Shown here one piece after another: positions 1 through 55,065 of a stretch of DNA of 55,065 nucleotides (its first letter is position 1; each line of letters starts with the position of its first letter). The DNA comes from Vicinamibacterales bacterium. Its GTDB lineage: Bacteria > Acidobacteriota > Vicinamibacteria > Vicinamibacterales > CAVVIG01. Under the pieces are notes generated by a model that did no database searches, was not told where the DNA came from, and saw nothing but the letters and a program-made list of their open reading frames with translations. The stretch is taken from contig JBEBGB010000001.1 in NCBI GenBank assembly GCA_040081675.1, forward strand, positions 1-55,065, written 5' to 3'. A program made the translations under genes and the position numbers.

Positions 1-44
1 CCCGCTCATTTCGTCAACAACATCTCGGAGATCGTAGAGCTGTT

Positions 45-875
45 ATGAAGTCTTCGCCCCTCGTCAGCATTGTCATGGGCACCTACAATCGTGCCCATTT
101 GCTCGGGCGCGCAATTGAGGCCCTGCAGAAGCAGACGTTGACGGACTGGGAACTCATCATCGCTGACGACGCCTCGGTCGACGACACGCCAGCGGTCGTG
201 CGTGCCTGGGCCGAGCGCGAGCCCCGCATCGTGTCGATTCGGAGCGAGGTCAATCAGGGTATCTCTCGAAACTACAACGACGCACTCCGTCTCGCGCGCG
301 GTGAATACGTTGCCATGCTGGACGACGATGACGTCTGGTGTGTCGACGACAAGCTCGAGCGCCAGGTCGAGTTCCTGAAGACGCATCCGGAGTACGTGGG
401 TTGTGGCGGAGGACTGATTGTGGTCACGCCGGAAGGCCAGGAACTCTATCGGTTCCTGAAGCCGGAGACCGACGCCCAGATCCGCAGAGGCATGCTGTTG
501 TCCAATCCGATGGCCAACAGCACGACGCTGTTCCGGCGCGCGGTGGGCGAGCAGGTCGGGTGGTACGACGGTGAGTTGCGCTACTCAGGCGATCGAGACT
601 TCTGGATGAAGGTGGGGTTGGTTGGAAAGCTCCACAACTTCCTCGAGTACCTCGGCTACTACACCAAAGGTACGCAGAACACGTCAATCCTGCACATCAA
701 GCCGCACTTGAAAACGTCCTTGATGCTGACGACGCGGTATCGCCAGCACTACCCGAACTATCCGATTGCGCTCGTTCTGAACTACGCCCAGTACTGGTAC
801 GCGTTTCTGCCTCAGGGGCTTCGGCGAACCACCCATTCGGGCGCAGTCCGCCTGAAGCGAGCGCTCGCCGAGTGA
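45..875 (+). CDS. Family-2 (GT-A fold) glycosyltransferase
   Basis: 276-aa ORF. N-terminus 'VSIVMGTYNRAHLL...ELIIADDASVDDT' plus the 'MLDDDD' acidic motif is the classic GT2 signature. Confidence 0.85.
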   Translation: MKSSPLVSIVMGTYNRAHLLGRAIEALQKQTLTDWELIIADDASVDDTPAVVRAWAEREPRIVSIRSEVNQGISRNYNDALRLARGEYVAMLDDDDVWCVDDKLERQVEFLKTHPEYVGCGGGLIVVTPEGQELYRFLKPETDAQIRRGMLLSNPMANSTTLFRRAVGEQVGWYDGELRYSGDRDFWMKVGLVGKLHNFLEYLGYYTKGTQNTSILHIKPHLKTSLMLTTRYRQHYPNYPIALVLNYAQYWYAFLPQGLRRTTHSGAVRLKRALAE

Positions 876-908
876 TCGTCTGACGAAGGACCGCGCACTA
901 CATCGGTT

Positions 909-1967
909 CTAGCGCATGAAGTTCTCTTTGTACCAGCTCGCATAGTCCGAGATGGACTGCTCGATGGTGTACTTCGGGCGCCATCCAAGCTTCTTCAGCT
1001 TCGTCGTGTCCGAGACTGCGTGCCTGGTATCGGTGCGCCGGTACCCGCCGACGACGATGGGCGACCGCGAGCCGGTGATCCGCTTGACGGCCCTCGCGAA
1101 CTGCATCACGGTGTAGGCGGTACCGCCGCCGACGTTGAAGACTTCAAACGCCGCGTGTGGATCCCGAAGTACCGCGAGATTCGCCGCGACGACATCGGCG
1201 ACATTCACGAAATCACGTTTCTGCAGGCCGTCTTCGTAGACCGTGATCGGCTTTCCGGCGAGGGCTTGAGTGACGAAGATCCTCAGGGCGCCTGAGTAGA
1301 GGTTCAACGGCGATTGGCGAGGACCCTGGACGATCGAATAGCGGAAGATCGTGGTCGGGATGCCGTAGGTCTTGCCCAGCCTGAGAGACAGCCGTTCGAT
1401 CGCTTCCTTGGACAGACCGTAGGAGTTGGTCGGCGTCAGCGGCTGATCTTCCTTGAAGCGCGTGAATTCGGCGGGTTTTCCGTGCGGACACAACACGTCG
1501 TAGATCCCGTGTTCCAGGGCGACGCGGGTGCGCAGTTCCGGTTGAAAGGTCTTTCGTGAGTGCGCGCATTGATAGTGGCCGTCGCCGTACACGAACTGAG
1601 AACTCGCCGTGACGATCCGTTTGAGTGGCAGCGCCTTTTCCACGGCGATTTCGTACAGCAATGCGGTGCTGACCGTGTTCGTCGTGAAGAACTTGCTGAA
1701 GTCGGATCGCTGGTCCTGATAGGCGGCGAGGTGATACACGTAATCGACCTCGCGAAGGGCGCGGACCAAATCGCTCTTGTCCCGAACGTCGCCGCGGATC
1801 AGCTCGTAGCCCTTGCGCTGAATGTACGTGGGCCACTTGCCGCGATGGACCTCTTCCTGGAGACTGTCGAGGATCCGTACCCGGAAGCCCTTGTTCGCAA
1901 GAGCGTCAGCCGTGTGGGACCCGATGAATCCGGCCCCACCTGTAATCAAGACTCGGTTGTTTTTCAT
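909..1967 (-). CDS. NAD-dependent sugar-nucleotide epimerase/dehydratase (extended SDR, GalE-like)
   Basis: Trimmed to internal ATG ('MKNNRVLITGGAGFIGSH' Rossmann GxxGxxG). Catalytic YxxxK present as 'YGLSK'. The upstream 30 aa of the tracked ORF are Arg/Pro-rich and look non-coding. Confidence 0.85.
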   Translation of the reverse strand: MKNNRVLITGGAGFIGSHTADALANKGFRVRILDSLQEEVHRGKWPTYIQRKGYELIRGDVRDKSDLVRALREVDYVYHLAAYQDQRSDFSKFFTTNTVSTALLYEIAVEKALPLKRIVTASSQFVYGDGHYQCAHSRKTFQPELRTRVALEHGIYDVLCPHGKPAEFTRFKEDQPLTPTNSYGLSKEAIERLSLRLGKTYGIPTTIFRYSIVQGPRQSPLNLYSGALRIFVTQALAGKPITVYEDGLQKRDFVNVADVVAANLAVLRDPHAAFEVFNVGGGTAYTVMQFARAVKRITGSRSPIVVGGYRRTDTRHAVSDTTKLKKLGWRPKYTIEQSISDYASWYKENFMR

Positions 1968-2069
1968 GGTGTGAAGATCTGCCGGCCGCGGTCGTGTCTC
2001 GCAGCTCACACGTTGGTCCGAGGCAGCCCCGAGAGCGTAAGGGCGGGAGTTGCGCACGTGCGCGTGAGT

Positions 2070-3170
2070 CTACGGGGGGCTCACGGTTCCGATTTGAACC
2101 ACCTCGAAGTCTCGCCCTTTGAGTTTCTTGAGTTGGTCGAGGTCGCTGTCACGCCAGCGCGGGTCAGGCGCACCGGAAAAGTAGAAGGGCGAGCCGTTGT
2201 CGGCGAGGATCATTCCGTAGCGCTTCATCGCCACCAGGATTGGCCGCACCTGCACTGGAAACGCATTCACGTCGACTGATGCCTTGAGGCGGACCCGAAC
2301 CCCCATGGGCGGCAGGGCCGGGTTGTCGTCCTTGCTGGCAGCGTGAGACGCCGGCGCGGTGAACGCGTTGCGTGTCTTGGCGACGGTGAACCGAAGGGCG
2401 TGGTCGATCAGGCCTCGCTCGACGGTTTCGTCGTAGCGCACCAAACCGGGAAACACCGGGAGCCCGGCAGCATCGGCCGAGGTCCAGCCTCGCGGTCGCT
2501 TCGTGTCCCCGAAGAGATCAAAGACCGCTCCGGAGCCGGCGTGCCATTTTCCATCGACGAAGCGAACGTTGTACAACTCGAATAGTCGGGCATTGTCGCG
2601 ATCGATCACGAGCAGGTGATGGTCACCGTCGCCTGACGGCATCTTGCCTGGCGCCACCCCTTCGATCGGTGGGTTCGGCGGTATCGGATAGAGCACATGG
2701 TCGCTCTCCGCTTCGTAGTCGAACACAACCGGGTACCGCTTCTCGTCTCCCGAAACGACGACGTACGGAATACCCGCCGGCAGACCTTGATACACGGTGC
2801 CGAAGTCGGGATGCAGGGGCACATCGGCGCCCATCGACGCGATGAGCCTGTCGGACTGCGGATCGACAGGCAGGTGATCAATCGGCGTGTTCCACGCAGA
2901 ATCGGGCGCGAGTGCCCGCCGGCCACCAAGTGAGGCGTTGATGCCCAGCGCCATCGGCGTCGTGCTCGCCATCGGCGTCGTGCTGGTGGACGTTCCCTGC
3001 GTGCCGGCTGCGACACGCGCGGCGGCGGTCGGCGCGATGACAGTGCCGCGCCCCGCCGTCGCCACCGGGGCGTCCTGCGGCTCAGCGAGGCCAATCTGTG
3101 ACCCGACCAGTCCAGCAATCACCAGAGTGGTCGTGGCAAAGGCAGACGTGACGAGCGCGCGTGTGTGCAT
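2070..3170 (-). CDS. Secreted conserved hypothetical protein (function unknown; possibly polysaccharide-active)
   Basis: 366-aa ORF with an N-terminal signal-like hydrophobic segment ('TTTLVIAGLVGSQIGLA') and an Ala/Thr/Pro-rich linker. The globular domain has ordinary composition. I recognise no family motif. Confidence 0.55.
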   Translation of the reverse strand: MHTRALVTSAFATTTLVIAGLVGSQIGLAEPQDAPVATAGRGTVIAPTAAARVAAGTQGTSTSTTPMASTTPMALGINASLGGRRALAPDSAWNTPIDHLPVDPQSDRLIASMGADVPLHPDFGTVYQGLPAGIPYVVVSGDEKRYPVVFDYEAESDHVLYPIPPNPPIEGVAPGKMPSGDGDHHLLVIDRDNARLFELYNVRFVDGKWHAGSGAVFDLFGDTKRPRGWTSADAAGLPVFPGLVRYDETVERGLIDHALRFTVAKTRNAFTAPASHAASKDDNPALPPMGVRVRLKASVDVNAFPVQVRPILVAMKRYGMILADNGSPFYFSGAPDPRWRDSDLDQLKKLKGRDFEVVQIGTVSPP

Positions 3171-3272
3171 AGCGAGCCGATTGTAGCCTACTCAGCAGTG
3201 CCTGGTCGTCTCCACGTCGTGTGGAGGCAATTCGACGAAGAAACGAGGGCCACCCGTCTACGGCGACGCCAT

Positions 3273-4460
3273 TTACGGACGGGACCGCCCATCGACAGCG
3301 GCCTTCAGGTGGCCGGCGAGAAGTCGTGCCGACTCTGCCCAGGAGATGTTGATCCGTTGAACGATATTGCGATCGATCTGTGGAACGTCTTCCAGGATGT
3401 GCGCCAGCGCGTCGGCCAACTCGGCGATCGAACCTGGAGGCACCAGGCGGCTGAATGAGGGGTGGGAGATTTCTGGGATTCCACCGACGGACGTGGACAC
3501 GAACGGCTTGCCGCACGAAATGGCTTCGCGGAGCACGTTGGGAATGCCCTCGGTGTAGCTGGGAAGCGTCACGACATCACTTGCCCTGAACCAGTCGGCA
3601 AGCTCGGCGTGCGGACGCCCGCCAACGCAAGAGACATGGTCGGCGAGGTGGGACGTTCGAATGGCCCGCTCGAGAATGGCTGCGTCCGGACCTTGTCCGA
3701 CAATGCGGCAGCCGAACTGGACGCCGCGATCGCGAAGCAGCGCGCACGCGTGCACGAGGTCAACGACGCCCTTTGATCTGAGGAGGTTGCCGACAAACAG
3801 AATGATCCTGCCGCTCGCTGGTAGTCCCAGGCGCAACCGGGCAACACTTTGATCACCCGGTGAGAAGATCTCCGTGTCCAGACCTTCGGGCACGACATGT
3901 ACGCGGCTGGGAGAGGCGCCCAGGCTGACAGTCTGACGAGCGAGGTCTTCGCTGACCGCGATCACGGAGTCAACACCGCACAGCGCGTCCACGATGGGTT
4001 GACGCCGGCGGCCCTTTGCCAGCACCAGAACATCAGAGCCCAGTACCTTCAAGACGACCGGCAAGCCCGCGCGCCGGCCAAACCGCATTGTCGCCCACCC
4101 ATCCGGGTGCGCCCACGACGTGAGCAGTACATCGGGTCGATAGCTCTCGATCATGCGCTCGACCGACTTTCGGACGCTGCTCTCGAGGCACGGTCCGAAG
4201 AGATCGCTCCGCACGCGCGGCATGTAGTAGTAGGTGGGATATTGTGCGGCGACGCTGCCGGGTGTCACGGGCACCGCCGCAATTGACTGACCTCGAATCC
4301 ACTGCAGTGCCGCGACTGGCCAGGGGATGGGCCTGATGACTCTCAGTTCGTGGAGGCGAGAGAGTTCAGCGAACTGCTGGCGGTTGAACGAAGCCAGCCC
4401 CTGCTGCAGCGGTGTGGGGTAGAGCTGCGTGAGGGCGAGAATACGCACTGAAGAGAGCAT
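3273..4460 (-). CDS. GT-B fold glycosyltransferase (family 4-like)
   Basis: 'ILFVGNLLRSKGVVDL' and 'LPSYTEGIPNVLREAISCGKPFVSTSVGGIPE' match the GT4 C-terminal nucleotide-sugar binding motif. Paralogous to 11146-12399. Confidence 0.8.
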   Translation of the reverse strand: MLSSVRILALTQLYPTPLQQGLASFNRQQFAELSRLHELRVIRPIPWPVAALQWIRGQSIAAVPVTPGSVAAQYPTYYYMPRVRSDLFGPCLESSVRKSVERMIESYRPDVLLTSWAHPDGWATMRFGRRAGLPVVLKVLGSDVLVLAKGRRRQPIVDALCGVDSVIAVSEDLARQTVSLGASPSRVHVVPEGLDTEIFSPGDQSVARLRLGLPASGRIILFVGNLLRSKGVVDLVHACALLRDRGVQFGCRIVGQGPDAAILERAIRTSHLADHVSCVGGRPHAELADWFRASDVVTLPSYTEGIPNVLREAISCGKPFVSTSVGGIPEISHPSFSRLVPPGSIAELADALAHILEDVPQIDRNIVQRINISWAESARLLAGHLKAAVDGRSRP

Positions 4461-4556
4461 TCTACCTGAGCGGCAGAAGCGAGTGTTTCAAAAGTACCAT
4501 CCGCGTCGGTACTTACGCCAGGATGTGCAGTCCGCGCGCAGCATGTCGTGCTGTGT

Positions 4557-5930
4557 CTACCGAACCGCAGACAGAAGTTCCGCCATCCGGAAACAAAGGG
4601 CCACGAGCGTCAGACCGGTATTGGCAATGCCGGCCGCACGAAGCAGCGACGCGTCACAGGCATACGCGCTCGGCATGTCCTTCACGCTGAAGAAACCGAG
4701 ACTGAGCTCTCCGGGGTCCGACAGGAAACGGTGCGCTCCGCCAGAGTGATGCGCCGCGTTGCGGAACTCCCACTCTGTCGCCGGGATCTGCCGCTTCTCG
4801 ACGATGTCGGCGGAGAACTCTTCGAAGAATCGCGCAAGGCTCTCTTCGTAGGCGCGATGCTCCGGAGCGGTGACGTGCCAGTTGAGGCGAGGCTTCCTGC
4901 CCGGTTCCACAGCCAGACCGCGTGTCTCAATCGGCGTCTGCTCGCCCAGGAGGAGCACCGAATAGTAGTCGCCTCGGAATCCGTACTTCGTTTTGAAGAG
5001 AACGGCCTCGCGAATCGCCTCGGGGTTGACGAGCAGCTGGAAGATCTTCGTGAGCGAGGAGGGGTGGTTGCGCAGATCGGACAAGATGAACCGAGCCGGC
5101 CCCCGCAGCGAGCGTAACCCCAGATTCAAGGCAGGCCGGAGATAGACAACCGTCTTGATGTCGTCCACCTCGTAGACCAGGCCCGCCCGCACCTCGGTCG
5201 TCTCGGTGGTGGTGCACGAGACGGTCTTCAGTCGACTATCCGGGCGCAGCCGAATCTTGGCGACATAGGCCATCGGGTGGTCGTGATAGCCCATACAGAA
5301 CATCGGCGCATCGCTGAGCGATCGCGCGAGCAGCGCCGGCGTTCCCAGGCCGCCGGCGCAGACCAGCATATGGTCGGCCTCAATCCGTTTGATGCCGTCC
5401 GACGTCTCCACCACGGCGTACGCGGGCGTGTTTCCGCTGGCGGCCACAAGGGTCTGCGTCTTGCCGTAGACGATGCGTATCTCGGCGCCAGGATGTCTGG
5501 CGTTGGCCAATTGCCACATGTTCGAGCGCGAACGTGGCAACACCATGTGGGCGATGGTGCAACCGCCCTTCTCGGTCTTTCGGTTGATGTCCCGCACCCG
5601 GTTGCACTCGCGCAATTCGTCCGCGGACAGGAAGAACTCCCAGGCCTTCGAGTAGTAGGGTTCCAGCGAGCCGGACCTGATGCCCGCTTTCCGCAGGTCG
5701 GCTTCCGTCAGTTCGATGAGTGCGTTGTGCCAGTAGTTGGTCGTGCCGCCGAGTCCCTCGGCGCGGTTGATCGACGAATTGACGTCGCCCGTGTCGCAAT
5801 CGACGTCGGTGAAGAGCGGTCGCTTCCGGTCGCCTTGCTCGATGAGCGTCACGTCAAATCGATCGCGCAGGAGGGTACTCAGGAGCGAGCCGCACAGACC
5901 GGCTCCGACGATGGCGATTCGCTGCTTCAT
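4557..5930 (-). CDS. GMC-family FAD-dependent oxidoreductase
   Basis: Trimmed to ATG 5930, which overlaps the upstream stop (ATGA). Has the 'MKQRIAIVGAGLCGS' FAD dinucleotide fold. C-terminal 'HHSGGAHRF...CDASLLRAAGIANTGLT' resembles the GMC C-terminal catalytic region. Confidence 0.75.
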   Translation of the reverse strand: MKQRIAIVGAGLCGSLLSTLLRDRFDVTLIEQGDRKRPLFTDVDCDTGDVNSSINRAEGLGGTTNYWHNALIELTEADLRKAGIRSGSLEPYYSKAWEFFLSADELRECNRVRDINRKTEKGGCTIAHMVLPRSRSNMWQLANARHPGAEIRIVYGKTQTLVAASGNTPAYAVVETSDGIKRIEADHMLVCAGGLGTPALLARSLSDAPMFCMGYHDHPMAYVAKIRLRPDSRLKTVSCTTTETTEVRAGLVYEVDDIKTVVYLRPALNLGLRSLRGPARFILSDLRNHPSSLTKIFQLLVNPEAIREAVLFKTKYGFRGDYYSVLLLGEQTPIETRGLAVEPGRKPRLNWHVTAPEHRAYEESLARFFEEFSADIVEKRQIPATEWEFRNAAHHSGGAHRFLSDPGELSLGFFSVKDMPSAYACDASLLRAAGIANTGLTLVALCFRMAELLSAVR

Positions 5931-6946
5931 GAACGTGTGCCCCTCGCGGCTCCTGCAGCCTCCGATGAGTGACTGCCCAGGACGATATCCAATCCGCGCT
6001 GGACACCCACTTGCGGGGTCCACTGCACGCGGCCGCGCGCCGCCTGGCAGTCGAATCGCAACGGCGCAAGCGCCGACGCGATCCGATACGGCGATAGCGG
6101 CGGCGTGCGACCGAGCACGCCCGCGGCGAGTTGCGCGACCAACCCTACGGCGCGCATGGCCACTACTGGGATGTGCACAACGCGCAGATGCTCCGGCACG
6201 GCGGCCCTGTAGCGATCGGTCAGCTCGTTCTGTGTCACGGCAGATTCATCCACGATATGAAACACGGAACCATCGAACACGTCATGGTCGGCCACGGCAA
6301 GGAGGGCGTCGATCAGGTCCTCGACGTAGACCAGAGGCAGCACCAACCGGCCGTCGCCGATGATCACCAGCCACCTGCCGGCCCTCCGTGCAACCGCAGG
6401 CGTCATCAATTGTGTGCCCCGGCCGACGACCTGTCCGGGCCGCACGATGACCGCGCTCATCTGCTGCGTGTGGACGGCATCGCGAACCACCGCTTCGGCT
6501 CGCAGCTTGGTGCCGGTGTAGAGGCCGCGCAACTCAGGCTGGGGCTCGAGAGGCCAGTCTTCCCGAACGATCGAGCCAGGGCGCGCCGCCGCTGCGTGGA
6601 GGACGCTCAACGAACTGACGTACACGAGTCGTGTCGCCGGACTCGCGGACACGCTTGCCACGACGTTCCGCGTTCCCGCGATTGTCCCTCGCTCGAAGTC
6701 TGCCGGCGACCCCTGCATGGTCGCACCGAGGTGATACACGAGACGTGTACCGTCAACCGCGCGAGCGACGAGCGCCGGGTCACTCAGATCTCCTTGAACG
6801 ATCTCCACACGGGAATCGGCGAGCCACGAAACATCGGGAGGACGACGCACGAGCACACGCACCCGGCGACCAAGGGCTAGCATCCGACCCACCAGGTGTC
6901 TGCCGATGAACCCGCCCGCGCCGGTCACGAGAATGTCGGACGTCAA
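5927..6946 (-). CDS. NAD(P)-dependent epimerase/dehydratase-family SDR
   Basis: 'ILVTGAGGFIGRHLV' Rossmann motif and 'YTGTK' (YxxxK). Its stop overlaps the start of the GMC gene. Confidence 0.8.
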   Translation of the reverse strand: MTSDILVTGAGGFIGRHLVGRMLALGRRVRVLVRRPPDVSWLADSRVEIVQGDLSDPALVARAVDGTRLVYHLGATMQGSPADFERGTIAGTRNVVASVSASPATRLVYVSSLSVLHAAAARPGSIVREDWPLEPQPELRGLYTGTKLRAEAVVRDAVHTQQMSAVIVRPGQVVGRGTQLMTPAVARRAGRWLVIIGDGRLVLPLVYVEDLIDALLAVADHDVFDGSVFHIVDESAVTQNELTDRYRAAVPEHLRVVHIPVVAMRAVGLVAQLAAGVLGRTPPLSPYRIASALAPLRFDCQAARGRVQWTPQVGVQRGLDIVLGSHSSEAAGAARGTRS

Positions 6947-6952
6947 TGGGGT

Positions 6953-8155
6953 CTATCGCCGGTGCCGCTCGAGAATCTCGAGGAACCCGCGCGCCACGCC
7001 GCTCCAGTCGAAGTGCTCGGCTACCATCGCCTGCGCCGCGCGCGACAATCGCTCACGCCGCGCGGCATCGTCCAGCAAACTCAGGCACTGCTTCGCGAAC
7101 ATGTCCGCCGTGTCGCCGATGAGAATGGTTTCCCCGTCGGTGTACATCAGGCCTTCGGCGCCGATGGGGGTGGACACCACCGGCACGCCGGCCGCCATCC
7201 CCTCATAGATCTTCAATCGTGTCCCGCTGCCCGCAAACAACGGGACGATCGACATCTTCGATTCCCACAGGTACGGACGCACGTCGGGCACGTTGCCAAA
7301 CACGCGAATCCGCGGTTCGCCCTCGGCCAGCTTCAACACTTCAGCGGTCGGCTTCTTGCCGACGATATCGAGCGTCGTGGAGGGTCGCGCTTTCCAGATG
7401 ATCGGCAGCACCGTCGACGTGAACCACAGCAGGCCCTGGATGTTCGGCATGTAGTCGAGGCTGCCGACAAACAACAACTCCCGCGAGGGTGGCTGCCCGG
7501 CCGCCGCGTTCTTTCCAGCCGGCGAGAAGAACTCGACGTTGACGCCGGTCTGCGCCGTCGAAGGGACTTGGACTCCGTATTCCTTCACCATGAAGTCCGC
7601 GTCGGTCTCCGACACGGCGATCACGTGCTTGACGCGGCGACACACGTGCTCCTCGTACGCCGCCAGCCGCGCCGCTTCCTTGCGCAGATACCAGCCAACG
7701 AGCCCGCCGGGCGCCTGCTCGGCCAGCCGGCCGCGAATGCGCGCCTCCACGTTGTGCTGAAACAGCACCGTGTCTTCCAGTTGCGGCACGTTGGGAGCGG
7801 ACAACAAGAAGTCCACCACGATGGAATCGTACCGGTTGCGGGCGACCAGTTCCTTCACCTTCGCTAACGCTGCCGCCGATTGGTAGCGCGCCACGGTCAG
7901 CGGCATGGTCGCCGCCAGGTTGGTCGCGGCCTCCCAGGCAAATTTCAACGACTTGCGCGGCGGCGGATCGCACGGGAACGAATAGAACTCCGAGCAGTAC
8001 TCCTCGTGACCGTCCCTCGTCTGCCACTCCTGCTGCAAGCCGACGTAGTGAACCTCGGCGAGCTTCGAGAGGTGCGAGAGTATGCCGTTGGTGCGAATCT
8101 GCGAACCGTTCGAGATCGGGCGCAGCAGGACCGGGCAAACCCAGAGTATCTTCAC
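6953..8155 (-). CDS. GT-B fold glycosyltransferase (family 4-like)
   Basis: Trimmed to GTG 8155, which overlaps the upstream stop (GTGA). Motifs: 'KILWVCPVLL', 'LLFVGSLDYMPNIQG', 'GTRLKIYEGMAAGVPVVSTPIGAEG'. Confidence 0.75.
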   Translation of the reverse strand: MKILWVCPVLLRPISNGSQIRTNGILSHLSKLAEVHYVGLQQEWQTRDGHEEYCSEFYSFPCDPPPRKSLKFAWEAATNLAATMPLTVARYQSAAALAKVKELVARNRYDSIVVDFLLSAPNVPQLEDTVLFQHNVEARIRGRLAEQAPGGLVGWYLRKEAARLAAYEEHVCRRVKHVIAVSETDADFMVKEYGVQVPSTAQTGVNVEFFSPAGKNAAAGQPPSRELLFVGSLDYMPNIQGLLWFTSTVLPIIWKARPSTTLDIVGKKPTAEVLKLAEGEPRIRVFGNVPDVRPYLWESKMSIVPLFAGSGTRLKIYEGMAAGVPVVSTPIGAEGLMYTDGETILIGDTADMFAKQCLSLLDDAARRERLSRAAQAMVAEHFDWSGVARGFLEILERHRR

Positions 8156-9462
8156 GACGCTCGCTGCTCGGCCACGCCCAGGCGACGCACGTCGATAGTG
8201 GGCAGGCCCGAAGCCTTGATGACACTGAGCACGCCCGGCGACATCTTCTTGGTAATCGCGATGCACTCTGCCCAGCCAAGCACGCGGTCGAGCGACGGGC
8301 TGATGACGGACTTGCCGCCAGGCACAGCCGCCTCCCAGGTTGCCAGGTTGACGCCGTGCAGCAATTCCACCTTGATGTCGGAGTCGTACGCGAGCAGTTC
8401 GAGACCGCGCGCAAACAGGCGAGAGGCGAGCCCGAGCGCCGGGCTCTCGCGCATGTCGTCGGTGTCGTGCTTGAAGCTGATGCCGATCAGCCCGACCTTC
8501 CGCTTGCCCAACGCGGCCACGGCAACGGCGGCGCGATCCAGGTGCGCCTCATTGCTCGGCAACATCGAGGCGTAGAGCGGCAGTGCGGTCTGCTTCAGCC
8601 CTGCCAGGTGATTGATCGCGCGCAGGTCCTTGGGCAGACACGAACCGCCAAAGGCGAAGCCAGGGCGCATATACACGGTCGAGATGTTCAGTCGCGTGTC
8701 GTCGCAGATGACACCCATCAACTCGTCCGGATCGATGCCACAGGCCGCGGCCAGCGTCCCGGTTTCGTTGGCGAAGGCAATCTTGAGCGCGTGGAAGGCG
8801 TTGCACACACCCTTGACCATCTCGGCCGCCGCCAGTGACAGCACGCGCCGAGGCGAGTCAGGAATGCCGGCATACAGATCGAGCATCCGCTGCGCGACGG
8901 CGTCGTCGGTCGCGCCGACGACGATGAGCCCAGGCGCGAAGAAGTCGGCGATGGCCGTGCCCTCGCGTAGAAACTCAGGGTTGTAGGCCAACGACACATT
9001 GGGCAACGCCGAAAAGAAGCGATCGCGCATGGCGGCTGTCGTGCCGGGCGGGACCGTGCTTCGCACCGCGACCATGATGTCTCGCGTCGATCCGGACGCC
9101 GCCACAGCCGCCGCCACTTCCTGACACGCGCGGTCTACTTGCGCCAGCATGTGCGAACCATCGTCGGCGGTCGGGGTGCCTACGCAGATAAGGACGATGT
9201 CGACCTCGCCAATGATGTCGGACAGGTGCTCGTGAATCGTGACTCGCCCGTTGTCGACCTGGGTCTTCAGCTCGGGCTCCAGGCCCGGCTCGTGAAACGG
9301 TGCGAAGCCCGCCCGGAGACGCTCCACCTTGACCGGGTCGCGCTCGATGCCGTACACCCGATGGCCGAGTCGTGCCAGACAAGCGGCAGACACCGCGCCG
9401 ATGTAGCCCAGGCCAACGATGGCTACCGGGGTTTCCTTCGAAGAGTTGGTGATCGGTTGCAA
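8152..9462 (-). CDS. Nucleotide-sugar dehydrogenase (UDP-glucose/GDP-mannose dehydrogenase family)
   Basis: 'VAIVGLGYIGAVSAACLA' NAD fold and the catalytic-Cys motif 'FGGSCLPKD'. 436 aa. Confidence 0.85.
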   Translation of the reverse strand: MQPITNSSKETPVAIVGLGYIGAVSAACLARLGHRVYGIERDPVKVERLRAGFAPFHEPGLEPELKTQVDNGRVTIHEHLSDIIGEVDIVLICVGTPTADDGSHMLAQVDRACQEVAAAVAASGSTRDIMVAVRSTVPPGTTAAMRDRFFSALPNVSLAYNPEFLREGTAIADFFAPGLIVVGATDDAVAQRMLDLYAGIPDSPRRVLSLAAAEMVKGVCNAFHALKIAFANETGTLAAACGIDPDELMGVICDDTRLNISTVYMRPGFAFGGSCLPKDLRAINHLAGLKQTALPLYASMLPSNEAHLDRAAVAVAALGKRKVGLIGISFKHDTDDMRESPALGLASRLFARGLELLAYDSDIKVELLHGVNLATWEAAVPGGKSVISPSLDRVLGWAECIAITKKMSPGVLSVIKASGLPTIDVRRLGVAEQRAS

Positions 9463-9963
9463 AGGGTTCGTGCTCCTTGTCCTTCCTACGGTCTGGCAGG
9501 CGGCTGAAAGTGAGTGTGAGAGGACGAGTGGTTCGGGATCGCTTCACTCGGCGGCTGGAACGTCACCGGCGACATCTGGGACCTAGACCACTGCGCCAGC
9601 TCGAGGCCCACCTGGTTCGACGCGCACAGCCTCACCGGGCGCATGAACGTCACCTGAGTTCTATCGGATTGCGACGGCCTCGGCTTCAGCGAAGTTGGCT
9701 CGGCTGGCGCCCCAGGAGTTCGAGGCCACACACCCCGTCCCTGCCAGAAACTGCGGAGGACGCCTGGACGACCGCCTGGTAGAACTTCTCACGACGGAGC
9801 GCCGCCCGTCAATGGCTGAGTTTGCCAGGCTGCCCGGATGGTGTCCGGACGGCCGTCTGAGCCGGTTGGCCGACAGGCGAAGCCGCTCTCTGACAGCGGG
9901 AAAGTACGGCGGAACTATGTGGATGAGCTTGCCACTTCTGGTCTACGATAGCCGCCTGAGCAG

Positions 9964-11124
9964 ATGACCAGACCAAGCATTCGCACGAACAACTTCGATC
10001 TTCTTCGGTTGCTCGCCGCGAGCCAGGTCGTTGCCCACCACGCGCTCAACTACCTGCAGCTGTTCAACACGTCCGCACTCGTCGATCGATTCGTCTTCGC
10101 GACGCTGTTGTTGCCGGGCGTGCCGATCTTCTTCTTCGTCAGCGGCTTCTTGATCAGCAAGTCTTACGAGAGCAGCGCAACCCTCTGGCAATATGCGCGC
10201 AATCGAGCGCTGCGCATCTACCCAGCCCTCATCGTCTGCACCATCGTGAGCGTGGCCGGCGTGTTCGCTCTCGGATATTTGCCGCGCCCGACAGTTTCGC
10301 CCGTGACATTCACGGCCTGGATCATCGCGCAGATGACGTTCGTCCAGTTCTTCAACCCGGACTTCATGCGTGGGTTCGGCGTAGGCGTCTTGAACAGCAG
10401 CCTGTGGACGATTGCCGTCGAACTGCAGTTCTACGTGCTCGTGCCGCTTGTCTACTGGCTGTGCGGTGACAGTAAGAATCGGCGCAGCCTGCTGACGCTG
10501 TGCGGGCTCGCCGGGATTTCCTTGATCGCGAACACCCTGCTCTGGCACCTCGACCCCGATAACAATCGCACGATCGTGGTGAAACTTTTCAACGTGTCGT
10601 TCCTCCCGTGGTTCTACATGTTTCTGCTCGGCGTGCTCGCACAGCGATATTTTGCGGAACTGCACGCGCTGTTGGCCGGTCGAGGGCTGATCATGGCTGC
10701 CGCGTACCTGGCGGTGGCGGCGTATGCGCGGGTGTACGCGGGGTGGCCGACGTCGAACGACATCCACCCAATTCTCTTTGTCATTCTGGCGGCCGCGGTG
10801 TTTTCCGTGGCGTTTACATTGCCGACGCTGTCAGAACGACTGCTGCGACGCAATGATCTGTCGTACGGGGTGTACGTCTACCACATGCCGATCGTCAACG
10901 CGTTCATCTACCTTGGATGGAGCGGCAACCTGACGGCTGTCCCGCTCATCTTCGCGCTGTCGTTCGCACTTGCTGCACTCTCGTGGCGACTGGTCGAGCA
11001 GCCATTTCTCGCGCTGAAGAAGGGTGGCCTGGGACACAACGTGCCGACCCATGGGCAGATACGGCCCAGCAGCGCCGAGTCTGATTCGGCTCGCGCCAGC
11101 GCTGCAGCCAGTGCGCGCCTTTGA
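9964..11124 (+). CDS. Acyltransferase family 3 membrane protein (polysaccharide O-acyl/acetyltransferase)
   Basis: 386-aa polytopic protein beginning 'NNFDLLRLLAASQVVAHH' (the typical AT3 N-terminal His motif), with about 10 hydrophobic segments. Confidence 0.8.
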   Translation: MTRPSIRTNNFDLLRLLAASQVVAHHALNYLQLFNTSALVDRFVFATLLLPGVPIFFFVSGFLISKSYESSATLWQYARNRALRIYPALIVCTIVSVAGVFALGYLPRPTVSPVTFTAWIIAQMTFVQFFNPDFMRGFGVGVLNSSLWTIAVELQFYVLVPLVYWLCGDSKNRRSLLTLCGLAGISLIANTLLWHLDPDNNRTIVVKLFNVSFLPWFYMFLLGVLAQRYFAELHALLAGRGLIMAAAYLAVAAYARVYAGWPTSNDIHPILFVILAAAVFSVAFTLPTLSERLLRRNDLSYGVYVYHMPIVNAFIYLGWSGNLTAVPLIFALSFALAALSWRLVEQPFLALKKGGLGHNVPTHGQIRPSSAESDSARASAAASARL

Positions 11125-11145
11125 CGCCAGGCCGGACCTTCTGGA

Positions 11146-12399
11146 CTACCGTTCTGGCGTCGGGTCGACGCGAACATAGCGCGGGTTTCTGGCGAGCGCA
11201 CGCAAGGGCAACGTGCGGACCTCGTGGTGGGATCGGCGAGTCCGCATCGCGGACCTGCGATCAACGACGGTCTGCAAATGCTCGGCGAACAAGGCAGCCG
11301 ACGCTTCTCGCGTGAGATTGACACTCTCGACCAGGTCGCGGGGCACATTCAGCGGACGCTCCAGCATCTCGGCAAGCGAATCAGCCAGGTCGCCGATGGC
11401 TCCGGCGATGACCAGACGGCTATATGACGGGTGCGCGATTTCACGATTGCCGCCAACTCGGGTCGTCACAAACGGCGCGCCGCATTCAATCGCTTCCCGG
11501 AGCACGACTGCGATGCTCTCGGCGTAACTGGGAAGTGCAAGCACGTCACACGCTCGAAACCAGTCGGCGAGGTCAGCGTGCGTGTCCACGCCCGCGAAGA
11601 ACATATGGTCCTCGAGGCCTCGCGAGCGGATCACGCGCCGAAGACGGCTCGTTCCGAGTTTCTGCCCGACAAAGTGACACCGAAAGGCAATGCCGCGGTC
11701 GCGCAGGATGGCGCAGGCTTTGACGAGATCAGTGGCGCCCCTCGACGCGGCCGTGTCACCCGCAAAGAGGACGATGCGCCCGAACTGGGGCAGCCCGAGG
11801 CTTCGCCGCGCGTCATCTTGCGCACCGGCGTGGAACTGCGCGCGTGAGATGCCCTCCGGCACGACGTGCACCCGGTGCTTCGGTGTTCCGAGCGCGACCA
11901 GTCTGCGTCCGTGCGCACCGCTGGTCGCAATCACGGCATCGGCGCCGCACAACTCCTGGATGATGCGCTCTCCGCGACTGCCATCGGGCAGCGGCGAACT
12001 GGACCCGGACACGTGCAGCACAACAGGAAGTCCGGTCTGCTGACCCAGCCGCACAGCCGCCCAGCCGTCGGGGTACGACCAGGAGCTGAGGATCGCATCC
12101 GGCTTCTGTTGGCCTACGAGTCCGCGCACGGTGGCACGGACACTACGCTCGAACGACGTGCCGTCGCGATCTAGCTGGAGGCCGGGTGTTGTGAAGTAGG
12201 TCGGATAGAGCACCTGAACGCCGTCGGACCACTCGGCGGTGTCGGAGCGAAGGCCGCCGACAACCGCGTGCATCATCGCAGTCCAGGGAACCGGACAGAT
12301 GATGCACAGGTCGTGATGCCGCGCGAGGTCGGCAAAGTCCGGCCGCTCGTGAAATGCCTCTTTCGGTTGGGTCCGTCGGGTGATGGCGAGGAGCCGCAC
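11146..12399 (-). CDS. GT-B fold glycosyltransferase (family 4-like), paralogue of 3273-4460
   Basis: 'LPSYAESIAVVLREAIECGAPFVTTRVGGNRE'. Colinear by eye with the 3273-4460 product ('YPTY', 'HVVPEGI', 'ADWFRA.DV..LPSY'). Confidence 0.8.
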   Translation of the reverse strand: MRLLAITRRTQPKEAFHERPDFADLARHHDLCIICPVPWTAMMHAVVGGLRSDTAEWSDGVQVLYPTYFTTPGLQLDRDGTSFERSVRATVRGLVGQQKPDAILSSWSYPDGWAAVRLGQQTGLPVVLHVSGSSSPLPDGSRGERIIQELCGADAVIATSGAHGRRLVALGTPKHRVHVVPEGISRAQFHAGAQDDARRSLGLPQFGRIVLFAGDTAASRGATDLVKACAILRDRGIAFRCHFVGQKLGTSRLRRVIRSRGLEDHMFFAGVDTHADLADWFRACDVLALPSYAESIAVVLREAIECGAPFVTTRVGGNREIAHPSYSRLVIAGAIGDLADSLAEMLERPLNVPRDLVESVNLTREASAALFAEHLQTVVDRRSAMRTRRSHHEVRTLPLRALARNPRYVRVDPTPER

Positions 12400-12513
12400 G
12401 ACAGCCTCCGGGGCGACTATCCGCCTGTTCGCATCAAAGCGCGATTGGGTTCAGGCGGCGTCCGCTGGTCGATGACGATCAGGCATCGTCGAGAAAGAGA
12501 ACGCGCTTGCGAA

Positions 12514-13902
12514 TTATGACGCGCCTCGACGCAGCAGCACCGTCTTGACCGTCTGGAAAACGATCAACAGGTCGAAGGGCAGCGTGAGGTTCTTCGCATA
12601 GTACAGATCGTACTGGAGCTTTTCGAGGGCATCCTCGACGCTCGCGCCGTACGCGTAGCTCACCTGCGCCCATCCCGTGACACCAGGCTTCACGACGTGT
12701 CGTTCGCCGTAGAACGGAATCTGCTTGGTGAGGCTCGCGACGAACTCGGGCCGCTCCGGTCGGGGTCCGACCAGGCTCATTTCGCCAACGAGCACATTCC
12801 AGAGCTGGGGCATCTCGTCGAGGCGGGTCTTTCTCAGGAATCGACCAATCGGCGTGACGCGCGAATCGGTCTTCGACGCCCAGACGGCGCCGGTACCAGC
12901 CTCCGCATCGGTGCGCATCGAGCGAAACTTGTGGACGACGAAGTGGCGTCCATGCTGGCCGACGCGGGTCTGGTGATACAGGATTGGTCCGTCGGATGTG
13001 TACTTGACGGCAGCGGCGACCAGCAGCATGAGCGGCGCGCCGAGCAGCAGACCGCCCGCGGCCGCCAGCACGTCGAACAGCCGCTTGATGGCGAGCAGCC
13101 ATTCCTTCTTGTGGAACCCGCTCGAGAACACGAACCAGCTCGGTCGCAGATTCTCGATGGCGATCTTGCCTGTGTATTCCTCGTACACCGACGCCAGATG
13201 ATCGAACTGGACGCCGGCGAGTTTCATTTGCAGCAGGCGATCCATGGGCAACTTGCCACGCGCGTCCGCCAGACTGACGATCACACGGTTCACCTGTCGC
13301 TCGGCCACGATGGCGGGAATGTCGTCGATCGTGCCGATGATGTTGGGCGTGCCAGGATCACCCTGACCCACCTTCGTGGCGTCAGCGTCGATGAACCCGA
13401 TGATGTCCACCGACAGCTCCACGCGCCGCGCGTAGAGTTCACGCGCCAGTGCGATGGCTTGGGGGCCGGTTCCCACGAGCAGCAACCGTTCACGCGACGT
13501 GCGGCCGCGCAGCCAGCGTTCGGCGAAACGCCAACCCGACACGATGAGAACGATGAGCAGGCTGGCGATGAGAAAGACGCCGCGGCCGATTTCCAGTGCG
13601 GGAATCCAGAAGTAGAGCACCGCAAGGACAAATGAGGCGGCGCCGAGGCCCTGGACCAGGCGGATGAAGAGTTCGCGGGGCTCAGCGTAGGTGCGCGAGT
13701 CGTAGAGGTCGGCGAAGTACAGGCATAGCTGCACAACGGTGGCGATCAACCAGGTCTTCAGATACCCGGCTTCAAGCGTGAACTTGAGCCACCCGTCGTC
13801 GCCGAGGCGCATCCACACGCTGGCGAGGACCGCCAGCATGATGAGCAGGTTTTCGAAGACGCCCAGCACCAAGACGCGCCGAGCGATCCGACGAGTCCAC
13901 AT
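12514..13902 (-). CDS. Large (WbaP-like) polyprenyl-phosphate glycosylphosphotransferase, initiating enzyme
   Basis: 462 aa. Has N-terminal TM segments, a central Rossmann-like region, and a C-terminal bacterial sugar-transferase domain 'PILYHQTRVGQHGRHFVVHKFRSM...LDEMPQLWNVLVGEMSLVGPRPE'. Confidence 0.9.
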   Translation of the reverse strand: MWTRRIARRVLVLGVFENLLIMLAVLASVWMRLGDDGWLKFTLEAGYLKTWLIATVVQLCLYFADLYDSRTYAEPRELFIRLVQGLGAASFVLAVLYFWIPALEIGRGVFLIASLLIVLIVSGWRFAERWLRGRTSRERLLLVGTGPQAIALARELYARRVELSVDIIGFIDADATKVGQGDPGTPNIIGTIDDIPAIVAERQVNRVIVSLADARGKLPMDRLLQMKLAGVQFDHLASVYEEYTGKIAIENLRPSWFVFSSGFHKKEWLLAIKRLFDVLAAAGGLLLGAPLMLLVAAAVKYTSDGPILYHQTRVGQHGRHFVVHKFRSMRTDAEAGTGAVWASKTDSRVTPIGRFLRKTRLDEMPQLWNVLVGEMSLVGPRPERPEFVASLTKQIPFYGERHVVKPGVTGWAQVSYAYGASVEDALEKLQYDLYYAKNLTLPFDLLIVFQTVKTVLLRRGAS

Positions 13903-14772
13903 CTATCCGCGGGGCTCCCGCTGCGGATCCGGCGCAGCTGGGGCGTTGCGGTAGCTGGTGTAGTACGAGGTCTGACCGTACGCCTGCAGGGTCGCATTCG
14001 CGACTCGGTTCAGCACGACGCCGATGATCTTCTCGCGTCCGATCTCTTCGACCGCTCGCTGGGCAGCCGGCGCGGGCGTCCGGCCGGCCACGACCACCAG
14101 AACGACGGTGTCGACCATGGCCGAGAGCAGGTGACCATCTGGCAGGAACGCGACAGGTGGCGTGTCGAGAATGACCCAATCGTATCGCTCGGCTGCCATG
14201 GAGAGCAGGCGACGCATGCGTTCGGACGTGAGTCCACTCATGGGATCGTTGCTTGGTCTGCCACCGGGCAAGAGCGTCAGGTGCTGGGTGATCTCGACCA
14301 GGGGCGGCAGACGCCCGCCCCCGTCGCCTTTCAGCCAATCCGACACGCCAGCAAGGTTCGGAATCTGGAAGGTGTCGTGCAGCGTCGGTCGTCGCAAGTC
14401 GGCATCGATCAACAGCACGCGCCGGCGATACGACTCGCTCAAGGTGAGCGCAATGTTGGCGGTCGACAGCGACTTACCTTCCGCGGCAAACGCACTCGTG
14501 ACCATCGCGGTCTTGATGCGACGATTCGCCTGGGCCTGGTACATGACCGCACCGAGGCGTCGATACTGTTCGATGGCCGTTGGCGCCGCATCAGGACTGA
14601 TCACGAGCCTGCCTGGCTGGGACGCGCCAAGCGCCAGGAGCCGTTCCGCCGTCTGTGCAGCCGATCCGACGCCCGGGGGCACCCGAGCCGCTTCTCCCCA
14701 GGCGCCGTCGTCGTCAACGCCCCTCAGAGCGCGGTCTTGTGTCGTGTCGTAATTGGTCATCGAGATGCTCAC
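13903..14772 (-). CDS. Stand-alone BY-kinase-type ATPase (CpsD/CapB-like tyrosine kinase)
   Basis: Walker A 'SAFAAEGKS', 'LLIDADLRRP', 'ILDTPP', and a Tyr-rich tail 'YGQTSYYTSY'. GTG start overlaps the upstream stop (GTGA). Confidence 0.8.
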   Translation of the reverse strand: MSISMTNYDTTQDRALRGVDDDGAWGEAARVPPGVGSAAQTAERLLALGASQPGRLVISPDAAPTAIEQYRRLGAVMYQAQANRRIKTAMVTSAFAAEGKSLSTANIALTLSESYRRRVLLIDADLRRPTLHDTFQIPNLAGVSDWLKGDGGGRLPPLVEITQHLTLLPGGRPSNDPMSGLTSERMRRLLSMAAERYDWVILDTPPVAFLPDGHLLSAMVDTVVLVVVAGRTPAPAAQRAVEEIGREKIIGVVLNRVANATLQAYGQTSYYTSYRNAPAAPDPQREPRG

Positions 14773-16325
14773 TGACGAAGTAGAACCGAGACGACGACGA
14801 TGACCACTACAGCCAGCGTCCCAAACACCATTTGAACGATGCGCTTGCGCTTCGTTTCGACAGCCAGGGCGCCGGCGGGCGTCGTCAGCTCCGGAATCAT
14901 CGCGAGCACTGGCAGCATGAGTGTGGCGACGACATCGGCGTCGGTCTTGAGCGTCGTGTCGCGATACTCGAGGAAGCCGGCGAGAAGCAGCCCCATTCCC
15001 AATCCCAACGCAGCGCCCGCGCCGTAGAACAACGGGCGGTTTGGACTGTATGGCTTCTCGGGCAGGCGAGCCGGGTCGAGAATCTTGAACTGCTCGCCAA
15101 TCTGGTGCCGTTCGAGGTTCGCGGACACCTGCGCTTCTTCCTTCTTCTGCAGCAGCGAGGTGTACGAACGCTGCAGGGTCTCGTAGTCGCGCATCAATTC
15201 GGTGAGCTCGGACTCGCGGGCCGGTGCCGATTCGACACGGCCCTGATACTCGCCGATTACACTGCGCAGCCTCACCTCTTCCTGTTCCTTCGCTCCGATC
15301 TGGCGGATGAGGCTTTCCAGTTCGGTCTTGGTCTGATCCACACGGGCCAGACGTGCAGCCTCGACCGGGTCGGCGCGAAGTCGTACGCGTTTATCGGCGG
15401 GGGTCAACTCGAGCATCGTGGCTTCGGCCGCAGCCTTCAGTTCGAGGTCCGCCACAACACGCTGTTGTTTGATCACATCGGGATGGGTGTCCCTCAGGCG
15501 TCTGCGAGCATCGTCGAGGTCCTTCCTCCCTTTGGCCAGTTCAGCGGCAGCCGGGGGCAGCGGGGCCTCTCTTTCGGAGGAAAGCACGCCGTCAGTCGAG
15601 GTGTCCATGTCGGCCAGTTGGCTCTGCAGCACGAGACGCCGATCGCGGTCGCGGTTCAACGAGTCGAGCAGCGACTGGATCTGCATCTGGGCGTTCTGCA
15701 TCACCTGCAGATTCGACTGGACCTGTGTCGGAAGCTGACCGCTGAAACGCATCTTGTACGCTTCGAGTTTCTTCTCGTGCTCCACCAGTCGATCCTTGGC
15801 CGCGACCAATTGCGAGTCGAGGAACTGGTTCGTACTATCGGCCAGCACTTCCCGGTCGCGCAGGCTCTCGTCGATGTACATGGACGCCAGCCGTTCGGTG
15901 ACCCGCATCGCGGTGCGCGGGGTGTCCGACAGGTAGCTGATTCGGAAGGCGTCGCTGCGGATGGTCTCGGTCTTGATGTCCTTCCGCATCTGTTCGACGA
16001 CGTCCTCCATGAGGCCGGTTCTCAGCTCGTTCGGATAGAGATTGAACTCCTTGATGACTGGCTCGAGGCGAGTGCGGCTCATGATCTGTTGATTGATCGA
16101 GCGGAGCCGGTCTTCGATACGCGTCGTGACCGTAGAGCGGACGTACTCTTCCGGCACACGTTGCGGCACGACCAGGATCAGCGTCTCTGACCGGTACCGG
16201 TTCGGGAGAAAGGTCACGACAACGGCACTCAGCGCCGTGACCACCGCAAAGGGGATCAGAATCGCTGGCCAGCGACGAAAGACATTCAACAGATCTTGCG
16301 GGTCGATCGGTTTTCCGGGTATCAC
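14769..16325 (-). CDS. Polysaccharide chain-length determinant (GumC/Wzz-like, no kinase domain)
   Basis: 518 aa. N-terminal TM ('ILIPFAVVTALSAVVVTFL'), a long charged coiled-coil periplasmic region, and a C-terminal TM ('GAGAALGLGMGLLLAGFLEY'). Confidence 0.8.
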   Translation of the reverse strand: MIPGKPIDPQDLLNVFRRWPAILIPFAVVTALSAVVVTFLPNRYRSETLILVVPQRVPEEYVRSTVTTRIEDRLRSINQQIMSRTRLEPVIKEFNLYPNELRTGLMEDVVEQMRKDIKTETIRSDAFRISYLSDTPRTAMRVTERLASMYIDESLRDREVLADSTNQFLDSQLVAAKDRLVEHEKKLEAYKMRFSGQLPTQVQSNLQVMQNAQMQIQSLLDSLNRDRDRRLVLQSQLADMDTSTDGVLSSEREAPLPPAAAELAKGRKDLDDARRRLRDTHPDVIKQQRVVADLELKAAAEATMLELTPADKRVRLRADPVEAARLARVDQTKTELESLIRQIGAKEQEEVRLRSVIGEYQGRVESAPARESELTELMRDYETLQRSYTSLLQKKEEAQVSANLERHQIGEQFKILDPARLPEKPYSPNRPLFYGAGAALGLGMGLLLAGFLEYRDTTLKTDADVVATLMLPVLAMIPELTTPAGALAVETKRKRIVQMVFGTLAVVVIVVVSVLLRQ

Positions 16326-16329
16326 TCCG

Positions 16330-17667
16330 TCACCTCACTGGCGGTTGCGGGGCATGGTTGCGGGGCAGTACCAGAGTCAGCCCCACGCGCGCGGTGTTCC
16401 TGTTGAATCGTTGCGGCAGGTCGATCGCCGACAGGCCGTCCAGCGTGAAGCGCTGTCCGTACAACGTGTACTGTGCGTACGCCGTCAGCTTCCGGCCCAG
16501 TGAAACCTGGAGCCAGGCGCTCTCGATCAATGCGCGGTCTTTGGTCACCGAGTCGATGCCGAGCGGCGCGCCCGAGATCAAAGCGGTGGAGAAGCCAAGC
16601 GTCGTGCGCTTGCCCACATTTCCGCCAATGGCCGCAGTCACGCCATCGCTGAAGTAGGGGATGAGCACGGCGTCGAGCATCTGCCAGCCACGGTCGTAGC
16701 TGGCGGCCGCACTCCAGGTCTGACCGATGTAGTGCGTCAAGATCGCATGGCCAAGAACGTTGAACTGCTTCGTCGGTCCGACAGCAACCGCCGTGTTCAC
16801 CGGGTTTGCCTTGATGAAGGTGGTTCCCGTGGTGAAGCTGAACGTTGTCCGCCGCGTCAAGGACATTTCCTTGTGAAGGTCCAACCCCACGTCGATGTTG
16901 TGCAGCACCGTCGGCGAAACGCCGCCGAAATGCGCGTTCCCGAACGAGTAGCCAAGGTGATAGCCAACCGTGCGGTTGATGAGATGCGAATACCGGCCGC
17001 CGACTTCGTGCATGACGGAACGTGACTGGACGCCGGCCACGCCGTTTCCCATCACGTTGTAGGTGGCCTGGATGTTATTTCGCAGGTCGATGACGTGCGT
17101 CGCCTTCGTCTCGACTGTGAACCGGTAGGTGCCCGCGGTCTGGCCGCCGGTGGCGAGTGTCGGGACAAAGGGCCGCGAGAGATCGGTGCCGCCGTAGTTG
17201 CCGATTCCCGGAAACGCGCCGACGTTGTAGTAGGGCGATCGGTTGGCCGTTTGAGCCGCAGAGATGGTGGTGTTGCGGCCAACCCTGAACCATTGAGAGG
17301 AACCGATGTCCGAGTCCGACATCAGCGAGGAATCTCCCGGATAGTAGATCAGCGTGTTCCCGGCATCGAACGTGTACCCCGATTTCCTGCCCGCACGTGT
17401 CAGCTTGAGCCGAATGCTCTCTCCCGAGTTCGCTCCCGAGACGATCGACGTACCGGTCACACCCTCAATCGTCTTCGAGTTGCTGCCGTCGTACGCCTGG
17501 AAGCCAGAGATGCTCAGTGCCCAGGGTCCATCGACGGTGGTGCCCGGCGGATCGGTCGTCAAGCGACGCTCCGGGGGAGCCTGCGCTTGAACCTGCGGCT
17601 GCCCGTGGGCAACGGCGGCTGCGCCGAAGAGGACACCGAGTACGAAAAGAACTGGAGCTGGTCTCAC
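16330..17667 (-). CDS. Putative outer-membrane beta-barrel protein of export module A
   Basis: 445 aa. Signal peptide 'VLFVLGVLFGAAAVAHG', an alternating Gly/Tyr/Thr/Asn-rich beta-strand pattern, and a start overlapping the Wza-like stop (GTGA). The fold call is pattern-level only. Confidence 0.6.
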   Translation of the reverse strand: MRPAPVLFVLGVLFGAAAVAHGQPQVQAQAPPERRLTTDPPGTTVDGPWALSISGFQAYDGSNSKTIEGVTGTSIVSGANSGESIRLKLTRAGRKSGYTFDAGNTLIYYPGDSSLMSDSDIGSSQWFRVGRNTTISAAQTANRSPYYNVGAFPGIGNYGGTDLSRPFVPTLATGGQTAGTYRFTVETKATHVIDLRNNIQATYNVMGNGVAGVQSRSVMHEVGGRYSHLINRTVGYHLGYSFGNAHFGGVSPTVLHNIDVGLDLHKEMSLTRRTTFSFTTGTTFIKANPVNTAVAVGPTKQFNVLGHAILTHYIGQTWSAAASYDRGWQMLDAVLIPYFSDGVTAAIGGNVGKRTTLGFSTALISGAPLGIDSVTKDRALIESAWLQVSLGRKLTAYAQYTLYGQRFTLDGLSAIDLPQRFNRNTARVGLTLVLPRNHAPQPPVR

Positions 17668-18368
17668 GGGACGAGCACCGTGTCGCCGATTTGCAGCAAG
17701 ACGTTCTGATTGAGGTTCTTCTGCTGTGCGACTTCCTTGTAGTTGAAGCGATAAGACGTCTGCTTCCCGTTCTCGGTGCGAAGTACGACGATGCGGTCCT
17801 TTTGGGCGTACTCCATCAGGCCGCCGGCCATCGCGATCAGCTGGAGCACGGTCGTCGGCACTGTCAGCGAATAGCCTCCGGGCTTGGTGACCTGACCAGT
17901 GATGTACACCTTCCGGCTGTTGATCTGCTTCACCACCACTGTGGCGTTGGGCTCACGAAGGAACTTCGCCGCAGCTTCTTCGATGGAATCCCGCAGCTGC
18001 GTCGGCGTCAGGCCCGCGGCCTGCACGTCGTTGATGAGCGGCAGGGTAATCTTGCCGTCCGGACGTACGGCGACCTCGCCCGACATTTCCTTGTCTTGCC
18101 AGAAGATCACAACCAAAACGTCGTCAGCACCAATGATGTAACCGGTCGGTGTGGCGACACCTTCGGGCAGGTTGGCTGGTGGCGTCGCTCGCGGAGCAGG
18201 CTGAGCTGCACCAGCTTGCGTTCCGGTCGGAGTCGTAGGACGCGCTGGAGCCGTGGCCCTCGGAGCAGCGGGGCTTGCCTGTGCGCCACCGGCCTCGACT
18301 TCTCCGGCACCCACTGCGCAGGCGACGACGATGACGATCGGTGTGATGAGGCGGTGAATGAAACGCAT
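17664..18368 (-). CDS. Periplasmic polysaccharide export protein (Wza-like, Poly_export + SLBB)
   Basis: Trimmed to ATG 18368 ('MRFIHRLITPIVIVVACAVG' signal). Motif 'YIIGADDVLVVIFWQDKEMSGEVAVRPDGKITLPLINDVQAAGLT'. Confidence 0.8.
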   Translation of the reverse strand: MRFIHRLITPIVIVVACAVGAGEVEAGGAQASPAAPRATAPARPTTPTGTQAGAAQPAPRATPPANLPEGVATPTGYIIGADDVLVVIFWQDKEMSGEVAVRPDGKITLPLINDVQAAGLTPTQLRDSIEEAAAKFLREPNATVVVKQINSRKVYITGQVTKPGGYSLTVPTTVLQLIAMAGGLMEYAQKDRIVVLRTENGKQTSYRFNYKEVAQQKNLNQNVLLQIGDTVLVP

Positions 18369-18373
18369 ACTGC

Positions 18374-19504
18374 CTATAGTCCTCGGTACTCCCGAAATGG
18401 GAGCTGACACTCGTTCTTGCGGAGGAAGTTGAGGAACCGCTTGTACTCGCGTTGTTCGAGATTGAAGAGCTTAGCCACGATCTTATAGTTTCCGCGCGAT
18501 TCCTGCAGGGCTTTTCGCACAAGATCGCGAATATTCGCCCGTGTGATGTCTCGCTGTACATATAGGGGGTAGACAGCGGTCCAGAACGATTCGCGCTGTT
18601 CGATCATGCGGCTATAGAGCTCGTCAGACACGGTTCGACGCCGCTCCCTGAACGGCTGGTTCGGGACAACACTGGCAGGGCGCGCTCGCCGAAGATCCGA
18701 GGGCAGATGCTCGGGTCCAGCAGCAGCTTCGCGGCCCGTAAGCGCAATGCGCTCAATCACATTCTGGAGTTCACGTACGTTCCCTGGCCACTGGTAGTCG
18801 GCCATCATGGACATGGCGTCGGGGGTGACGCTTCGAACCGGGCCAACGTGACGATCCGCGTACATGGCCAGGAAGTGCTGCACGAGATCCGGAATGTCGT
18901 CCCGACGGTCGCGAAGGGGTGGCACGGACAGATGGATGACGTTCAGACGGTAGTAAAGGTCCTCTCTGAACTTGCCCTCCGCAGCCATCTGACGAAGGTT
19001 TCGGTTGGTGGACGCAATAATCCGCACGTCGACGCGGCTGGCCGCCTGGTCGGAGCCGATTTTCTGTATCTCGCCGGTTTCGAGGAAGCGAAGCAGCATG
19101 CCCTGCATTCGCAGCGACATTTCTCCAACCTCGTCCATGAGCATCGTTCCGTGGTCGGCCACCTCGAACTTGCCGGCCTTGTCGCGATAGGCGCCTGTGA
19201 AGCTGCCCTTGAGGTGGCCAAACAGCTCCGATTCCAGCAGTCCATCCGCGAGACCCGCGCAGTTGACCGCAGCGAAGGGGGCCTGTGCTCGACTGCTCGA
19301 TTCGTGGAGCGCACGGGCGACCAGTTCCTTCCCCGTGCCACTCTCGCCGGTAATCAGGACCTTCGCGTCCGCGCGAGCGATCCGATCGATGGCGCGCTTC
19401 AGGTCGAGGATCACCTCGCTACTCCCGATGATCTGCGAGCTGCGGCTTGTGGTGGTCATAACGGTAGGCAGAGAGCTGACTGCGTTTCGGTCGCGCTGGG
19501 ACAT
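18374..19504 (-). CDS. Sigma-54-dependent transcriptional activator lacking any N-terminal sensory domain
   Basis: The AAA+ core starts about residue 35. Walker A 'GESGTGKE', intact sigma-54 contact loop 'GSFTGA', Walker B 'MLMDEVGE'. C-terminal HTH-like '[30 protein letters not shown]'. Only 5 nt separate its stop from the Wza-like start. The start codon may be ATG 19459 instead. Confidence 0.85.
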
Positions 19505-19514
19505 TCCTTTAACT

Positions 19515-19529
19515 GCAAGGCTCCGGCCG
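19515..19529 (-). promoter_or_regulatory. Candidate sigma-54 (-24/-12) promoter element
   Basis: The minus strand reads CGGCCGGAGCCTTGCA against the consensus TGGCACG-N4-TTGCW. GG and GC are at the correct spacing and 9 of 12 defined positions match. It lies only about 11 nt upstream of ATG 19504, so it implies a leaderless mRNA or use of ATG 19459. Confidence 0.3.
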
Positions 19530-19560
19530 GGCCGTCTGCGACGGTCACAAAATCGGCTGT

Positions 19561-19583
19561 AACCTATTTTGATTGAATAGGTT
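19561..19583. promoter_or_regulatory. Perfect AT-rich palindrome AACCTATT-N7-AATAGGTT (candidate operator)
   Basis: 8-bp perfect inverted repeat with a 7-nt spacer, located in the divergent intergenic region between the sigma-54 activator and the GGDEF gene. It is strikingly AT-rich for this sequence. Confidence 0.35.
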
Positions 19584-19769
19584 GCTGTGTGATCTCCTGG
19601 ACCACTCGTGGTTGAATTCTTGGAGATCCGCGGTACTACTCGGCCGCGGGATCGAAGAAAGTCTTCCAGACGATGTTCTTGCGACAGTGGTCAGGTTTTC
19701 GCCTGACTTTTGGCGACTTACTAACCCTCTAAAGCCCGATGGGGCCAGGTGGAAGCTAACCTCAGGCTC

Positions 19770-21047
19770 ATGACTGACCGATATGAGTCGGTAGGCTTGG
19801 GCTTCCGCCGAACCTGGCTGGCCCCTGGTCGAGCTGGGGGAAGTGCCGTGCGTTCATTCAATCGCCATCACGCCGCGTGGGCGGTCGTCCTCATCGCCAG
19901 TGCCATCGTGGCGGTCCGGGCGCCGGTACGGGCGTTCATCGTCCGCCTGCCTGCTGTTGCTCGACCCGAGCTTGTCGTGGTGGCAGGCCTGTGTCTCCTC
20001 GTATCGGCCTTCGGTCTCCACCAATATCGTCAGCGTCGTCGAGCGCAGATTCTGGCTGCGGCCGCTTCCGCTGAAGCCGAACAGGGTCGAGCAGTCATAT
20101 CCGAGCTCGAGCTGTTGATCGCCTTCGGACGAGCGCTTGGCCACGCGCTCGAGCCGACCGCGACGCGCCAAATCTTCTGGCGCTACATGCCAACGTTCGC
20201 TGGCAACCGTGAGATCTGGATGGTCACACGCCGGCGCGACCGCTGGGACTCACTCGTCCATGAGGCAACTGCTTCGAATGTTCGGGCACGCGAGGACATC
20301 GAAGTCATCGCGACCTCGGCGCTGTCGGCCTTTGGTGACGGTACCGACCAGGCCGCTGGTGTCATTGTCGACAATGACATCTGCTTCCCGATGGTGATTG
20401 GGAATGCGACCGTCGGCGTCGTCGGCGTGAGGAATGCGCCCAACGTATCGGGGTCGGAGCGACACGCGCTGAGCGCCGCGACGTCGCTGCTGGCGATTGC
20501 GATTCGCAACAGTCAGTTGCTCGCTCAAACGCAGGAGAGCAGCATTCGTGACAGTCTGACCGGTTGCTTCAACAGGGCGTATGCGGTGGAAGCGCTGTCA
20601 GCCGAACTTCGGCGAGCTCGCAGAACGTCTCGGCCCGCGGCGGTCCTGATGTTTGATGTGGACCAGCTCAAGAGCATCAATCAACGCTACGGGCACCTGA
20701 CTGGGGATGCGATTCTGTCAACAATCGGAACTCATCTGTCGTCGATGCTCAGAGGCACCGACATCAAGTGCCGCATCGGTGGCGACGAGTTCCTGATCAT
20801 CCTGCCTGACACAGTGCTCGAAGGCGCGGAACACGTCGCGCGCTCGTTGGTGACAGCGATCTCCAATCTCCGCGTCAATGCCGGCGCTACGACTGTGTCT
20901 CCGAAGATTAGCGTGGGAGTCGTCGTGGCAGCGAAGAGCGAGACCGATCCTCAGTGCGTCATGTCTGAGGTCGACGAGGCGCTGGCCCGAGTCAAGCGTA
21001 GCGGACGCGGCAAGCGCGCAGTAAGTGCATTAACAGCAGCTGTTTGA
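19770..21047 (+). CDS. Membrane-anchored diguanylate cyclase (GAF-like + GGDEF)
   Basis: Two N-terminal TM segments. The C-terminal domain has an intact 'RIGGDEF' active site and an RxxD I-site ('RGTD') exactly 5 residues upstream. ATG 19770 is preferred over GTG 19749. Confidence 0.85.
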   Translation: MTDRYESVGLGFRRTWLAPGRAGGSAVRSFNRHHAAWAVVLIASAIVAVRAPVRAFIVRLPAVARPELVVVAGLCLLVSAFGLHQYRQRRRAQILAAAASAEAEQGRAVISELELLIAFGRALGHALEPTATRQIFWRYMPTFAGNREIWMVTRRRDRWDSLVHEATASNVRAREDIEVIATSALSAFGDGTDQAAGVIVDNDICFPMVIGNATVGVVGVRNAPNVSGSERHALSAATSLLAIAIRNSQLLAQTQESSIRDSLTGCFNRAYAVEALSAELRRARRTSRPAAVLMFDVDQLKSINQRYGHLTGDAILSTIGTHLSSMLRGTDIKCRIGGDEFLIILPDTVLEGAEHVARSLVTAISNLRVNAGATTVSPKISVGVVVAAKSETDPQCVMSEVDEALARVKRSGRGKRAVSALTAAV

Positions 21048-21303
21048 GGCGACAAGGCCGCTTCTGTGGCCACCAGCTCATCGGCATCAAGATGTCGTAT
21101 GTTCATACACTCACCGCGCAAATTCTTCACGGTTGGTAGCTGGTCTGTTGTATCATTTTGAACAAGATTCTCACCCTAACTGAGACAGACTGATCGACCG
21201 ATAGACGCTCGCGGGTCTTGCTCATCAGCGGCGATCGACATCAGCTGTGACTCAGAGGGCGAAGCTGTAGTTGCGGCGCGTTGGTGTCGATTTGCGAAAT
21301 ATT

Positions 21304-21918
21304 GTGCAAACAAGAGGCGGCGTCGTTCTCGCCATGAGCGCGCTCGCTGCGATCGCCGGCTGCTCAGGTGCGAGCAGCGCGACGTCGTCGTCACGCGAGA
21401 CCACGCGAGACAGTACACGGCTGTCATCAACGTACGACTCATCTGGAAAACTCGAGAAGCTCGAGTACGACCGCAACAACGACGGCAAGCCTGACACGTG
21501 GGGATTCATGAACGGCACCCGCGTCGTCCGCGTTGAAGTGGATGAGAACGGAGACGGGGTTGTGGATCGCTGGGAGTTTCATCGAGCGGACGAGAGTGCG
21601 AGTGGAACGCCGAGTGCCTCCCAGCCCGGGGATCGCACGCTCGAGCGCGTCGAGCGCGCCACGAAGTTCGATGCCAAGGTGTCTCGCTGGGAGTACTTCA
21701 CCGACGGCGCCTTGACGCGAATTGAAGAAGACACCGACGGTGACGGCAAGATCGACAAGTGGGAGTCGTACCGCGCCGGCACGCTCGAAACCCTGGCGCT
21801 GGACACACAAGGGCGTGGGAAGCCCGACAGACGTCTGGTGTACGCGCGGGATGGATCGTTCGTCCGAATGGAAGCCGACGTTACAGGAACCGGAACGTTC
21901 GAGCCGCTCGAGCCGTGA
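21304..21918 (+). CDS. Lipoprotein with four DxDxDG-type (EF-hand-like) Ca-binding repeats
   Basis: The GTG start gives a lipobox 'LAAIAGC'. Repeats: 'DRNNDGKPDTW', 'DENGDGVVDRW', 'DTDGDGKIDKW', 'DTQGRGKPDRR'. The start codon is uncertain (the ORF opens at 21271). Confidence 0.55.
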   Translation: MQTRGGVVLAMSALAAIAGCSGASSATSSSRETTRDSTRLSSTYDSSGKLEKLEYDRNNDGKPDTWGFMNGTRVVRVEVDENGDGVVDRWEFHRADESASGTPSASQPGDRTLERVERATKFDAKVSRWEYFTDGALTRIEEDTDGDGKIDKWESYRAGTLETLALDTQGRGKPDRRLVYARDGSFVRMEADVTGTGTFEPLEP

Positions 21919-23300
21919 TCACTGCACCCACCACCGCACGCACTGCACTTCTGCTCGCCGCGCCCGATGCGCTTCGAGATCTGGAACCATTGCTGCTCGG
22001 CATGGGCTATCTGCCGTTGGCACTAGACGGAGCAGATGCGGTTGCCGGCGTCCGCGACCCTGTTGTGCTGTGCATCCTCGATTTGCGACAGAACGGCGAG
22101 GCGCTGCGGATGGCTCGTGCGGTACGGGCGCGACACCCTCGAGCGGTGTTGATTGGCGTCGCGGACCCTGAGCGGCCGATGACGTCGGCCGATGCTCTGC
22201 GCGCGGGTGTCTTCGACGTGCTGCCTCGGCCCGCATCGGCGCGCGACCTCGAGGCATTGATCGCGAACGCGCAGGAACAGTCCGCGTTGAATTCCGTGTT
22301 CGCGCAGGCAACGGATGCGCCGCGGTACGGCATCGCGGGATCGTCGCCAGCGATGGCCATGGTTCTGGACATCGTTCAGCGTGCAGCCGCTGGACGCTGC
22401 GGCATCCTCATTTGCGGCGAACGGGGCAGCGGTCGTGAGATGGTCGCGCGCGCCGTTCATGCCCACGACGCCGACCCGCACGCGCCGTTCGTCAAGATCG
22501 ATTGTTCCGGTCCGTCTCCCGAAGATATCGAACTGCAGCTATTCGGTGTGTTGTCCAGACGAACGACCGCACCTGAGGGACGCGCACTCGAACGCATCGC
22601 CGAACGATGTAGCCTGCGGGAGGCACGCGGCGGAATTCTGTTTCTCGAGAATGCGCTCGAGCTGCCCGCGCGCGCGCAGGCGCGACTGGTCCGGGTGCTA
22701 CGCGACCGCGAAGTATCGGTCGGAGGCACAGCCGAGACACAGATGCTTGACTTCCGACCAATCGCAAGCGTCGACGGCTCGGTCGAATCGGCACTCGAGG
22801 AAGGGCGCATTCGGCCCGATCTGTTCGAGCGGCTCTCTCTCGTCCGGATCGACGTTCCGGCACTGCGACAGCGCCGGGAAGACATTCCGGTTCTTGCCAC
22901 GCACTTTCTCAAGGAGCTGTGCAAGGCAAACGAGGTGCCGCTCAAGACACTCACGCGGCCGGCACTTACCTTGCTCTCTGCCCTGCCGTGGCGAGGCAAC
23001 GCACCGGAGCTCAGGAGCCTGCTCGAACGCCTCGTTCTGCTTGTCCCTCAAGGTCTCATTCGACTCGAAGACGTGCTCGCCCACACGCAGCTAGAGGGCA
23101 CGCTGAGCCCTGCGGGGTTCGACGCGACATTGCGTCATGCGCGCGCGCGCTTCGAGCGCGACTACATCGCGGCCGTGCTCCAGCACCAGCACGGCCGGAT
23201 CGCTGAGGCGGCCAAGGTGCTGGGCATTCAGCGCACGAATCTCTACCGAAAAATGCGTCGCCTCAACCTCATGCACGGAAAGGCGCGGCGGGACGCGTGA
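21915..23300 (+). CDS. NtrC-family regulator with degenerate receiver and AAA+ domains (no GAFTGA) and a Fis-type HTH
   Basis: Trimmed to GTG 21915 (GTGA overlap). Walker A 'GERGSGRE' (Lys replaced by Arg), Walker B 'FLENA' (DE replaced by EN), and no GAFTGA loop between 'QLFG' and 'GGILFLE'. C-terminal 'AAKVLGIQRTNLYRKMRRL'. Confidence 0.8.
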   Translation: MITAPTTARTALLLAAPDALRDLEPLLLGMGYLPLALDGADAVAGVRDPVVLCILDLRQNGEALRMARAVRARHPRAVLIGVADPERPMTSADALRAGVFDVLPRPASARDLEALIANAQEQSALNSVFAQATDAPRYGIAGSSPAMAMVLDIVQRAAAGRCGILICGERGSGREMVARAVHAHDADPHAPFVKIDCSGPSPEDIELQLFGVLSRRTTAPEGRALERIAERCSLREARGGILFLENALELPARAQARLVRVLRDREVSVGGTAETQMLDFRPIASVDGSVESALEEGRIRPDLFERLSLVRIDVPALRQRREDIPVLATHFLKELCKANEVPLKTLTRPALTLLSALPWRGNAPELRSLLERLVLLVPQGLIRLEDVLAHTQLEGTLSPAGFDATLRHARARFERDYIAAVLQHQHGRIAEAAKVLGIQRTNLYRKMRRLNLMHGKARRDA

Positions 23301-23465
23301 TGTATCTGAGACGATACAGGCGTTCAGAGTCCGATACACTACTCTCGCGGCGACGCTTGACTGTTGGGCTAAGCCTTGAGACGATTGGGCAGCTGAACGA
23401 GTCTCTTCCCCCAGCTCGAAATCGGCTGAGCCGGCCTGTTTGGCGGCAGAAGGGTTCGACTCTCA

Positions 23466-23951
23466 ATGATGATGCAACGGTTCGTAGCCAAGACGTTGGT
23501 GGTGACTCTCGCTCTCTCCTCGCTGCCTGCGGCTGCGTTCGCCCAGCAGGGAACCGCGCGTCCACCGGCAGGTCAGTACGGTCAAAGCACCACGCTGGCC
23601 GGAACAGCCAAGGACGAAGCCAAGAAGCCGTACTCCGAGTACACGGTGCGGGCCCGCGACGTGAAAGCCGGCACGATCGGTGGCAGCACGCCGCTCGACG
23701 CGCAAGGCGCTTTCTCGCTCATCGGCCTGACGACGCAGAACTACTTGGTGGAACTGTTGAACAAGGACGGCAAGGTGGTCTGCACCGAAGGTCCGTTCGA
23801 CATGTCGAAGCAAGCCATCAAGAGCGACGTCGTGGTCGACTGCGGCGGCATTCCGGCGGCCTGGTGGCTGGTCGGGGCTGCGGCAGCAGCGGGAATCACG
23901 GCCGGTATCGTCGCCGCGGGCGGCTCGACGCCAGCCAGCGCAGCCCAATAA
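23466..23951 (+). CDS. Small secreted protein, carboxypeptidase-regulatory-like beta-sandwich plus C-terminal Ala/Gly-rich hydrophobic tail
   Basis: 161 aa. Signal peptide 'LVVTLALSSLPAAAFAQQ', 'YTVRARDVKAGTIGGSTPLDAQGAFSLIGL' (CarboxypepD_reg-like pattern), and tail 'IPAAWWLVGAAAAAGITAGIVAAGG'. Followed by a strong terminator. Confidence 0.6.
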   Translation: MMMQRFVAKTLVVTLALSSLPAAAFAQQGTARPPAGQYGQSTTLAGTAKDEAKKPYSEYTVRARDVKAGTIGGSTPLDAQGAFSLIGLTTQNYLVELLNKDGKVVCTEGPFDMSKQAIKSDVVVDCGGIPAAWWLVGAAAAAGITAGIVAAGGSTPASAAQ

Positions 23952-23983
23952 GGTTCGTCGCGGCATCCCTGCCGCTTCTCGTG

Positions 23984-24023
23984 CGCGCCTGCGAACACAC
24001 CGTTCGCGGGCGCGTTTCATTTT
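23984..24023 (+). terminator. Rho-independent terminator
   Basis: 13-bp stem CGCGCCTGCGAAC / GTTCGCGGGCGCG (one G-U pair), 5-nt loop ACACC, then TTTCATTTT. Begins 33 nt after the stop of 23466-23951. Confidence 0.7.
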
Positions 24024-24049
24024 CCCCACACTCCAAACAATCGGGTTCC

Positions 24050-25267
24050 ATGCGTGTCGTACTGCGCGTAGCCGCGCTTGCACTCGTCTGCTTCGGCATA
24101 ACGGCGGCCCCGGGCCGTGCGCAGGAGGCGCCGCTCGATCCTGCGGAGGCCGCTCGCTTCAGGGTTGGCGCGCTCCGCTTCACGCCCTCCATCGCGGTAT
24201 CGAATGTCGGCGTGGACTCCAATGTCTTCAACGAAGCCGACGACCCGAAGCAGGACACGACGGCCGCCGTCGGTCCGGCGGTGAATCTCTGGTTGAAGAC
24301 GGGACCCGCGCGGTTGAGCGGCAAGGCGTCGGGACAATATCTGTACTTCAACAAGTACACGAACCAGCGATCGTGGAACACCAACGCCGAGGGTCGTTGG
24401 GACCTGATGCTTTCCAGGTTCGTGCCGTACATCGCCGCCGGCATCATTGACAACAAGGATCGCCCGGGCTTCGAAATCGACTCGCGCGTCAGGCTGAAAC
24501 AGGGACACGTGAACGTCGGCACGCCGATTCGCCTGTCCGGGAAAACGACCCTGCTTGTCGAAGGTGGCCGCACATCCACGCGGTACGATCGGAACGACCT
24601 GGTGCTTGGGGATCAAATCGCGAACTCACTCGATCGACGCACCAACGCCGAGGATGCCCAGCTGCGAGTCGCCCTCACGCCGCTCACCGTCTTCGTCGTC
24701 CGCGGCGGGGCGATGCAGGATCGGTTCGTGTACGACACGAGCCGCAACGCCGACAGCGTCAAGGTCATGCCGGGCTTCGAGCTGAAGCCCGAGGCGCTCG
24801 TCTCCGGACAGGTCTTCGTGGGCGTACGCCATTTCAATGCGCTTCACAACGAGGTGCCGGACTATACGGGTGTCGTGGCCGACGTGAACGCAAGCTACGC
24901 CTTACGTTCGACGCTGGTCCAACTCCGGGTGAACCGAGACCTGAACTTCTCGTTCGAACTGCTGGAACCGTACTACGCCCAACTGGACACGGGTCTCACG
25001 CTGACACAGCGCATCGCGCGACGATGGGACCTCGTCGGACGCGGAGGGCGACAGATTCTGGACTACAAGCACGTCTCATCCGCGACGTTACGCGCGCGCA
25101 CCGATCGCTCGTGGCAAGCCGGCGCCGGTATCGGCTACCGGCCGGCCGAGACGCTTCGCCTGGGGCTCGACGCCATTTACTCGAAACGAGATTCGGGCTC
25201 GCTCGTGGTGCGGAACTACGAGGGTCTTCGCGTTGGTGCTTCGTTCAGCTATGGGTTGGATCGATGA
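24050..25267 (+). CDS. Putative outer-membrane beta-barrel protein of export module B
   Basis: Trimmed to ATG 24050 ('MRVVLRVAALALVCFGITAAPGRAQE' signal). Alternating beta-strand pattern rich in Arg/Asp/Gly/Tyr/Asn. Its stop overlaps the Wza-like start (ATGA). Confidence 0.6.
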   Translation: MRVVLRVAALALVCFGITAAPGRAQEAPLDPAEAARFRVGALRFTPSIAVSNVGVDSNVFNEADDPKQDTTAAVGPAVNLWLKTGPARLSGKASGQYLYFNKYTNQRSWNTNAEGRWDLMLSRFVPYIAAGIIDNKDRPGFEIDSRVRLKQGHVNVGTPIRLSGKTTLLVEGGRTSTRYDRNDLVLGDQIANSLDRRTNAEDAQLRVALTPLTVFVVRGGAMQDRFVYDTSRNADSVKVMPGFELKPEALVSGQVFVGVRHFNALHNEVPDYTGVVADVNASYALRSTLVQLRVNRDLNFSFELLEPYYAQLDTGLTLTQRIARRWDLVGRGGRQILDYKHVSSATLRARTDRSWQAGAGIGYRPAETLRLGLDAIYSKRDSGSLVVRNYEGLRVGASFSYGLDR

Positions 25268-26058
25268 AAACGCACCTGCTCGTCATCGCCTGTCTGCTCG
25301 GGTTTGTCACACCGAGCGCAGCACAAACTGATTACGTCGTCGGGTCACAGGACGTGTTGACGGTCACCGTCTTCGGAGAACCCGAACTCACGGGCAAGTA
25401 CACGGTCGAACAAGACGGCACGTTCACGTTTCCGCAGATTGGCCGTGTGAAAGCCGGCGGCATGACACTGCGCGGGCTCGAACAGGATCTGAAGGCGAAG
25501 CTCGCCGACGGCTTCCTGAGAAACCCGCAGGTCGCCGTTGCTATCGAAAACTACAGGAGTCAGCGCATTCTCGTCATCGGCGAAGTGCGCACGCCGGGCG
25601 AATACCAGTTGAACGGCGAGATGACGCTGCTGTCGGCGCTTGCCAGGGCAGGGTCGACCACTCCCATGGCGGGTCGCGAGGCGACAGTTGTGCGCCCGAA
25701 GCGCAACGTCAAGCCCGGGGAAGAACCGTCGGAGATCATCAAGATCGATTTGACGGCGCTCCAGGCCGGCAACATGACGCTCAACATGTCATTGCAGGAT
25801 GGCGACACCGTCAACGTCCCCAAGGCCCAGTCCGTGTTCGTCACTGGTCAGGTGAAGTCGCCGGGGGCGTACGCGGCAGAACCCGGCGCGACCGTGCTGC
25901 AGGTGCTGTCGCTCGCTGGCGGCTTGACCGATCGGGGATCCGACAACCGCATCCGCATTCGCCGTACTGAGAATGGAAAGAACGTCGAATTCAGCGCCAA
26001 GCTGACTGACGTCGTCAAGCCTGGCGACACGATCATCGTTCGCGAGCGGTTCTTCTAG
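25264..26058 (+). CDS. Periplasmic polysaccharide export protein (Wza-like, Poly_export + SLBB)
   Basis: 'MKTHLLVIACLLGFVTPSAA' signal, then 'YVVGSQDVLTVTVFGEPELTGKYTVEQDGTFTFPQIGRVKAGGMT' and 'VFVTGQVKSPGAY'. Confidence 0.85.
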   Translation: MKTHLLVIACLLGFVTPSAAQTDYVVGSQDVLTVTVFGEPELTGKYTVEQDGTFTFPQIGRVKAGGMTLRGLEQDLKAKLADGFLRNPQVAVAIENYRSQRILVIGEVRTPGEYQLNGEMTLLSALARAGSTTPMAGREATVVRPKRNVKPGEEPSEIIKIDLTALQAGNMTLNMSLQDGDTVNVPKAQSVFVTGQVKSPGAYAAEPGATVLQVLSLAGGLTDRGSDNRIRIRRTENGKNVEFSAKLTDVVKPGDTIIVRERFF

Positions 26059-26066
26059 GAACGGTT

Positions 26067-28328
26067 ATGACAACAGCCTATCGCAACTACACGAAGGCGG
26101 GACCTGCCGGACAGCAGCCCTCGGAGGAACGCCACCTCCTCGACTATGTCCGGGTGATCTACAAGCGCCGATGGGTGGCGCTGCCGGTGTTCCTGCTCAT
26201 CGTCATCATCGGGTCGCTGAACGCGGCGCGTCAGACGCCGATCTATCGAGCGCGAACCCAGCTGATGATCGAGAAGGACTCGCCGTCGGTGCAGACGCTC
26301 GACCAGATGTTCCAGTCGCAGGACGGTTGGTCGAACGACGAGTTCTACCAGACGCAGTACCGCATCCTGCAAAGCCGCACGCTGGCACGACGAACCATCG
26401 ACGAACTGAGGCTCTGGAGCGGACCGCTCGGAAACGTGCCCGAGCCGAAGGCGTCGTTCGACCCGATGTCCCTCGCCAGCAGCGGCATCTCTCGACTTGC
26501 GAGCGCCGTCGGCTTCGGGACCAGCGGACCGGCACCCGGCGTCAGCACCTCCGCAGCGCTCGAACAGAAGGCGGTCGACGAGACCTCGGGCCAGTCCGAC
26601 AGAATCGATGAGTTCAAGAGCGGAGTGGACATCGAACCGATTCGCAACAGCCGGCTCGTGGACATCGTGTACACATCCGGTGACCCCGTCTTCGCTGCAC
26701 AGGCTGCAAATGCGTGGGCCAAGGCTTACATCGGCCAGAGCCTCGAGCTTCGCTTCAGCGAGTCGAAGGAAGCTGCCGACTGGCTGTCCGAGCAGTTGAC
26801 CGAGCAGCGCAAGACACTCGAATCGAGCGAAGCCGCGCTGCAGGCGTACCGTGAACGCAATGGAGCGGTGTCGGTGACCGACAGCGCCTCGAACATCGTT
26901 GTGCAGCGGTTGACCGATCTGAACGGTGCGCTCACGAAAGCCAAGACAGAACGGATCAACAAGGAAGCCCTCTACAACCAGCTGAAGTCCGCCGAATCGA
27001 ACGGCGCACTGGATGCCATTCCCGCGGTGTTGTCCAACGACTACATCCAGAAGCTGCGCAGCGAAGTCGCCGATCTGCAGCGTCAGCAGGCGCAGCTTGC
27101 CGAGCGCTACGGCGAGCGCCATGCCGAGATGATCAAGGTTCGCACGGCGATTGAGCTTGCGGATGCAAAGCTCAAGAACGAGATCTCGAAAACGGTGGAG
27201 TCCGTCCGGAACCAGTTCCAGTCGGCGCTCTCAGAAGAGCGAAGTCTGCAGAGCGCCCTCGACGCGCAGAAGACCGAGGCCCTCAGTCTCAATCGCAAGG
27301 GCATCGAGTTTGGCGTGCTCCAGCGCGAAGCCGACAGCAACAAGCAGATCTACGAGAGCCTGATGCAGCGGACCAAGGATGCCGGCATTTCCAGCGAACG
27401 CCGCGCCACCAACATTCGCGTCGTCGATACGGCGGAGATCCCGCGCTCTCCGATTTCGCCAAACCTGCGCCGGTCGGTTCTCCTGGCCCTCGTGGCTGGC
27501 CTGACGATGTCGCTCGGCCTCGTGTTCTTCGTCGAGTATCTCGACAGCCGGCTGAAGACGCCAAGCGACCTGAAGCAGCATCTCGGAGTGCCGTTCCTCG
27601 GAATGATTCCGGCCGCACCACGGGGTAAAGAGTCACGCAATCCGTTGATGCACCAGGTGGGCCTGTCGAACTTCTCGGAGGCGTTCAAGACCGTGCGCAC
27701 GAACGTGCTGTTCTCGTCCGCCGAGGACGGCGTGCGTTCGCTGGTCGTGACCAGCGCGAGCCCGGGCGAGGGCAAGAGCATCTGCTCGGCGAACATTGCG
27801 GTCGCGATGGCGCAGGCAGGACTGCGCGTGCTGCTGGTGGACGCCGACATGCGGCGGCCTCGCGTGCACGAGATCTTCGAACTGTCACAGGAACCCGGAC
27901 TGTCGAACCTGCTGACGGGCAACGCGAAGGCCAGCGAAACGATTCAGAAGTCGGCTGTCCCTGGCCTCTGGCTCATGCCCGCGGGCCACATCCCGCCCAA
28001 CCCGGCAGAACTTCTCAGCTCACCTCGCTTCGTGGATTTCCTGGGCGCGCTCGAGGATCACTTCGACTGGGTCGTGCTCGACACGCCGCCGGCGCTGGTT
28101 GTCACCGACAGCATGATTGTCGGCAACCGTGCGACGGGCGTCGCGTTCGTCGTGGGCGCCGATCAGACCAGCCGTCATGCCGCACGTAACGCGCTCGAGC
28201 AGTTGGCGGGCGCCAACGTCACGGTCATTGGCGCCATTCTCAACCGCGCCGATGTCACCCGTCACTCTCACTACTACTCGTCCTACTATCGCAAAGAGTA
28301 CGCACGCTACTACGTGAAGTCGTCGTGA
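26067..28328 (+). CDS. Fused chain-length determinant / tyrosine autokinase (Wzc/GumC-type)
   Basis: 753 aa. N-terminal TM, coiled-coil periplasmic domain and second TM. Cytoplasmic kinase with Walker A 'SASPGEGKS', 'LLVDADMRRP', 'LDTPP', and a Tyr cluster 'HYYSSYYRKEYARYY'. Confidence 0.9.
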   Translation: MTTAYRNYTKAGPAGQQPSEERHLLDYVRVIYKRRWVALPVFLLIVIIGSLNAARQTPIYRARTQLMIEKDSPSVQTLDQMFQSQDGWSNDEFYQTQYRILQSRTLARRTIDELRLWSGPLGNVPEPKASFDPMSLASSGISRLASAVGFGTSGPAPGVSTSAALEQKAVDETSGQSDRIDEFKSGVDIEPIRNSRLVDIVYTSGDPVFAAQAANAWAKAYIGQSLELRFSESKEAADWLSEQLTEQRKTLESSEAALQAYRERNGAVSVTDSASNIVVQRLTDLNGALTKAKTERINKEALYNQLKSAESNGALDAIPAVLSNDYIQKLRSEVADLQRQQAQLAERYGERHAEMIKVRTAIELADAKLKNEISKTVESVRNQFQSALSEERSLQSALDAQKTEALSLNRKGIEFGVLQREADSNKQIYESLMQRTKDAGISSERRATNIRVVDTAEIPRSPISPNLRRSVLLALVAGLTMSLGLVFFVEYLDSRLKTPSDLKQHLGVPFLGMIPAAPRGKESRNPLMHQVGLSNFSEAFKTVRTNVLFSSAEDGVRSLVVTSASPGEGKSICSANIAVAMAQAGLRVLLVDADMRRPRVHEIFELSQEPGLSNLLTGNAKASETIQKSAVPGLWLMPAGHIPPNPAELLSSPRFVDFLGALEDHFDWVVLDTPPALVVTDSMIVGNRATGVAFVVGADQTSRHAARNALEQLAGANVTVIGAILNRADVTRHSHYYSSYYRKEYARYYVKSS

Positions 28329-28334
28329 ACGCGC

Positions 28335-29555
28335 GTGCGACTGCTGTATCTCACCCCGACCGCAGCGATGGGCGGCGCCGAGCGGGTGCTGCTCGATCTG
28401 CTGGCGCTGCTGCGGACGGTCCAGCCCACCTGGCCTATTCAGCTCGTCATCGGCAACGACGGTCCTCTCGCCGCTGACGCTGCCCGGCTGGGCGTCGAAA
28501 CCATCGCCCTCCCCTTTCCCCGCGACTTCGCACAACTGGGTGACGCCGGGCTTGCCACGCCGGCAAGGTGGGCGCATTTCACGCGCCACGCAATCAGGGG
28601 CAGCATCGCCACCGTGCGGTATCTGCAGGACCTGCGCGCAGTGGTCTCCGCGTTCAAGCCCGACGTGATGCACTCCAACGGCATCAAAATGCACGTGCTC
28701 GGCGCCCTCGCCAAACCGAAGGATGCGGCCCTGGTCTGGCATTTCCACGACTATCCGGGCGCACGACCGGTGACGGGACGGCTGGTGCGCGCGTTGAAGC
28801 GCCGCTGCGACTCAATCGTCTCGGTGTCCGAGAGTGTGGCGTCGGACATCCGGAGAGCCGTCGGCAACTCGATCGACGTGAGAACGATTTGGAATTCCGT
28901 GGACCTCGATCGATTCACACCAGCAGGCACGTCGCTGGATCTGGACGCGTTGTCGGGCCTCGAAGCACCGCCGCCTGGCACGCCGCGCATCGGCCTCGTC
29001 GCGACGTTCGCGCGTTGGAAGGGTCACCTGCTGTTCCTGGACATGCTCGAGGCACTGGCCATGACGCACGCCTTCCGCGCGTACGTCGTGGGAGGGCCGG
29101 TGTACGAGACGCACGCCAGTCAGCTCTCGATGGCTGAACTGCGCAGTGCGGTGTCGTCGCGCGGGCTCGGTCAAGTGGTCGGGCTGACAGGCTTCGTCAA
29201 GGAGACACCGGCAGCGCTTCGCGCGCTCGATGTCGTCGTGCACGCGAGTACGTTGCCCGAGCCATTCGGTCTGGTCATTGCCGAAGCCATGGCGTCGGCA
29301 CGCGCCGTCGTCATCAGCGACGCTGGCGGTGTCGCAGAGATCGTGTCGAACGAGCGTACCGGCCTGTTGTATCCGTGTGGAAGTGTGCAACACATGACCT
29401 CGCAGGTGCGTCGCCTCCTCGACGACACAGCACTGCGCACGCGTCTTGGGTGCTCGGCCCGCGCGGCTGCAGTCGAGCAGTTCAATCCGAGCCGTGTCGC
29501 CGCACAGATGCTCGACCTCTATTCGCGACTCGCTCACGTGCGAGCCGCCGCATGA
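28335..29555 (+). CDS. GT-B fold glycosyltransferase (family 4-like)
   Basis: 'MRLLYLTPTAAMGGAERV', 'LVATFARWKGHLLFL', 'EPFGLVIAEAMASARAVVISDAGGVAEIV'. Confidence 0.85.
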   Translation: MRLLYLTPTAAMGGAERVLLDLLALLRTVQPTWPIQLVIGNDGPLAADAARLGVETIALPFPRDFAQLGDAGLATPARWAHFTRHAIRGSIATVRYLQDLRAVVSAFKPDVMHSNGIKMHVLGALAKPKDAALVWHFHDYPGARPVTGRLVRALKRRCDSIVSVSESVASDIRRAVGNSIDVRTIWNSVDLDRFTPAGTSLDLDALSGLEAPPPGTPRIGLVATFARWKGHLLFLDMLEALAMTHAFRAYVVGGPVYETHASQLSMAELRSAVSSRGLGQVVGLTGFVKETPAALRALDVVVHASTLPEPFGLVIAEAMASARAVVISDAGGVAEIVSNERTGLLYPCGSVQHMTSQVRRLLDDTALRTRLGCSARAAAVEQFNPSRVAAQMLDLYSRLAHVRAAA

Positions 29556-29591
29556 GAGCGCCGGGTCCTCTGCAATCTGGCCACCCTCTAC

Positions 29592-31091
29592 ATGGCTGAC
29601 GAATTCCTCCAGAACATCGACCAGGTCTTTGCCTCGGTTCGGCGCGGAAGCGCTCGCCGACGAATTCCTGGCCGGCGCGTCCTGCCGACAGAGACCAGGG
29701 ACGAGGCTCGCCGAGTCGAGGAAGAGGCCGAAGAGTGCACTGACGCGGCGCCGGATCTGCTGTGGGGTCGGTTCACGTGGATCGACGGCTTCATCGCGAT
29801 GCAGTTCTTGTGGGGCGCGCTGATCTTCCTTCCCGGCGCGCAGCAGTACCGCGGATACATCCGGGGCCTGCCCTACGTCGTCAGCCTCGGAATGCTGGCG
29901 CGTTATGTCATGAGACCTGGCGTGCGCCTGCCTCTGGCTCGTGGCGGCGGCTTGATCATTTGCGCGCTGATCCTGCTGGTCGTCAACCTGCTCAACCCGC
30001 GGAGCCAGTTGTCTGCAGGCATCGCGCAGTGTGTCTTCCAACTGAGTATCGCGGCGCCACTCTTCTGGGGGCCGAAGGCGGTGCGCTCTCCCGCAGTCCT
30101 CGAGCGCACGCTGATGCTCGTCTTCGTGCTGAACGCGGCCGGCGCCGGACTCGGTGTCCTCCAGGTGTACTTCCCGGATCGCTTCATGCCTCCAGAGTTC
30201 AGTTCGCTCGGACTACAACTGAACCAGTACTACATCTCGGGTCTCACCTACACCGGCAGCGAGGGCAGGGCGATCGTCCGCCCGCCGGGTTTGACGGACC
30301 AGCCCGGTGCCGCAGCCACGGCCGGGGCACTGACCGCGATCATCGGACTCGGGCTGTTGCTCCGTCGGCGGCGTCCTGTGCACCTGGTGGCCATCGTCGC
30401 GGCGGTCACCGTCGGGTTCGCCGCGATCTACTTGTCGCAAGTCCGTTCGACACTGCTCGCAACCATCGGGGCATGTGCGCTGTTGTCGGTCGTGGCGCTC
30501 CGAAGGGGCCGCTTCGCCGGTGCCAGCTGGGTGCTTCTGACGGGAGGAACGATCGTCGTCGCCTCGTTCATTTGGGCCACATCTGTAGGAGGACAGTCGG
30601 TCACCAACCGGTTCGTCAGACTTCGGGGCCTTGGGGCCGTCGAGACGTACCGCACTGACCGCGGGATTTTTGTTTCGCAGACCGTCGGAGACCTTCTCGA
30701 TCGATACCCGCTCGGCGCGGGCGTTGGTCGCTGGGGCATGATCAATACGTACTTCGGGAGCCGGACCGAATACGGCGCGGCACCGCTCTATGTCGAAATC
30801 CAGATCACGGGCTGGCTGCTCGACGGCGGGGTGCCCATGTGGCTGCTCTACGGCGGCGCGACGCTGCTCTCGGTTTGGACGGCCTTCTCGCTGACCAAGG
30901 CGCGGAACCCGGTCTTCGTCGAAGTCGCGATCATCTCGCTCAGTGTCCAGGCCTACATCCTCGTCCTCAGCATGGGATCTCCGATGTTCAACACGCAGAT
31001 GGGGACTCTCTTCTGGACACTGGCCGGCGCACTGTATGGGGCCAGCAAAGCTGCCGACGCTGGACTGCAGCGCGGTCGATCGCTGGTATGA
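29592..31091 (+). CDS. Polytopic Wzy-like polysaccharide polymerase / O-antigen-ligase-family protein
   Basis: About 10-12 hydrophobic segments after a hydrophilic N-terminus. Has a large loop followed by 'LYVEIQITGWLLDGGVPMWLL', reminiscent of the Wzy_C motif. Start uncertain. Confidence 0.6.
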   Translation: MADEFLQNIDQVFASVRRGSARRRIPGRRVLPTETRDEARRVEEEAEECTDAAPDLLWGRFTWIDGFIAMQFLWGALIFLPGAQQYRGYIRGLPYVVSLGMLARYVMRPGVRLPLARGGGLIICALILLVVNLLNPRSQLSAGIAQCVFQLSIAAPLFWGPKAVRSPAVLERTLMLVFVLNAAGAGLGVLQVYFPDRFMPPEFSSLGLQLNQYYISGLTYTGSEGRAIVRPPGLTDQPGAAATAGALTAIIGLGLLLRRRRPVHLVAIVAAVTVGFAAIYLSQVRSTLLATIGACALLSVVALRRGRFAGASWVLLTGGTIVVASFIWATSVGGQSVTNRFVRLRGLGAVETYRTDRGIFVSQTVGDLLDRYPLGAGVGRWGMINTYFGSRTEYGAAPLYVEIQITGWLLDGGVPMWLLYGGATLLSVWTAFSLTKARNPVFVEVAIISLSVQAYILVLSMGSPMFNTQMGTLFWTLAGALYGASKAADAGLQRGRSLV

Positions 31092-32266
31092 CAGGCTCAC
31101 AGGTTCCACAGCCGGCTGAGTGGCACATCATCACGTGTGAGTACCCGCCTTCGATTGGCGGTGTCAGCGACTACACGTTCACCCTCGCGTCGGCATTAGC
31201 CGTCGTCGGTCCCGTGCATGTGTGGTGTCCAGTCAGCGACGGCCCGGCGCCCGTCGCCCGTAACGTGGTGGTTCATGCGGAGCTGAGGTCCTTTTCGAGA
31301 CGTGAGTTGCGTCGACTCGGGCAGCGACTCGATGCCTGTCAGTACCCACGAAAGTTGTTCGTACAGTGGGTGCCTCAGGGTTACGGTTACCGATCGGTCA
31401 ACCTCGGATTCGCGATGTGGCTGGCTGGCCGTGCGCGCCGGCAGCGCGATCAGCTGCACCTGATGGTCCACGAGCCGTTCCTGCCGTGGTCGGTGAAACC
31501 ACTTCACCTCGGCGCCTCACTGCTGCATCGGGCGATGCTGGTGACCGCGAGCGCCAATGCCACGCGCGTCTGGTTGAGCACTCAGACCTGGCGCGACTAC
31601 GTCCGGCCGTACGTGCCTTCGCGGACGCCTGTCGAGTGGCTGCCTGTGCCTGCGCCGCCCGTCGCGGTCGAATTGACGTTTGCTGGGTTGTCAACAGATG
31701 CGCCTGCACCCAACCCGACTCCATCTGTTGGCCATTTTGGTACGCATTCCTCGCTCGTCACGCGGATGCTGGAGCCGGCTTTGGATGTGCTGCTCGAACG
31801 AACCCGCGCCACCGTGTTGCTCATTGGACGCGACAGCGACACATTCCGCGACAGGTTCGTGCGAGCGCGCCCACACGCGGCAACTCGAGTGCAGGCTACG
31901 GGCGTGTTGACGCTGGAGGCGGCCGCGCAGGCGATGCGACGGTGCGACGTCATGGTTCAACCCTATCCGGACGGCGTGACTGCGCGTCGTACATCGACAC
32001 TGGCACCGTTGTCCCTCGGCGTGCCGGTTGTCACCAATGCGGGGCACCTTACTGAGGACTTCTGGAGGGACTGCGGCGCCGTGCTGCTCGCGCCGTCTGC
32101 AGACGGACGCCTGATAGGCGAATCAGCGGCGGCGCTGCTCACTGACTCCGCCGGTCGGGCGTCTCTTGCGGTTCGCGCACAGGACTTCTACGACCGTCGT
32201 TTCGCTCCGCGCCATGCCGCTGCCATGCTGACTGCCGCAGCGTGGCCGCCGCGTCATGCCGCCTGA
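31088..32266 (+). CDS. Probable GT-B fold glycosyltransferase
   Basis: Trimmed to ATG 31088 (ATGA overlap). 'WHIITCEYPPSIGGVSDYT' N-terminus and a C-terminal Rossmann-like half ('VMVQPYPDGVTARRTSTLAPLSLGVPVVTN'). The motif is weaker than in the other GTs. Confidence 0.65.
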   Translation: MTGSQVPQPAEWHIITCEYPPSIGGVSDYTFTLASALAVVGPVHVWCPVSDGPAPVARNVVVHAELRSFSRRELRRLGQRLDACQYPRKLFVQWVPQGYGYRSVNLGFAMWLAGRARRQRDQLHLMVHEPFLPWSVKPLHLGASLLHRAMLVTASANATRVWLSTQTWRDYVRPYVPSRTPVEWLPVPAPPVAVELTFAGLSTDAPAPNPTPSVGHFGTHSSLVTRMLEPALDVLLERTRATVLLIGRDSDTFRDRFVRARPHAATRVQATGVLTLEAAAQAMRRCDVMVQPYPDGVTARRTSTLAPLSLGVPVVTNAGHLTEDFWRDCGAVLLAPSADGRLIGESAAALLTDSAGRASLAVRAQDFYDRRFAPRHAAAMLTAAAWPPRHAA

Positions 32267-33425
32267 GTTGTCGACGACCCTCGAGGGCTCCGCGCCGTGG
32301 CTGCTCGTGTCCGCCGCGTTCGTCAAGACTGGCGGACAGGACCGTGCCAACTTCGCGCTCGCCTCCTACCTGGCGCGTCACGGCCAATACGTTCATCTGG
32401 TCACCCATCGCGCCGGCCGTGATATTGGACCGACGGCGAACGTCGTCTGCCACGCCGCGCCGCGCCCCTTGCAATCGGACTTGCTGGGCGAGCCGTTCCT
32501 GCAATGGCTCGGCTCGCACTGGGCCTGGCGGCTGCGATCGCGCTGTCCTCGAGTGGTCGTCAATGGTGGCAACTGTGATTGGCCGGACGTCAACTGGATT
32601 CACTACGTTCACGCGGCGTACGATCGAACGCTCGAAGGCAGCGCGGTCAGACGTGCGCGCATGCGCTTCGCGCATCGGCGCTGGGTGCGCGACGAGAGGC
32701 GTGCCGTCGGACATGCGCGGGTCATCATCGCCAACTCGAAGCGGACGCGCGACGATCTGATCGATCGTGTCGGAGTGCCGGCGGAGAGAATCCGCGTGAT
32801 CTATTACGGCATTGACGCCGCTCAATTTCGTCCTCCAACCGAAGGAGAGCGCGCCGCCACCAGGGGCGCGCTCGGATGGCCGACTGACCGACCGGTCGCG
32901 CTCTTCATCGGAGCGCTGGGCGATCGTCGCAAAGGACTCGACACGCTGCTGCGAGCATGGCAATTGATCGATCGGTCCAAGAGCGATCCACTGCTCGTCG
33001 TGATCGGCCGTGGCGCGATGCTCGCCGAACTGCAGCGCCAGGCCGTGGACGCCGGCATGGGGGAGTCGGTGGTCTTCCTCGGGTTTCGAGACGATGTGCC
33101 CCAGCTCGTTCGCGCGGCGGACATGCTGATCGCGCCGACGCGTTATGAGGCGTACGGTCTTGGTGTGCACGAGGCCCTGTGCTGTGGACTTCCTGCCATC
33201 GTGAGCGCTCAGGCCGGTGTCGCTGAACGCTATCCCGCCGAATTGACCGCGTTGCTCCTGCCAGACGCCGACAATGCAGCGGACCTGGCGCACCGTGTCG
33301 ACATGTGCCTTGCGAGTCGCGCGAGGTTGGCTGGTCCGATGACGTCGTTTGCCGCAACCCTTCGGCGGCGCTCCTGGGACGACATGGCAGCAGACGTTGT
33401 CGCCGCCGCGAGCGAGGTTTCATGA
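32256..33425 (+). CDS. GT-B fold glycosyltransferase (family 4-like)
   Basis: 'LFIGALGDRRKGLDTLL' and 'PTRYEAYGLGVHEALCCGLPAIVSAQAGVAE'. Confidence 0.85.
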   Translation: MPPELSTTLEGSAPWLLVSAAFVKTGGQDRANFALASYLARHGQYVHLVTHRAGRDIGPTANVVCHAAPRPLQSDLLGEPFLQWLGSHWAWRLRSRCPRVVVNGGNCDWPDVNWIHYVHAAYDRTLEGSAVRRARMRFAHRRWVRDERRAVGHARVIIANSKRTRDDLIDRVGVPAERIRVIYYGIDAAQFRPPTEGERAATRGALGWPTDRPVALFIGALGDRRKGLDTLLRAWQLIDRSKSDPLLVVIGRGAMLAELQRQAVDAGMGESVVFLGFRDDVPQLVRAADMLIAPTRYEAYGLGVHEALCCGLPAIVSAQAGVAERYPAELTALLLPDADNAADLAHRVDMCLASRARLAGPMTSFAATLRRRSWDDMAADVVAAASEVS

Positions 33426-33500
33426 CCGCAGTGCGCCAGCGGAGCTCCGTTTAGTGGCGTCGCGACACCAACCTGCGTCCATGATGCGGGGTCAGCCATC

Positions 33501-35075
33501 ATGAGTCGGACACGACGCATTCTTGGCGGCGCCACCATCGGCTATTTGCACCAGGCTGCGGTGCTGCTGCTCGGAATCTGGCTCACGCCGTTTCTCCTGC
33601 GTCGTGTTGGCCAGCACGAGTACGGCCTCTGGTTGGTTGCCGGACAGTTATTGGGCTATCTCGCACTGCTCGATCTCGGCGTGCTGGCCATTCTTCCACG
33701 CGAAGTCGCAGCGCTGTCAGGACAAGCCGATAAAGCAAAGGCACGCATCGCCATCGCTGGCCTTCTGGCGCGCATTCGAGCCATCGTCCGAAGGTGGCAG
33801 CTGCCAGGACTGTCAGTCGCGTGCGTCGTGATCTGGTGGTTCCTCCCGTCGGACTGGTCCGACTTGAGCCACCCGCTGATTCCCGTCTTCGTCGCATTCA
33901 TCGCGCTCTATCCCCTGCGGATTCTGCTGGCTGCGCTGCAAGGCGTTCAGGAGATGACGTTCCTGGCTGGGGCGCAGCTGGCCGGATGGGTACTGGGAAC
34001 GGCAACCACCATCACGCTGATTGTCGCTGGAGCAGGGCTGTACGCACTGGTCCTCGGCTGGGTTGTCACGACGGCGGTTCCAGCAGGAGCTGCGTGGTGG
34101 CGCAGCCGCAGTCTTTGGCCTGCGGCCGACCGGAGTGTTCCCGCGGGTCCCGCGTCCGAGATCTTTCGCAGCTCGCTCTGGCTGAGCGCTGGCCAGGTCG
34201 CGCAGGTTCTACTCGCTGGGTCGGACGTGCTCCTTGTTGGTCGCATCCTCGGTGCTGCGGCAGTTGTGCCGTATGCGTGCACGGGCAAGCTGGTCACCGT
34301 GTTCGCGAACCATCCGCATCTGTTGATGCACGTCGCACAGCCCGCGCTTGCGGAGATGCGAACCTCCGAGTCGCGCGATCGTCTCCGACACGTGGCGACC
34401 GCTCTCACGCAAACGATGCTGATCATGAGCGGCGCCTTGGTCGTCGTCATCCTTCCGCTGAACCATGTGTTCGTAACGTGGTGGGTCGGACCGTCGCAAT
34501 ACGCGGGATGGCAGCTGACCCTGGGCTTCGCGGTCATGATGCTGCTGCGCCACGTGACCGTGGCCCTGGTCTACACGCTGTTCTGCTTTGGTTACGAGCG
34601 CCAGATCTCCCTGACGAGCCTGGCCGACGGTCTCGTCACAGTCATGGCGACGGCGATTCTGGTCTGGACTTGGGGACCAATCGGTGCACCAGTCGGGTCG
34701 ATCATCGGCGCGCTCCTGGTCAGCCTGCCCGTCAACGGGCGGTCCATGGCGCGCGAGATGGAGCTCTCGGCGGCCGCCTTTGCGCGCCTCCTTGCGCCCC
34801 TTCTGTTTCGCATCGTGGGGGTAAGTGCCGCAATGGCTTCGTTCTCGTGGTGGCTCGCACCGACGTCGATTCAGCACGTTGCGCTGCTACTGATCTCGTC
34901 CATCGGGTTGTACTCGCTGCTGGTTCTTCCTGTTGCCTGGCGCGGTCCTGTGGGTCCCTATCTTCGCCTCGCCTTGCACCTCACTCGACGCACGGCCGAC
35001 ACCTCACCAGCAAGGCTGCCGACCGAGGTCCAGGTGCTCGGTGCCGATCCCAAGGTCGAGGCCGGCACGCCGTGA
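33501..35075 (+). CDS. Wzx-type oligosaccharide flippase (MOP/polysaccharide biosynthesis protein family)
   Basis: 524 aa with about 12-14 TM segments. N-terminus 'ILGGATIGYLHQAAVLLLGIWLTPFLLRRVGQHEYGLW' is typical of Wzx-family proteins. Confidence 0.8.
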   Translation: MSRTRRILGGATIGYLHQAAVLLLGIWLTPFLLRRVGQHEYGLWLVAGQLLGYLALLDLGVLAILPREVAALSGQADKAKARIAIAGLLARIRAIVRRWQLPGLSVACVVIWWFLPSDWSDLSHPLIPVFVAFIALYPLRILLAALQGVQEMTFLAGAQLAGWVLGTATTITLIVAGAGLYALVLGWVVTTAVPAGAAWWRSRSLWPAADRSVPAGPASEIFRSSLWLSAGQVAQVLLAGSDVLLVGRILGAAAVVPYACTGKLVTVFANHPHLLMHVAQPALAEMRTSESRDRLRHVATALTQTMLIMSGALVVVILPLNHVFVTWWVGPSQYAGWQLTLGFAVMMLLRHVTVALVYTLFCFGYERQISLTSLADGLVTVMATAILVWTWGPIGAPVGSIIGALLVSLPVNGRSMAREMELSAAAFARLLAPLLFRIVGVSAAMASFSWWLAPTSIQHVALLLISSIGLYSLLVLPVAWRGPVGPYLRLALHLTRRTADTSPARLPTEVQVLGADPKVEAGTP

Positions 35076-36049
35076 CGCTTCGACAGCAGGCGTCGAGGAC
35101 GCTTCGAGCGTTCGATGGCTTTGTTGCATTCAGGCACTTGCAGCACGAGGGGTTCGGCAACGCCTGGCGGCGCTGGCGTCTGTGGACCAAGGTGCTCGAG
35201 CTGCCGCCGGTGGAAACTGACGACGTGTCGGCCGACGCGAGCGTGGAGGTGCACCTGGTCTGCTGTCTCAAGGACTATCTGTGTGCCCTTTGGGCATTGA
35301 AGACCTTCTACTTCTCTGCCGACGTCTCCTACCCGCTCGTTGTTCATCTCAACGGCACGATGACGACACGCGCCCTCTCGCGTTTGAGAACGCACCTGCC
35401 CAACGCACGCATCCTGGAGCAGCAGGACGTCGAAGGCACCGTCACCAACTGGCTGGTCAACAACAACTGTCCTCGCCTTCAGCAGGTTCGTTCGAAAAAC
35501 GGATTCATGCTGAAGCTGGTCGACGTGAACCTGCTGAGCGAGGCGCCGCGTCTGTTGGTGCTCGACAGCGATGTGTTGTTCTTCCGGCGTCCTGATGAAT
35601 TGCTATCCGCCGTACGAAGCGCGCCCGACGGCATGCTGTTCCAGCGCGACGCAGACAGCACCTACAACCTCACGCTCGAAGACGCCCGAACGACGCTGGG
35701 GATTGATCTGGCACCGCGGGTCAACACGGGCATCATGCTGTTCGCAAAGGGTGCAGTGGATCTGTCCCGGTGCGAAGCGTTGCTCGAACATCCTGCAGTT
35801 GCGCGACAGACCGGATGGATTGAACAGACGCTGTACGCGCTCGCGGCCAGCGAGGGAGACCGCGTGCGCTATCTCTCGGCTGATTACCTGGTCTCGCTCG
35901 AGCCCGAGGACAATCTCGCCTCGCTCGTCGCACGCCACTACGCGGGTCCAAGCAGACGGTATCTCACGGAGGAAGGTCTTCCGTTTGCGCTCCAGACCCT
36001 TCGCCGTCGCGGAGTGCATCACCAGGTGACGGGCGCAAGTGTCCAATGA
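35072..36049 (+). CDS. Hypothetical DxD-containing nucleotide-diphospho-sugar-transferase-like protein
   Basis: Trimmed to GTG 35072 (GTGA overlap with the flippase stop). Soluble 325-aa protein with 'LLVLDSDVLFF' (DxD) and 'NTGIMLF', reminiscent of GT8/GT-A enzymes. The family is not firmly recognised. Confidence 0.45.
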   Translation: MTLRQQASRTLRAFDGFVAFRHLQHEGFGNAWRRWRLWTKVLELPPVETDDVSADASVEVHLVCCLKDYLCALWALKTFYFSADVSYPLVVHLNGTMTTRALSRLRTHLPNARILEQQDVEGTVTNWLVNNNCPRLQQVRSKNGFMLKLVDVNLLSEAPRLLVLDSDVLFFRRPDELLSAVRSAPDGMLFQRDADSTYNLTLEDARTTLGIDLAPRVNTGIMLFAKGAVDLSRCEALLEHPAVARQTGWIEQTLYALAASEGDRVRYLSADYLVSLEPEDNLASLVARHYAGPSRRYLTEEGLPFALQTLRRRGVHHQVTGASVQ

Positions 36050-37164
36050 CACGTGAGGGACACGTGCGCGAGGTCGTGCACACAGTCCCTGCGCTGTTTT
36101 CGGACGACGACGGCATCATTGGCGGAGCGGAGCGCTACGTTCTCGAGCTCGCACGTCACATGGCAGACCGCGTGCCCACCTCGCTGGTCACGTTCGGGGG
36201 GCGCGACCGCGAGGAACGTCTGGGTGCACTGCGTATTCGGGTGATCGGACGGCCCTGGTACGTGCGCGGTCAGCGGAGCAACCCCGTCGCCTGGCGGCTG
36301 GTTGGCGAGCTCCGCCGGGCGGCCATCGTCCATTGCCACCAACAGCACATCGTCGCGAGCAGCATGTCGGGTGTCGTTGGTCAGCTGCTCGGGCGCCGTG
36401 TGTTCTGCACGGAGCTGGGTGGCGGCGGCTGGGACGTGTCCGCGTACGTGTCCACAGACCGGCTGTTCGATGCGCATCTGCATATCAGCGAGTACAGCCG
36501 TCGTATCGCGGGTCACGAAGGTAAACCCTGGGCGCACGTCATCTGGGGCGGCGTGGACACCGTAAAGTTTTCGCCGAGTCGCGTCAACAGCTCCTCGTCC
36601 GGCGTGCTCTTCGTTGGCCGGCTGCTGCCCCATAAAGGCGTCGACGACCTGATCCGCGCTCTGCCGCCGGATCTACCGGCGACCATCGTGGGCCCGGTGT
36701 GTAGCGAGCGCTATCTTGCCGATCTCGAGGCGCTCGCTGGCGGCAAGTCCGTGACGTTCCGGCACGACTGCGATGACGTCGCTCTCGTGGCCCTGTACAG
36801 AGGCGCGTCGTGCATTGTTCTGCCCAGCGTCTACGACGACATGTACGGCGGCCACACCGACGTGCCCGAGCTCCTCGGTCAGACGCTGCTCGAAGGAATG
36901 GCGTGCGGCGTCCCTGCGATTACGACAGCTGTTGCGAGTCTGCCGGAGATCGTCGAGCACGGCGTCAGTGGATTTGTCGTCCCATCAAAAGACTCGGCGG
37001 CTCTCACAGCAGCGATTCGTGCGTGCACCGACAAGGCGAGGTCTCGCGACTTGGGATGCGCCGCCAGGGCGCGCGTGGAAGCACGGTTCACGTGGACAGC
37101 GGTCGTCGACCGCTGTATGGAACACTACGGTCTGCACCCGAGTACGACCGCGACCCACACCTAG
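36046..37164 (+). CDS. GT-B fold glycosyltransferase (family 4-like)
   Basis: 'GGAERYVLELARHM', 'VLFVGRLLPHKGVDDLI', 'LLEGMACGVPAITTAVASLPEIV'. Confidence 0.85.
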   Translation: MTREGHVREVVHTVPALFSDDDGIIGGAERYVLELARHMADRVPTSLVTFGGRDREERLGALRIRVIGRPWYVRGQRSNPVAWRLVGELRRAAIVHCHQQHIVASSMSGVVGQLLGRRVFCTELGGGGWDVSAYVSTDRLFDAHLHISEYSRRIAGHEGKPWAHVIWGGVDTVKFSPSRVNSSSSGVLFVGRLLPHKGVDDLIRALPPDLPATIVGPVCSERYLADLEALAGGKSVTFRHDCDDVALVALYRGASCIVLPSVYDDMYGGHTDVPELLGQTLLEGMACGVPAITTAVASLPEIVEHGVSGFVVPSKDSAALTAAIRACTDKARSRDLGCAARARVEARFTWTAVVDRCMEHYGLHPSTTATHT

Positions 37165-37182
37165 CGGACGTCTTCGCTATCC

Positions 37183-38022
37183 GTGACATTCCTCCATCGA
37201 CTCATCGAGCTCCAACACCGGGCCTGGAGCGTTGCGTTTCGTTCGGCACTACTGCCTGTTGGCAGCCTGTTTCGACAGAACGATCGGCACCTGACGTGGA
37301 GACTGTGGGAGGCCTCTTCAGGAGCGAATCGACCCGGTGTCTATCCCGAAGTGAGCCTCGGTGCCATTCTGAGTGTCGACTCCACTGTCACCCTGCAGGC
37401 TCTTCCCAACCAGACGTACAACGTCACCGAGCTCGAACTGCTCGCTATCAGCGCCATCGTGAGGCAGAGGCAGGCACTCGTGGCGCTTGAATTCGGCACC
37501 GCCGACGGACGCACGACGCTGAACATCGCCGTCAACGCCGCACCCGGAGGCACTGTCTTCACGTTGAACCTGCCGCTGCAGCAAGCAGCGTCGCCGAGTG
37601 CGGACGTGAAGAACGGCACGTCGTGGCACGACAGCGCGGGGCACAAGCAGGATGTTCCGGTCGGGTTTCATTTCCTCAATCGAGAGACGCCTGCCTCGAT
37701 CGTCCAGCTGTGGGGCAATAGCCAGTCGTTCGACTTCGCGCCGTATCTTGGCAAGTGCGAGATGGTGTTCGTCGATGGCGATCACTTCGAACCCGGTGTC
37801 AGCATCGACTGCGAAACCGCGCTGATGCTGGTCGACCGTCGCGACAGCGTGGTGCTGTGGCACGACGCGCTTCGCTACGACGTGCAGACGGCACTGCCGC
37901 GTCTTGCGCGCAGAGACGGACTACCGATTCATCTCATTTCAGGCACGAACCTCGCTGCGCTGTTCTTTCTCGACGGCCAGGCAGTGGAGCCAGCCGTTTG
38001 GCAGAGGAGACGACGGGGATGA
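37183..38022 (+). CDS. Class I SAM-dependent methyltransferase (Methyltransf_24/CmcI-like)
   Basis: 'ALEFGTADGRTTLNIAVNA' (SAM motif I-like) and 'MVFVDGDHFEPGVSIDCETALMLV...VVLWHD'. GTG start uncertain. Confidence 0.6.
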   Translation: MTFLHRLIELQHRAWSVAFRSALLPVGSLFRQNDRHLTWRLWEASSGANRPGVYPEVSLGAILSVDSTVTLQALPNQTYNVTELELLAISAIVRQRQALVALEFGTADGRTTLNIAVNAAPGGTVFTLNLPLQQAASPSADVKNGTSWHDSAGHKQDVPVGFHFLNRETPASIVQLWGNSQSFDFAPYLGKCEMVFVDGDHFEPGVSIDCETALMLVDRRDSVVLWHDALRYDVQTALPRLARRDGLPIHLISGTNLAALFFLDGQAVEPAVWQRRRRG

Positions 38023-38777
38023 CCGCCGGACTCTACCTGCGATATCGGTGTTCACCGCTCTGCGAATGGATGTCGCGTCTCCGCGGCACGTCCCACGCAC
38101 AGTCGATGGACATTGATCGGGAGTTCTTTGGCGCGTTCTTTGTGGCGCATGGAATTCGACGCGTCTTTGATATTGGTGCAAATGTCGGAGACAAGTCGGC
38201 CGTCTTCTCGGAGTACGCCGACAGCGTGCTGTCCGTCGAGGCCGACCCGGTCATTGCCAGAGGATTGAGATCCAGGTTCGTCTTTCGCAGGAAGGTGACG
38301 GTGAGAAACGTGGCCGTTGGTGCTGCGGTCGGCACAGCCACGTTGTTCCGCAAGAATCATTCGGGCTTCAGCACTCTGTCAGAGAAGTGGTCGCAGGCAG
38401 TATTGGCACAGGGCGTGGTCGACAACGGCAGTGTTGATGTGCCTGTCACGACCCTGGATCTGCTGATCGATGAACACGGCATCCCTGACTATCTCAAGAT
38501 CGACATCGAAGGGCATGAGCTGCCGGCTGTGCGCGGACTGAACCGCCCGATTCGAGCCGTGAGCTTCGAGGCGAATCTTCCGACCTTCTACGAAGAGACG
38601 ATGACGATCGTCGACATGCTGTTGGAACGCTGGCCCGATGTGCGCTTCAACCTGCGGGTCCTGGACGCACCGCGATTTCACCTGAGGGACTTTGTTCCTG
38701 CGGACCAACTCGTCGCGGCGCTCGCCGGCCTGAGTCCGGTCACAACCGATGTGTTCGCCGTGGGATCACCGATCTGA
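38019..38777 (+). CDS. FkbM-family methyltransferase
   Basis: Trimmed to ATG 38019 (ATGA overlap). 'VFDIGANVGDKSAVFSEY...VLSVEADP' and 'DYLKIDIEGHELPAVRGL' are the FkbM hallmarks. Confidence 0.8.
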   Translation: MTAGLYLRYRCSPLCEWMSRLRGTSHAQSMDIDREFFGAFFVAHGIRRVFDIGANVGDKSAVFSEYADSVLSVEADPVIARGLRSRFVFRRKVTVRNVAVGAAVGTATLFRKNHSGFSTLSEKWSQAVLAQGVVDNGSVDVPVTTLDLLIDEHGIPDYLKIDIEGHELPAVRGLNRPIRAVSFEANLPTFYEETMTIVDMLLERWPDVRFNLRVLDAPRFHLRDFVPADQLVAALAGLSPVTTDVFAVGSPI

Positions 38778-39961
38778 TGCGAATCCTGATCACCAGCCAG
38801 TCGCGCGGTGTTCAGGGAGGAATAGAAACCTATTTGAGAGCCGTCTCACCCCGGCTGGTGGCTGGCGGACACGAGCTGGCGTGGCTCTTCGGTGATTCGG
38901 TTTCGAGTGGTCCTGGCGTGGATAGCGGACACGATGAACGGTCGTGGCGAACGGCCGACGACGCTGCTGCGCGAGCGGCGATCGAGCAGTGGCGACCAGA
39001 TGTGGTGTACGCGAATGGGCTTCACGATCCGGACTGGGACTCATGGCTCGCTCGCAGATTTCCGACCTGTTACTTCGCGCATGGTTTCTTTGGCGCGTGT
39101 ATCAGCGGCCGGAAATGCAATGGGGTCGGCGCGCTGCGCGTCTGTCAGCGCAAGCTTGGCCCGGCTTGCCTCGTGCACTATCTTCCGCAACGGTGCGGCG
39201 GGCGGAGCCCCATTCGCATGGTTCGCGACTACGGCCGCGAGCGGCATAGACAACGCAACCTCCAGGAATTCGCGGCGATCATCGTGGCCAGTACGTACAT
39301 GGCGCAGGAGTATCAACGGCAGGGGATCTCGAGCGATCGCGTGCATGTGTTGCCTTTATTTCCGGTGGGCATCGCGCCTGATCCAGAGCCACCCGCGCGT
39401 CGATCGAGTTGGACGAACAATGTGCTTCTGGTGAGCCGCTTGACGGACATCAAGGGAGCCGACCTCGTCGTCGACGCCGTCTCGATTGCAGGTGGGATTC
39501 TCGGTCGAACCCTTCGACTGGTGGTTTTGGGCGATGGTCCTCGACGCGCAGCGATCGGGAACGATTCAGCACGCTCCCATGTTCCCGTAGACATGATCGG
39601 ATGGGCGGACATCGAGCAGCGAAACGCTGCAATGCGCGATGCTGATGCGCTGCTGGTCCCAAGTGTGTGGCCGGAACCCTTTGGGTTGGTTGGAATCGAG
39701 GCCGGCTGCGTGGGGGTGCCCTCGGTCGCGTTCGCGGTCGGCGGCACTGGCGACTGGCTGAAGAGCGGGGAATCTGGCGAAGCGGCGGCCGGCGGCTCAC
39801 CGAACGCGAAGGGGCTCGGCGGGGCGCTTGCGCGGTTGCTGGCCAGCCCAGACACACATCACCGCCTGCGGATCGGCGCGTGGAGGGTCTCACAACAGTT
39901 CGGGATCGATCGCCACGTTGAACAACTCACGCGCATTCTCGAGAGTGGCCGTACTCGGTGA
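38777..39961 (+). CDS. GT-B fold glycosyltransferase (family 4-like)
   Basis: 'MRILITSQSRGVQGGIETY' and 'VPSVWPEPFGLVGIEAGCVGVPSVAFAVGG'. Start overlaps the upstream stop by 1 nt (TGATG). Confidence 0.8.
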   Translation: MRILITSQSRGVQGGIETYLRAVSPRLVAGGHELAWLFGDSVSSGPGVDSGHDERSWRTADDAAARAAIEQWRPDVVYANGLHDPDWDSWLARRFPTCYFAHGFFGACISGRKCNGVGALRVCQRKLGPACLVHYLPQRCGGRSPIRMVRDYGRERHRQRNLQEFAAIIVASTYMAQEYQRQGISSDRVHVLPLFPVGIAPDPEPPARRSSWTNNVLLVSRLTDIKGADLVVDAVSIAGGILGRTLRLVVLGDGPRRAAIGNDSARSHVPVDMIGWADIEQRNAAMRDADALLVPSVWPEPFGLVGIEAGCVGVPSVAFAVGGTGDWLKSGESGEAAAGGSPNAKGLGGALARLLASPDTHHRLRIGAWRVSQQFGIDRHVEQLTRILESGRTR

Positions 39962-40058
39962 AGTCCTCAGGCCTGCGCGTCAGTAGAAGCTCTGACACGC
40001 ACGCCATCTCGCCGTCGCGCGCGCTGCCCCTGCCATTGCCTGCGGCTGAGGGCGCCGT

Positions 40059-41204
40059 GTGACCGCGTCGCCGCTGCGGGTCGCGCTGGTCGCTGACTTG
40101 CTCTCCGAACGATGGCCCAGCATGGATCTGGTAGCGGACATGTTGTTCGCGCAAATGCGCGACGCCGGATCGGACCGATCGATGCGCGTTGACCTGCTTC
40201 GCCCGACGCTGTCGAGCCGCGGAGAGCGTGTCGGCAGATACGTCAATCGGTTCTGGGACTATTCACGGTGGCTGCGGAAGCGAGCGCGTGACTTCGACGT
40301 GTTTCACGTCGTCGATCACAGCTACGCGCACCTTGTGCACGTGCTTCCGGCTGGGCGGGCGATCGTAACCTGCCATGATGTGGACGCGTTCATGCCCCTG
40401 GTTGATGCGCGAGTGATCCCCACTCGACTGCCAAAGACGCTGACTCGATTTGTGTTGTCGGGCATGGCGAAGTCGGCCTGCGTGACGTGTGATTCTCGCG
40501 CCACTTACGACGAGGCACGACGCCACCGTTTCGTCGCACCGGACCGACTTCTGGTCGTGCCGATTGGCGTCGATCCCGCGCTGTCATCCAGGCCTGAGCC
40601 AGCGGCAGACGCCGCCATCGACAGTCTCCTGGGCCCGCGTCGAGCCGACGTTGTCGAACTGCTGCATGTGGGGTCCTGCATTCCGCGCAAGCGAATCGAT
40701 GTGCTGTTGAAGGTCCTGCGAGCGGTGCGCGACGTCGATCCTCGGGTTCGATTGCTCAAGGCCGGCGGCTCGTTGACTCGCGAGCAATTGGCGCTTGCGA
40801 GGACCCTCGCAGTGGACGCGCACATCGTTCAATTGCCCTTTCTCGAATCTCGAACGCTCGGTGCACTCTACCGTCGCGCAGCGGTGACGATCGTGACTTC
40901 CGAGCGCGAAGGTTTCGGTCTGCCGGTCGTCGAGGCCGCGGCGTGCGGCACCCCCGTCGTGGCCACTGACATCCCCGTGCTCCGAGAGGTCGGCGGCAGC
41001 GCGGCCGCCTATGCGCCGCTTGACGATATAGGTCGTTGGCAAGAAGCGATCGTCAGCTATCTGGCCGCCGGCCGAGACGTGGCTCAGTCTCGGCGCATGG
41101 GCGAGGAAGCCGCCGCGCGATTCAGTTGGCGCTCCTGCGCCACAGCCATGGCGGCAATTTACGCTGACGTGGGCCGACGAGCCGCCGACGCAAGTACTCC
41201 ATGA
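40059..41204 (+). CDS. GT-B fold glycosyltransferase (family 4-like)
   Basis: 'LLHVGSCIPRKRIDVLL' and 'TSEREGFGLPVVEAAACGTPVVATDIPVLREV'. Confidence 0.85.
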   Translation: MTASPLRVALVADLLSERWPSMDLVADMLFAQMRDAGSDRSMRVDLLRPTLSSRGERVGRYVNRFWDYSRWLRKRARDFDVFHVVDHSYAHLVHVLPAGRAIVTCHDVDAFMPLVDARVIPTRLPKTLTRFVLSGMAKSACVTCDSRATYDEARRHRFVAPDRLLVVPIGVDPALSSRPEPAADAAIDSLLGPRRADVVELLHVGSCIPRKRIDVLLKVLRAVRDVDPRVRLLKAGGSLTREQLALARTLAVDAHIVQLPFLESRTLGALYRRAAVTIVTSEREGFGLPVVEAAACGTPVVATDIPVLREVGGSAAAYAPLDDIGRWQEAIVSYLAAGRDVAQSRRMGEEAAARFSWRSCATAMAAIYADVGRRAADASTP

Positions 41205-42364
41205 GTGGAGCAGGAAAACGCGGCGGGGAGTCACGCATCGTCGGGTTGGACGGCCTTCGGGCCTTGTCGATTCTGCTGGTGGTGCTCGGCCACGGATGGT
41301 CGACGATTCCGATCGCTCGAAACTTCCCGGGTCTTGGCAGATACCTGGGGAACAGTTCGCTTGGGGTGACGACGTTCTTTGTGATCAGTGGTTACTTGAT
41401 CACGTTTCTGCTCTGCAACGAACGCCGACGCTCGGGCACCATCTCGCTTCCAGCGTTCTACATGCGACGCGTGCTGCGGATTTTCCCCGCCCTGTACGTC
41501 TATCTCCTTGTCCTGGTGCTGGTACGGTCGCTCGGCCTGATTCACACCACCAACGGCGATCTCGGCATAGCCGCGACGTACCTCGCCAACTACAATCATC
41601 TGCTCCCGATCACGACAAACGCCGACTACTGGTTCGTCGGACACTTCTGGTCACTGTCGTTGGAAGAGCAGTTCTATCTGCTGTGGCCCGTTACCCTGCT
41701 CGTGGCTGGTCTGACACGGTCGCGCGCGGTCGCGCTGCTCATCGTGGTGGCATCGCCCGTGATAAGAGTGATCACCTACGCCGTCTGGCCCGAAGCCAGA
41801 GGGCAAATCGGGATGATGCTTCAGACGGCGGTCGATTCGATCATGGTGGGTTGCTATCTCGCGCTGGTCCACGAACAACCTGGCGTCACGGCGTTCTGGA
41901 ACAGGGTGTCATCCTGGGTCTGGCCGCTCGCGGCAAGTGTGTTCCTCGTCCTCGTCTCACCCTGGATGACGTTTCGTTTCGAAGGCGCTTACACCATCAC
42001 GATCGGCATGACGCTGAACAGTCTCGCTATTGCCTTGCTGATTGGCTGGGTCGTCAGAAGCCCCGAGTCAGGATTCAGCCGCGCCCTGTCGACGCCCGCC
42101 TTGCGCTACATCGGGACCCGGTCCTACGGCTTGTATCTGTGGCAGCAGCTCTTTCTCGCACCGAAGGTTGCGATGTGGGTCTTTCCGTTTCCCCTGAACG
42201 TGGTCGCGATTCTGATGGCTGCCGAGTGTTCTTACCGGTGCGTCGAGCGGCCGTTTCTAGGGATGCGGGATCGCTTCCGCGGCGCGACACGCGAGCCAGC
42301 TCGTCACGAGTCATCTCTCGTGTCCACTCACCTTCGCGCCACGCAGCCTGCGATAGACCAGTGA
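41201..42364 (+). CDS. Acyltransferase family 3 membrane protein
   Basis: 'GLDGLRALSILLVVLGHG' N-terminal His motif, about 10 TM segments, and 'LGTRSYGLYLWQ' near the C-terminus. ATGA overlap with the upstream gene. Confidence 0.85.
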   Translation: MSGAGKRGGESRIVGLDGLRALSILLVVLGHGWSTIPIARNFPGLGRYLGNSSLGVTTFFVISGYLITFLLCNERRRSGTISLPAFYMRRVLRIFPALYVYLLVLVLVRSLGLIHTTNGDLGIAATYLANYNHLLPITTNADYWFVGHFWSLSLEEQFYLLWPVTLLVAGLTRSRAVALLIVVASPVIRVITYAVWPEARGQIGMMLQTAVDSIMVGCYLALVHEQPGVTAFWNRVSSWVWPLAASVFLVLVSPWMTFRFEGAYTITIGMTLNSLAIALLIGWVVRSPESGFSRALSTPALRYIGTRSYGLYLWQQLFLAPKVAMWVFPFPLNVVAILMAAECSYRCVERPFLGMRDRFRGATREPARHESSLVSTHLRATQPAIDQ

Positions 42365-43533
42365 CACGCACGAACACGTTGCGCGTGCTACACGTAGGCA
42401 AGTTCTATCCGCCTTCGCGCGGCGGCATGGAGAAGGTGCTACAGGTGCTGGCCGAGGCCGAGCGGTCCGTCGTGGACAACCATGTGCTCGTTGCGAACGA
42501 GGGCCTGTCCACCGTGCGCGAGACGGTCAACGGAGTCCCTGTCACACGCGTCGGCTCGGTGACACGCGTCGGCGCTGTCGCGGTCTGCCCGGCGTTTCCG
42601 TTCTGGATGCGTTCCCTGGACGCGGATGTCATGGTCGTCCATGAGCCGAACCCTGTGGCACTGGTTGCTCATGCGCTCGTGCGCCCCACATCCAAACTCG
42701 TGTTCTGGGTGCATGCAGAGGTCGTGAGGCCTGCGTGGCGGTACAAGGTGTTCTATCGGCCGTTTCTTCGTCGCATGCTCGCGCGCGCCGACCGCATCGT
42801 CGTCGCCTCGCCGCAGATGGTCGAGTGTGCCGCGGAACTCCAGCCGTATCGAGACAAGTGCACCGTGATTCCGTACGGACTCGATGCCGACCAGCACACG
42901 CCGACAGCTGCTATCGCTGCTCGCGTCGCCGCGCTGAAGGCGAAGTCCGATGACCCGATCGTGCTCTTCGTCGGACGGCTCGTGCCCTACAAGGGAGTTG
43001 ACGTTCTCCTGCGTGCCGCTCGGAACGTCAGAGCCCGCGTTGTGATTGTGGGCGACGGGCCGATGCGCCCGGCTCTGGAGCAACAGGCCCGAGAGCTGGA
43101 AATCGCAGACCGGGTCCAATTCACCGGCAATGCAGGTGCGGAGGAGCTGTCGGCTCTCTACAACGCGTGCGATCTCCTCGTCTTGCCGTCTGTCACGAGG
43201 GCTGAAGCCTTCGGCATGGTGCAGCTAGAGGCCATGTCCTGTCGCAAGCCGGTCATCTGCACTGATCTGCCTTCGGGAGTTCCGTGGGTGAATCAGCACG
43301 GCATCACAGGACTGGTGGTGCCTCCGCAAGATCCGGCAGCACTCGCGTCGGCAATGTCCGCGCTCCTCTCCGACCCCGCTACGCGCTCCAGAATGGGCGA
43401 ACTGGGACGCGCGCGCGTCAACAGTCAGTTCACCGTCAGCCGTCTGGTCGAGCAGACGACGCTTCTCTACCGTTCGCTCGTCCAACCGGTGCCAGCGACA
43501 GCTGCCTTGGCAACCTGGCGAGTGGAACGATGA
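42361..43533 (+). CDS. GT-B fold glycosyltransferase (family 4-like)
   Basis: Trimmed to GTG 42361 (GTGA overlap). 'LRVLHVGKFYPPSRGGMEKV', 'VLFVGRLVPYKGVDVLL', 'EAFGMVQLEAMSCRKPVICTDL'. Confidence 0.85.
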   Translation: MTRTNTLRVLHVGKFYPPSRGGMEKVLQVLAEAERSVVDNHVLVANEGLSTVRETVNGVPVTRVGSVTRVGAVAVCPAFPFWMRSLDADVMVVHEPNPVALVAHALVRPTSKLVFWVHAEVVRPAWRYKVFYRPFLRRMLARADRIVVASPQMVECAAELQPYRDKCTVIPYGLDADQHTPTAAIAARVAALKAKSDDPIVLFVGRLVPYKGVDVLLRAARNVRARVVIVGDGPMRPALEQQARELEIADRVQFTGNAGAEELSALYNACDLLVLPSVTRAEAFGMVQLEAMSCRKPVICTDLPSGVPWVNQHGITGLVVPPQDPAALASAMSALLSDPATRSRMGELGRARVNSQFTVSRLVEQTTLLYRSLVQPVPATAALATWRVER

Positions 43534-44195
43534 AGGCGACGGCTGTCGGGACGCCCCCGCTGCGCGCCGCACTGCCGCCAGTGCCCGTGCCGCTTGGTAA
43601 ACGCGCGCTTGACGTCTGTCTCTCGGGCATCGGCCTGCTGGGTTCGGCGCCTATCTGGCTGGCCTTGGCCGTGGCAATCAAGCGCGAAGACGGTGGCCCG
43701 ATTTTCTACACGCAGGACCGGGTAGGAGAGGGCGGCCGGGTGTTCACCGTGTTCAAGTTTCGCTCGATGATCCCCAACGCGGAGGCTGTCGTCGGTGCTG
43801 TGCAGGCCACTGAGGAAGACCCTCGCGTGACACGAGTGGGCAGACTCATGCGAGCGACTGCGATGGACGAATTGCCGCAACTATGGAACATCTTCCGCGG
43901 CGACATGAGCTTTGTCGGTCCGCGCGCGCTTCGGCCGGGTGAAATTGAAGCGACCGGCGAGGCGCTCGTGGCCCTGGAGGATGTTCCTGGATACGCCGAC
44001 CGCTGTCGCGTTCGCCCGGGTTTGACGGGCGTCGCGCAAGTCTACGCGCCGCGAGACGTTGGGCGCCGTAACAAGTTTCGCTACGACCGGGTCTATACAC
44101 TGCGTCAGAGTTTCTGGCTCGATGTGCGACTTATCCTGCTCTCGTTCTGGATCACGTTCCGTGGCCGGTGGGAGCACCGCGGCGAAAAGATATAG
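43530..44195 (+). CDS. Small single-domain polyprenyl-phosphate sugar phosphotransferase (bacterial sugar transferase)
   Basis: Trimmed to ATG 43530 (ATGA overlap). 'PIFYTQDRVGEGGRVFTVFKFRSM' and 'MDELPQLWNIFRGDMSFVGPRA'. Confidence 0.9.
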   Translation: MKATAVGTPPLRAALPPVPVPLGKRALDVCLSGIGLLGSAPIWLALAVAIKREDGGPIFYTQDRVGEGGRVFTVFKFRSMIPNAEAVVGAVQATEEDPRVTRVGRLMRATAMDELPQLWNIFRGDMSFVGPRALRPGEIEATGEALVALEDVPGYADRCRVRPGLTGVAQVYAPRDVGRRNKFRYDRVYTLRQSFWLDVRLILLSFWITFRGRWEHRGEKI

Positions 44196-44254
44196 CGCGC
44201 GCGCGCTCTCTCTCCGTCCCTTCCTTCCTTCCTTTCTTCCTTCCTTTCTTTCTC
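44195..44254. repeat. (GC)6 alternating tract fused to a CT/CCTT-type pyrimidine-rich tract whose last 38 nt (44217-44254) are uninterrupted
   Basis: GCGCGCGCGCGC (44195-44206) is followed by CTCTCTCTCCGTCCCTTCCTTCCTTCCTTTCTTCCTTCCTTTCTTTCTC. The top strand is pure pyrimidine over 44217-44254. The tract begins at the last base of the sugar-transferase stop codon. Confidence 0.9.
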
Positions 44255-44396
44255 GCCGCCTACGGGCGCTCACTCCTCCTCCTGATAGCCCGTCTGAGCT
44301 GTTACGCCTCACGATCGCTGTCCCGGCCGGTGGGTCTGCTCCGCACGTGCGGGCCAGCATCATCAGCGGGCATCGTGAGGTACTCTTAGACCGACG

Positions 44397-45590
44397 ATGC
44401 ATGACGTCCTGGTTGTAGGCGGGGGCCCCGGAGGTCTGTACACCGCCACGCTATTAGCGCGTGAAGGGCTTGACGTGGCAGTCCTCGAGGAGCACGCGAC
44501 ACCGGGTGAACCCGTCCACTGCACCGGGGTACTTGCTGTAGAAGCATTCAGCGAGTTCGGGCTCTCGCGCCAGCCAATCCTGAACGCACTCGCCACGGCA
44601 CGATTCATTTCACCATCAGGCTTGTCGATCGCCCACACGACGCCGCGAACCGAGGCGCTCGTGATCGATCGCGCACTGTTCGACCAGGACCTTCATCGAC
44701 AGGCACGCGAGGCCGGTGCGACCGTCGTTCTCGGCACGCGCGTGAACGCGGTCGACGTCGACAGTACTGGCGTGACGCTGCGAACCGCAGACCGTCATTT
44801 CAGGGCCAGGGCCTGCGTGCTGGCCTGCGGCGCCAACTACTCGTTGCATCGGCAACTCGGTCTCGGTCTCCCCGCGGCCTATTTGCGTTCCGCCCAACTC
44901 GAGATGCGAGCCGCTCGAACTGCCGATGTCGAGGTGTACTTCGGCAACGACGTCGCGCCTCAGGGTTTCGCGTGGGTCGTTCCCGTTGAACGAGGCGCCG
45001 AGCGCTACGCGCGCGTCGGCCTGATGTGCGAAGAAGACCCGTCGGGACACTTTCGACGCTTCGTGGCGCGCAATCGAGAGCCGCTCGGATTGACGGTGCC
45101 GTGCGGGCCAGACGGCGATGTCGTCCCTCGCCAGAAGATCCTGCCGCTGGCGCCTATCGCACACACGTACGCCGACCGCGTCATTGCCGTCGGCGACGCC
45201 GCAGGACTCGTAAAGGCCACGACAGGCGGCGGCATCTACTACAGCCTGGTCTCCGCGTCGATCGGCGCCGACGTTCTCACCGCGGCCCTGAGAACGAACA
45301 CGCTCGAGAGCGCCAGCCTCGCCGCCTACCAGCAGCGCTGGCAGCAGCGACTCGGGCCCGAACTCGACGCGCAGTACTCACTACGCGAGCTCGCCGAGCG
45401 GATGGACGATGACGAGATCGATGCGCTATTCGATCTCGCGCAAACCAACGGTGTGATGCCCATCGTGCGTCGCACCGCGCGCTTCAATCAGCATCGCGAC
45501 CTGATCCTGTCGTTGCTGAAGCATCCTCCCGCGCGCCGGCTCCTCTTCAGGGAGCTCGTGACCCGTGCCACCGCCTTCCCGCTCCGCTAA
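44397..45590 (+). CDS. FAD-dependent oxidoreductase of the geranylgeranyl-reductase family
   Basis: 'HDVLVVGGGPGGLYTATLLAREGLDVAVLEE' and 'RVIAVGDAAGLVKATTGGGIYYS'. 397 aa. Confidence 0.8.
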   Translation: MHDVLVVGGGPGGLYTATLLAREGLDVAVLEEHATPGEPVHCTGVLAVEAFSEFGLSRQPILNALATARFISPSGLSIAHTTPRTEALVIDRALFDQDLHRQAREAGATVVLGTRVNAVDVDSTGVTLRTADRHFRARACVLACGANYSLHRQLGLGLPAAYLRSAQLEMRAARTADVEVYFGNDVAPQGFAWVVPVERGAERYARVGLMCEEDPSGHFRRFVARNREPLGLTVPCGPDGDVVPRQKILPLAPIAHTYADRVIAVGDAAGLVKATTGGGIYYSLVSASIGADVLTAALRTNTLESASLAAYQQRWQQRLGPELDAQYSLRELAERMDDDEIDALFDLAQTNGVMPIVRRTARFNQHRDLILSLLKHPPARRLLFRELVTRATAFPLR

Positions 45591-47034
45591 CGAGCGGCCC
45601 GGTCGTCTGTCGGGCCAGGCGAGCCTCGTGCTCGCGGGTACCCTCGTGGCGCTGGCGTGGGGAGCGTTTGCGTTCGGTGCAGTCTATCGGTGGGCTTACG
45701 TGCCGCTCGCGATCTTGTGCGCGTGTGTCGGTCTCTTCGGTCTCGCCACCGGGAGGCGCTCCGTTTGGGACGCTCGGTGGGTACTCTTCCCGATAGTCGG
45801 CATCGGCCTGATCGGTGCCATCCAGCTCCTACCGCTTCCCGGCAGCTGGCTTGCGCTGGTGAGTCCGGGAACGGTGGCCTTTCTTCGTCGCTACGACCTT
45901 GCGTACGCATTCGCTCTGGATCCGAACACGAACACTCCGGGCGCTGTGACGCACGCGATCTCCGTTTCTCCGCTGTTGACACTGCGCGCCCTCGCTCTCC
46001 TCGCTGCACCACTCCTGCTGTTTGTTGGACTGTATCGCACGCTGTCGCGAACCGCGGCGAGGCGTCTTGCCGCCGGTGTGGTGTCTATCGGCTGCGCGCT
46101 CGCCCTGATTGGTGTCGGCCAGAAGGCGCTGCTGGGCGACCACGCGTACGGTGGCATGCGCATCTACGGCTTCTGGCGTCCCGAGTCGTTGCTTACAACG
46201 CCGTTTGGTCCATTCATCAACAGGAATCACTTCGCAGGCTGGATGCTCATGGGAACGCCACTCGCTCTTGGGCTGGCGGCAGGTGGGTTCGTGCGGGCGC
46301 TGCCCACGCTGCGGGGCAGAGGCGCGCGCGCCTGGCTCGTGTGGTGCTCCGATCCCGACGGTGGACTCACGTTGCTCTACTTCATCGCGGCGATTCTGAT
46401 GACGCTGTCGTTGTTCATGACCGGCTCTCGCTCGGGCATCGGCTGCTTCGTTGTCGTCGCCGCCGGGATGCTCTTCGCCGCGCGCCGACTCGCAAGGGCA
46501 CGAACGATGATTGGGCTGAGCATTGTTGCGACGCTGACGCTCGGGCTCGTGCTGCAGTGGGCCGGCCCGGACGCGGCGCTCGAACGCTTCGTTCGGGAGT
46601 CACAGTCGATGTCGCTTCGGCTGGACATCTGGCGAGCCTCGCTGGAGGCGTTCCGGCAATTTCCAGTGCTCGGCAGTGGCCTGGATAGCTTCGGTACCAC
46701 GATGCTGGTGTTCCAACCAGGGGCAAGGGATTTACGCTACGTCGAAGCTCACAACGAGTACTTGCAGCTGCTCGTCGAGGGCGGACTGGTCACATTTGGC
46801 CTGATGATCCTGGCGATCGCCGCGGTGGTACGCGGCGCCAGACGCCGCTTCCGCGCCGGCGACGATGGACTCGACGGACATTGGGTGCGTGTGGGAGCAG
46901 CCATCGGACTGGTCGCCATCGGGCTGCAGTCACTGGTGGAGTTCAGCCTGCAGATGCCAGGCAACGCGGCTTTGTTCACCGTGTTGCTGGCGATGGTGCT
47001 CTACATCCCCACGCCAATCCGAAACAAACCGTAG
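45565..47034 (+). CDS. O-antigen ligase / Wzy_C-family polytopic membrane protein
   Basis: About 11 TM segments, 'TGSRSGIG' and 'AHNEYLQLLVEGGLVTFGL' (Wzy_C signature). The GTG start overlaps the reductase gene by 26 nt, so the start is uncertain. Confidence 0.8.
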   Translation: MPPPSRSANERPGRLSGQASLVLAGTLVALAWGAFAFGAVYRWAYVPLAILCACVGLFGLATGRRSVWDARWVLFPIVGIGLIGAIQLLPLPGSWLALVSPGTVAFLRRYDLAYAFALDPNTNTPGAVTHAISVSPLLTLRALALLAAPLLLFVGLYRTLSRTAARRLAAGVVSIGCALALIGVGQKALLGDHAYGGMRIYGFWRPESLLTTPFGPFINRNHFAGWMLMGTPLALGLAAGGFVRALPTLRGRGARAWLVWCSDPDGGLTLLYFIAAILMTLSLFMTGSRSGIGCFVVVAAGMLFAARRLARARTMIGLSIVATLTLGLVLQWAGPDAALERFVRESQSMSLRLDIWRASLEAFRQFPVLGSGLDSFGTTMLVFQPGARDLRYVEAHNEYLQLLVEGGLVTFGLMILAIAAVVRGARRRFRAGDDGLDGHWVRVGAAIGLVAIGLQSLVEFSLQMPGNAALFTVLLAMVLYIPTPIRNKP

Positions 47035-47100
47035 CGTGACCAACTCGCGCTTTCGTTGCTGCTGTGCGCAGACAGCCATGGCAACGCCTTCGGTGACGTG

Positions 47101-48234
47101 TCAGTGCGTGTCAGCAGCGCTGCGCCAGAGCCACCGACGAGCGCCACGAAGAGCCCGCAGCACGTACATCGCCGCCAATGGCATGCGGCTCGACGGCGCA
47201 TAGACACTGCGCATGTAGTCGCGGCTCGGAAACAGATGCTCGCGCATCAACTGCGACCGCTCGGACCAGGTTGTGAGCACCCGCAGATCGTCGAGAACGA
47301 CCCTGGCCTGTGCGCGAGGGCGAAGATACTCGGCCGTACGCTCAGGTGCGTGGCTGACCAGTCGAGCGTCGCTGAGCACCCACGCGGGAACGTGCGTGTG
47401 GAGCCACCGGGCTGCCTGCGAAAGACCTTCTCGACACACCGCGGCGACACCACGCTCGGCGATGATCGTCAGAAAACCGTCCCACTCCCGAGCCTCGAGC
47501 CGCGAGGCGATGAGGTGGATGTCGTACGTCCACTTCAACTTGTGAGGTTCGTCGTTGTGGTGAGCCACTTGATGCATGCAGGCGATGAGCAGCGCGTGCA
47601 CATTCGATGGTCCACGGGCACGCGGCCCCAGCGATGGGATCGGCTGCGAGGCCGCGAGCAGCTCATCGAAGCGCAGGACGTGCGCGAAGACCTGCGGGCT
47701 CGCAAGCCGCCAGTGCAGGTCCACGAGGTGAACATCAGCGCCGTGCCGCGTCAGGGCATGGAGTTGCTGGGTCGCCGTCAGCTCGCCGGACGGCTTTGCA
47801 TCGGGGACATAGCCGAGGCCGCCCAGCACGCGGGTTGCGCTATCCCGCTGTGTGCGCCCAACGAGCAGGTCCGAATCGATCCGCGCGCGAAGGTCAGGTC
47901 TCGAGTAATGGCTGTATGCCAGATGACTGCCCTTGATGACCAGCACCTGAACGCCGTCGGCGTCCAGTTCGTTCAGCAACCGGCGCAGTTCAATCTCCGC
48001 AGCCAGGTCGGATGCCGCGAGTTTCTGCGACGCTTCTCGAAACACCCTTCGAAGCGTGTCGGCCAACTGGTCGCCTGCGGCGAGACGATCGGCCACGAGC
48101 GCCACGATATCGTGCTCTCGGGCGGCGCTCAGTAAGAGCTCCGCGTCAGACGTGGTCGATGAGCCCGCATCGCACTCCTCGCCTCTCAGCATCGAAGCCA
48201 GGCACTCATCCAGGCCGATAGATCCCTTCTGCAT
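47101..48234 (-). CDS. Nucleotidyltransferase (PF14907-like, lasso-cluster-associated)
   Basis: Trimmed to ATG 48234, 10 nt after the ABC stop. Pol-beta-type NTase motif 'VIKGSHLAYSHYSRPDLRARIDSDLLV', and 'KWTYDIHLI' further on. Confidence 0.7.
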   Translation of the reverse strand: MQKGSIGLDECLASMLRGEECDAGSSTTSDAELLLSAAREHDIVALVADRLAAGDQLADTLRRVFREASQKLAASDLAAEIELRRLLNELDADGVQVLVIKGSHLAYSHYSRPDLRARIDSDLLVGRTQRDSATRVLGGLGYVPDAKPSGELTATQQLHALTRHGADVHLVDLHWRLASPQVFAHVLRFDELLAASQPIPSLGPRARGPSNVHALLIACMHQVAHHNDEPHKLKWTYDIHLIASRLEAREWDGFLTIIAERGVAAVCREGLSQAARWLHTHVPAWVLSDARLVSHAPERTAEYLRPRAQARVVLDDLRVLTTWSERSQLMREHLFPSRDYMRSVYAPSSRMPLAAMYVLRALRGARRWLWRSAADTH

Positions 48235-48244
48235 GGTCAGCGGC

Positions 48245-50062
48245 TCACGCAGCACCGATCTCGACGCCCTGGGCGTCAGAGAGCGCGCGGAAGCGACTGG
48301 TCGGGTTGCCGAGCAGCGACGACCATGTGCCACACTCCCGCACGCGGCCGCCTTCGATCACGTAGATTTGATCGGCGTTTCTGATGGTGGACAACCGATG
48401 CGTGATGACGACGATCGTGATCTGCTCGTGGAGACCGTCGATCGCCGCCTGAATTCGCTGCTCGTTCTCGGAGTCGAGCGCACTGGTCGCTTCATCCAGA
48501 ATCAGAACCTGGGGCTGTCGTAACAGGGCTCTCGCAAGTGAGAGGCGCTGGCGTTCCCCGCCGGAAACCAGCACACCGCGATCGCCGATCACCGTGTCGA
48601 GCCCAGCCGGAAGGGCACGGACAAAGTCGGCAGCTGCGGACCGCTCCAGGGACTGCCAGATGGCTTCGTCGGTGGCCGAGGGACACGCCCACAACAGGTT
48701 TGCGCGAATGGTGTCGTGAAACAGCAACGTCTCCTGCGCGACGTATCCGATCCTCGCGCGCCACGACTGCAGCCGCTCCGGCGTGAGTGGCATCTCGTCG
48801 ACGAGCACGGCGCCGTGTGCAGGTGTGACGAGGCCCATCATCAGGTCGGCGATCGTGCTCTTGCCTGCGCCAGATGGTCCCACGATCGCGGTGGTCGTAT
48901 GTACGGGCACATGCAGCGTGACATCCTCCAGCGCCGGCCGCCCTGGCGTCTCCAGGTAGCTGAATGTCACATGGCGGCAGTCGAGCGACGCTTCGAACGT
49001 GACGCGGTCGTGCCGGGTTGGCTCGGGCTCCGCCGCAGCGAGGCACTGCGCCTCGGCTTCGACGACGCTCTCGAAGGCGGGCAACTCCACCAGCAACACC
49101 TGCGCCCTCTCATAGAGCGAAGTCACACGTGGCACAAGCCGCGCGAACAGGAAGATGAGCAGCAGCAGCGAGGCTGCGGATATCTGCATGACCGCTTGCG
49201 CGACGTACACGATCGCGGCGAGCAGCACCGCCGAGCCAATCGTCAGCCACTGACGGGCGCGGACGGACGCCGACATCGCACTGAGGCTTGCCTGGCCCAC
49301 CTCCGACGATAGCAGGCCGAAACGTTCCGCAAGACGCGACCCCGCGCCGTATCCCTTGGCCATCTTCATGCCCGCCAGATGGTCGAACGTCGCGCTGTGC
49401 AGACGCGTGGACGCGTCGGTGTACCGTTCGCCTGCAGCGTGTGCCCTCGCGAGTTGCCCTCGCATGGCGAGCGCCAGCACGGCTCCGCAGGTCACCACGA
49501 ACGTGGTCATCACCGGCGAAACCCGGAATGCGAGCACCACGTACACGAGCGCAATCACGCCCGTCACGAACAGGTCCATCAGGTAGTACGCAGCCGACGC
49601 GACACGATCGATCCGTTCGGTCAGCAACTGACCGAAGGTCGATGTTCGAGTTCGCGAGAAGTACACCCACGTGGTGCCCGCGATCGCGCGATGCAGTCGC
49701 CTTCGCAACGTGTCGACGATCTGCTCGCGGAGCCGCGTCTGCACGGTCGTTTGCTGCCGTTGAAGCAGGCTCTGGACGGTAACGATCGTGACGTACAGCG
49801 CCAGAACGGCGGGCAGCGTCGGAACCAGGCCGACCAGGGCGAATCCGCTCCTGAACACGCCCATGACGCGACCGAGAGCGCCCTGCCCCGCGTCGACTCC
49901 GACCAGTTGCAGAAGCGGGATGAGCACCAGAAGCCCGATTCCTTCCGCCAGACCAACGGCGAAGGTCAGGAGCATGGTGAGTGCCGCGCGGCGCGGCGCG
50001 ACCGCGATGATCGCCGTCACGAACTGCCTCAACGCGCGGAGAGTTGGAGAGAGGGTGCTCAC
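48245..50062 (-). CDS. ABC exporter, fused permease + ATPase (McjD-type lasso peptide export/immunity)
   Basis: 605 aa with a 6-TM domain, then Walker A 'GPSGAGKST', signature 'VSGGERQRLSLARA' and Walker B 'LILDEATSALD'. Starts 6 nt after the B2 stop. Confidence 0.9.
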   Translation of the reverse strand: MSTLSPTLRALRQFVTAIIAVAPRRAALTMLLTFAVGLAEGIGLLVLIPLLQLVGVDAGQGALGRVMGVFRSGFALVGLVPTLPAVLALYVTIVTVQSLLQRQQTTVQTRLREQIVDTLRRRLHRAIAGTTWVYFSRTRTSTFGQLLTERIDRVASAAYYLMDLFVTGVIALVYVVLAFRVSPVMTTFVVTCGAVLALAMRGQLARAHAAGERYTDASTRLHSATFDHLAGMKMAKGYGAGSRLAERFGLLSSEVGQASLSAMSASVRARQWLTIGSAVLLAAIVYVAQAVMQISAASLLLLIFLFARLVPRVTSLYERAQVLLVELPAFESVVEAEAQCLAAAEPEPTRHDRVTFEASLDCRHVTFSYLETPGRPALEDVTLHVPVHTTTAIVGPSGAGKSTIADLMMGLVTPAHGAVLVDEMPLTPERLQSWRARIGYVAQETLLFHDTIRANLLWACPSATDEAIWQSLERSAAADFVRALPAGLDTVIGDRGVLVSGGERQRLSLARALLRQPQVLILDEATSALDSENEQRIQAAIDGLHEQITIVVITHRLSTIRNADQIYVIEGGRVRECGTWSSLLGNPTSRFRALSDAQGVEIGAA

Positions 50063-50068
50063 ACCCCG

Positions 50069-50581
50069 CTAGCTCGCTGGAATGCTGTGCGGGGCGCTCG
50101 GCGGCGGCTCGGCGTCCAGGTGTCCGTCAGGACCAAAGGCGAACGCAGGGGTGTAGGACGCAATCGCGGATTGCGGTTCGCCAACCAACTGCCCGTCGAC
50201 CAGCACCCAGGCGTGACCGATCACACCGGCGGGGTCACGACCGACGCCGATGACCAACGTCGGATGCGCGCCCGCCGCGCACAGGTAGCGATACGCGATG
50301 AGGCTGCGTTCGAGACAATTGGCGCCCCGGTTCCACCGCGTGAGACGGGCGCCCCACTGCGCGAACGTGATGATGCGGCGCTCGCGATCGGCGTCTCGAG
50401 TCGCGCGCCGCTGCGGCTGATGCATGACCGCGGCGAGTGACTTCACCGAGACAACGCGTTTCAGCGCTGGAAGGACAAGAGCCCACGCCAATGCCTTGGT
50501 CACCAGGATCGCGTCGGAGACGGTGCGCACTTCCTGACCAAGACGACGAAGCACGTAACCACGCGGTGCGGCTGGAGACAT
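50069..50581 (-). CDS. Lasso peptide leader peptidase B2 (transglutaminase-fold Cys protease)
   Basis: Trimmed to ATG 50581, which overlaps the kinase stop by 1 nt (TGATG). 'GANCLERSLIAYRYL' (catalytic Cys) and 'GVIGHAWVLVDG' (catalytic His). Confidence 0.85.
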   Translation of the reverse strand: MSPAAPRGYVLRRLGQEVRTVSDAILVTKALAWALVLPALKRVVSVKSLAAVMHQPQRRATRDADRERRIITFAQWGARLTRWNRGANCLERSLIAYRYLCAAGAHPTLVIGVGRDPAGVIGHAWVLVDGQLVGEPQSAIASYTPAFAFGPDGHLDAEPPPSAPHSIPAS

Positions 50582-51510
50582 CACTGCACCGTGGGGGACG
50601 GCGTGGTCGGGCCGCGTCGGCGCGCCTGTCCGGTGAGACCGCCGTTCACGCCGCAATCGGCCGCGTGTGCTTCGAGTTGATCGAGGTTGGATGCCAGCGC
50701 GGGGAAGGTTCTGGGAAAGGTGAATCGAAAGGAAGGCACCGCGACGGCCAGCGACAGGTAATCGCGCATGAGCCGTTGGTTGTGTTCCGGCTCGTTGATG
50801 CTGAACGCATGTGCTTGCGCCAGCAAGAGCGGAAGGCTCTCGGCAGCTTTGAGTCGTGTGAACGACACCGGCGTCGACGGGTCAGGCGACGGGTCCAGGG
50901 CGTAGATCACCCTCAGGCGGAGACAGGTCGATGGCCAGTCGAACGGGATATCCGTTGCCTCCGACTTGCCAAAGTACTCTGCTGTCGCTTGACGCAGTCG
51001 TGCTTCGCTTCTGAGGGGGTACAGGTTGATGGGCGCGTCAGTGTCGTTGGGGTGACACGAAAAGGCCAGGGCGTCGTCGGAAACCGGCGTCCATCCAGGA
51101 CGCTGGGCCAGAGCGTACGCGGTTGTGGACTTGCTCGCACCGCTCGGACCAGTGAACGCGATCACGTCGCCAGTTGGCGACGCAACCGCGCTGGCATGCA
51201 GAACCTGTCGGTGCCAGATTGGATAAATGGCGGGGAGCCAGCTTCTCCACACGAGCTGTTCGAACTGGGATCGATCAACTCCGGTGCACGGGCACAGTAC
51301 CAGTTCCGGGCGGTCGGCGGTAAAGGTCGCGCCGCCGAATTCCGGCTGCCAAATCCAGTACTGTTGCCCGACCAGAAAGCAGTGCGTGGGTGCCTCACCG
51401 TCCACGGGCCAGGTGGCCAGATGCTGGCCAGCGGTACTGACACGAACGAATACGTCGTCCGTCTGGCTCACCACCTGCCAACGCAGGACCGGGACGACCC
51501 ACGATGACAC
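50581..51510 (-). CDS. HPr-kinase-homologous peptide kinase (lasso tailoring)
   Basis: P-loop 'FTGPSGASKSTTAYALA' (compare HprK GxSGxGKS). Start set to GTG 51510, just downstream of the precursor stop. The tracked 373-aa ORF extends over the precursor gene in another frame. Start uncertain (+/- 60 nt). Confidence 0.7.
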   Translation of the reverse strand: MSSWVVPVLRWQVVSQTDDVFVRVSTAGQHLATWPVDGEAPTHCFLVGQQYWIWQPEFGGATFTADRPELVLCPCTGVDRSQFEQLVWRSWLPAIYPIWHRQVLHASAVASPTGDVIAFTGPSGASKSTTAYALAQRPGWTPVSDDALAFSCHPNDTDAPINLYPLRSEARLRQATAEYFGKSEATDIPFDWPSTCLRLRVIYALDPSPDPSTPVSFTRLKAAESLPLLLAQAHAFSINEPEHNQRLMRDYLSLAVAVPSFRFTFPRTFPALASNLDQLEAHAADCGVNGGLTGQARRRGPTTPSPTVQ

Positions 51511-51521
51511 GGTCGTAACGC

Positions 51522-51683
51522 CTAGTCGCCCATCATCTGTTCGAGGGTGACGCTGCCGTTGTCCATGTTGATCATCGTCTTCGAGCCTGCCCGGACGAAG
51601 TCGCGCAGGTTGCCGAGTTCTTGAACTGACGGCGAATGCCAGACCGGCTTGAGGCGGGCTTCGTTGCTCTTGGGTGCTGCCAT
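51522..51683 (-). CDS. Lasso peptide precursor (53 aa): MAAPKSNEARLKPVWHSPSVQELGNLRDFVRAGSKTMINMDNGSVTLEQMMGD
   Basis: Not in the ORF track (below its size cut-off). ATG 51683 is preceded by GGGAG (51691-51695) with a 7-nt spacer, and TAG ends at 51522. The leader has W-x2-P-x-V-x3-G spacing like the lasso RRE-recognition motif. The C-terminal part has a small residue followed by Asp 8-10 residues later. It sits between the cyclase and kinase genes. Confidence 0.7.
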   Translation of the reverse strand: MAAPKSNEARLKPVWHSPSVQELGNLRDFVRAGSKTMINMDNGSVTLEQMMGD

Positions 51684-51699
51684 GAAGAAACTCCCTGAA

Positions 51700-51731
51700 C
51701 ACCGCTAACGCGGTGGTTTGTCGGTATTCTA
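51700..51731 (-). promoter_or_regulatory. Possible precursor-specific -10 box (TAGAAT) and 5'-UTR hairpin
   Basis: Minus-strand TAGAAT at 51731-51726, with no convincing -35. The CACCGC-GTTA-GCGGTG hairpin at 51715-51700 would sit at the 5' end of such a transcript, just upstream of the SD. Confidence 0.25.
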
Positions 51732-51814
51732 GCGAATCGGTCGCAGTGCAAGCCAGATTGGTTGGGCTAGAAGCACGACTTTGTGTATACGCGAGGAGAC
51801 AAGCGGCGCCGTTT

Positions 51815-53701
51815 TCAGCGCCCCGTGTGCACTGACGTCCAGAGTTCTGCGCTCATGAGCGCGAACATGCGCACCAATGTGCTGCTGTCCGGGTCCGCTG
51901 ACCCGGCGTCTTCCCGTAAGACCCGCGGGTCTACCAGGTTCAACGCCGACAACGTCTCGAACTGGTGCATCCGCCAGGCGCTCGTCACTCCGTCGCGAAG
52001 AACGCGAAACACCAGATCCTGGCCTTGTTTCGGATATTCCTTTCGTTGCCTGCCGAATCCGAGACCGGGGAGGTGTCGCTCCACGACCGGTCGAAGCAGG
52101 CCCTTGTACTTGTTGCCATGGAGGAGCACTTGCGGCGGAATTCGCCGGAGGAGCTGTACCAACGAGGCGTCGTGGTAGGGAACGAGCAACCGCAGCCCGC
52201 ACAGCCGTTCGACGTGAAATGTCGTCTCGAACTCGTGGTGGACGTACTGGTTGTCATCCGAAAGCGATTGCCGCAGATAGCTTCTCGGAATCCTGCCGGC
52301 GCTGCTTAGTGCCGGCGTTCGTCGGTTCGCGAGATGCTCGATGAGCTCATCTCGCAAGGCGAGGTCTGGGCACAGCCACGCAGGGATTGCGCCGTCCGCA
52401 CGGCTCCGGTGATAGCGTGCCTTGGCGCGTGGAAGCGTCAGCATCGCGAACGAATCGACAAAGGGCCGCACCGCGCCGTGCCAGAGCAGGTGCCTCGCCG
52501 CGCTCCGGTAGGACGCTCCGCCTGTCCCGATCTCCGAGTGAATGAAGCCGCGGAGGTCGCTCAGGCGAAGTCGGCGCAGGAGATCGGCGGCATGAGCGTC
52601 TGGGACAGACAGCCAGTTGTCGGCGCCGGAGCCAGTCAGCAGCGTGTGCAGGTTGCTGTGCACCGCTTCGCGGAAAAAGCCCATGGCGGAGCCGACCCAG
52701 TAGATCCGCGACGGTCCCGGCAACTGCGGCGTCACTTCGAGAGAAAGCTCGACTTCGTTCCGCTCGTGCGTCCACTCCGACTTGCGCCTGACCACGTGCG
52801 GCATGCCCAGCGCGCCGGCCGACTGCGCCTGCTGATCCCACTCATGGAGCAGTTCGTCGGTCTGGCCCGAAAGCGCCACAAGCGGCGGCCGCGCGTGATC
52901 GCGACAGTATTTTGTCGCGAGCGCCGCCAGAGTGACCGAATCGACGCCGCCACTGAGCATGAGGCCGTCTGGCGCAAGCCGCATGCAGCGCGAAACCGCC
53001 CGATAGAGGGCAGGCTCGAATGCGTCCAGAGCCTCGCGTTCGCTGAGGCAGTCGGCGTCGGTTTCGGGCACCGCATCCCAGTACTTGCGTTCGCGCGTGG
53101 TACGGTCCGCAGCAACCTCGAGGTAGTGACCCGGTCGCAGGCGCTTGATGTCTGCAAAGAAGGTCTCGCCGGCGCCGGGCCAGAGCGTCATCGCCGCCAG
53201 AGCCAGTGACAGCCTGTTCGGCGTGTTGGGTACGTCGCCGCTCGCTGCCAGGGTCAGCACGTTCGCGCCGAACCAGATCGCTCGCGGGCCGGCTGAATAG
53301 AACAAGGGATGCCGACCCATGGGATCGCGACCGAGGAACAAGCGATGCGTGTCGGCGTCAGCGATCGCGACGAGATACGCTCCCTCGAGCCTGGACAGGC
53401 ACTCCATGCCCCACGCCTGATACGCCGACGCGACGATGTGCGCGCACGACGCTGCCCCGGGCAGACGCAGTTGCTCGCACAACTCGTCCCGATCGAACAG
53501 GTACCCGTCGAACAGCACGGTGCTCGGGCGTCCCGGCGCGCCGTAGGTCCAGAACGTCGCTCCAGTGTCTGCACGCTGCACATCGAACGGGCCGACGCTG
53601 CTCAGTCCATCTCGGGGCGGCCGGGCCGACCGCTGGTCGTATGCAAAGGCGGCGACCCACAGGGGCAGGTCGTACCGGGTGTCGATACTGGCTGTACTCA
53701 T
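51815..53701 (-). CDS. Lasso cyclase C (asparagine-synthetase B homologue)
   Basis: 628 aa. PP-loop 'MLSGGVDS' is present. The N-terminus 'MSTASIDTRYD' lacks the Cys2 nucleophile of glutamine-hydrolysing AsnB. The start overlaps the PqqD stop (ATGA). Confidence 0.9.
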   Translation of the reverse strand: MSTASIDTRYDLPLWVAAFAYDQRSARPPRDGLSSVGPFDVQRADTGATFWTYGAPGRPSTVLFDGYLFDRDELCEQLRLPGAASCAHIVASAYQAWGMECLSRLEGAYLVAIADADTHRLFLGRDPMGRHPLFYSAGPRAIWFGANVLTLAASGDVPNTPNRLSLALAAMTLWPGAGETFFADIKRLRPGHYLEVAADRTTRERKYWDAVPETDADCLSEREALDAFEPALYRAVSRCMRLAPDGLMLSGGVDSVTLAALATKYCRDHARPPLVALSGQTDELLHEWDQQAQSAGALGMPHVVRRKSEWTHERNEVELSLEVTPQLPGPSRIYWVGSAMGFFREAVHSNLHTLLTGSGADNWLSVPDAHAADLLRRLRLSDLRGFIHSEIGTGGASYRSAARHLLWHGAVRPFVDSFAMLTLPRAKARYHRSRADGAIPAWLCPDLALRDELIEHLANRRTPALSSAGRIPRSYLRQSLSDDNQYVHHEFETTFHVERLCGLRLLVPYHDASLVQLLRRIPPQVLLHGNKYKGLLRPVVERHLPGLGFGRQRKEYPKQGQDLVFRVLRDGVTSAWRMHQFETLSALNLVDPRVLREDAGSADPDSSTLVRMFALMSAELWTSVHTGR

Positions 53702-54006
53702 GGCGAGGGGCCTTCGTGGGCCAGTTCAATCAGCCCCTTTGTTCTGAAGTCCTCGATGAGTCTATGCACTTCGCGCGACACGAGGTCGGTCGGTTCGAGA
53801 TACTCGGCTGCCAGGCGCTCGACGATCTCGTTCACGGTAAGTCCGTCAGCGATCAGCAGTGCGACGCGCGCGGCGGTTTCGTTGAGCGAGTAGGCCGCTT
53901 CAGCGGTCAGCTTCAGAGCGAGAGCCTCGTTGCCCACGTGCCGAATGACGACATCTGGCGCGAACCGAACCGCGGACACCGCATCGGGGAATGGCTGATC
54001 CCCCAT
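53698..54006 (-). CDS. PqqD-family RiPP recognition element (lasso B1)
   Basis: Trimmed to ATG 54006 (TGATG overlap with the methyltransferase stop). 102 aa. 'VVIRHVGNEALALKLTAEAAYSLNETAARVALLIADGLTVNEIVERLAAEY...VHRLIEDFRTKGLI' is the PqqD pattern. Confidence 0.85.
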   Translation of the reverse strand: MGDQPFPDAVSAVRFAPDVVIRHVGNEALALKLTAEAAYSLNETAARVALLIADGLTVNEIVERLAAEYLEPTDLVSREVHRLIEDFRTKGLIELAHEGPSP

Positions 54007-55065
54007 CAGGCAAAGCGCTTCACGATCGCGCGCACGAATCGTGAGGCATCCTCGTGGGTCTGGTACCTGGTCGGCCATTGCTCGAGAACGCCGGCCGCGA
54101 TCTCTCTGACCGGCGTCGTGCCGGCACACCGCGCAAGTACGAACTGCGCGGCCTCGCCTTCGACGTTCAAGGCGGGCAGGTAATCCATCGCCGCCTTCTT
54201 CAGAGTCGACGCCGTCATGGGGTCGGCGAGCATTGTCGAGTGGCGCTGCGAGCCCCCGTTCCACGACACGCGCCAGGTCCAATCACCGTAGGGCGCGCGG
54301 TCGAGGCGAAGTGCCACGCGATCGCCAACCGACAGGGCAATGGGCGGGTCGAGCGGGAGAAAGCCAGCCGACCAGTGCATGGGTTCCGCGTCTGGCGCCG
54401 TCGACACCCAGCGTTCGCCCAGCCGCATCGTGAACCAACCAGCGAAACCGTGACAGAGCTCCGCGGTGCGAACGGTGAATTCGGTCTCGGCGTGAATCGG
54501 TCCGTAACTGTCCGACAGAAAGTCGAGGCTGTGCACCTCGCGGGGTTCGGCGAGATAGACCACGTTCGTGCGATCCCACCGAAAGTGCACGGTGTTGGCC
54601 GCGTATGCGCGAGCGGGCTCGAGCGTCACGCCGTGTTGAGGCTCGCTCCAACTGGAGATCTCGCGGGCGTGCAGACGCGGAGCGCTCACCGGGGCGATGA
54701 CGATCGTGGCTCGGTCGGGAATCATCGCTCCGCCCGGTTTCATGAGCGTGTCGCGCGCGCGGAACAGAACGGGCAGCAGATCCTCGCTCATGAGGAGATT
54801 GCCGGTGAGTACGGACACGATGACGTCCACCGGTTCCGGAATCTGAACGTCGTCGAGACCACCGTGCAGGCACTGCACGACGTCCTGCAAATGGTTGGCG
54901 CGTGCGGCTTCGGACGCAACCGACACCACCTCTTCGGGTTCAACGAGGTAGACGCGCTTCGCTCCAAGTCTGGCCGCCATCAGGCCATGGATGCCGAGAC
55001 CTGCGCCGAGGTCGAGCACGACGCTCGACGGAGTGATCACCCGCTCGAGCGCGTCGGCATACGCA
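54006..55065 (-). CDS. PRMT-fold (protein arginine methyltransferase-like) SAM methyltransferase with C-terminal PqqD/RRE-like extension; 5' end outside window
   Basis: The reading frame is open to the window edge ('AYADALERVITPSSVVLDLGAGLGIHGLMAARLGAKRVYLVE' = SAM motif I/post-I). 'SVLTGNLLMSEDLL' resembles the double-E loop, and 'HGFAGWFTMRL...PMHWSAGFLPL' resembles the PRMT beta-barrel/THW loop. The last ~55-75 aa resemble the helical half of PqqD. Confidence 0.7.
   Translation of the reverse strand, partial: AYADALERVITPSSVVLDLGAGLGIHGLMAARLGAKRVYLVEPEEVVSVASEAARANHLQDVVQCLHGGLDDVQIPEPVDVIVSVLTGNLLMSEDLLPVLFRARDTLMKPGGAMIPDRATIVIAPVSAPRLHAREISSWSEPQHGVTLEPARAYAANTVHFRWDRTNVVYLAEPREVHSLDFLSDSYGPIHAETEFTVRTAELCHGFAGWFTMRLGERWVSTAPDAEPMHWSAGFLPLDPPIALSVGDRVALRLDRAPYGDWTWRVSWNGGSQRHSTMLADPMTASTLKKAAMDYLPALNVEGEAAQFVLARCAGTTPVREIAAGVLEQWPTRYQTHEDASRFVRAIVKRFA

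Follow-up and report, generated by a model that had tools for sequence, protein, structure and literature searches.

A PRMT-family methyltransferase linked to kinase-type, split-B lasso peptide clusters, with a target that is probably not arginine

Introduction

Reviews up to June 2026 list two methylations of lasso peptides, a C-terminal methyl ester and a PIMT-type conversion of Asp to aspartimide, and both depend on enzyme families other than the protein arginine methyltransferases (PRMTs) (PMC9266682, PMC13352647). The enzymes concerned are StspM and LasF (lassomycin-type C-terminal carboxyl O-methyltransferases) and the PIMT homologues LihM and TceM, which O-methylate Asp to give the aspartimide (PMC9266682). 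StspM, modelled on mitomycin 7-O-methyltransferase (PMC9266682), acts on the linear precursor ahead of B1, B2 and C (PMC8498205, PMC9266682). An RRE-like domain is not described for StspM/LasF or LihM/TceM in the literature that we consulted for them. We found no description of a PRMT-type enzyme family in lasso clusters in the searchable literature, and the initial annotation of this DNA likewise knew of no characterised PRMT-fold enzyme for lasso peptides.

The nearest lasso system for comparison is the bsf cluster of Bradymonas sediminis (BsfA/B1/B2/C/D/K/N; Duan et al. 2023, PMC10368454), in which the kinase BsfK phosphorylates Ser3 of the core, requires B1 and acts on leader-bearing peptide only (PMC10368454). 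The RRE (PqqD-like; PF05402; Burkhart 2015; RRE-Finder; PMC12710340) occurs either as a discrete protein or fused to RiPP enzymes. Here we describe a PRMT-family methyltransferase (MT) encoded in a lasso cluster of a Vicinamibacterales bacterium. The term "window" refers to the whole 55,065-nt stretch of DNA that was analysed.

Results

The lasso cluster and its relation to bsf

The cluster is encoded on the minus strand in the order MT-B1-C-A-K-B2-D-N, where A is the precursor gene (Table 1), and is a kinase-type, split-B lasso peptide cluster. B2 scores 57.8 bits against the NCBIfam lasso_biosyn_B2 model (cut-off 33); the NCBIfam lasso PqqD and lasso cyclase models match B1 and C below their cut-offs, the cyclase only partially. 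C overlaps the B1 stop by 4 nt. The start of K was placed at a GTG 11 nt after the precursor stop by comparison with the corresponding gene of a 90%-identical locus (L003), and that of N is uncertain because its longest ORF begins at 48333 and overlaps D. By analogy with BsfK and the paeninodin kinases, K probably functions as a peptide kinase (PMC10368454, PMC8498205).

Shared with bsf are the split B1/B2, the HPr-kinase-like K, the PF14907 nucleotidyltransferase and the ABC exporter. The cores are also alike, with a length of ~20-21 residues, a ring from residue 1 to Asp8, a C-terminal Asp and a Ser/Thr at position 3 (the BsfK site), and both leaders have a residue other than Thr at position -2. 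The bsf cluster has a single PqqD and no methyltransferase, whereas the window cluster adds the PRMT-type MT, its close relatives add a second PqqD, and its core has an invariant Lys2.

Table 1. Coordinates of the MT gene, its segments and the other genes of the lasso cluster. MT residues are counted from the first codon inside the window.
Feature	Coordinates	Strand	Size or residues	Evidence
MT, PRMT-family SAM-dependent methyltransferase gene	54006..55065	minus		ORF, Pfam, PDB profile, AlphaFold/Foldseek
SAM motif I	54993..55019	minus	V16-LDLGAGLG-24	V16, D18, G20, G22 and G24 invariant
Double-E loop equivalent	54780..54815	minus	S84-VLTGNLLMS-E94-D95	Alignments to PRMT6 chains and within the family
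PRMT beta-barrel and predicted dimerisation-arm helices	54297..54716	minus	117-256	Pfam PRMT_C, model DSSP
H-W of the THW-like loop (PMHW)	54372..54377	minus	H230-W231	Aligned to PRMT6 THW
C-terminal tail	54009..54236	minus	277-352	AlphaFold models, Pfam PqqD, HHalign, family alignment
B1, stand-alone PqqD/RRE protein	53698..54006	minus	102 aa	Pfam PqqD, E 9.8e-12
C, lasso cyclase (asparagine-synthetase homologue)	51815..53701	minus	628 aa	Pfam Asn_synthase, GATase_7
A, precursor peptide	51522..51683	minus	53 aa	Direct reading; AGGGAG 8 nt upstream of ATG
K, HPr-kinase-like P-loop peptide kinase (putative)	50581..51510	minus	309 aa	GPSGASKST P-loop
B2, leader peptidase (transglutaminase-core)	50069..50584	minus		Pfam Transglut_core3, E 7e-18
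D, ABC exporter	48245..50062	minus		Pfam/NCBIfam
N, PF14907 nucleotidyltransferase	47101..48234	minus		Pfam NTP_transf_5, E 1.9e-39

Linkage of MT to lasso clusters

The MT frame (54006-55064) comprises 352 open codons and a stop and runs off the end of the window, so that its 5' end is cut at 55065. Judged from 372-aa homologues, ~20 N-terminal residues lie outside, and the full length is roughly 372 residues (homologues, 361-373 aa). MT is translationally coupled to B1: direct reading of the sequence bore out the TGATG overlap reported initially, in which the MT stop TGA (54008-54006) and the B1 ATG (54006-54004) share one base (cTGATGg), and an identical 1-nt overlap is present in L003.

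Synteny was identical in three context look-ups (L001-L003), and 80 genome loci encoding MT were recovered from many phyla. The family as a whole is large: no fewer than 548 sequence clusters were retrieved, and genomes sampled at one per species contain 160 or more loci. Fifty related loci have 4 kb or more of flanking sequence on either side; K is found in 46 of them, the lasso cyclase C in 44 and PqqD in 41. In 22 loci MT and K lie side by side or overlap, with either gene first. MT-linked loci occur in Acidobacteriota, Cyanobacteria, Gamma- and Betaproteobacteria, Rokubacteria, Chloroflexota, Planctomycetota and other phyla, and the lasso synteny is kept across at least eight phyla. Most MT clades have a single discrete PqqD, and the clade of the window has an additional stand-alone PqqD gene directly upstream of MT; its product has ~95 aa in L001-L003, and a counterpart is expected just beyond the window edge. 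The strong linkage places MT in the lasso cluster, co-inherited with K and the cyclase C, and shows that MT homologues, too, are tied to lasso clusters, a point on which the initial annotation made its reading depend. The synteny statistics reject a housekeeping PrmA or a chance neighbour.

MT is a PRMT-family enzyme by sequence and predicted fold

Pfam PRMT_C (PF22528) matches MT over residues 117-256 with 37.8 bits (gathering threshold 27). Other Pfam/NCBIfam matches are to PRMT5_C, PrmA and the generic Methyltransf_25/11, and neither an O-methyltransferase (Methyltransf_2-like) nor a PCMT/PIMT model matched at E <=0.01. Thus, MT resembles StspM and LihM in being SAM-dependent and encoded in a lasso cluster, but is from another enzyme family. 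A profile of 40 homologues searched against the PDB found PRMT6, PRMT2, PRMT3, CARM1 and PRMT1 at E ~1e-52, and at least 60 PRMT chains in all (E 1e-52 to 1e-23, over profile positions 2-279). The AlphaFold model (pLDDT 87.5) agrees with these matches, in that the best 50 Foldseek hits are PRMTs throughout (E ~1e-25, TM(target) 0.65-0.82), with TM values of 0.75-0.82 to PRMT3, PRMT8 and PRMT1. Model and profile together indicate a Rossmann SAM domain followed by the PRMT beta-barrel, and they place helices where PRMTs have the dimerisation arm.

The two-domain architecture is common to MT and the eukaryotic type I PRMTs (PRMT6, PRMT2, PRMT3, CARM1, PRMT1; PDB 4hc4, 1f3l, 1or8), at ~24-27% identity. 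MT and these PRMTs also have in common motif I with the post-I acid, the second of the two double-E glutamates, the H-W pair and an LSTSP-type strand. The 372-aa homologues carry an N-terminal SY......H..MALD..RN.AY, which HMMER aligns to the N-terminal segment of the PRMT6 chains (Y...H..M..D..R...Y in common). They retain only one aromatic of the YFxxY motif; for MT itself this segment lies outside the window. We conclude that MT is a true member of the PRMT family as judged from its sequence and modelled fold, as the initial annotation had claimed.

SAM motifs are kept and the substrate loop is altered

Motif I and the post-I acid, both named in the initial annotation, align with the equivalent PRMT6 motifs and are invariant or nearly so in the 40 homologues. 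The post-I acid is E42 (Y-L-V-E), which lies ~55 nt downstream of motif I and is conserved in at least 90% of them.

PRMTs hold the guanidinium by means of two glutamates of the double-E loop, both invariant (E144 and E153 in rat PRMT1). Alignment to the PRMT6 chains of the PDB, from which the loops were assigned, places the MT family consensus "ivsvltGnlLlteDLL" against "IVSEWMGYGLLHESML" of the solved structures (HMMER). The double-E-like loop noted initially is therefore present as a segment and retains the second Glu (E94), but the first Glu is absent, replaced by Val85 in MT and by Val or Ala throughout subfamily 1, to which the window belongs. T87, G88, N89, E94 and D95 are invariant in the family alignments, and the W and Y that neighbour the first Glu in PRMTs are replaced by L/F/M and N. 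The predicted THW-like loop (PMHW) was recovered as P-M-H230-W231, aligned to the PRMT6 THW. Throughout the window's subfamily H230 and W231 do not vary, unlike the Thr position (Met in the window), and subfamily 2 has R-R in place of H-W. Across homologues with as little as 49% identity to MT, the SAM motifs, the second Glu, D95, H230 and W231 are all invariant.

Unlike the type I PRMTs, then, MT has Val/Ala for the first Glu and L/F and N for the flanking W and Y. It is also bacterial, is linked in an operon to a RiPP pathway and has an extra C-terminal domain of 76 residues, and its substrate is likely a small ribosomal peptide that lacks a conserved Arg.

Precursor peptides share no obvious methyl acceptor

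The leader of the precursor has W15-HS-P18-S-V20 (a Y/WxxPxL motif) and ELGNLRDFVR. We predict the core S34-KTMINM-D41-NGSVTLEQMMGD, with an 8-membered ring from S34 to D41 or, alternatively, a 9-membered ring from G33 to D41. A core that starts at S34 puts Ala at leader position -2, and one that starts at G33 puts Arg there; a residue other than Thr at this position is documented for kinase-type lasso clusters (PMC10368454). Homologous peptides were identified at the equivalent position in 11 loci (L001-L003 and eight other genome loci), of which that of L003 is 96% identical. Most of the 11 read [GS]-K-[ST]-x4-D; the peptide of L048 has x3, and that of L016 starts with N.

The Arg residues of the precursor (R10, R27 and R31) are all upstream of the predicted core, in which K35 is the sole basic residue. 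The core composition given in the initial annotation, which placed R27 and R31 in the leader, was thus correct, with R10 as a further upstream Arg. In the predicted cores of ~60 loci we found no universally conserved methyl acceptor, and cores across the related loci have no conserved Arg or Lys. Lys2 is restricted to the clade of the window, where it is invariant, and Ser/Thr3, Cys, Met and Asn/Gln are each missing from some cores. The core of L059, a subfamily-1 locus, begins GSFGFGGDAGGTMTVGMGM... and lacks K, R, N and Q, and that of L014 (GMVLGNYMDMMFAMVMM) has no Ser/Thr near its N-terminus.

Because the first double-E Glu is gone and the cores lack a conserved Arg, some of them having no K, R, N or Q, arginine is probably not the acceptor of MT, and the doubt on this point expressed initially is strengthened. 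The epsilon-amine of K35 (Lys2 of the core) is the foremost candidate, if a tentative one, given its invariance in the window's clade; the invariance of the catalytic loops in subfamily-1 clades with Lys-free cores argues against it as a general acceptor. Ranked below it, and unlikely, is T36 or its phosphate, and lower again, as a rather improbable choice, the C-terminal carboxylate. The acidic pair of E94 and D95 speaks against acceptors that are themselves anionic, such as a phosphate or a carboxylate. The rest of the probability falls to some other group.

The C-terminal tail resembles the helical half of PqqD

The last 76 residues of MT are kept in all three catalytic-loop subfamilies. 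For the last 55 of them, a bundle of three helices (301-311, 319-329 and 337-351; nt 54012-54164) is predicted at pLDDT >90 in both the full-length and the tail-only AlphaFold models, the latter having a pLDDT of 91. Residues 277-300 form helix or coil (pLDDT 52-74), and this linker has a conserved D-Y295-x-P297-x-L-N-x-E-G segment. Neither model predicts a beta-strand between residue 277 and the C-terminus. In known RRE-leader complexes, the beta3 strand of the sheet pairs with the leader. Without this sheet in the models, the tail alone would be unable to bind a leader in the known RRE mode.

Profile comparisons suggest a remote relationship to PqqD. Pfam PqqD matches the window tail at E 0.0074 (17 bits; gathering threshold 23.4), 25 of 39 family tails at E <=1 (best 3.6e-6) and the tails of remote subfamilies at E 0.014-0.24; it is by far the commonest match, with HTH_47 matching weakly in five of the 39. 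Pairwise BLASTP gave no alignment of the tail with the B1 of its own cluster, so the colinearity of the two that had been seen by eye is not detectable at the pairwise level. HHalign gave P = 0.055 with small alignments. With 111 tails and 73 B1 sequences it gave P = 0.0067 over 49 columns, colinear over alpha1-alpha3 (reversed-sequence control, P = 0.12). A tail HMM searched against 9,666 ORFs of 83 loci retrieved no PqqD protein, although ~70 are present, and in the same ORFs a B1 HMM touches MT tails at E 0.19 or worse. The B1 HMM also matched motif I ("VVLDLGAG") through the PqqD "VLLDL" strand, which we dismissed as spurious.

Structural searches gave little. Foldseek of the tail-only model against the PDB returned nothing at E <=0.001, with the PqqD structure 3g2b at rank 38 (E 8.9, TM 0.52) and forkhead, MarR, PadR and Fur-type helix-turn-helix proteins in the list, all at E >2. 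A tail profile against PDB sequences matched a dynein light chain (E 0.36), the PqqD 5sxy (E 1.6) and nothing else. Like RREs, the tail has three helices of this order and length, a hydrophobic alpha3 and, ahead of helix 1, a conserved L-N-x-x-G junction, and it is located in a RiPP tailoring enzyme. The difference is the three-stranded beta-sheet, which in RREs provides half of the peptide-binding cleft together with alpha3 and is absent from the tail models. We also considered the Y-x-P-x-L-x-x-x-G of MT as a mimic of the leader Y-x-x-P-x-L-x-x-x-G, but it is more simply read as the PqqD beta3-alpha1 junction "L-N-x-x-G".

By sequence, therefore, the tail resembles only the helical half of PqqD/RRE, through a twilight-zone relationship to alpha1-alpha3. 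As to what had been proposed, a tail of ~75 aa colinear with alpha1-alpha3 of B1 does exist, but the similarity is weak, and modelling returned the PRMT fold but not a winged-helix RRE. The further claim that MT has its own PqqD/RRE, by which it is recruited independently of B1, is not supported, given a helical half with no sheet and no significant Foldseek match.

Discussion

Proposed role of MT

We favour the reading, at a probability of roughly 0.6, that MT serves a kinase-type, split-B lasso cluster as its tailoring methyltransferase, with a docking tail and an acceptor other than arginine. In the proposed scheme, MT with SAM would methylate the linear, leader-bearing precursor within the leader/RRE-organised assembly that the kinase also works in. 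The kinase, helped by B1, would by analogy with BsfK phosphorylate the Ser/Thr3 of the core, here T36. The wingless RRE-like tail may serve as a docking module that keeps MT on the leader-RRE complex rather than as a self-sufficient RRE, either with its groove completed by the leader strand or by binding to a discrete PqqD protein. In the clade of the window, full RRE function may come in trans from the second PqqD gene directly upstream of MT. We infer methylation of the precursor from gene linkage only, and the mature lasso or a protein partner could be the target instead.

How MT is recruited could be viewed differently if the tail were a private RRE, autonomous in that it binds the leader alone and brings MT to it independently of B1. 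The PqqD-like signal in the tail (Pfam, HHalign) is consistent with this, as is the D-Y-x-P-x-L-N-x-x-G before helix 1, which sits at the PqqD beta3-alpha1 junction "Y-F-x-L-N-x-x-G"; this segment could become a strand only upon pairing with a leader strand, and the low pLDDT of the linker fits such disorder-to-order binding. Most clades, moreover, have only one discrete PqqD. The models nevertheless lack the beta1-beta3 sheet, the match to RRE structures is not significant, and the HMMs of tail and B1 essentially fail to find one another. The window's clade has a second complete PqqD right upstream of MT, and the related kinase BsfK depends on B1 in trans (PMC10368454). We therefore regard an autonomous RRE as unlikely. 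Similarly doubtful is a bolder version of the preferred reading, in which a PRMT-fold enzyme is recruited via a wingless RRE remnant and has been re-tooled, through loss of the first double-E Glu, for a non-guanidino group, be it the phosphate added by the kinase or another group on the leader-bound precursor. If true, this would add a modification to those of lasso peptides and a reaction class to those of the PRMT fold, and would imply that half an RRE works by completing a binding site with the leader strand or a partner PqqD.

A more specific proposal for the chemistry is that MT acts on the product of the kinase, or beside the kinase, and O-methylates the phosphate of phospho-Ser/Thr (T36) to a methyl phosphodiester, a reaction that would be novel for this fold. 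K accompanies MT more often than any other gene, frequently adjacent or overlapping and in either order, and the cores share no side-chain acceptor. The remodelled substrate loop has V for E, L/F for W and N for Y, with T87 and N89 invariant. The R-R that replaces H-W in subfamily 2 would suit an anionic group, and there is a precedent for modification of a lasso phosphate in PsmN, a PF14907 enzyme that adds a hexose to it in pseudomycoidin (PMC8498205). Against this, the E94-D95 and H-W loop kept in the window's subfamily would repel a phosphate, and some cores, such as that of L014, have no N-terminal Ser/Thr. We know of no PRMT-fold O-methyltransferase, and on balance the proposal appears quite improbable. 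Loss of a key catalytic Glu of PRMTs could also mean that MT is a dead scaffold, and the forkhead, MarR, PadR and Fur-type proteins of the Foldseek list, with the weak HTH_47 matches, could suggest a regulator with a DNA-binding winged-helix tail; in either case MT would not modify a peptide. However, the invariance of the SAM and catalytic-loop residues down to 49% identity is unexpected for a dead enzyme, the helix-turn-helix matches are not significant and come with no wing, and PqqD is the dominant Pfam signal of the tails. The gene is also inside a biosynthetic operon and coupled to B1, and we consider a pseudo-enzyme or regulator very improbable.

Significance

Its sequence and distribution indicate that the MT family points to an undescribed methylation step in lasso peptide biosynthesis, with a target that is probably not arginine. 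If MT is active, an uncharacterised and widespread lasso modification would be defined. An active MT would also provide a bacterial, small-substrate model for how the specificity of the PRMT active site changes, and would be a natural experiment on the capabilities of a minimal, wingless RRE-like module.

Gene organization and linkage to lasso clusters

The PRMT-type methyltransferase gene (MT) belongs to a lasso system, and the linkage is strong. All three context loci (L001-L003, related loci with MT homologues) have the gene order PqqD, MT, PqqD, cyclase (C), small ORF, HPr-kinase-like peptide kinase (K), leader peptidase (B2), ABC exporter, followed by PF14907 in the two loci that reach that far. 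When each species was represented by one genome, at least 160 MT relatives were identified; the 80 loci returned come from Acidobacteriota and Vicinamibacterales, Cyanobacteria (among them Calothrix sp. PCC 7716, whose genome is complete), Gamma- and Betaproteobacteria, Rokubacteria, Chloroflexota, Planctomycetota, Thermoleophilia and others. The loci were searched with HMMs derived from this same set; of the 50 that extend at least 4 kb on each side of the MT, 46 contain K, 44 the cyclase, 41 a PqqD and 31 PF14907. Thus, the lack of linkage between MT orthologues and lasso clusters that would have counted against the initial annotation was not seen. The MT and K lie on the same strand, adjacent or overlapping, in 22 loci, in either order (K first in cyanobacteria, MT first in Rokubacteria and elsewhere).

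The MT is tightly co-inherited with K, C and a PqqD, and is translationally coupled to B1 (a stand-alone PqqD/RRE protein; RRE, RiPP recognition element). As the initial annotation had stated, the MT stop overlaps the B1 start, with one base in common (cTGATGg); the same 1-nt overlap occurs in L003, a metagenomic locus with 90% identity. MT homologues are 361-373 residues long, and the longer ones start M-S-Y-x-S-V-x-G-H-R-S-M-A-L-D-R-V-R-N-x-A-Y, a segment that HMMER aligned to the helix motif at the N-terminus of PRMTs with known structures. Thus, about 20 MT residues are absent from the window (residue numbers refer to the window fragment).

Coordinates of the lasso cluster, its neighbor and the upstream PqqD genes of related loci
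Feature	Location	Strand	Remark
MT	54006-55064	-	352 uninterrupted codons; TGA at 54008-54006; 5' end off the window
B1, PqqD protein (102 aa)	ATG at 54006-54004	-	Next gene after MT
Lasso cyclase C	51815-53701	-	Downstream of B1
Precursor peptide (53 aa)	51522-51683	-	AGGGAG 8 nt upstream
K, HPr-kinase-like P-loop protein	50581-51510	-	
B2 peptidase	50069-50584	-	
ABC exporter	48245-50062	-	
PF14907 nucleotidyltransferase	47101 to about 48234	-	
Polysaccharide-type locus	36046-47034	+	Adjoins the lasso cluster
Upstream PqqD genes	L001:9706-9993, L002:9661-9948, L003:230-526, L007:7631-7906		

In the closest acidobacterial clade, a second free-standing PqqD (about 95 aa) is encoded immediately upstream of the MT, in addition to the downstream B1; most other clades have one PqqD only, and the window ends before this position (>55065). 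The longest PF14907 ORF shares 89 nt (48245-48333) with the 3' end of the exporter gene, and its true start is probably an internal ATG near 48234. The polysaccharide-type locus encodes four GT4 glycosyltransferases, an Acyl_transf_3 protein, a FAD oxidoreductase and a Wzy_C O-antigen-ligase-like protein; Wzy_C, GT87 or Bac_transf genes also adjoin the L001 and L002 clusters. Two MT copies occur in tandem in L075 (4133-6463), and L076 has two (3626-4780 and 7812-9089) with K between them.

Methyltransferase domain and catalytic loops

The MT is a SAM enzyme of the PRMT type whose substrate loop is remodelled. It matches Pfam PRMT_C at 37.8 bits (gathering threshold 27), and PrmA and generic Rossmann models cover residues 5-115. 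A profile from an alignment of 40 homologues matched PDB chains of PRMT6, PRMT2, PRMT3, CARM1, PRMT8, PRMT1, PRMT7 and PRMT9 (E 8e-53 to 1e-23) over positions 2-279 of 373. The AlphaFold2 model (template-free, as all models here, with an input of 39-40 sequences) has a mean pLDDT of 87.5 and a pTM of 0.73, and its best 50 Foldseek matches in the PDB are exclusively PRMTs (E about 1e-25, target-normalised TM 0.65-0.82, identity 21-27%). Thus, the relationship to PRMTs is seen in sequence as well as fold, and the fold assignment made in the initial annotation is confirmed.

The family conserves motif I (V16-LDLGAGLG), the post-I acid E42 and a W-x-S-T-x-P strand ahead of the THW loop, and the H-W of that loop (P-M-H230-W231) is invariant within the window's subfamily. 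The double-E loop (S84-V-L-T-G-N-L-L-M-S-E94-D95, versus S-E-W-M-G-Y-G-L-L-H-E-S in PRMT6) keeps the second Glu alone. G88, N89, E94 and D95 are invariant among the 40 homologues, and the first Glu is Val or Ala in every sequence. Thus, the proposed THW-like and double-E-like loops are present, but with the first Glu replaced (by Val in the window) the MT lacks one catalytic hallmark of arginine methyltransferases.

The catalytic loops distinguish three subfamilies: S[VA]xTGN...E[DN] with H-W (subfamily 1, including the window's MT), ADQIGxFGxE with R-R replacing H-W (subfamily 2) and [SE]D[LM]RG (subfamily 3).

The C-terminal tail

PRMT homology stops near residue 258, after which strands 262-268 and 271-276 finish the barrel. 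The tail (residues 277-352) has no PRMT counterpart. It is conserved and helical, with weak similarity to PqqD, and its presence in all three subfamilies indicates an old, defining feature of the family. The two remote subfamilies, in L062-L083 (e.g., L068:7944-9104, L083:3944-5101), keep the tail, and their catalytic loops differ.

In the full model, two short helices (277-280, 285-291) lead through a loop of pLDDT 52-74 to helices at 301-311, 319-329 and 337-351 with pLDDT above 90; modeling of the tail alone gave identical helices (pLDDT 91). A winged-helix RRE had been expected here. Three helices are predicted, but neither model contains a beta-strand within the tail, and Foldseek of the tail-only model against the PDB returned no significant match (PqqD 3g2b ranked 38th, TM 0.52, E 8.9).

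PqqD is the sole Pfam family that the window's tail matches (E 0.0074; 17 bits, below the gathering score of 23.4), and the match spans model positions 17-61 of 67, the helical half. The model matches 25 of 39 family tails (best E 3.6e-6; every other family matches at most five), with E 0.014-0.24 for tails of the remote subfamilies. When 111 tails were compared with 73 PqqD proteins of the same loci, HHalign aligned FVLARCAGTTPVREIAAGVLEQWPTRYQTHEDASRFVRAIVKRFA to RVALLIADGLTVNEIVERLAAEYLEPTDLVSREVHRLIEDFRTKGLIEL (P = 0.0067, 49 columns; reversed control P = 0.12, 14 columns), recovering the colinearity with the neighboring PqqD's helical half that had been noted by eye. Small alignments gave P = 0.055, BLASTP produced no tail-PqqD alignment, reciprocal HMM searches left the tails and PqqD proteins of the loci unconnected, and a tail profile reached no PqqD among PDB sequences better than 5sxy, at E 1.6. 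The sequence support for a relationship thus appears real but marginal. We read the tail as most likely derived from an RRE's helical half, and not as the full private RRE first proposed. Where RRE-leader complexes are known, the leader sits between alpha3 and beta3 (PMC12710340). With no sheet predicted, the tail alone could not bind a leader in this mode.

The tail segment Y-x-P-x-L-x-x-x-G (54117-54182, residues 295-303) has the same Pro/Leu/Gly spacing as W-x-x-P-x-V-x-x-x-G in the leader (precursor residues 15-24, 51612-51641). It may act as a leader mimic, but is probably simply the 'L-N-x-x-G' junction of PqqD.

Precursor peptides

We identified 11 homologous peptides at the same position (three in the context loci, eight more in other genome loci). 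Their common leader is W-x-x-P-x-[LV]-x-E-L-G-N-L-R-D-F-V-R-x-G, followed by a spacer of 0-3 residues and, in most, [GS]-K-[ST]-x4-D. The predicted core in the window is S34-K-T-M-I-N-M-D41-N-G-S-V-T-L-E-Q-M-M-G-D, with an eight-membered ring (nine-membered if the core starts at G33). Direct reading confirms that it lacks Arg and that K35 is its only basic residue. Cleavage by B2 after R31, at the canonical distance, would make ring closure on D41 within 7-9 residues impossible. Compared with the canonical -17/-14/-12 register, leaders of the window's clade have 2-5 extra residues separating WxxPxV from the predicted core; they also contain an ELGNLRDFVR block that is invariant, and have Ala instead of Thr at -2.

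Candidate precursors from other phyla, called in the distant loci by motif search, have the canonical leader Y(-17)xxP(-14)xL(-12)xxxG(-8)xxxxxT(-2)x, and their cores have no Lys or Arg in common. The L083 candidate reads SGAGSAGDAGTLGAMMMMCL; the L059 core reads GSFGFGGDAGGTMTVGMGM... and lacks K, R, N and Q, and the catalytic loops of the L059 MT are those of the window. Several cores predicted in the canonical register begin with Thr, Asn or Gln rather than Gly, Ala, Ser or Cys; tails with two Cys are common, and some cores end in long (Gly-Met)n repeats (e.g., L021:11038-11220, L066:2248-2584, L073:7741-7899, L015:1647-1766, L053:10955-11200, L059:11025-11264). Six of the ten tabulated subfamily 2 candidates end in -Cys-Leu.

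Candidate methyl acceptors

Arginine is a very unlikely acceptor, given that the window's core has none and the other cores share no Lys or Arg. On these candidate cores, L059 among them, no one side chain could be the acceptor across the whole family. For the window's precursor we rank the epsilon-amine of K35 first. PRMT-fold and PrmA-like enzymes are N-methyltransferases, a cation would suit the acidic E94-D95 pair, and this Lys, which adjoins T36, is invariant in the window's clade; however, clades without Lys have identical catalytic loops.

T36 or its phosphate ranks second. Judged by analogy with the Bradymonas sediminis bsf cluster, T36 is probably the phosphosite. The 92% co-occurrence of the MT with the kinase, the frequent adjacency or overlap of the two genes and the R-R that replaces H-W in subfamily 2 favor this acceptor, although the subfamily 1 pocket is acidic. 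That acidity also counts against the C-terminal carboxylate, which we rank third: it is the sole functional group present in all cores and has a precedent in lassomycin-type methyl esters, but the enzymes of that precedent are of a different family.

Proposed role and relation to known systems

From sequence, predicted structure and gene linkage, on which our functional claims rest, we infer that the MT would methylate the linear, leader-bearing precursor inside a leader/RRE-organized assembly shared with the kinase. The tail would be a docking element: its conserved D-Y-x-P-x-L-N segment, at the position of the PqqD beta3-alpha1 junction, may pair with the leader strand, or the tail may bind a discrete PqqD. 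The second, complete PqqD upstream of the MT in the window's clade suggests that a separate protein provides the full RRE function in trans.

The closest studied system, bsf, lacks a methyltransferase; its gene set is otherwise the same. Its kinase phosphorylates core Ser3, needs B1 and is inactive on leaderless core (PMC10368454). Lasso methylations in reviews to June 2026 are C-terminal methyl esterification by StspM/LasF and Asp methylation by PIMT homologues, leading to aspartimide (PMC8498205, PMC9266682, PMC13352647); unlike the MT, these enzymes are not PRMT-type. NCBIfam (June 2026) holds no MT-specific model, the best matches being PrmA-type models far under their cut-offs. We found no description of the family in the searchable full-text lasso/RiPP literature, which covers a minority of subscription journals; the family may have been mentioned elsewhere. 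We classify the MT as a predicted leader-pathway tailoring methyltransferase with a truncated RRE-like module and a probably non-arginine acceptor, built on a fold that the literature covered had not previously tied to RiPPs.
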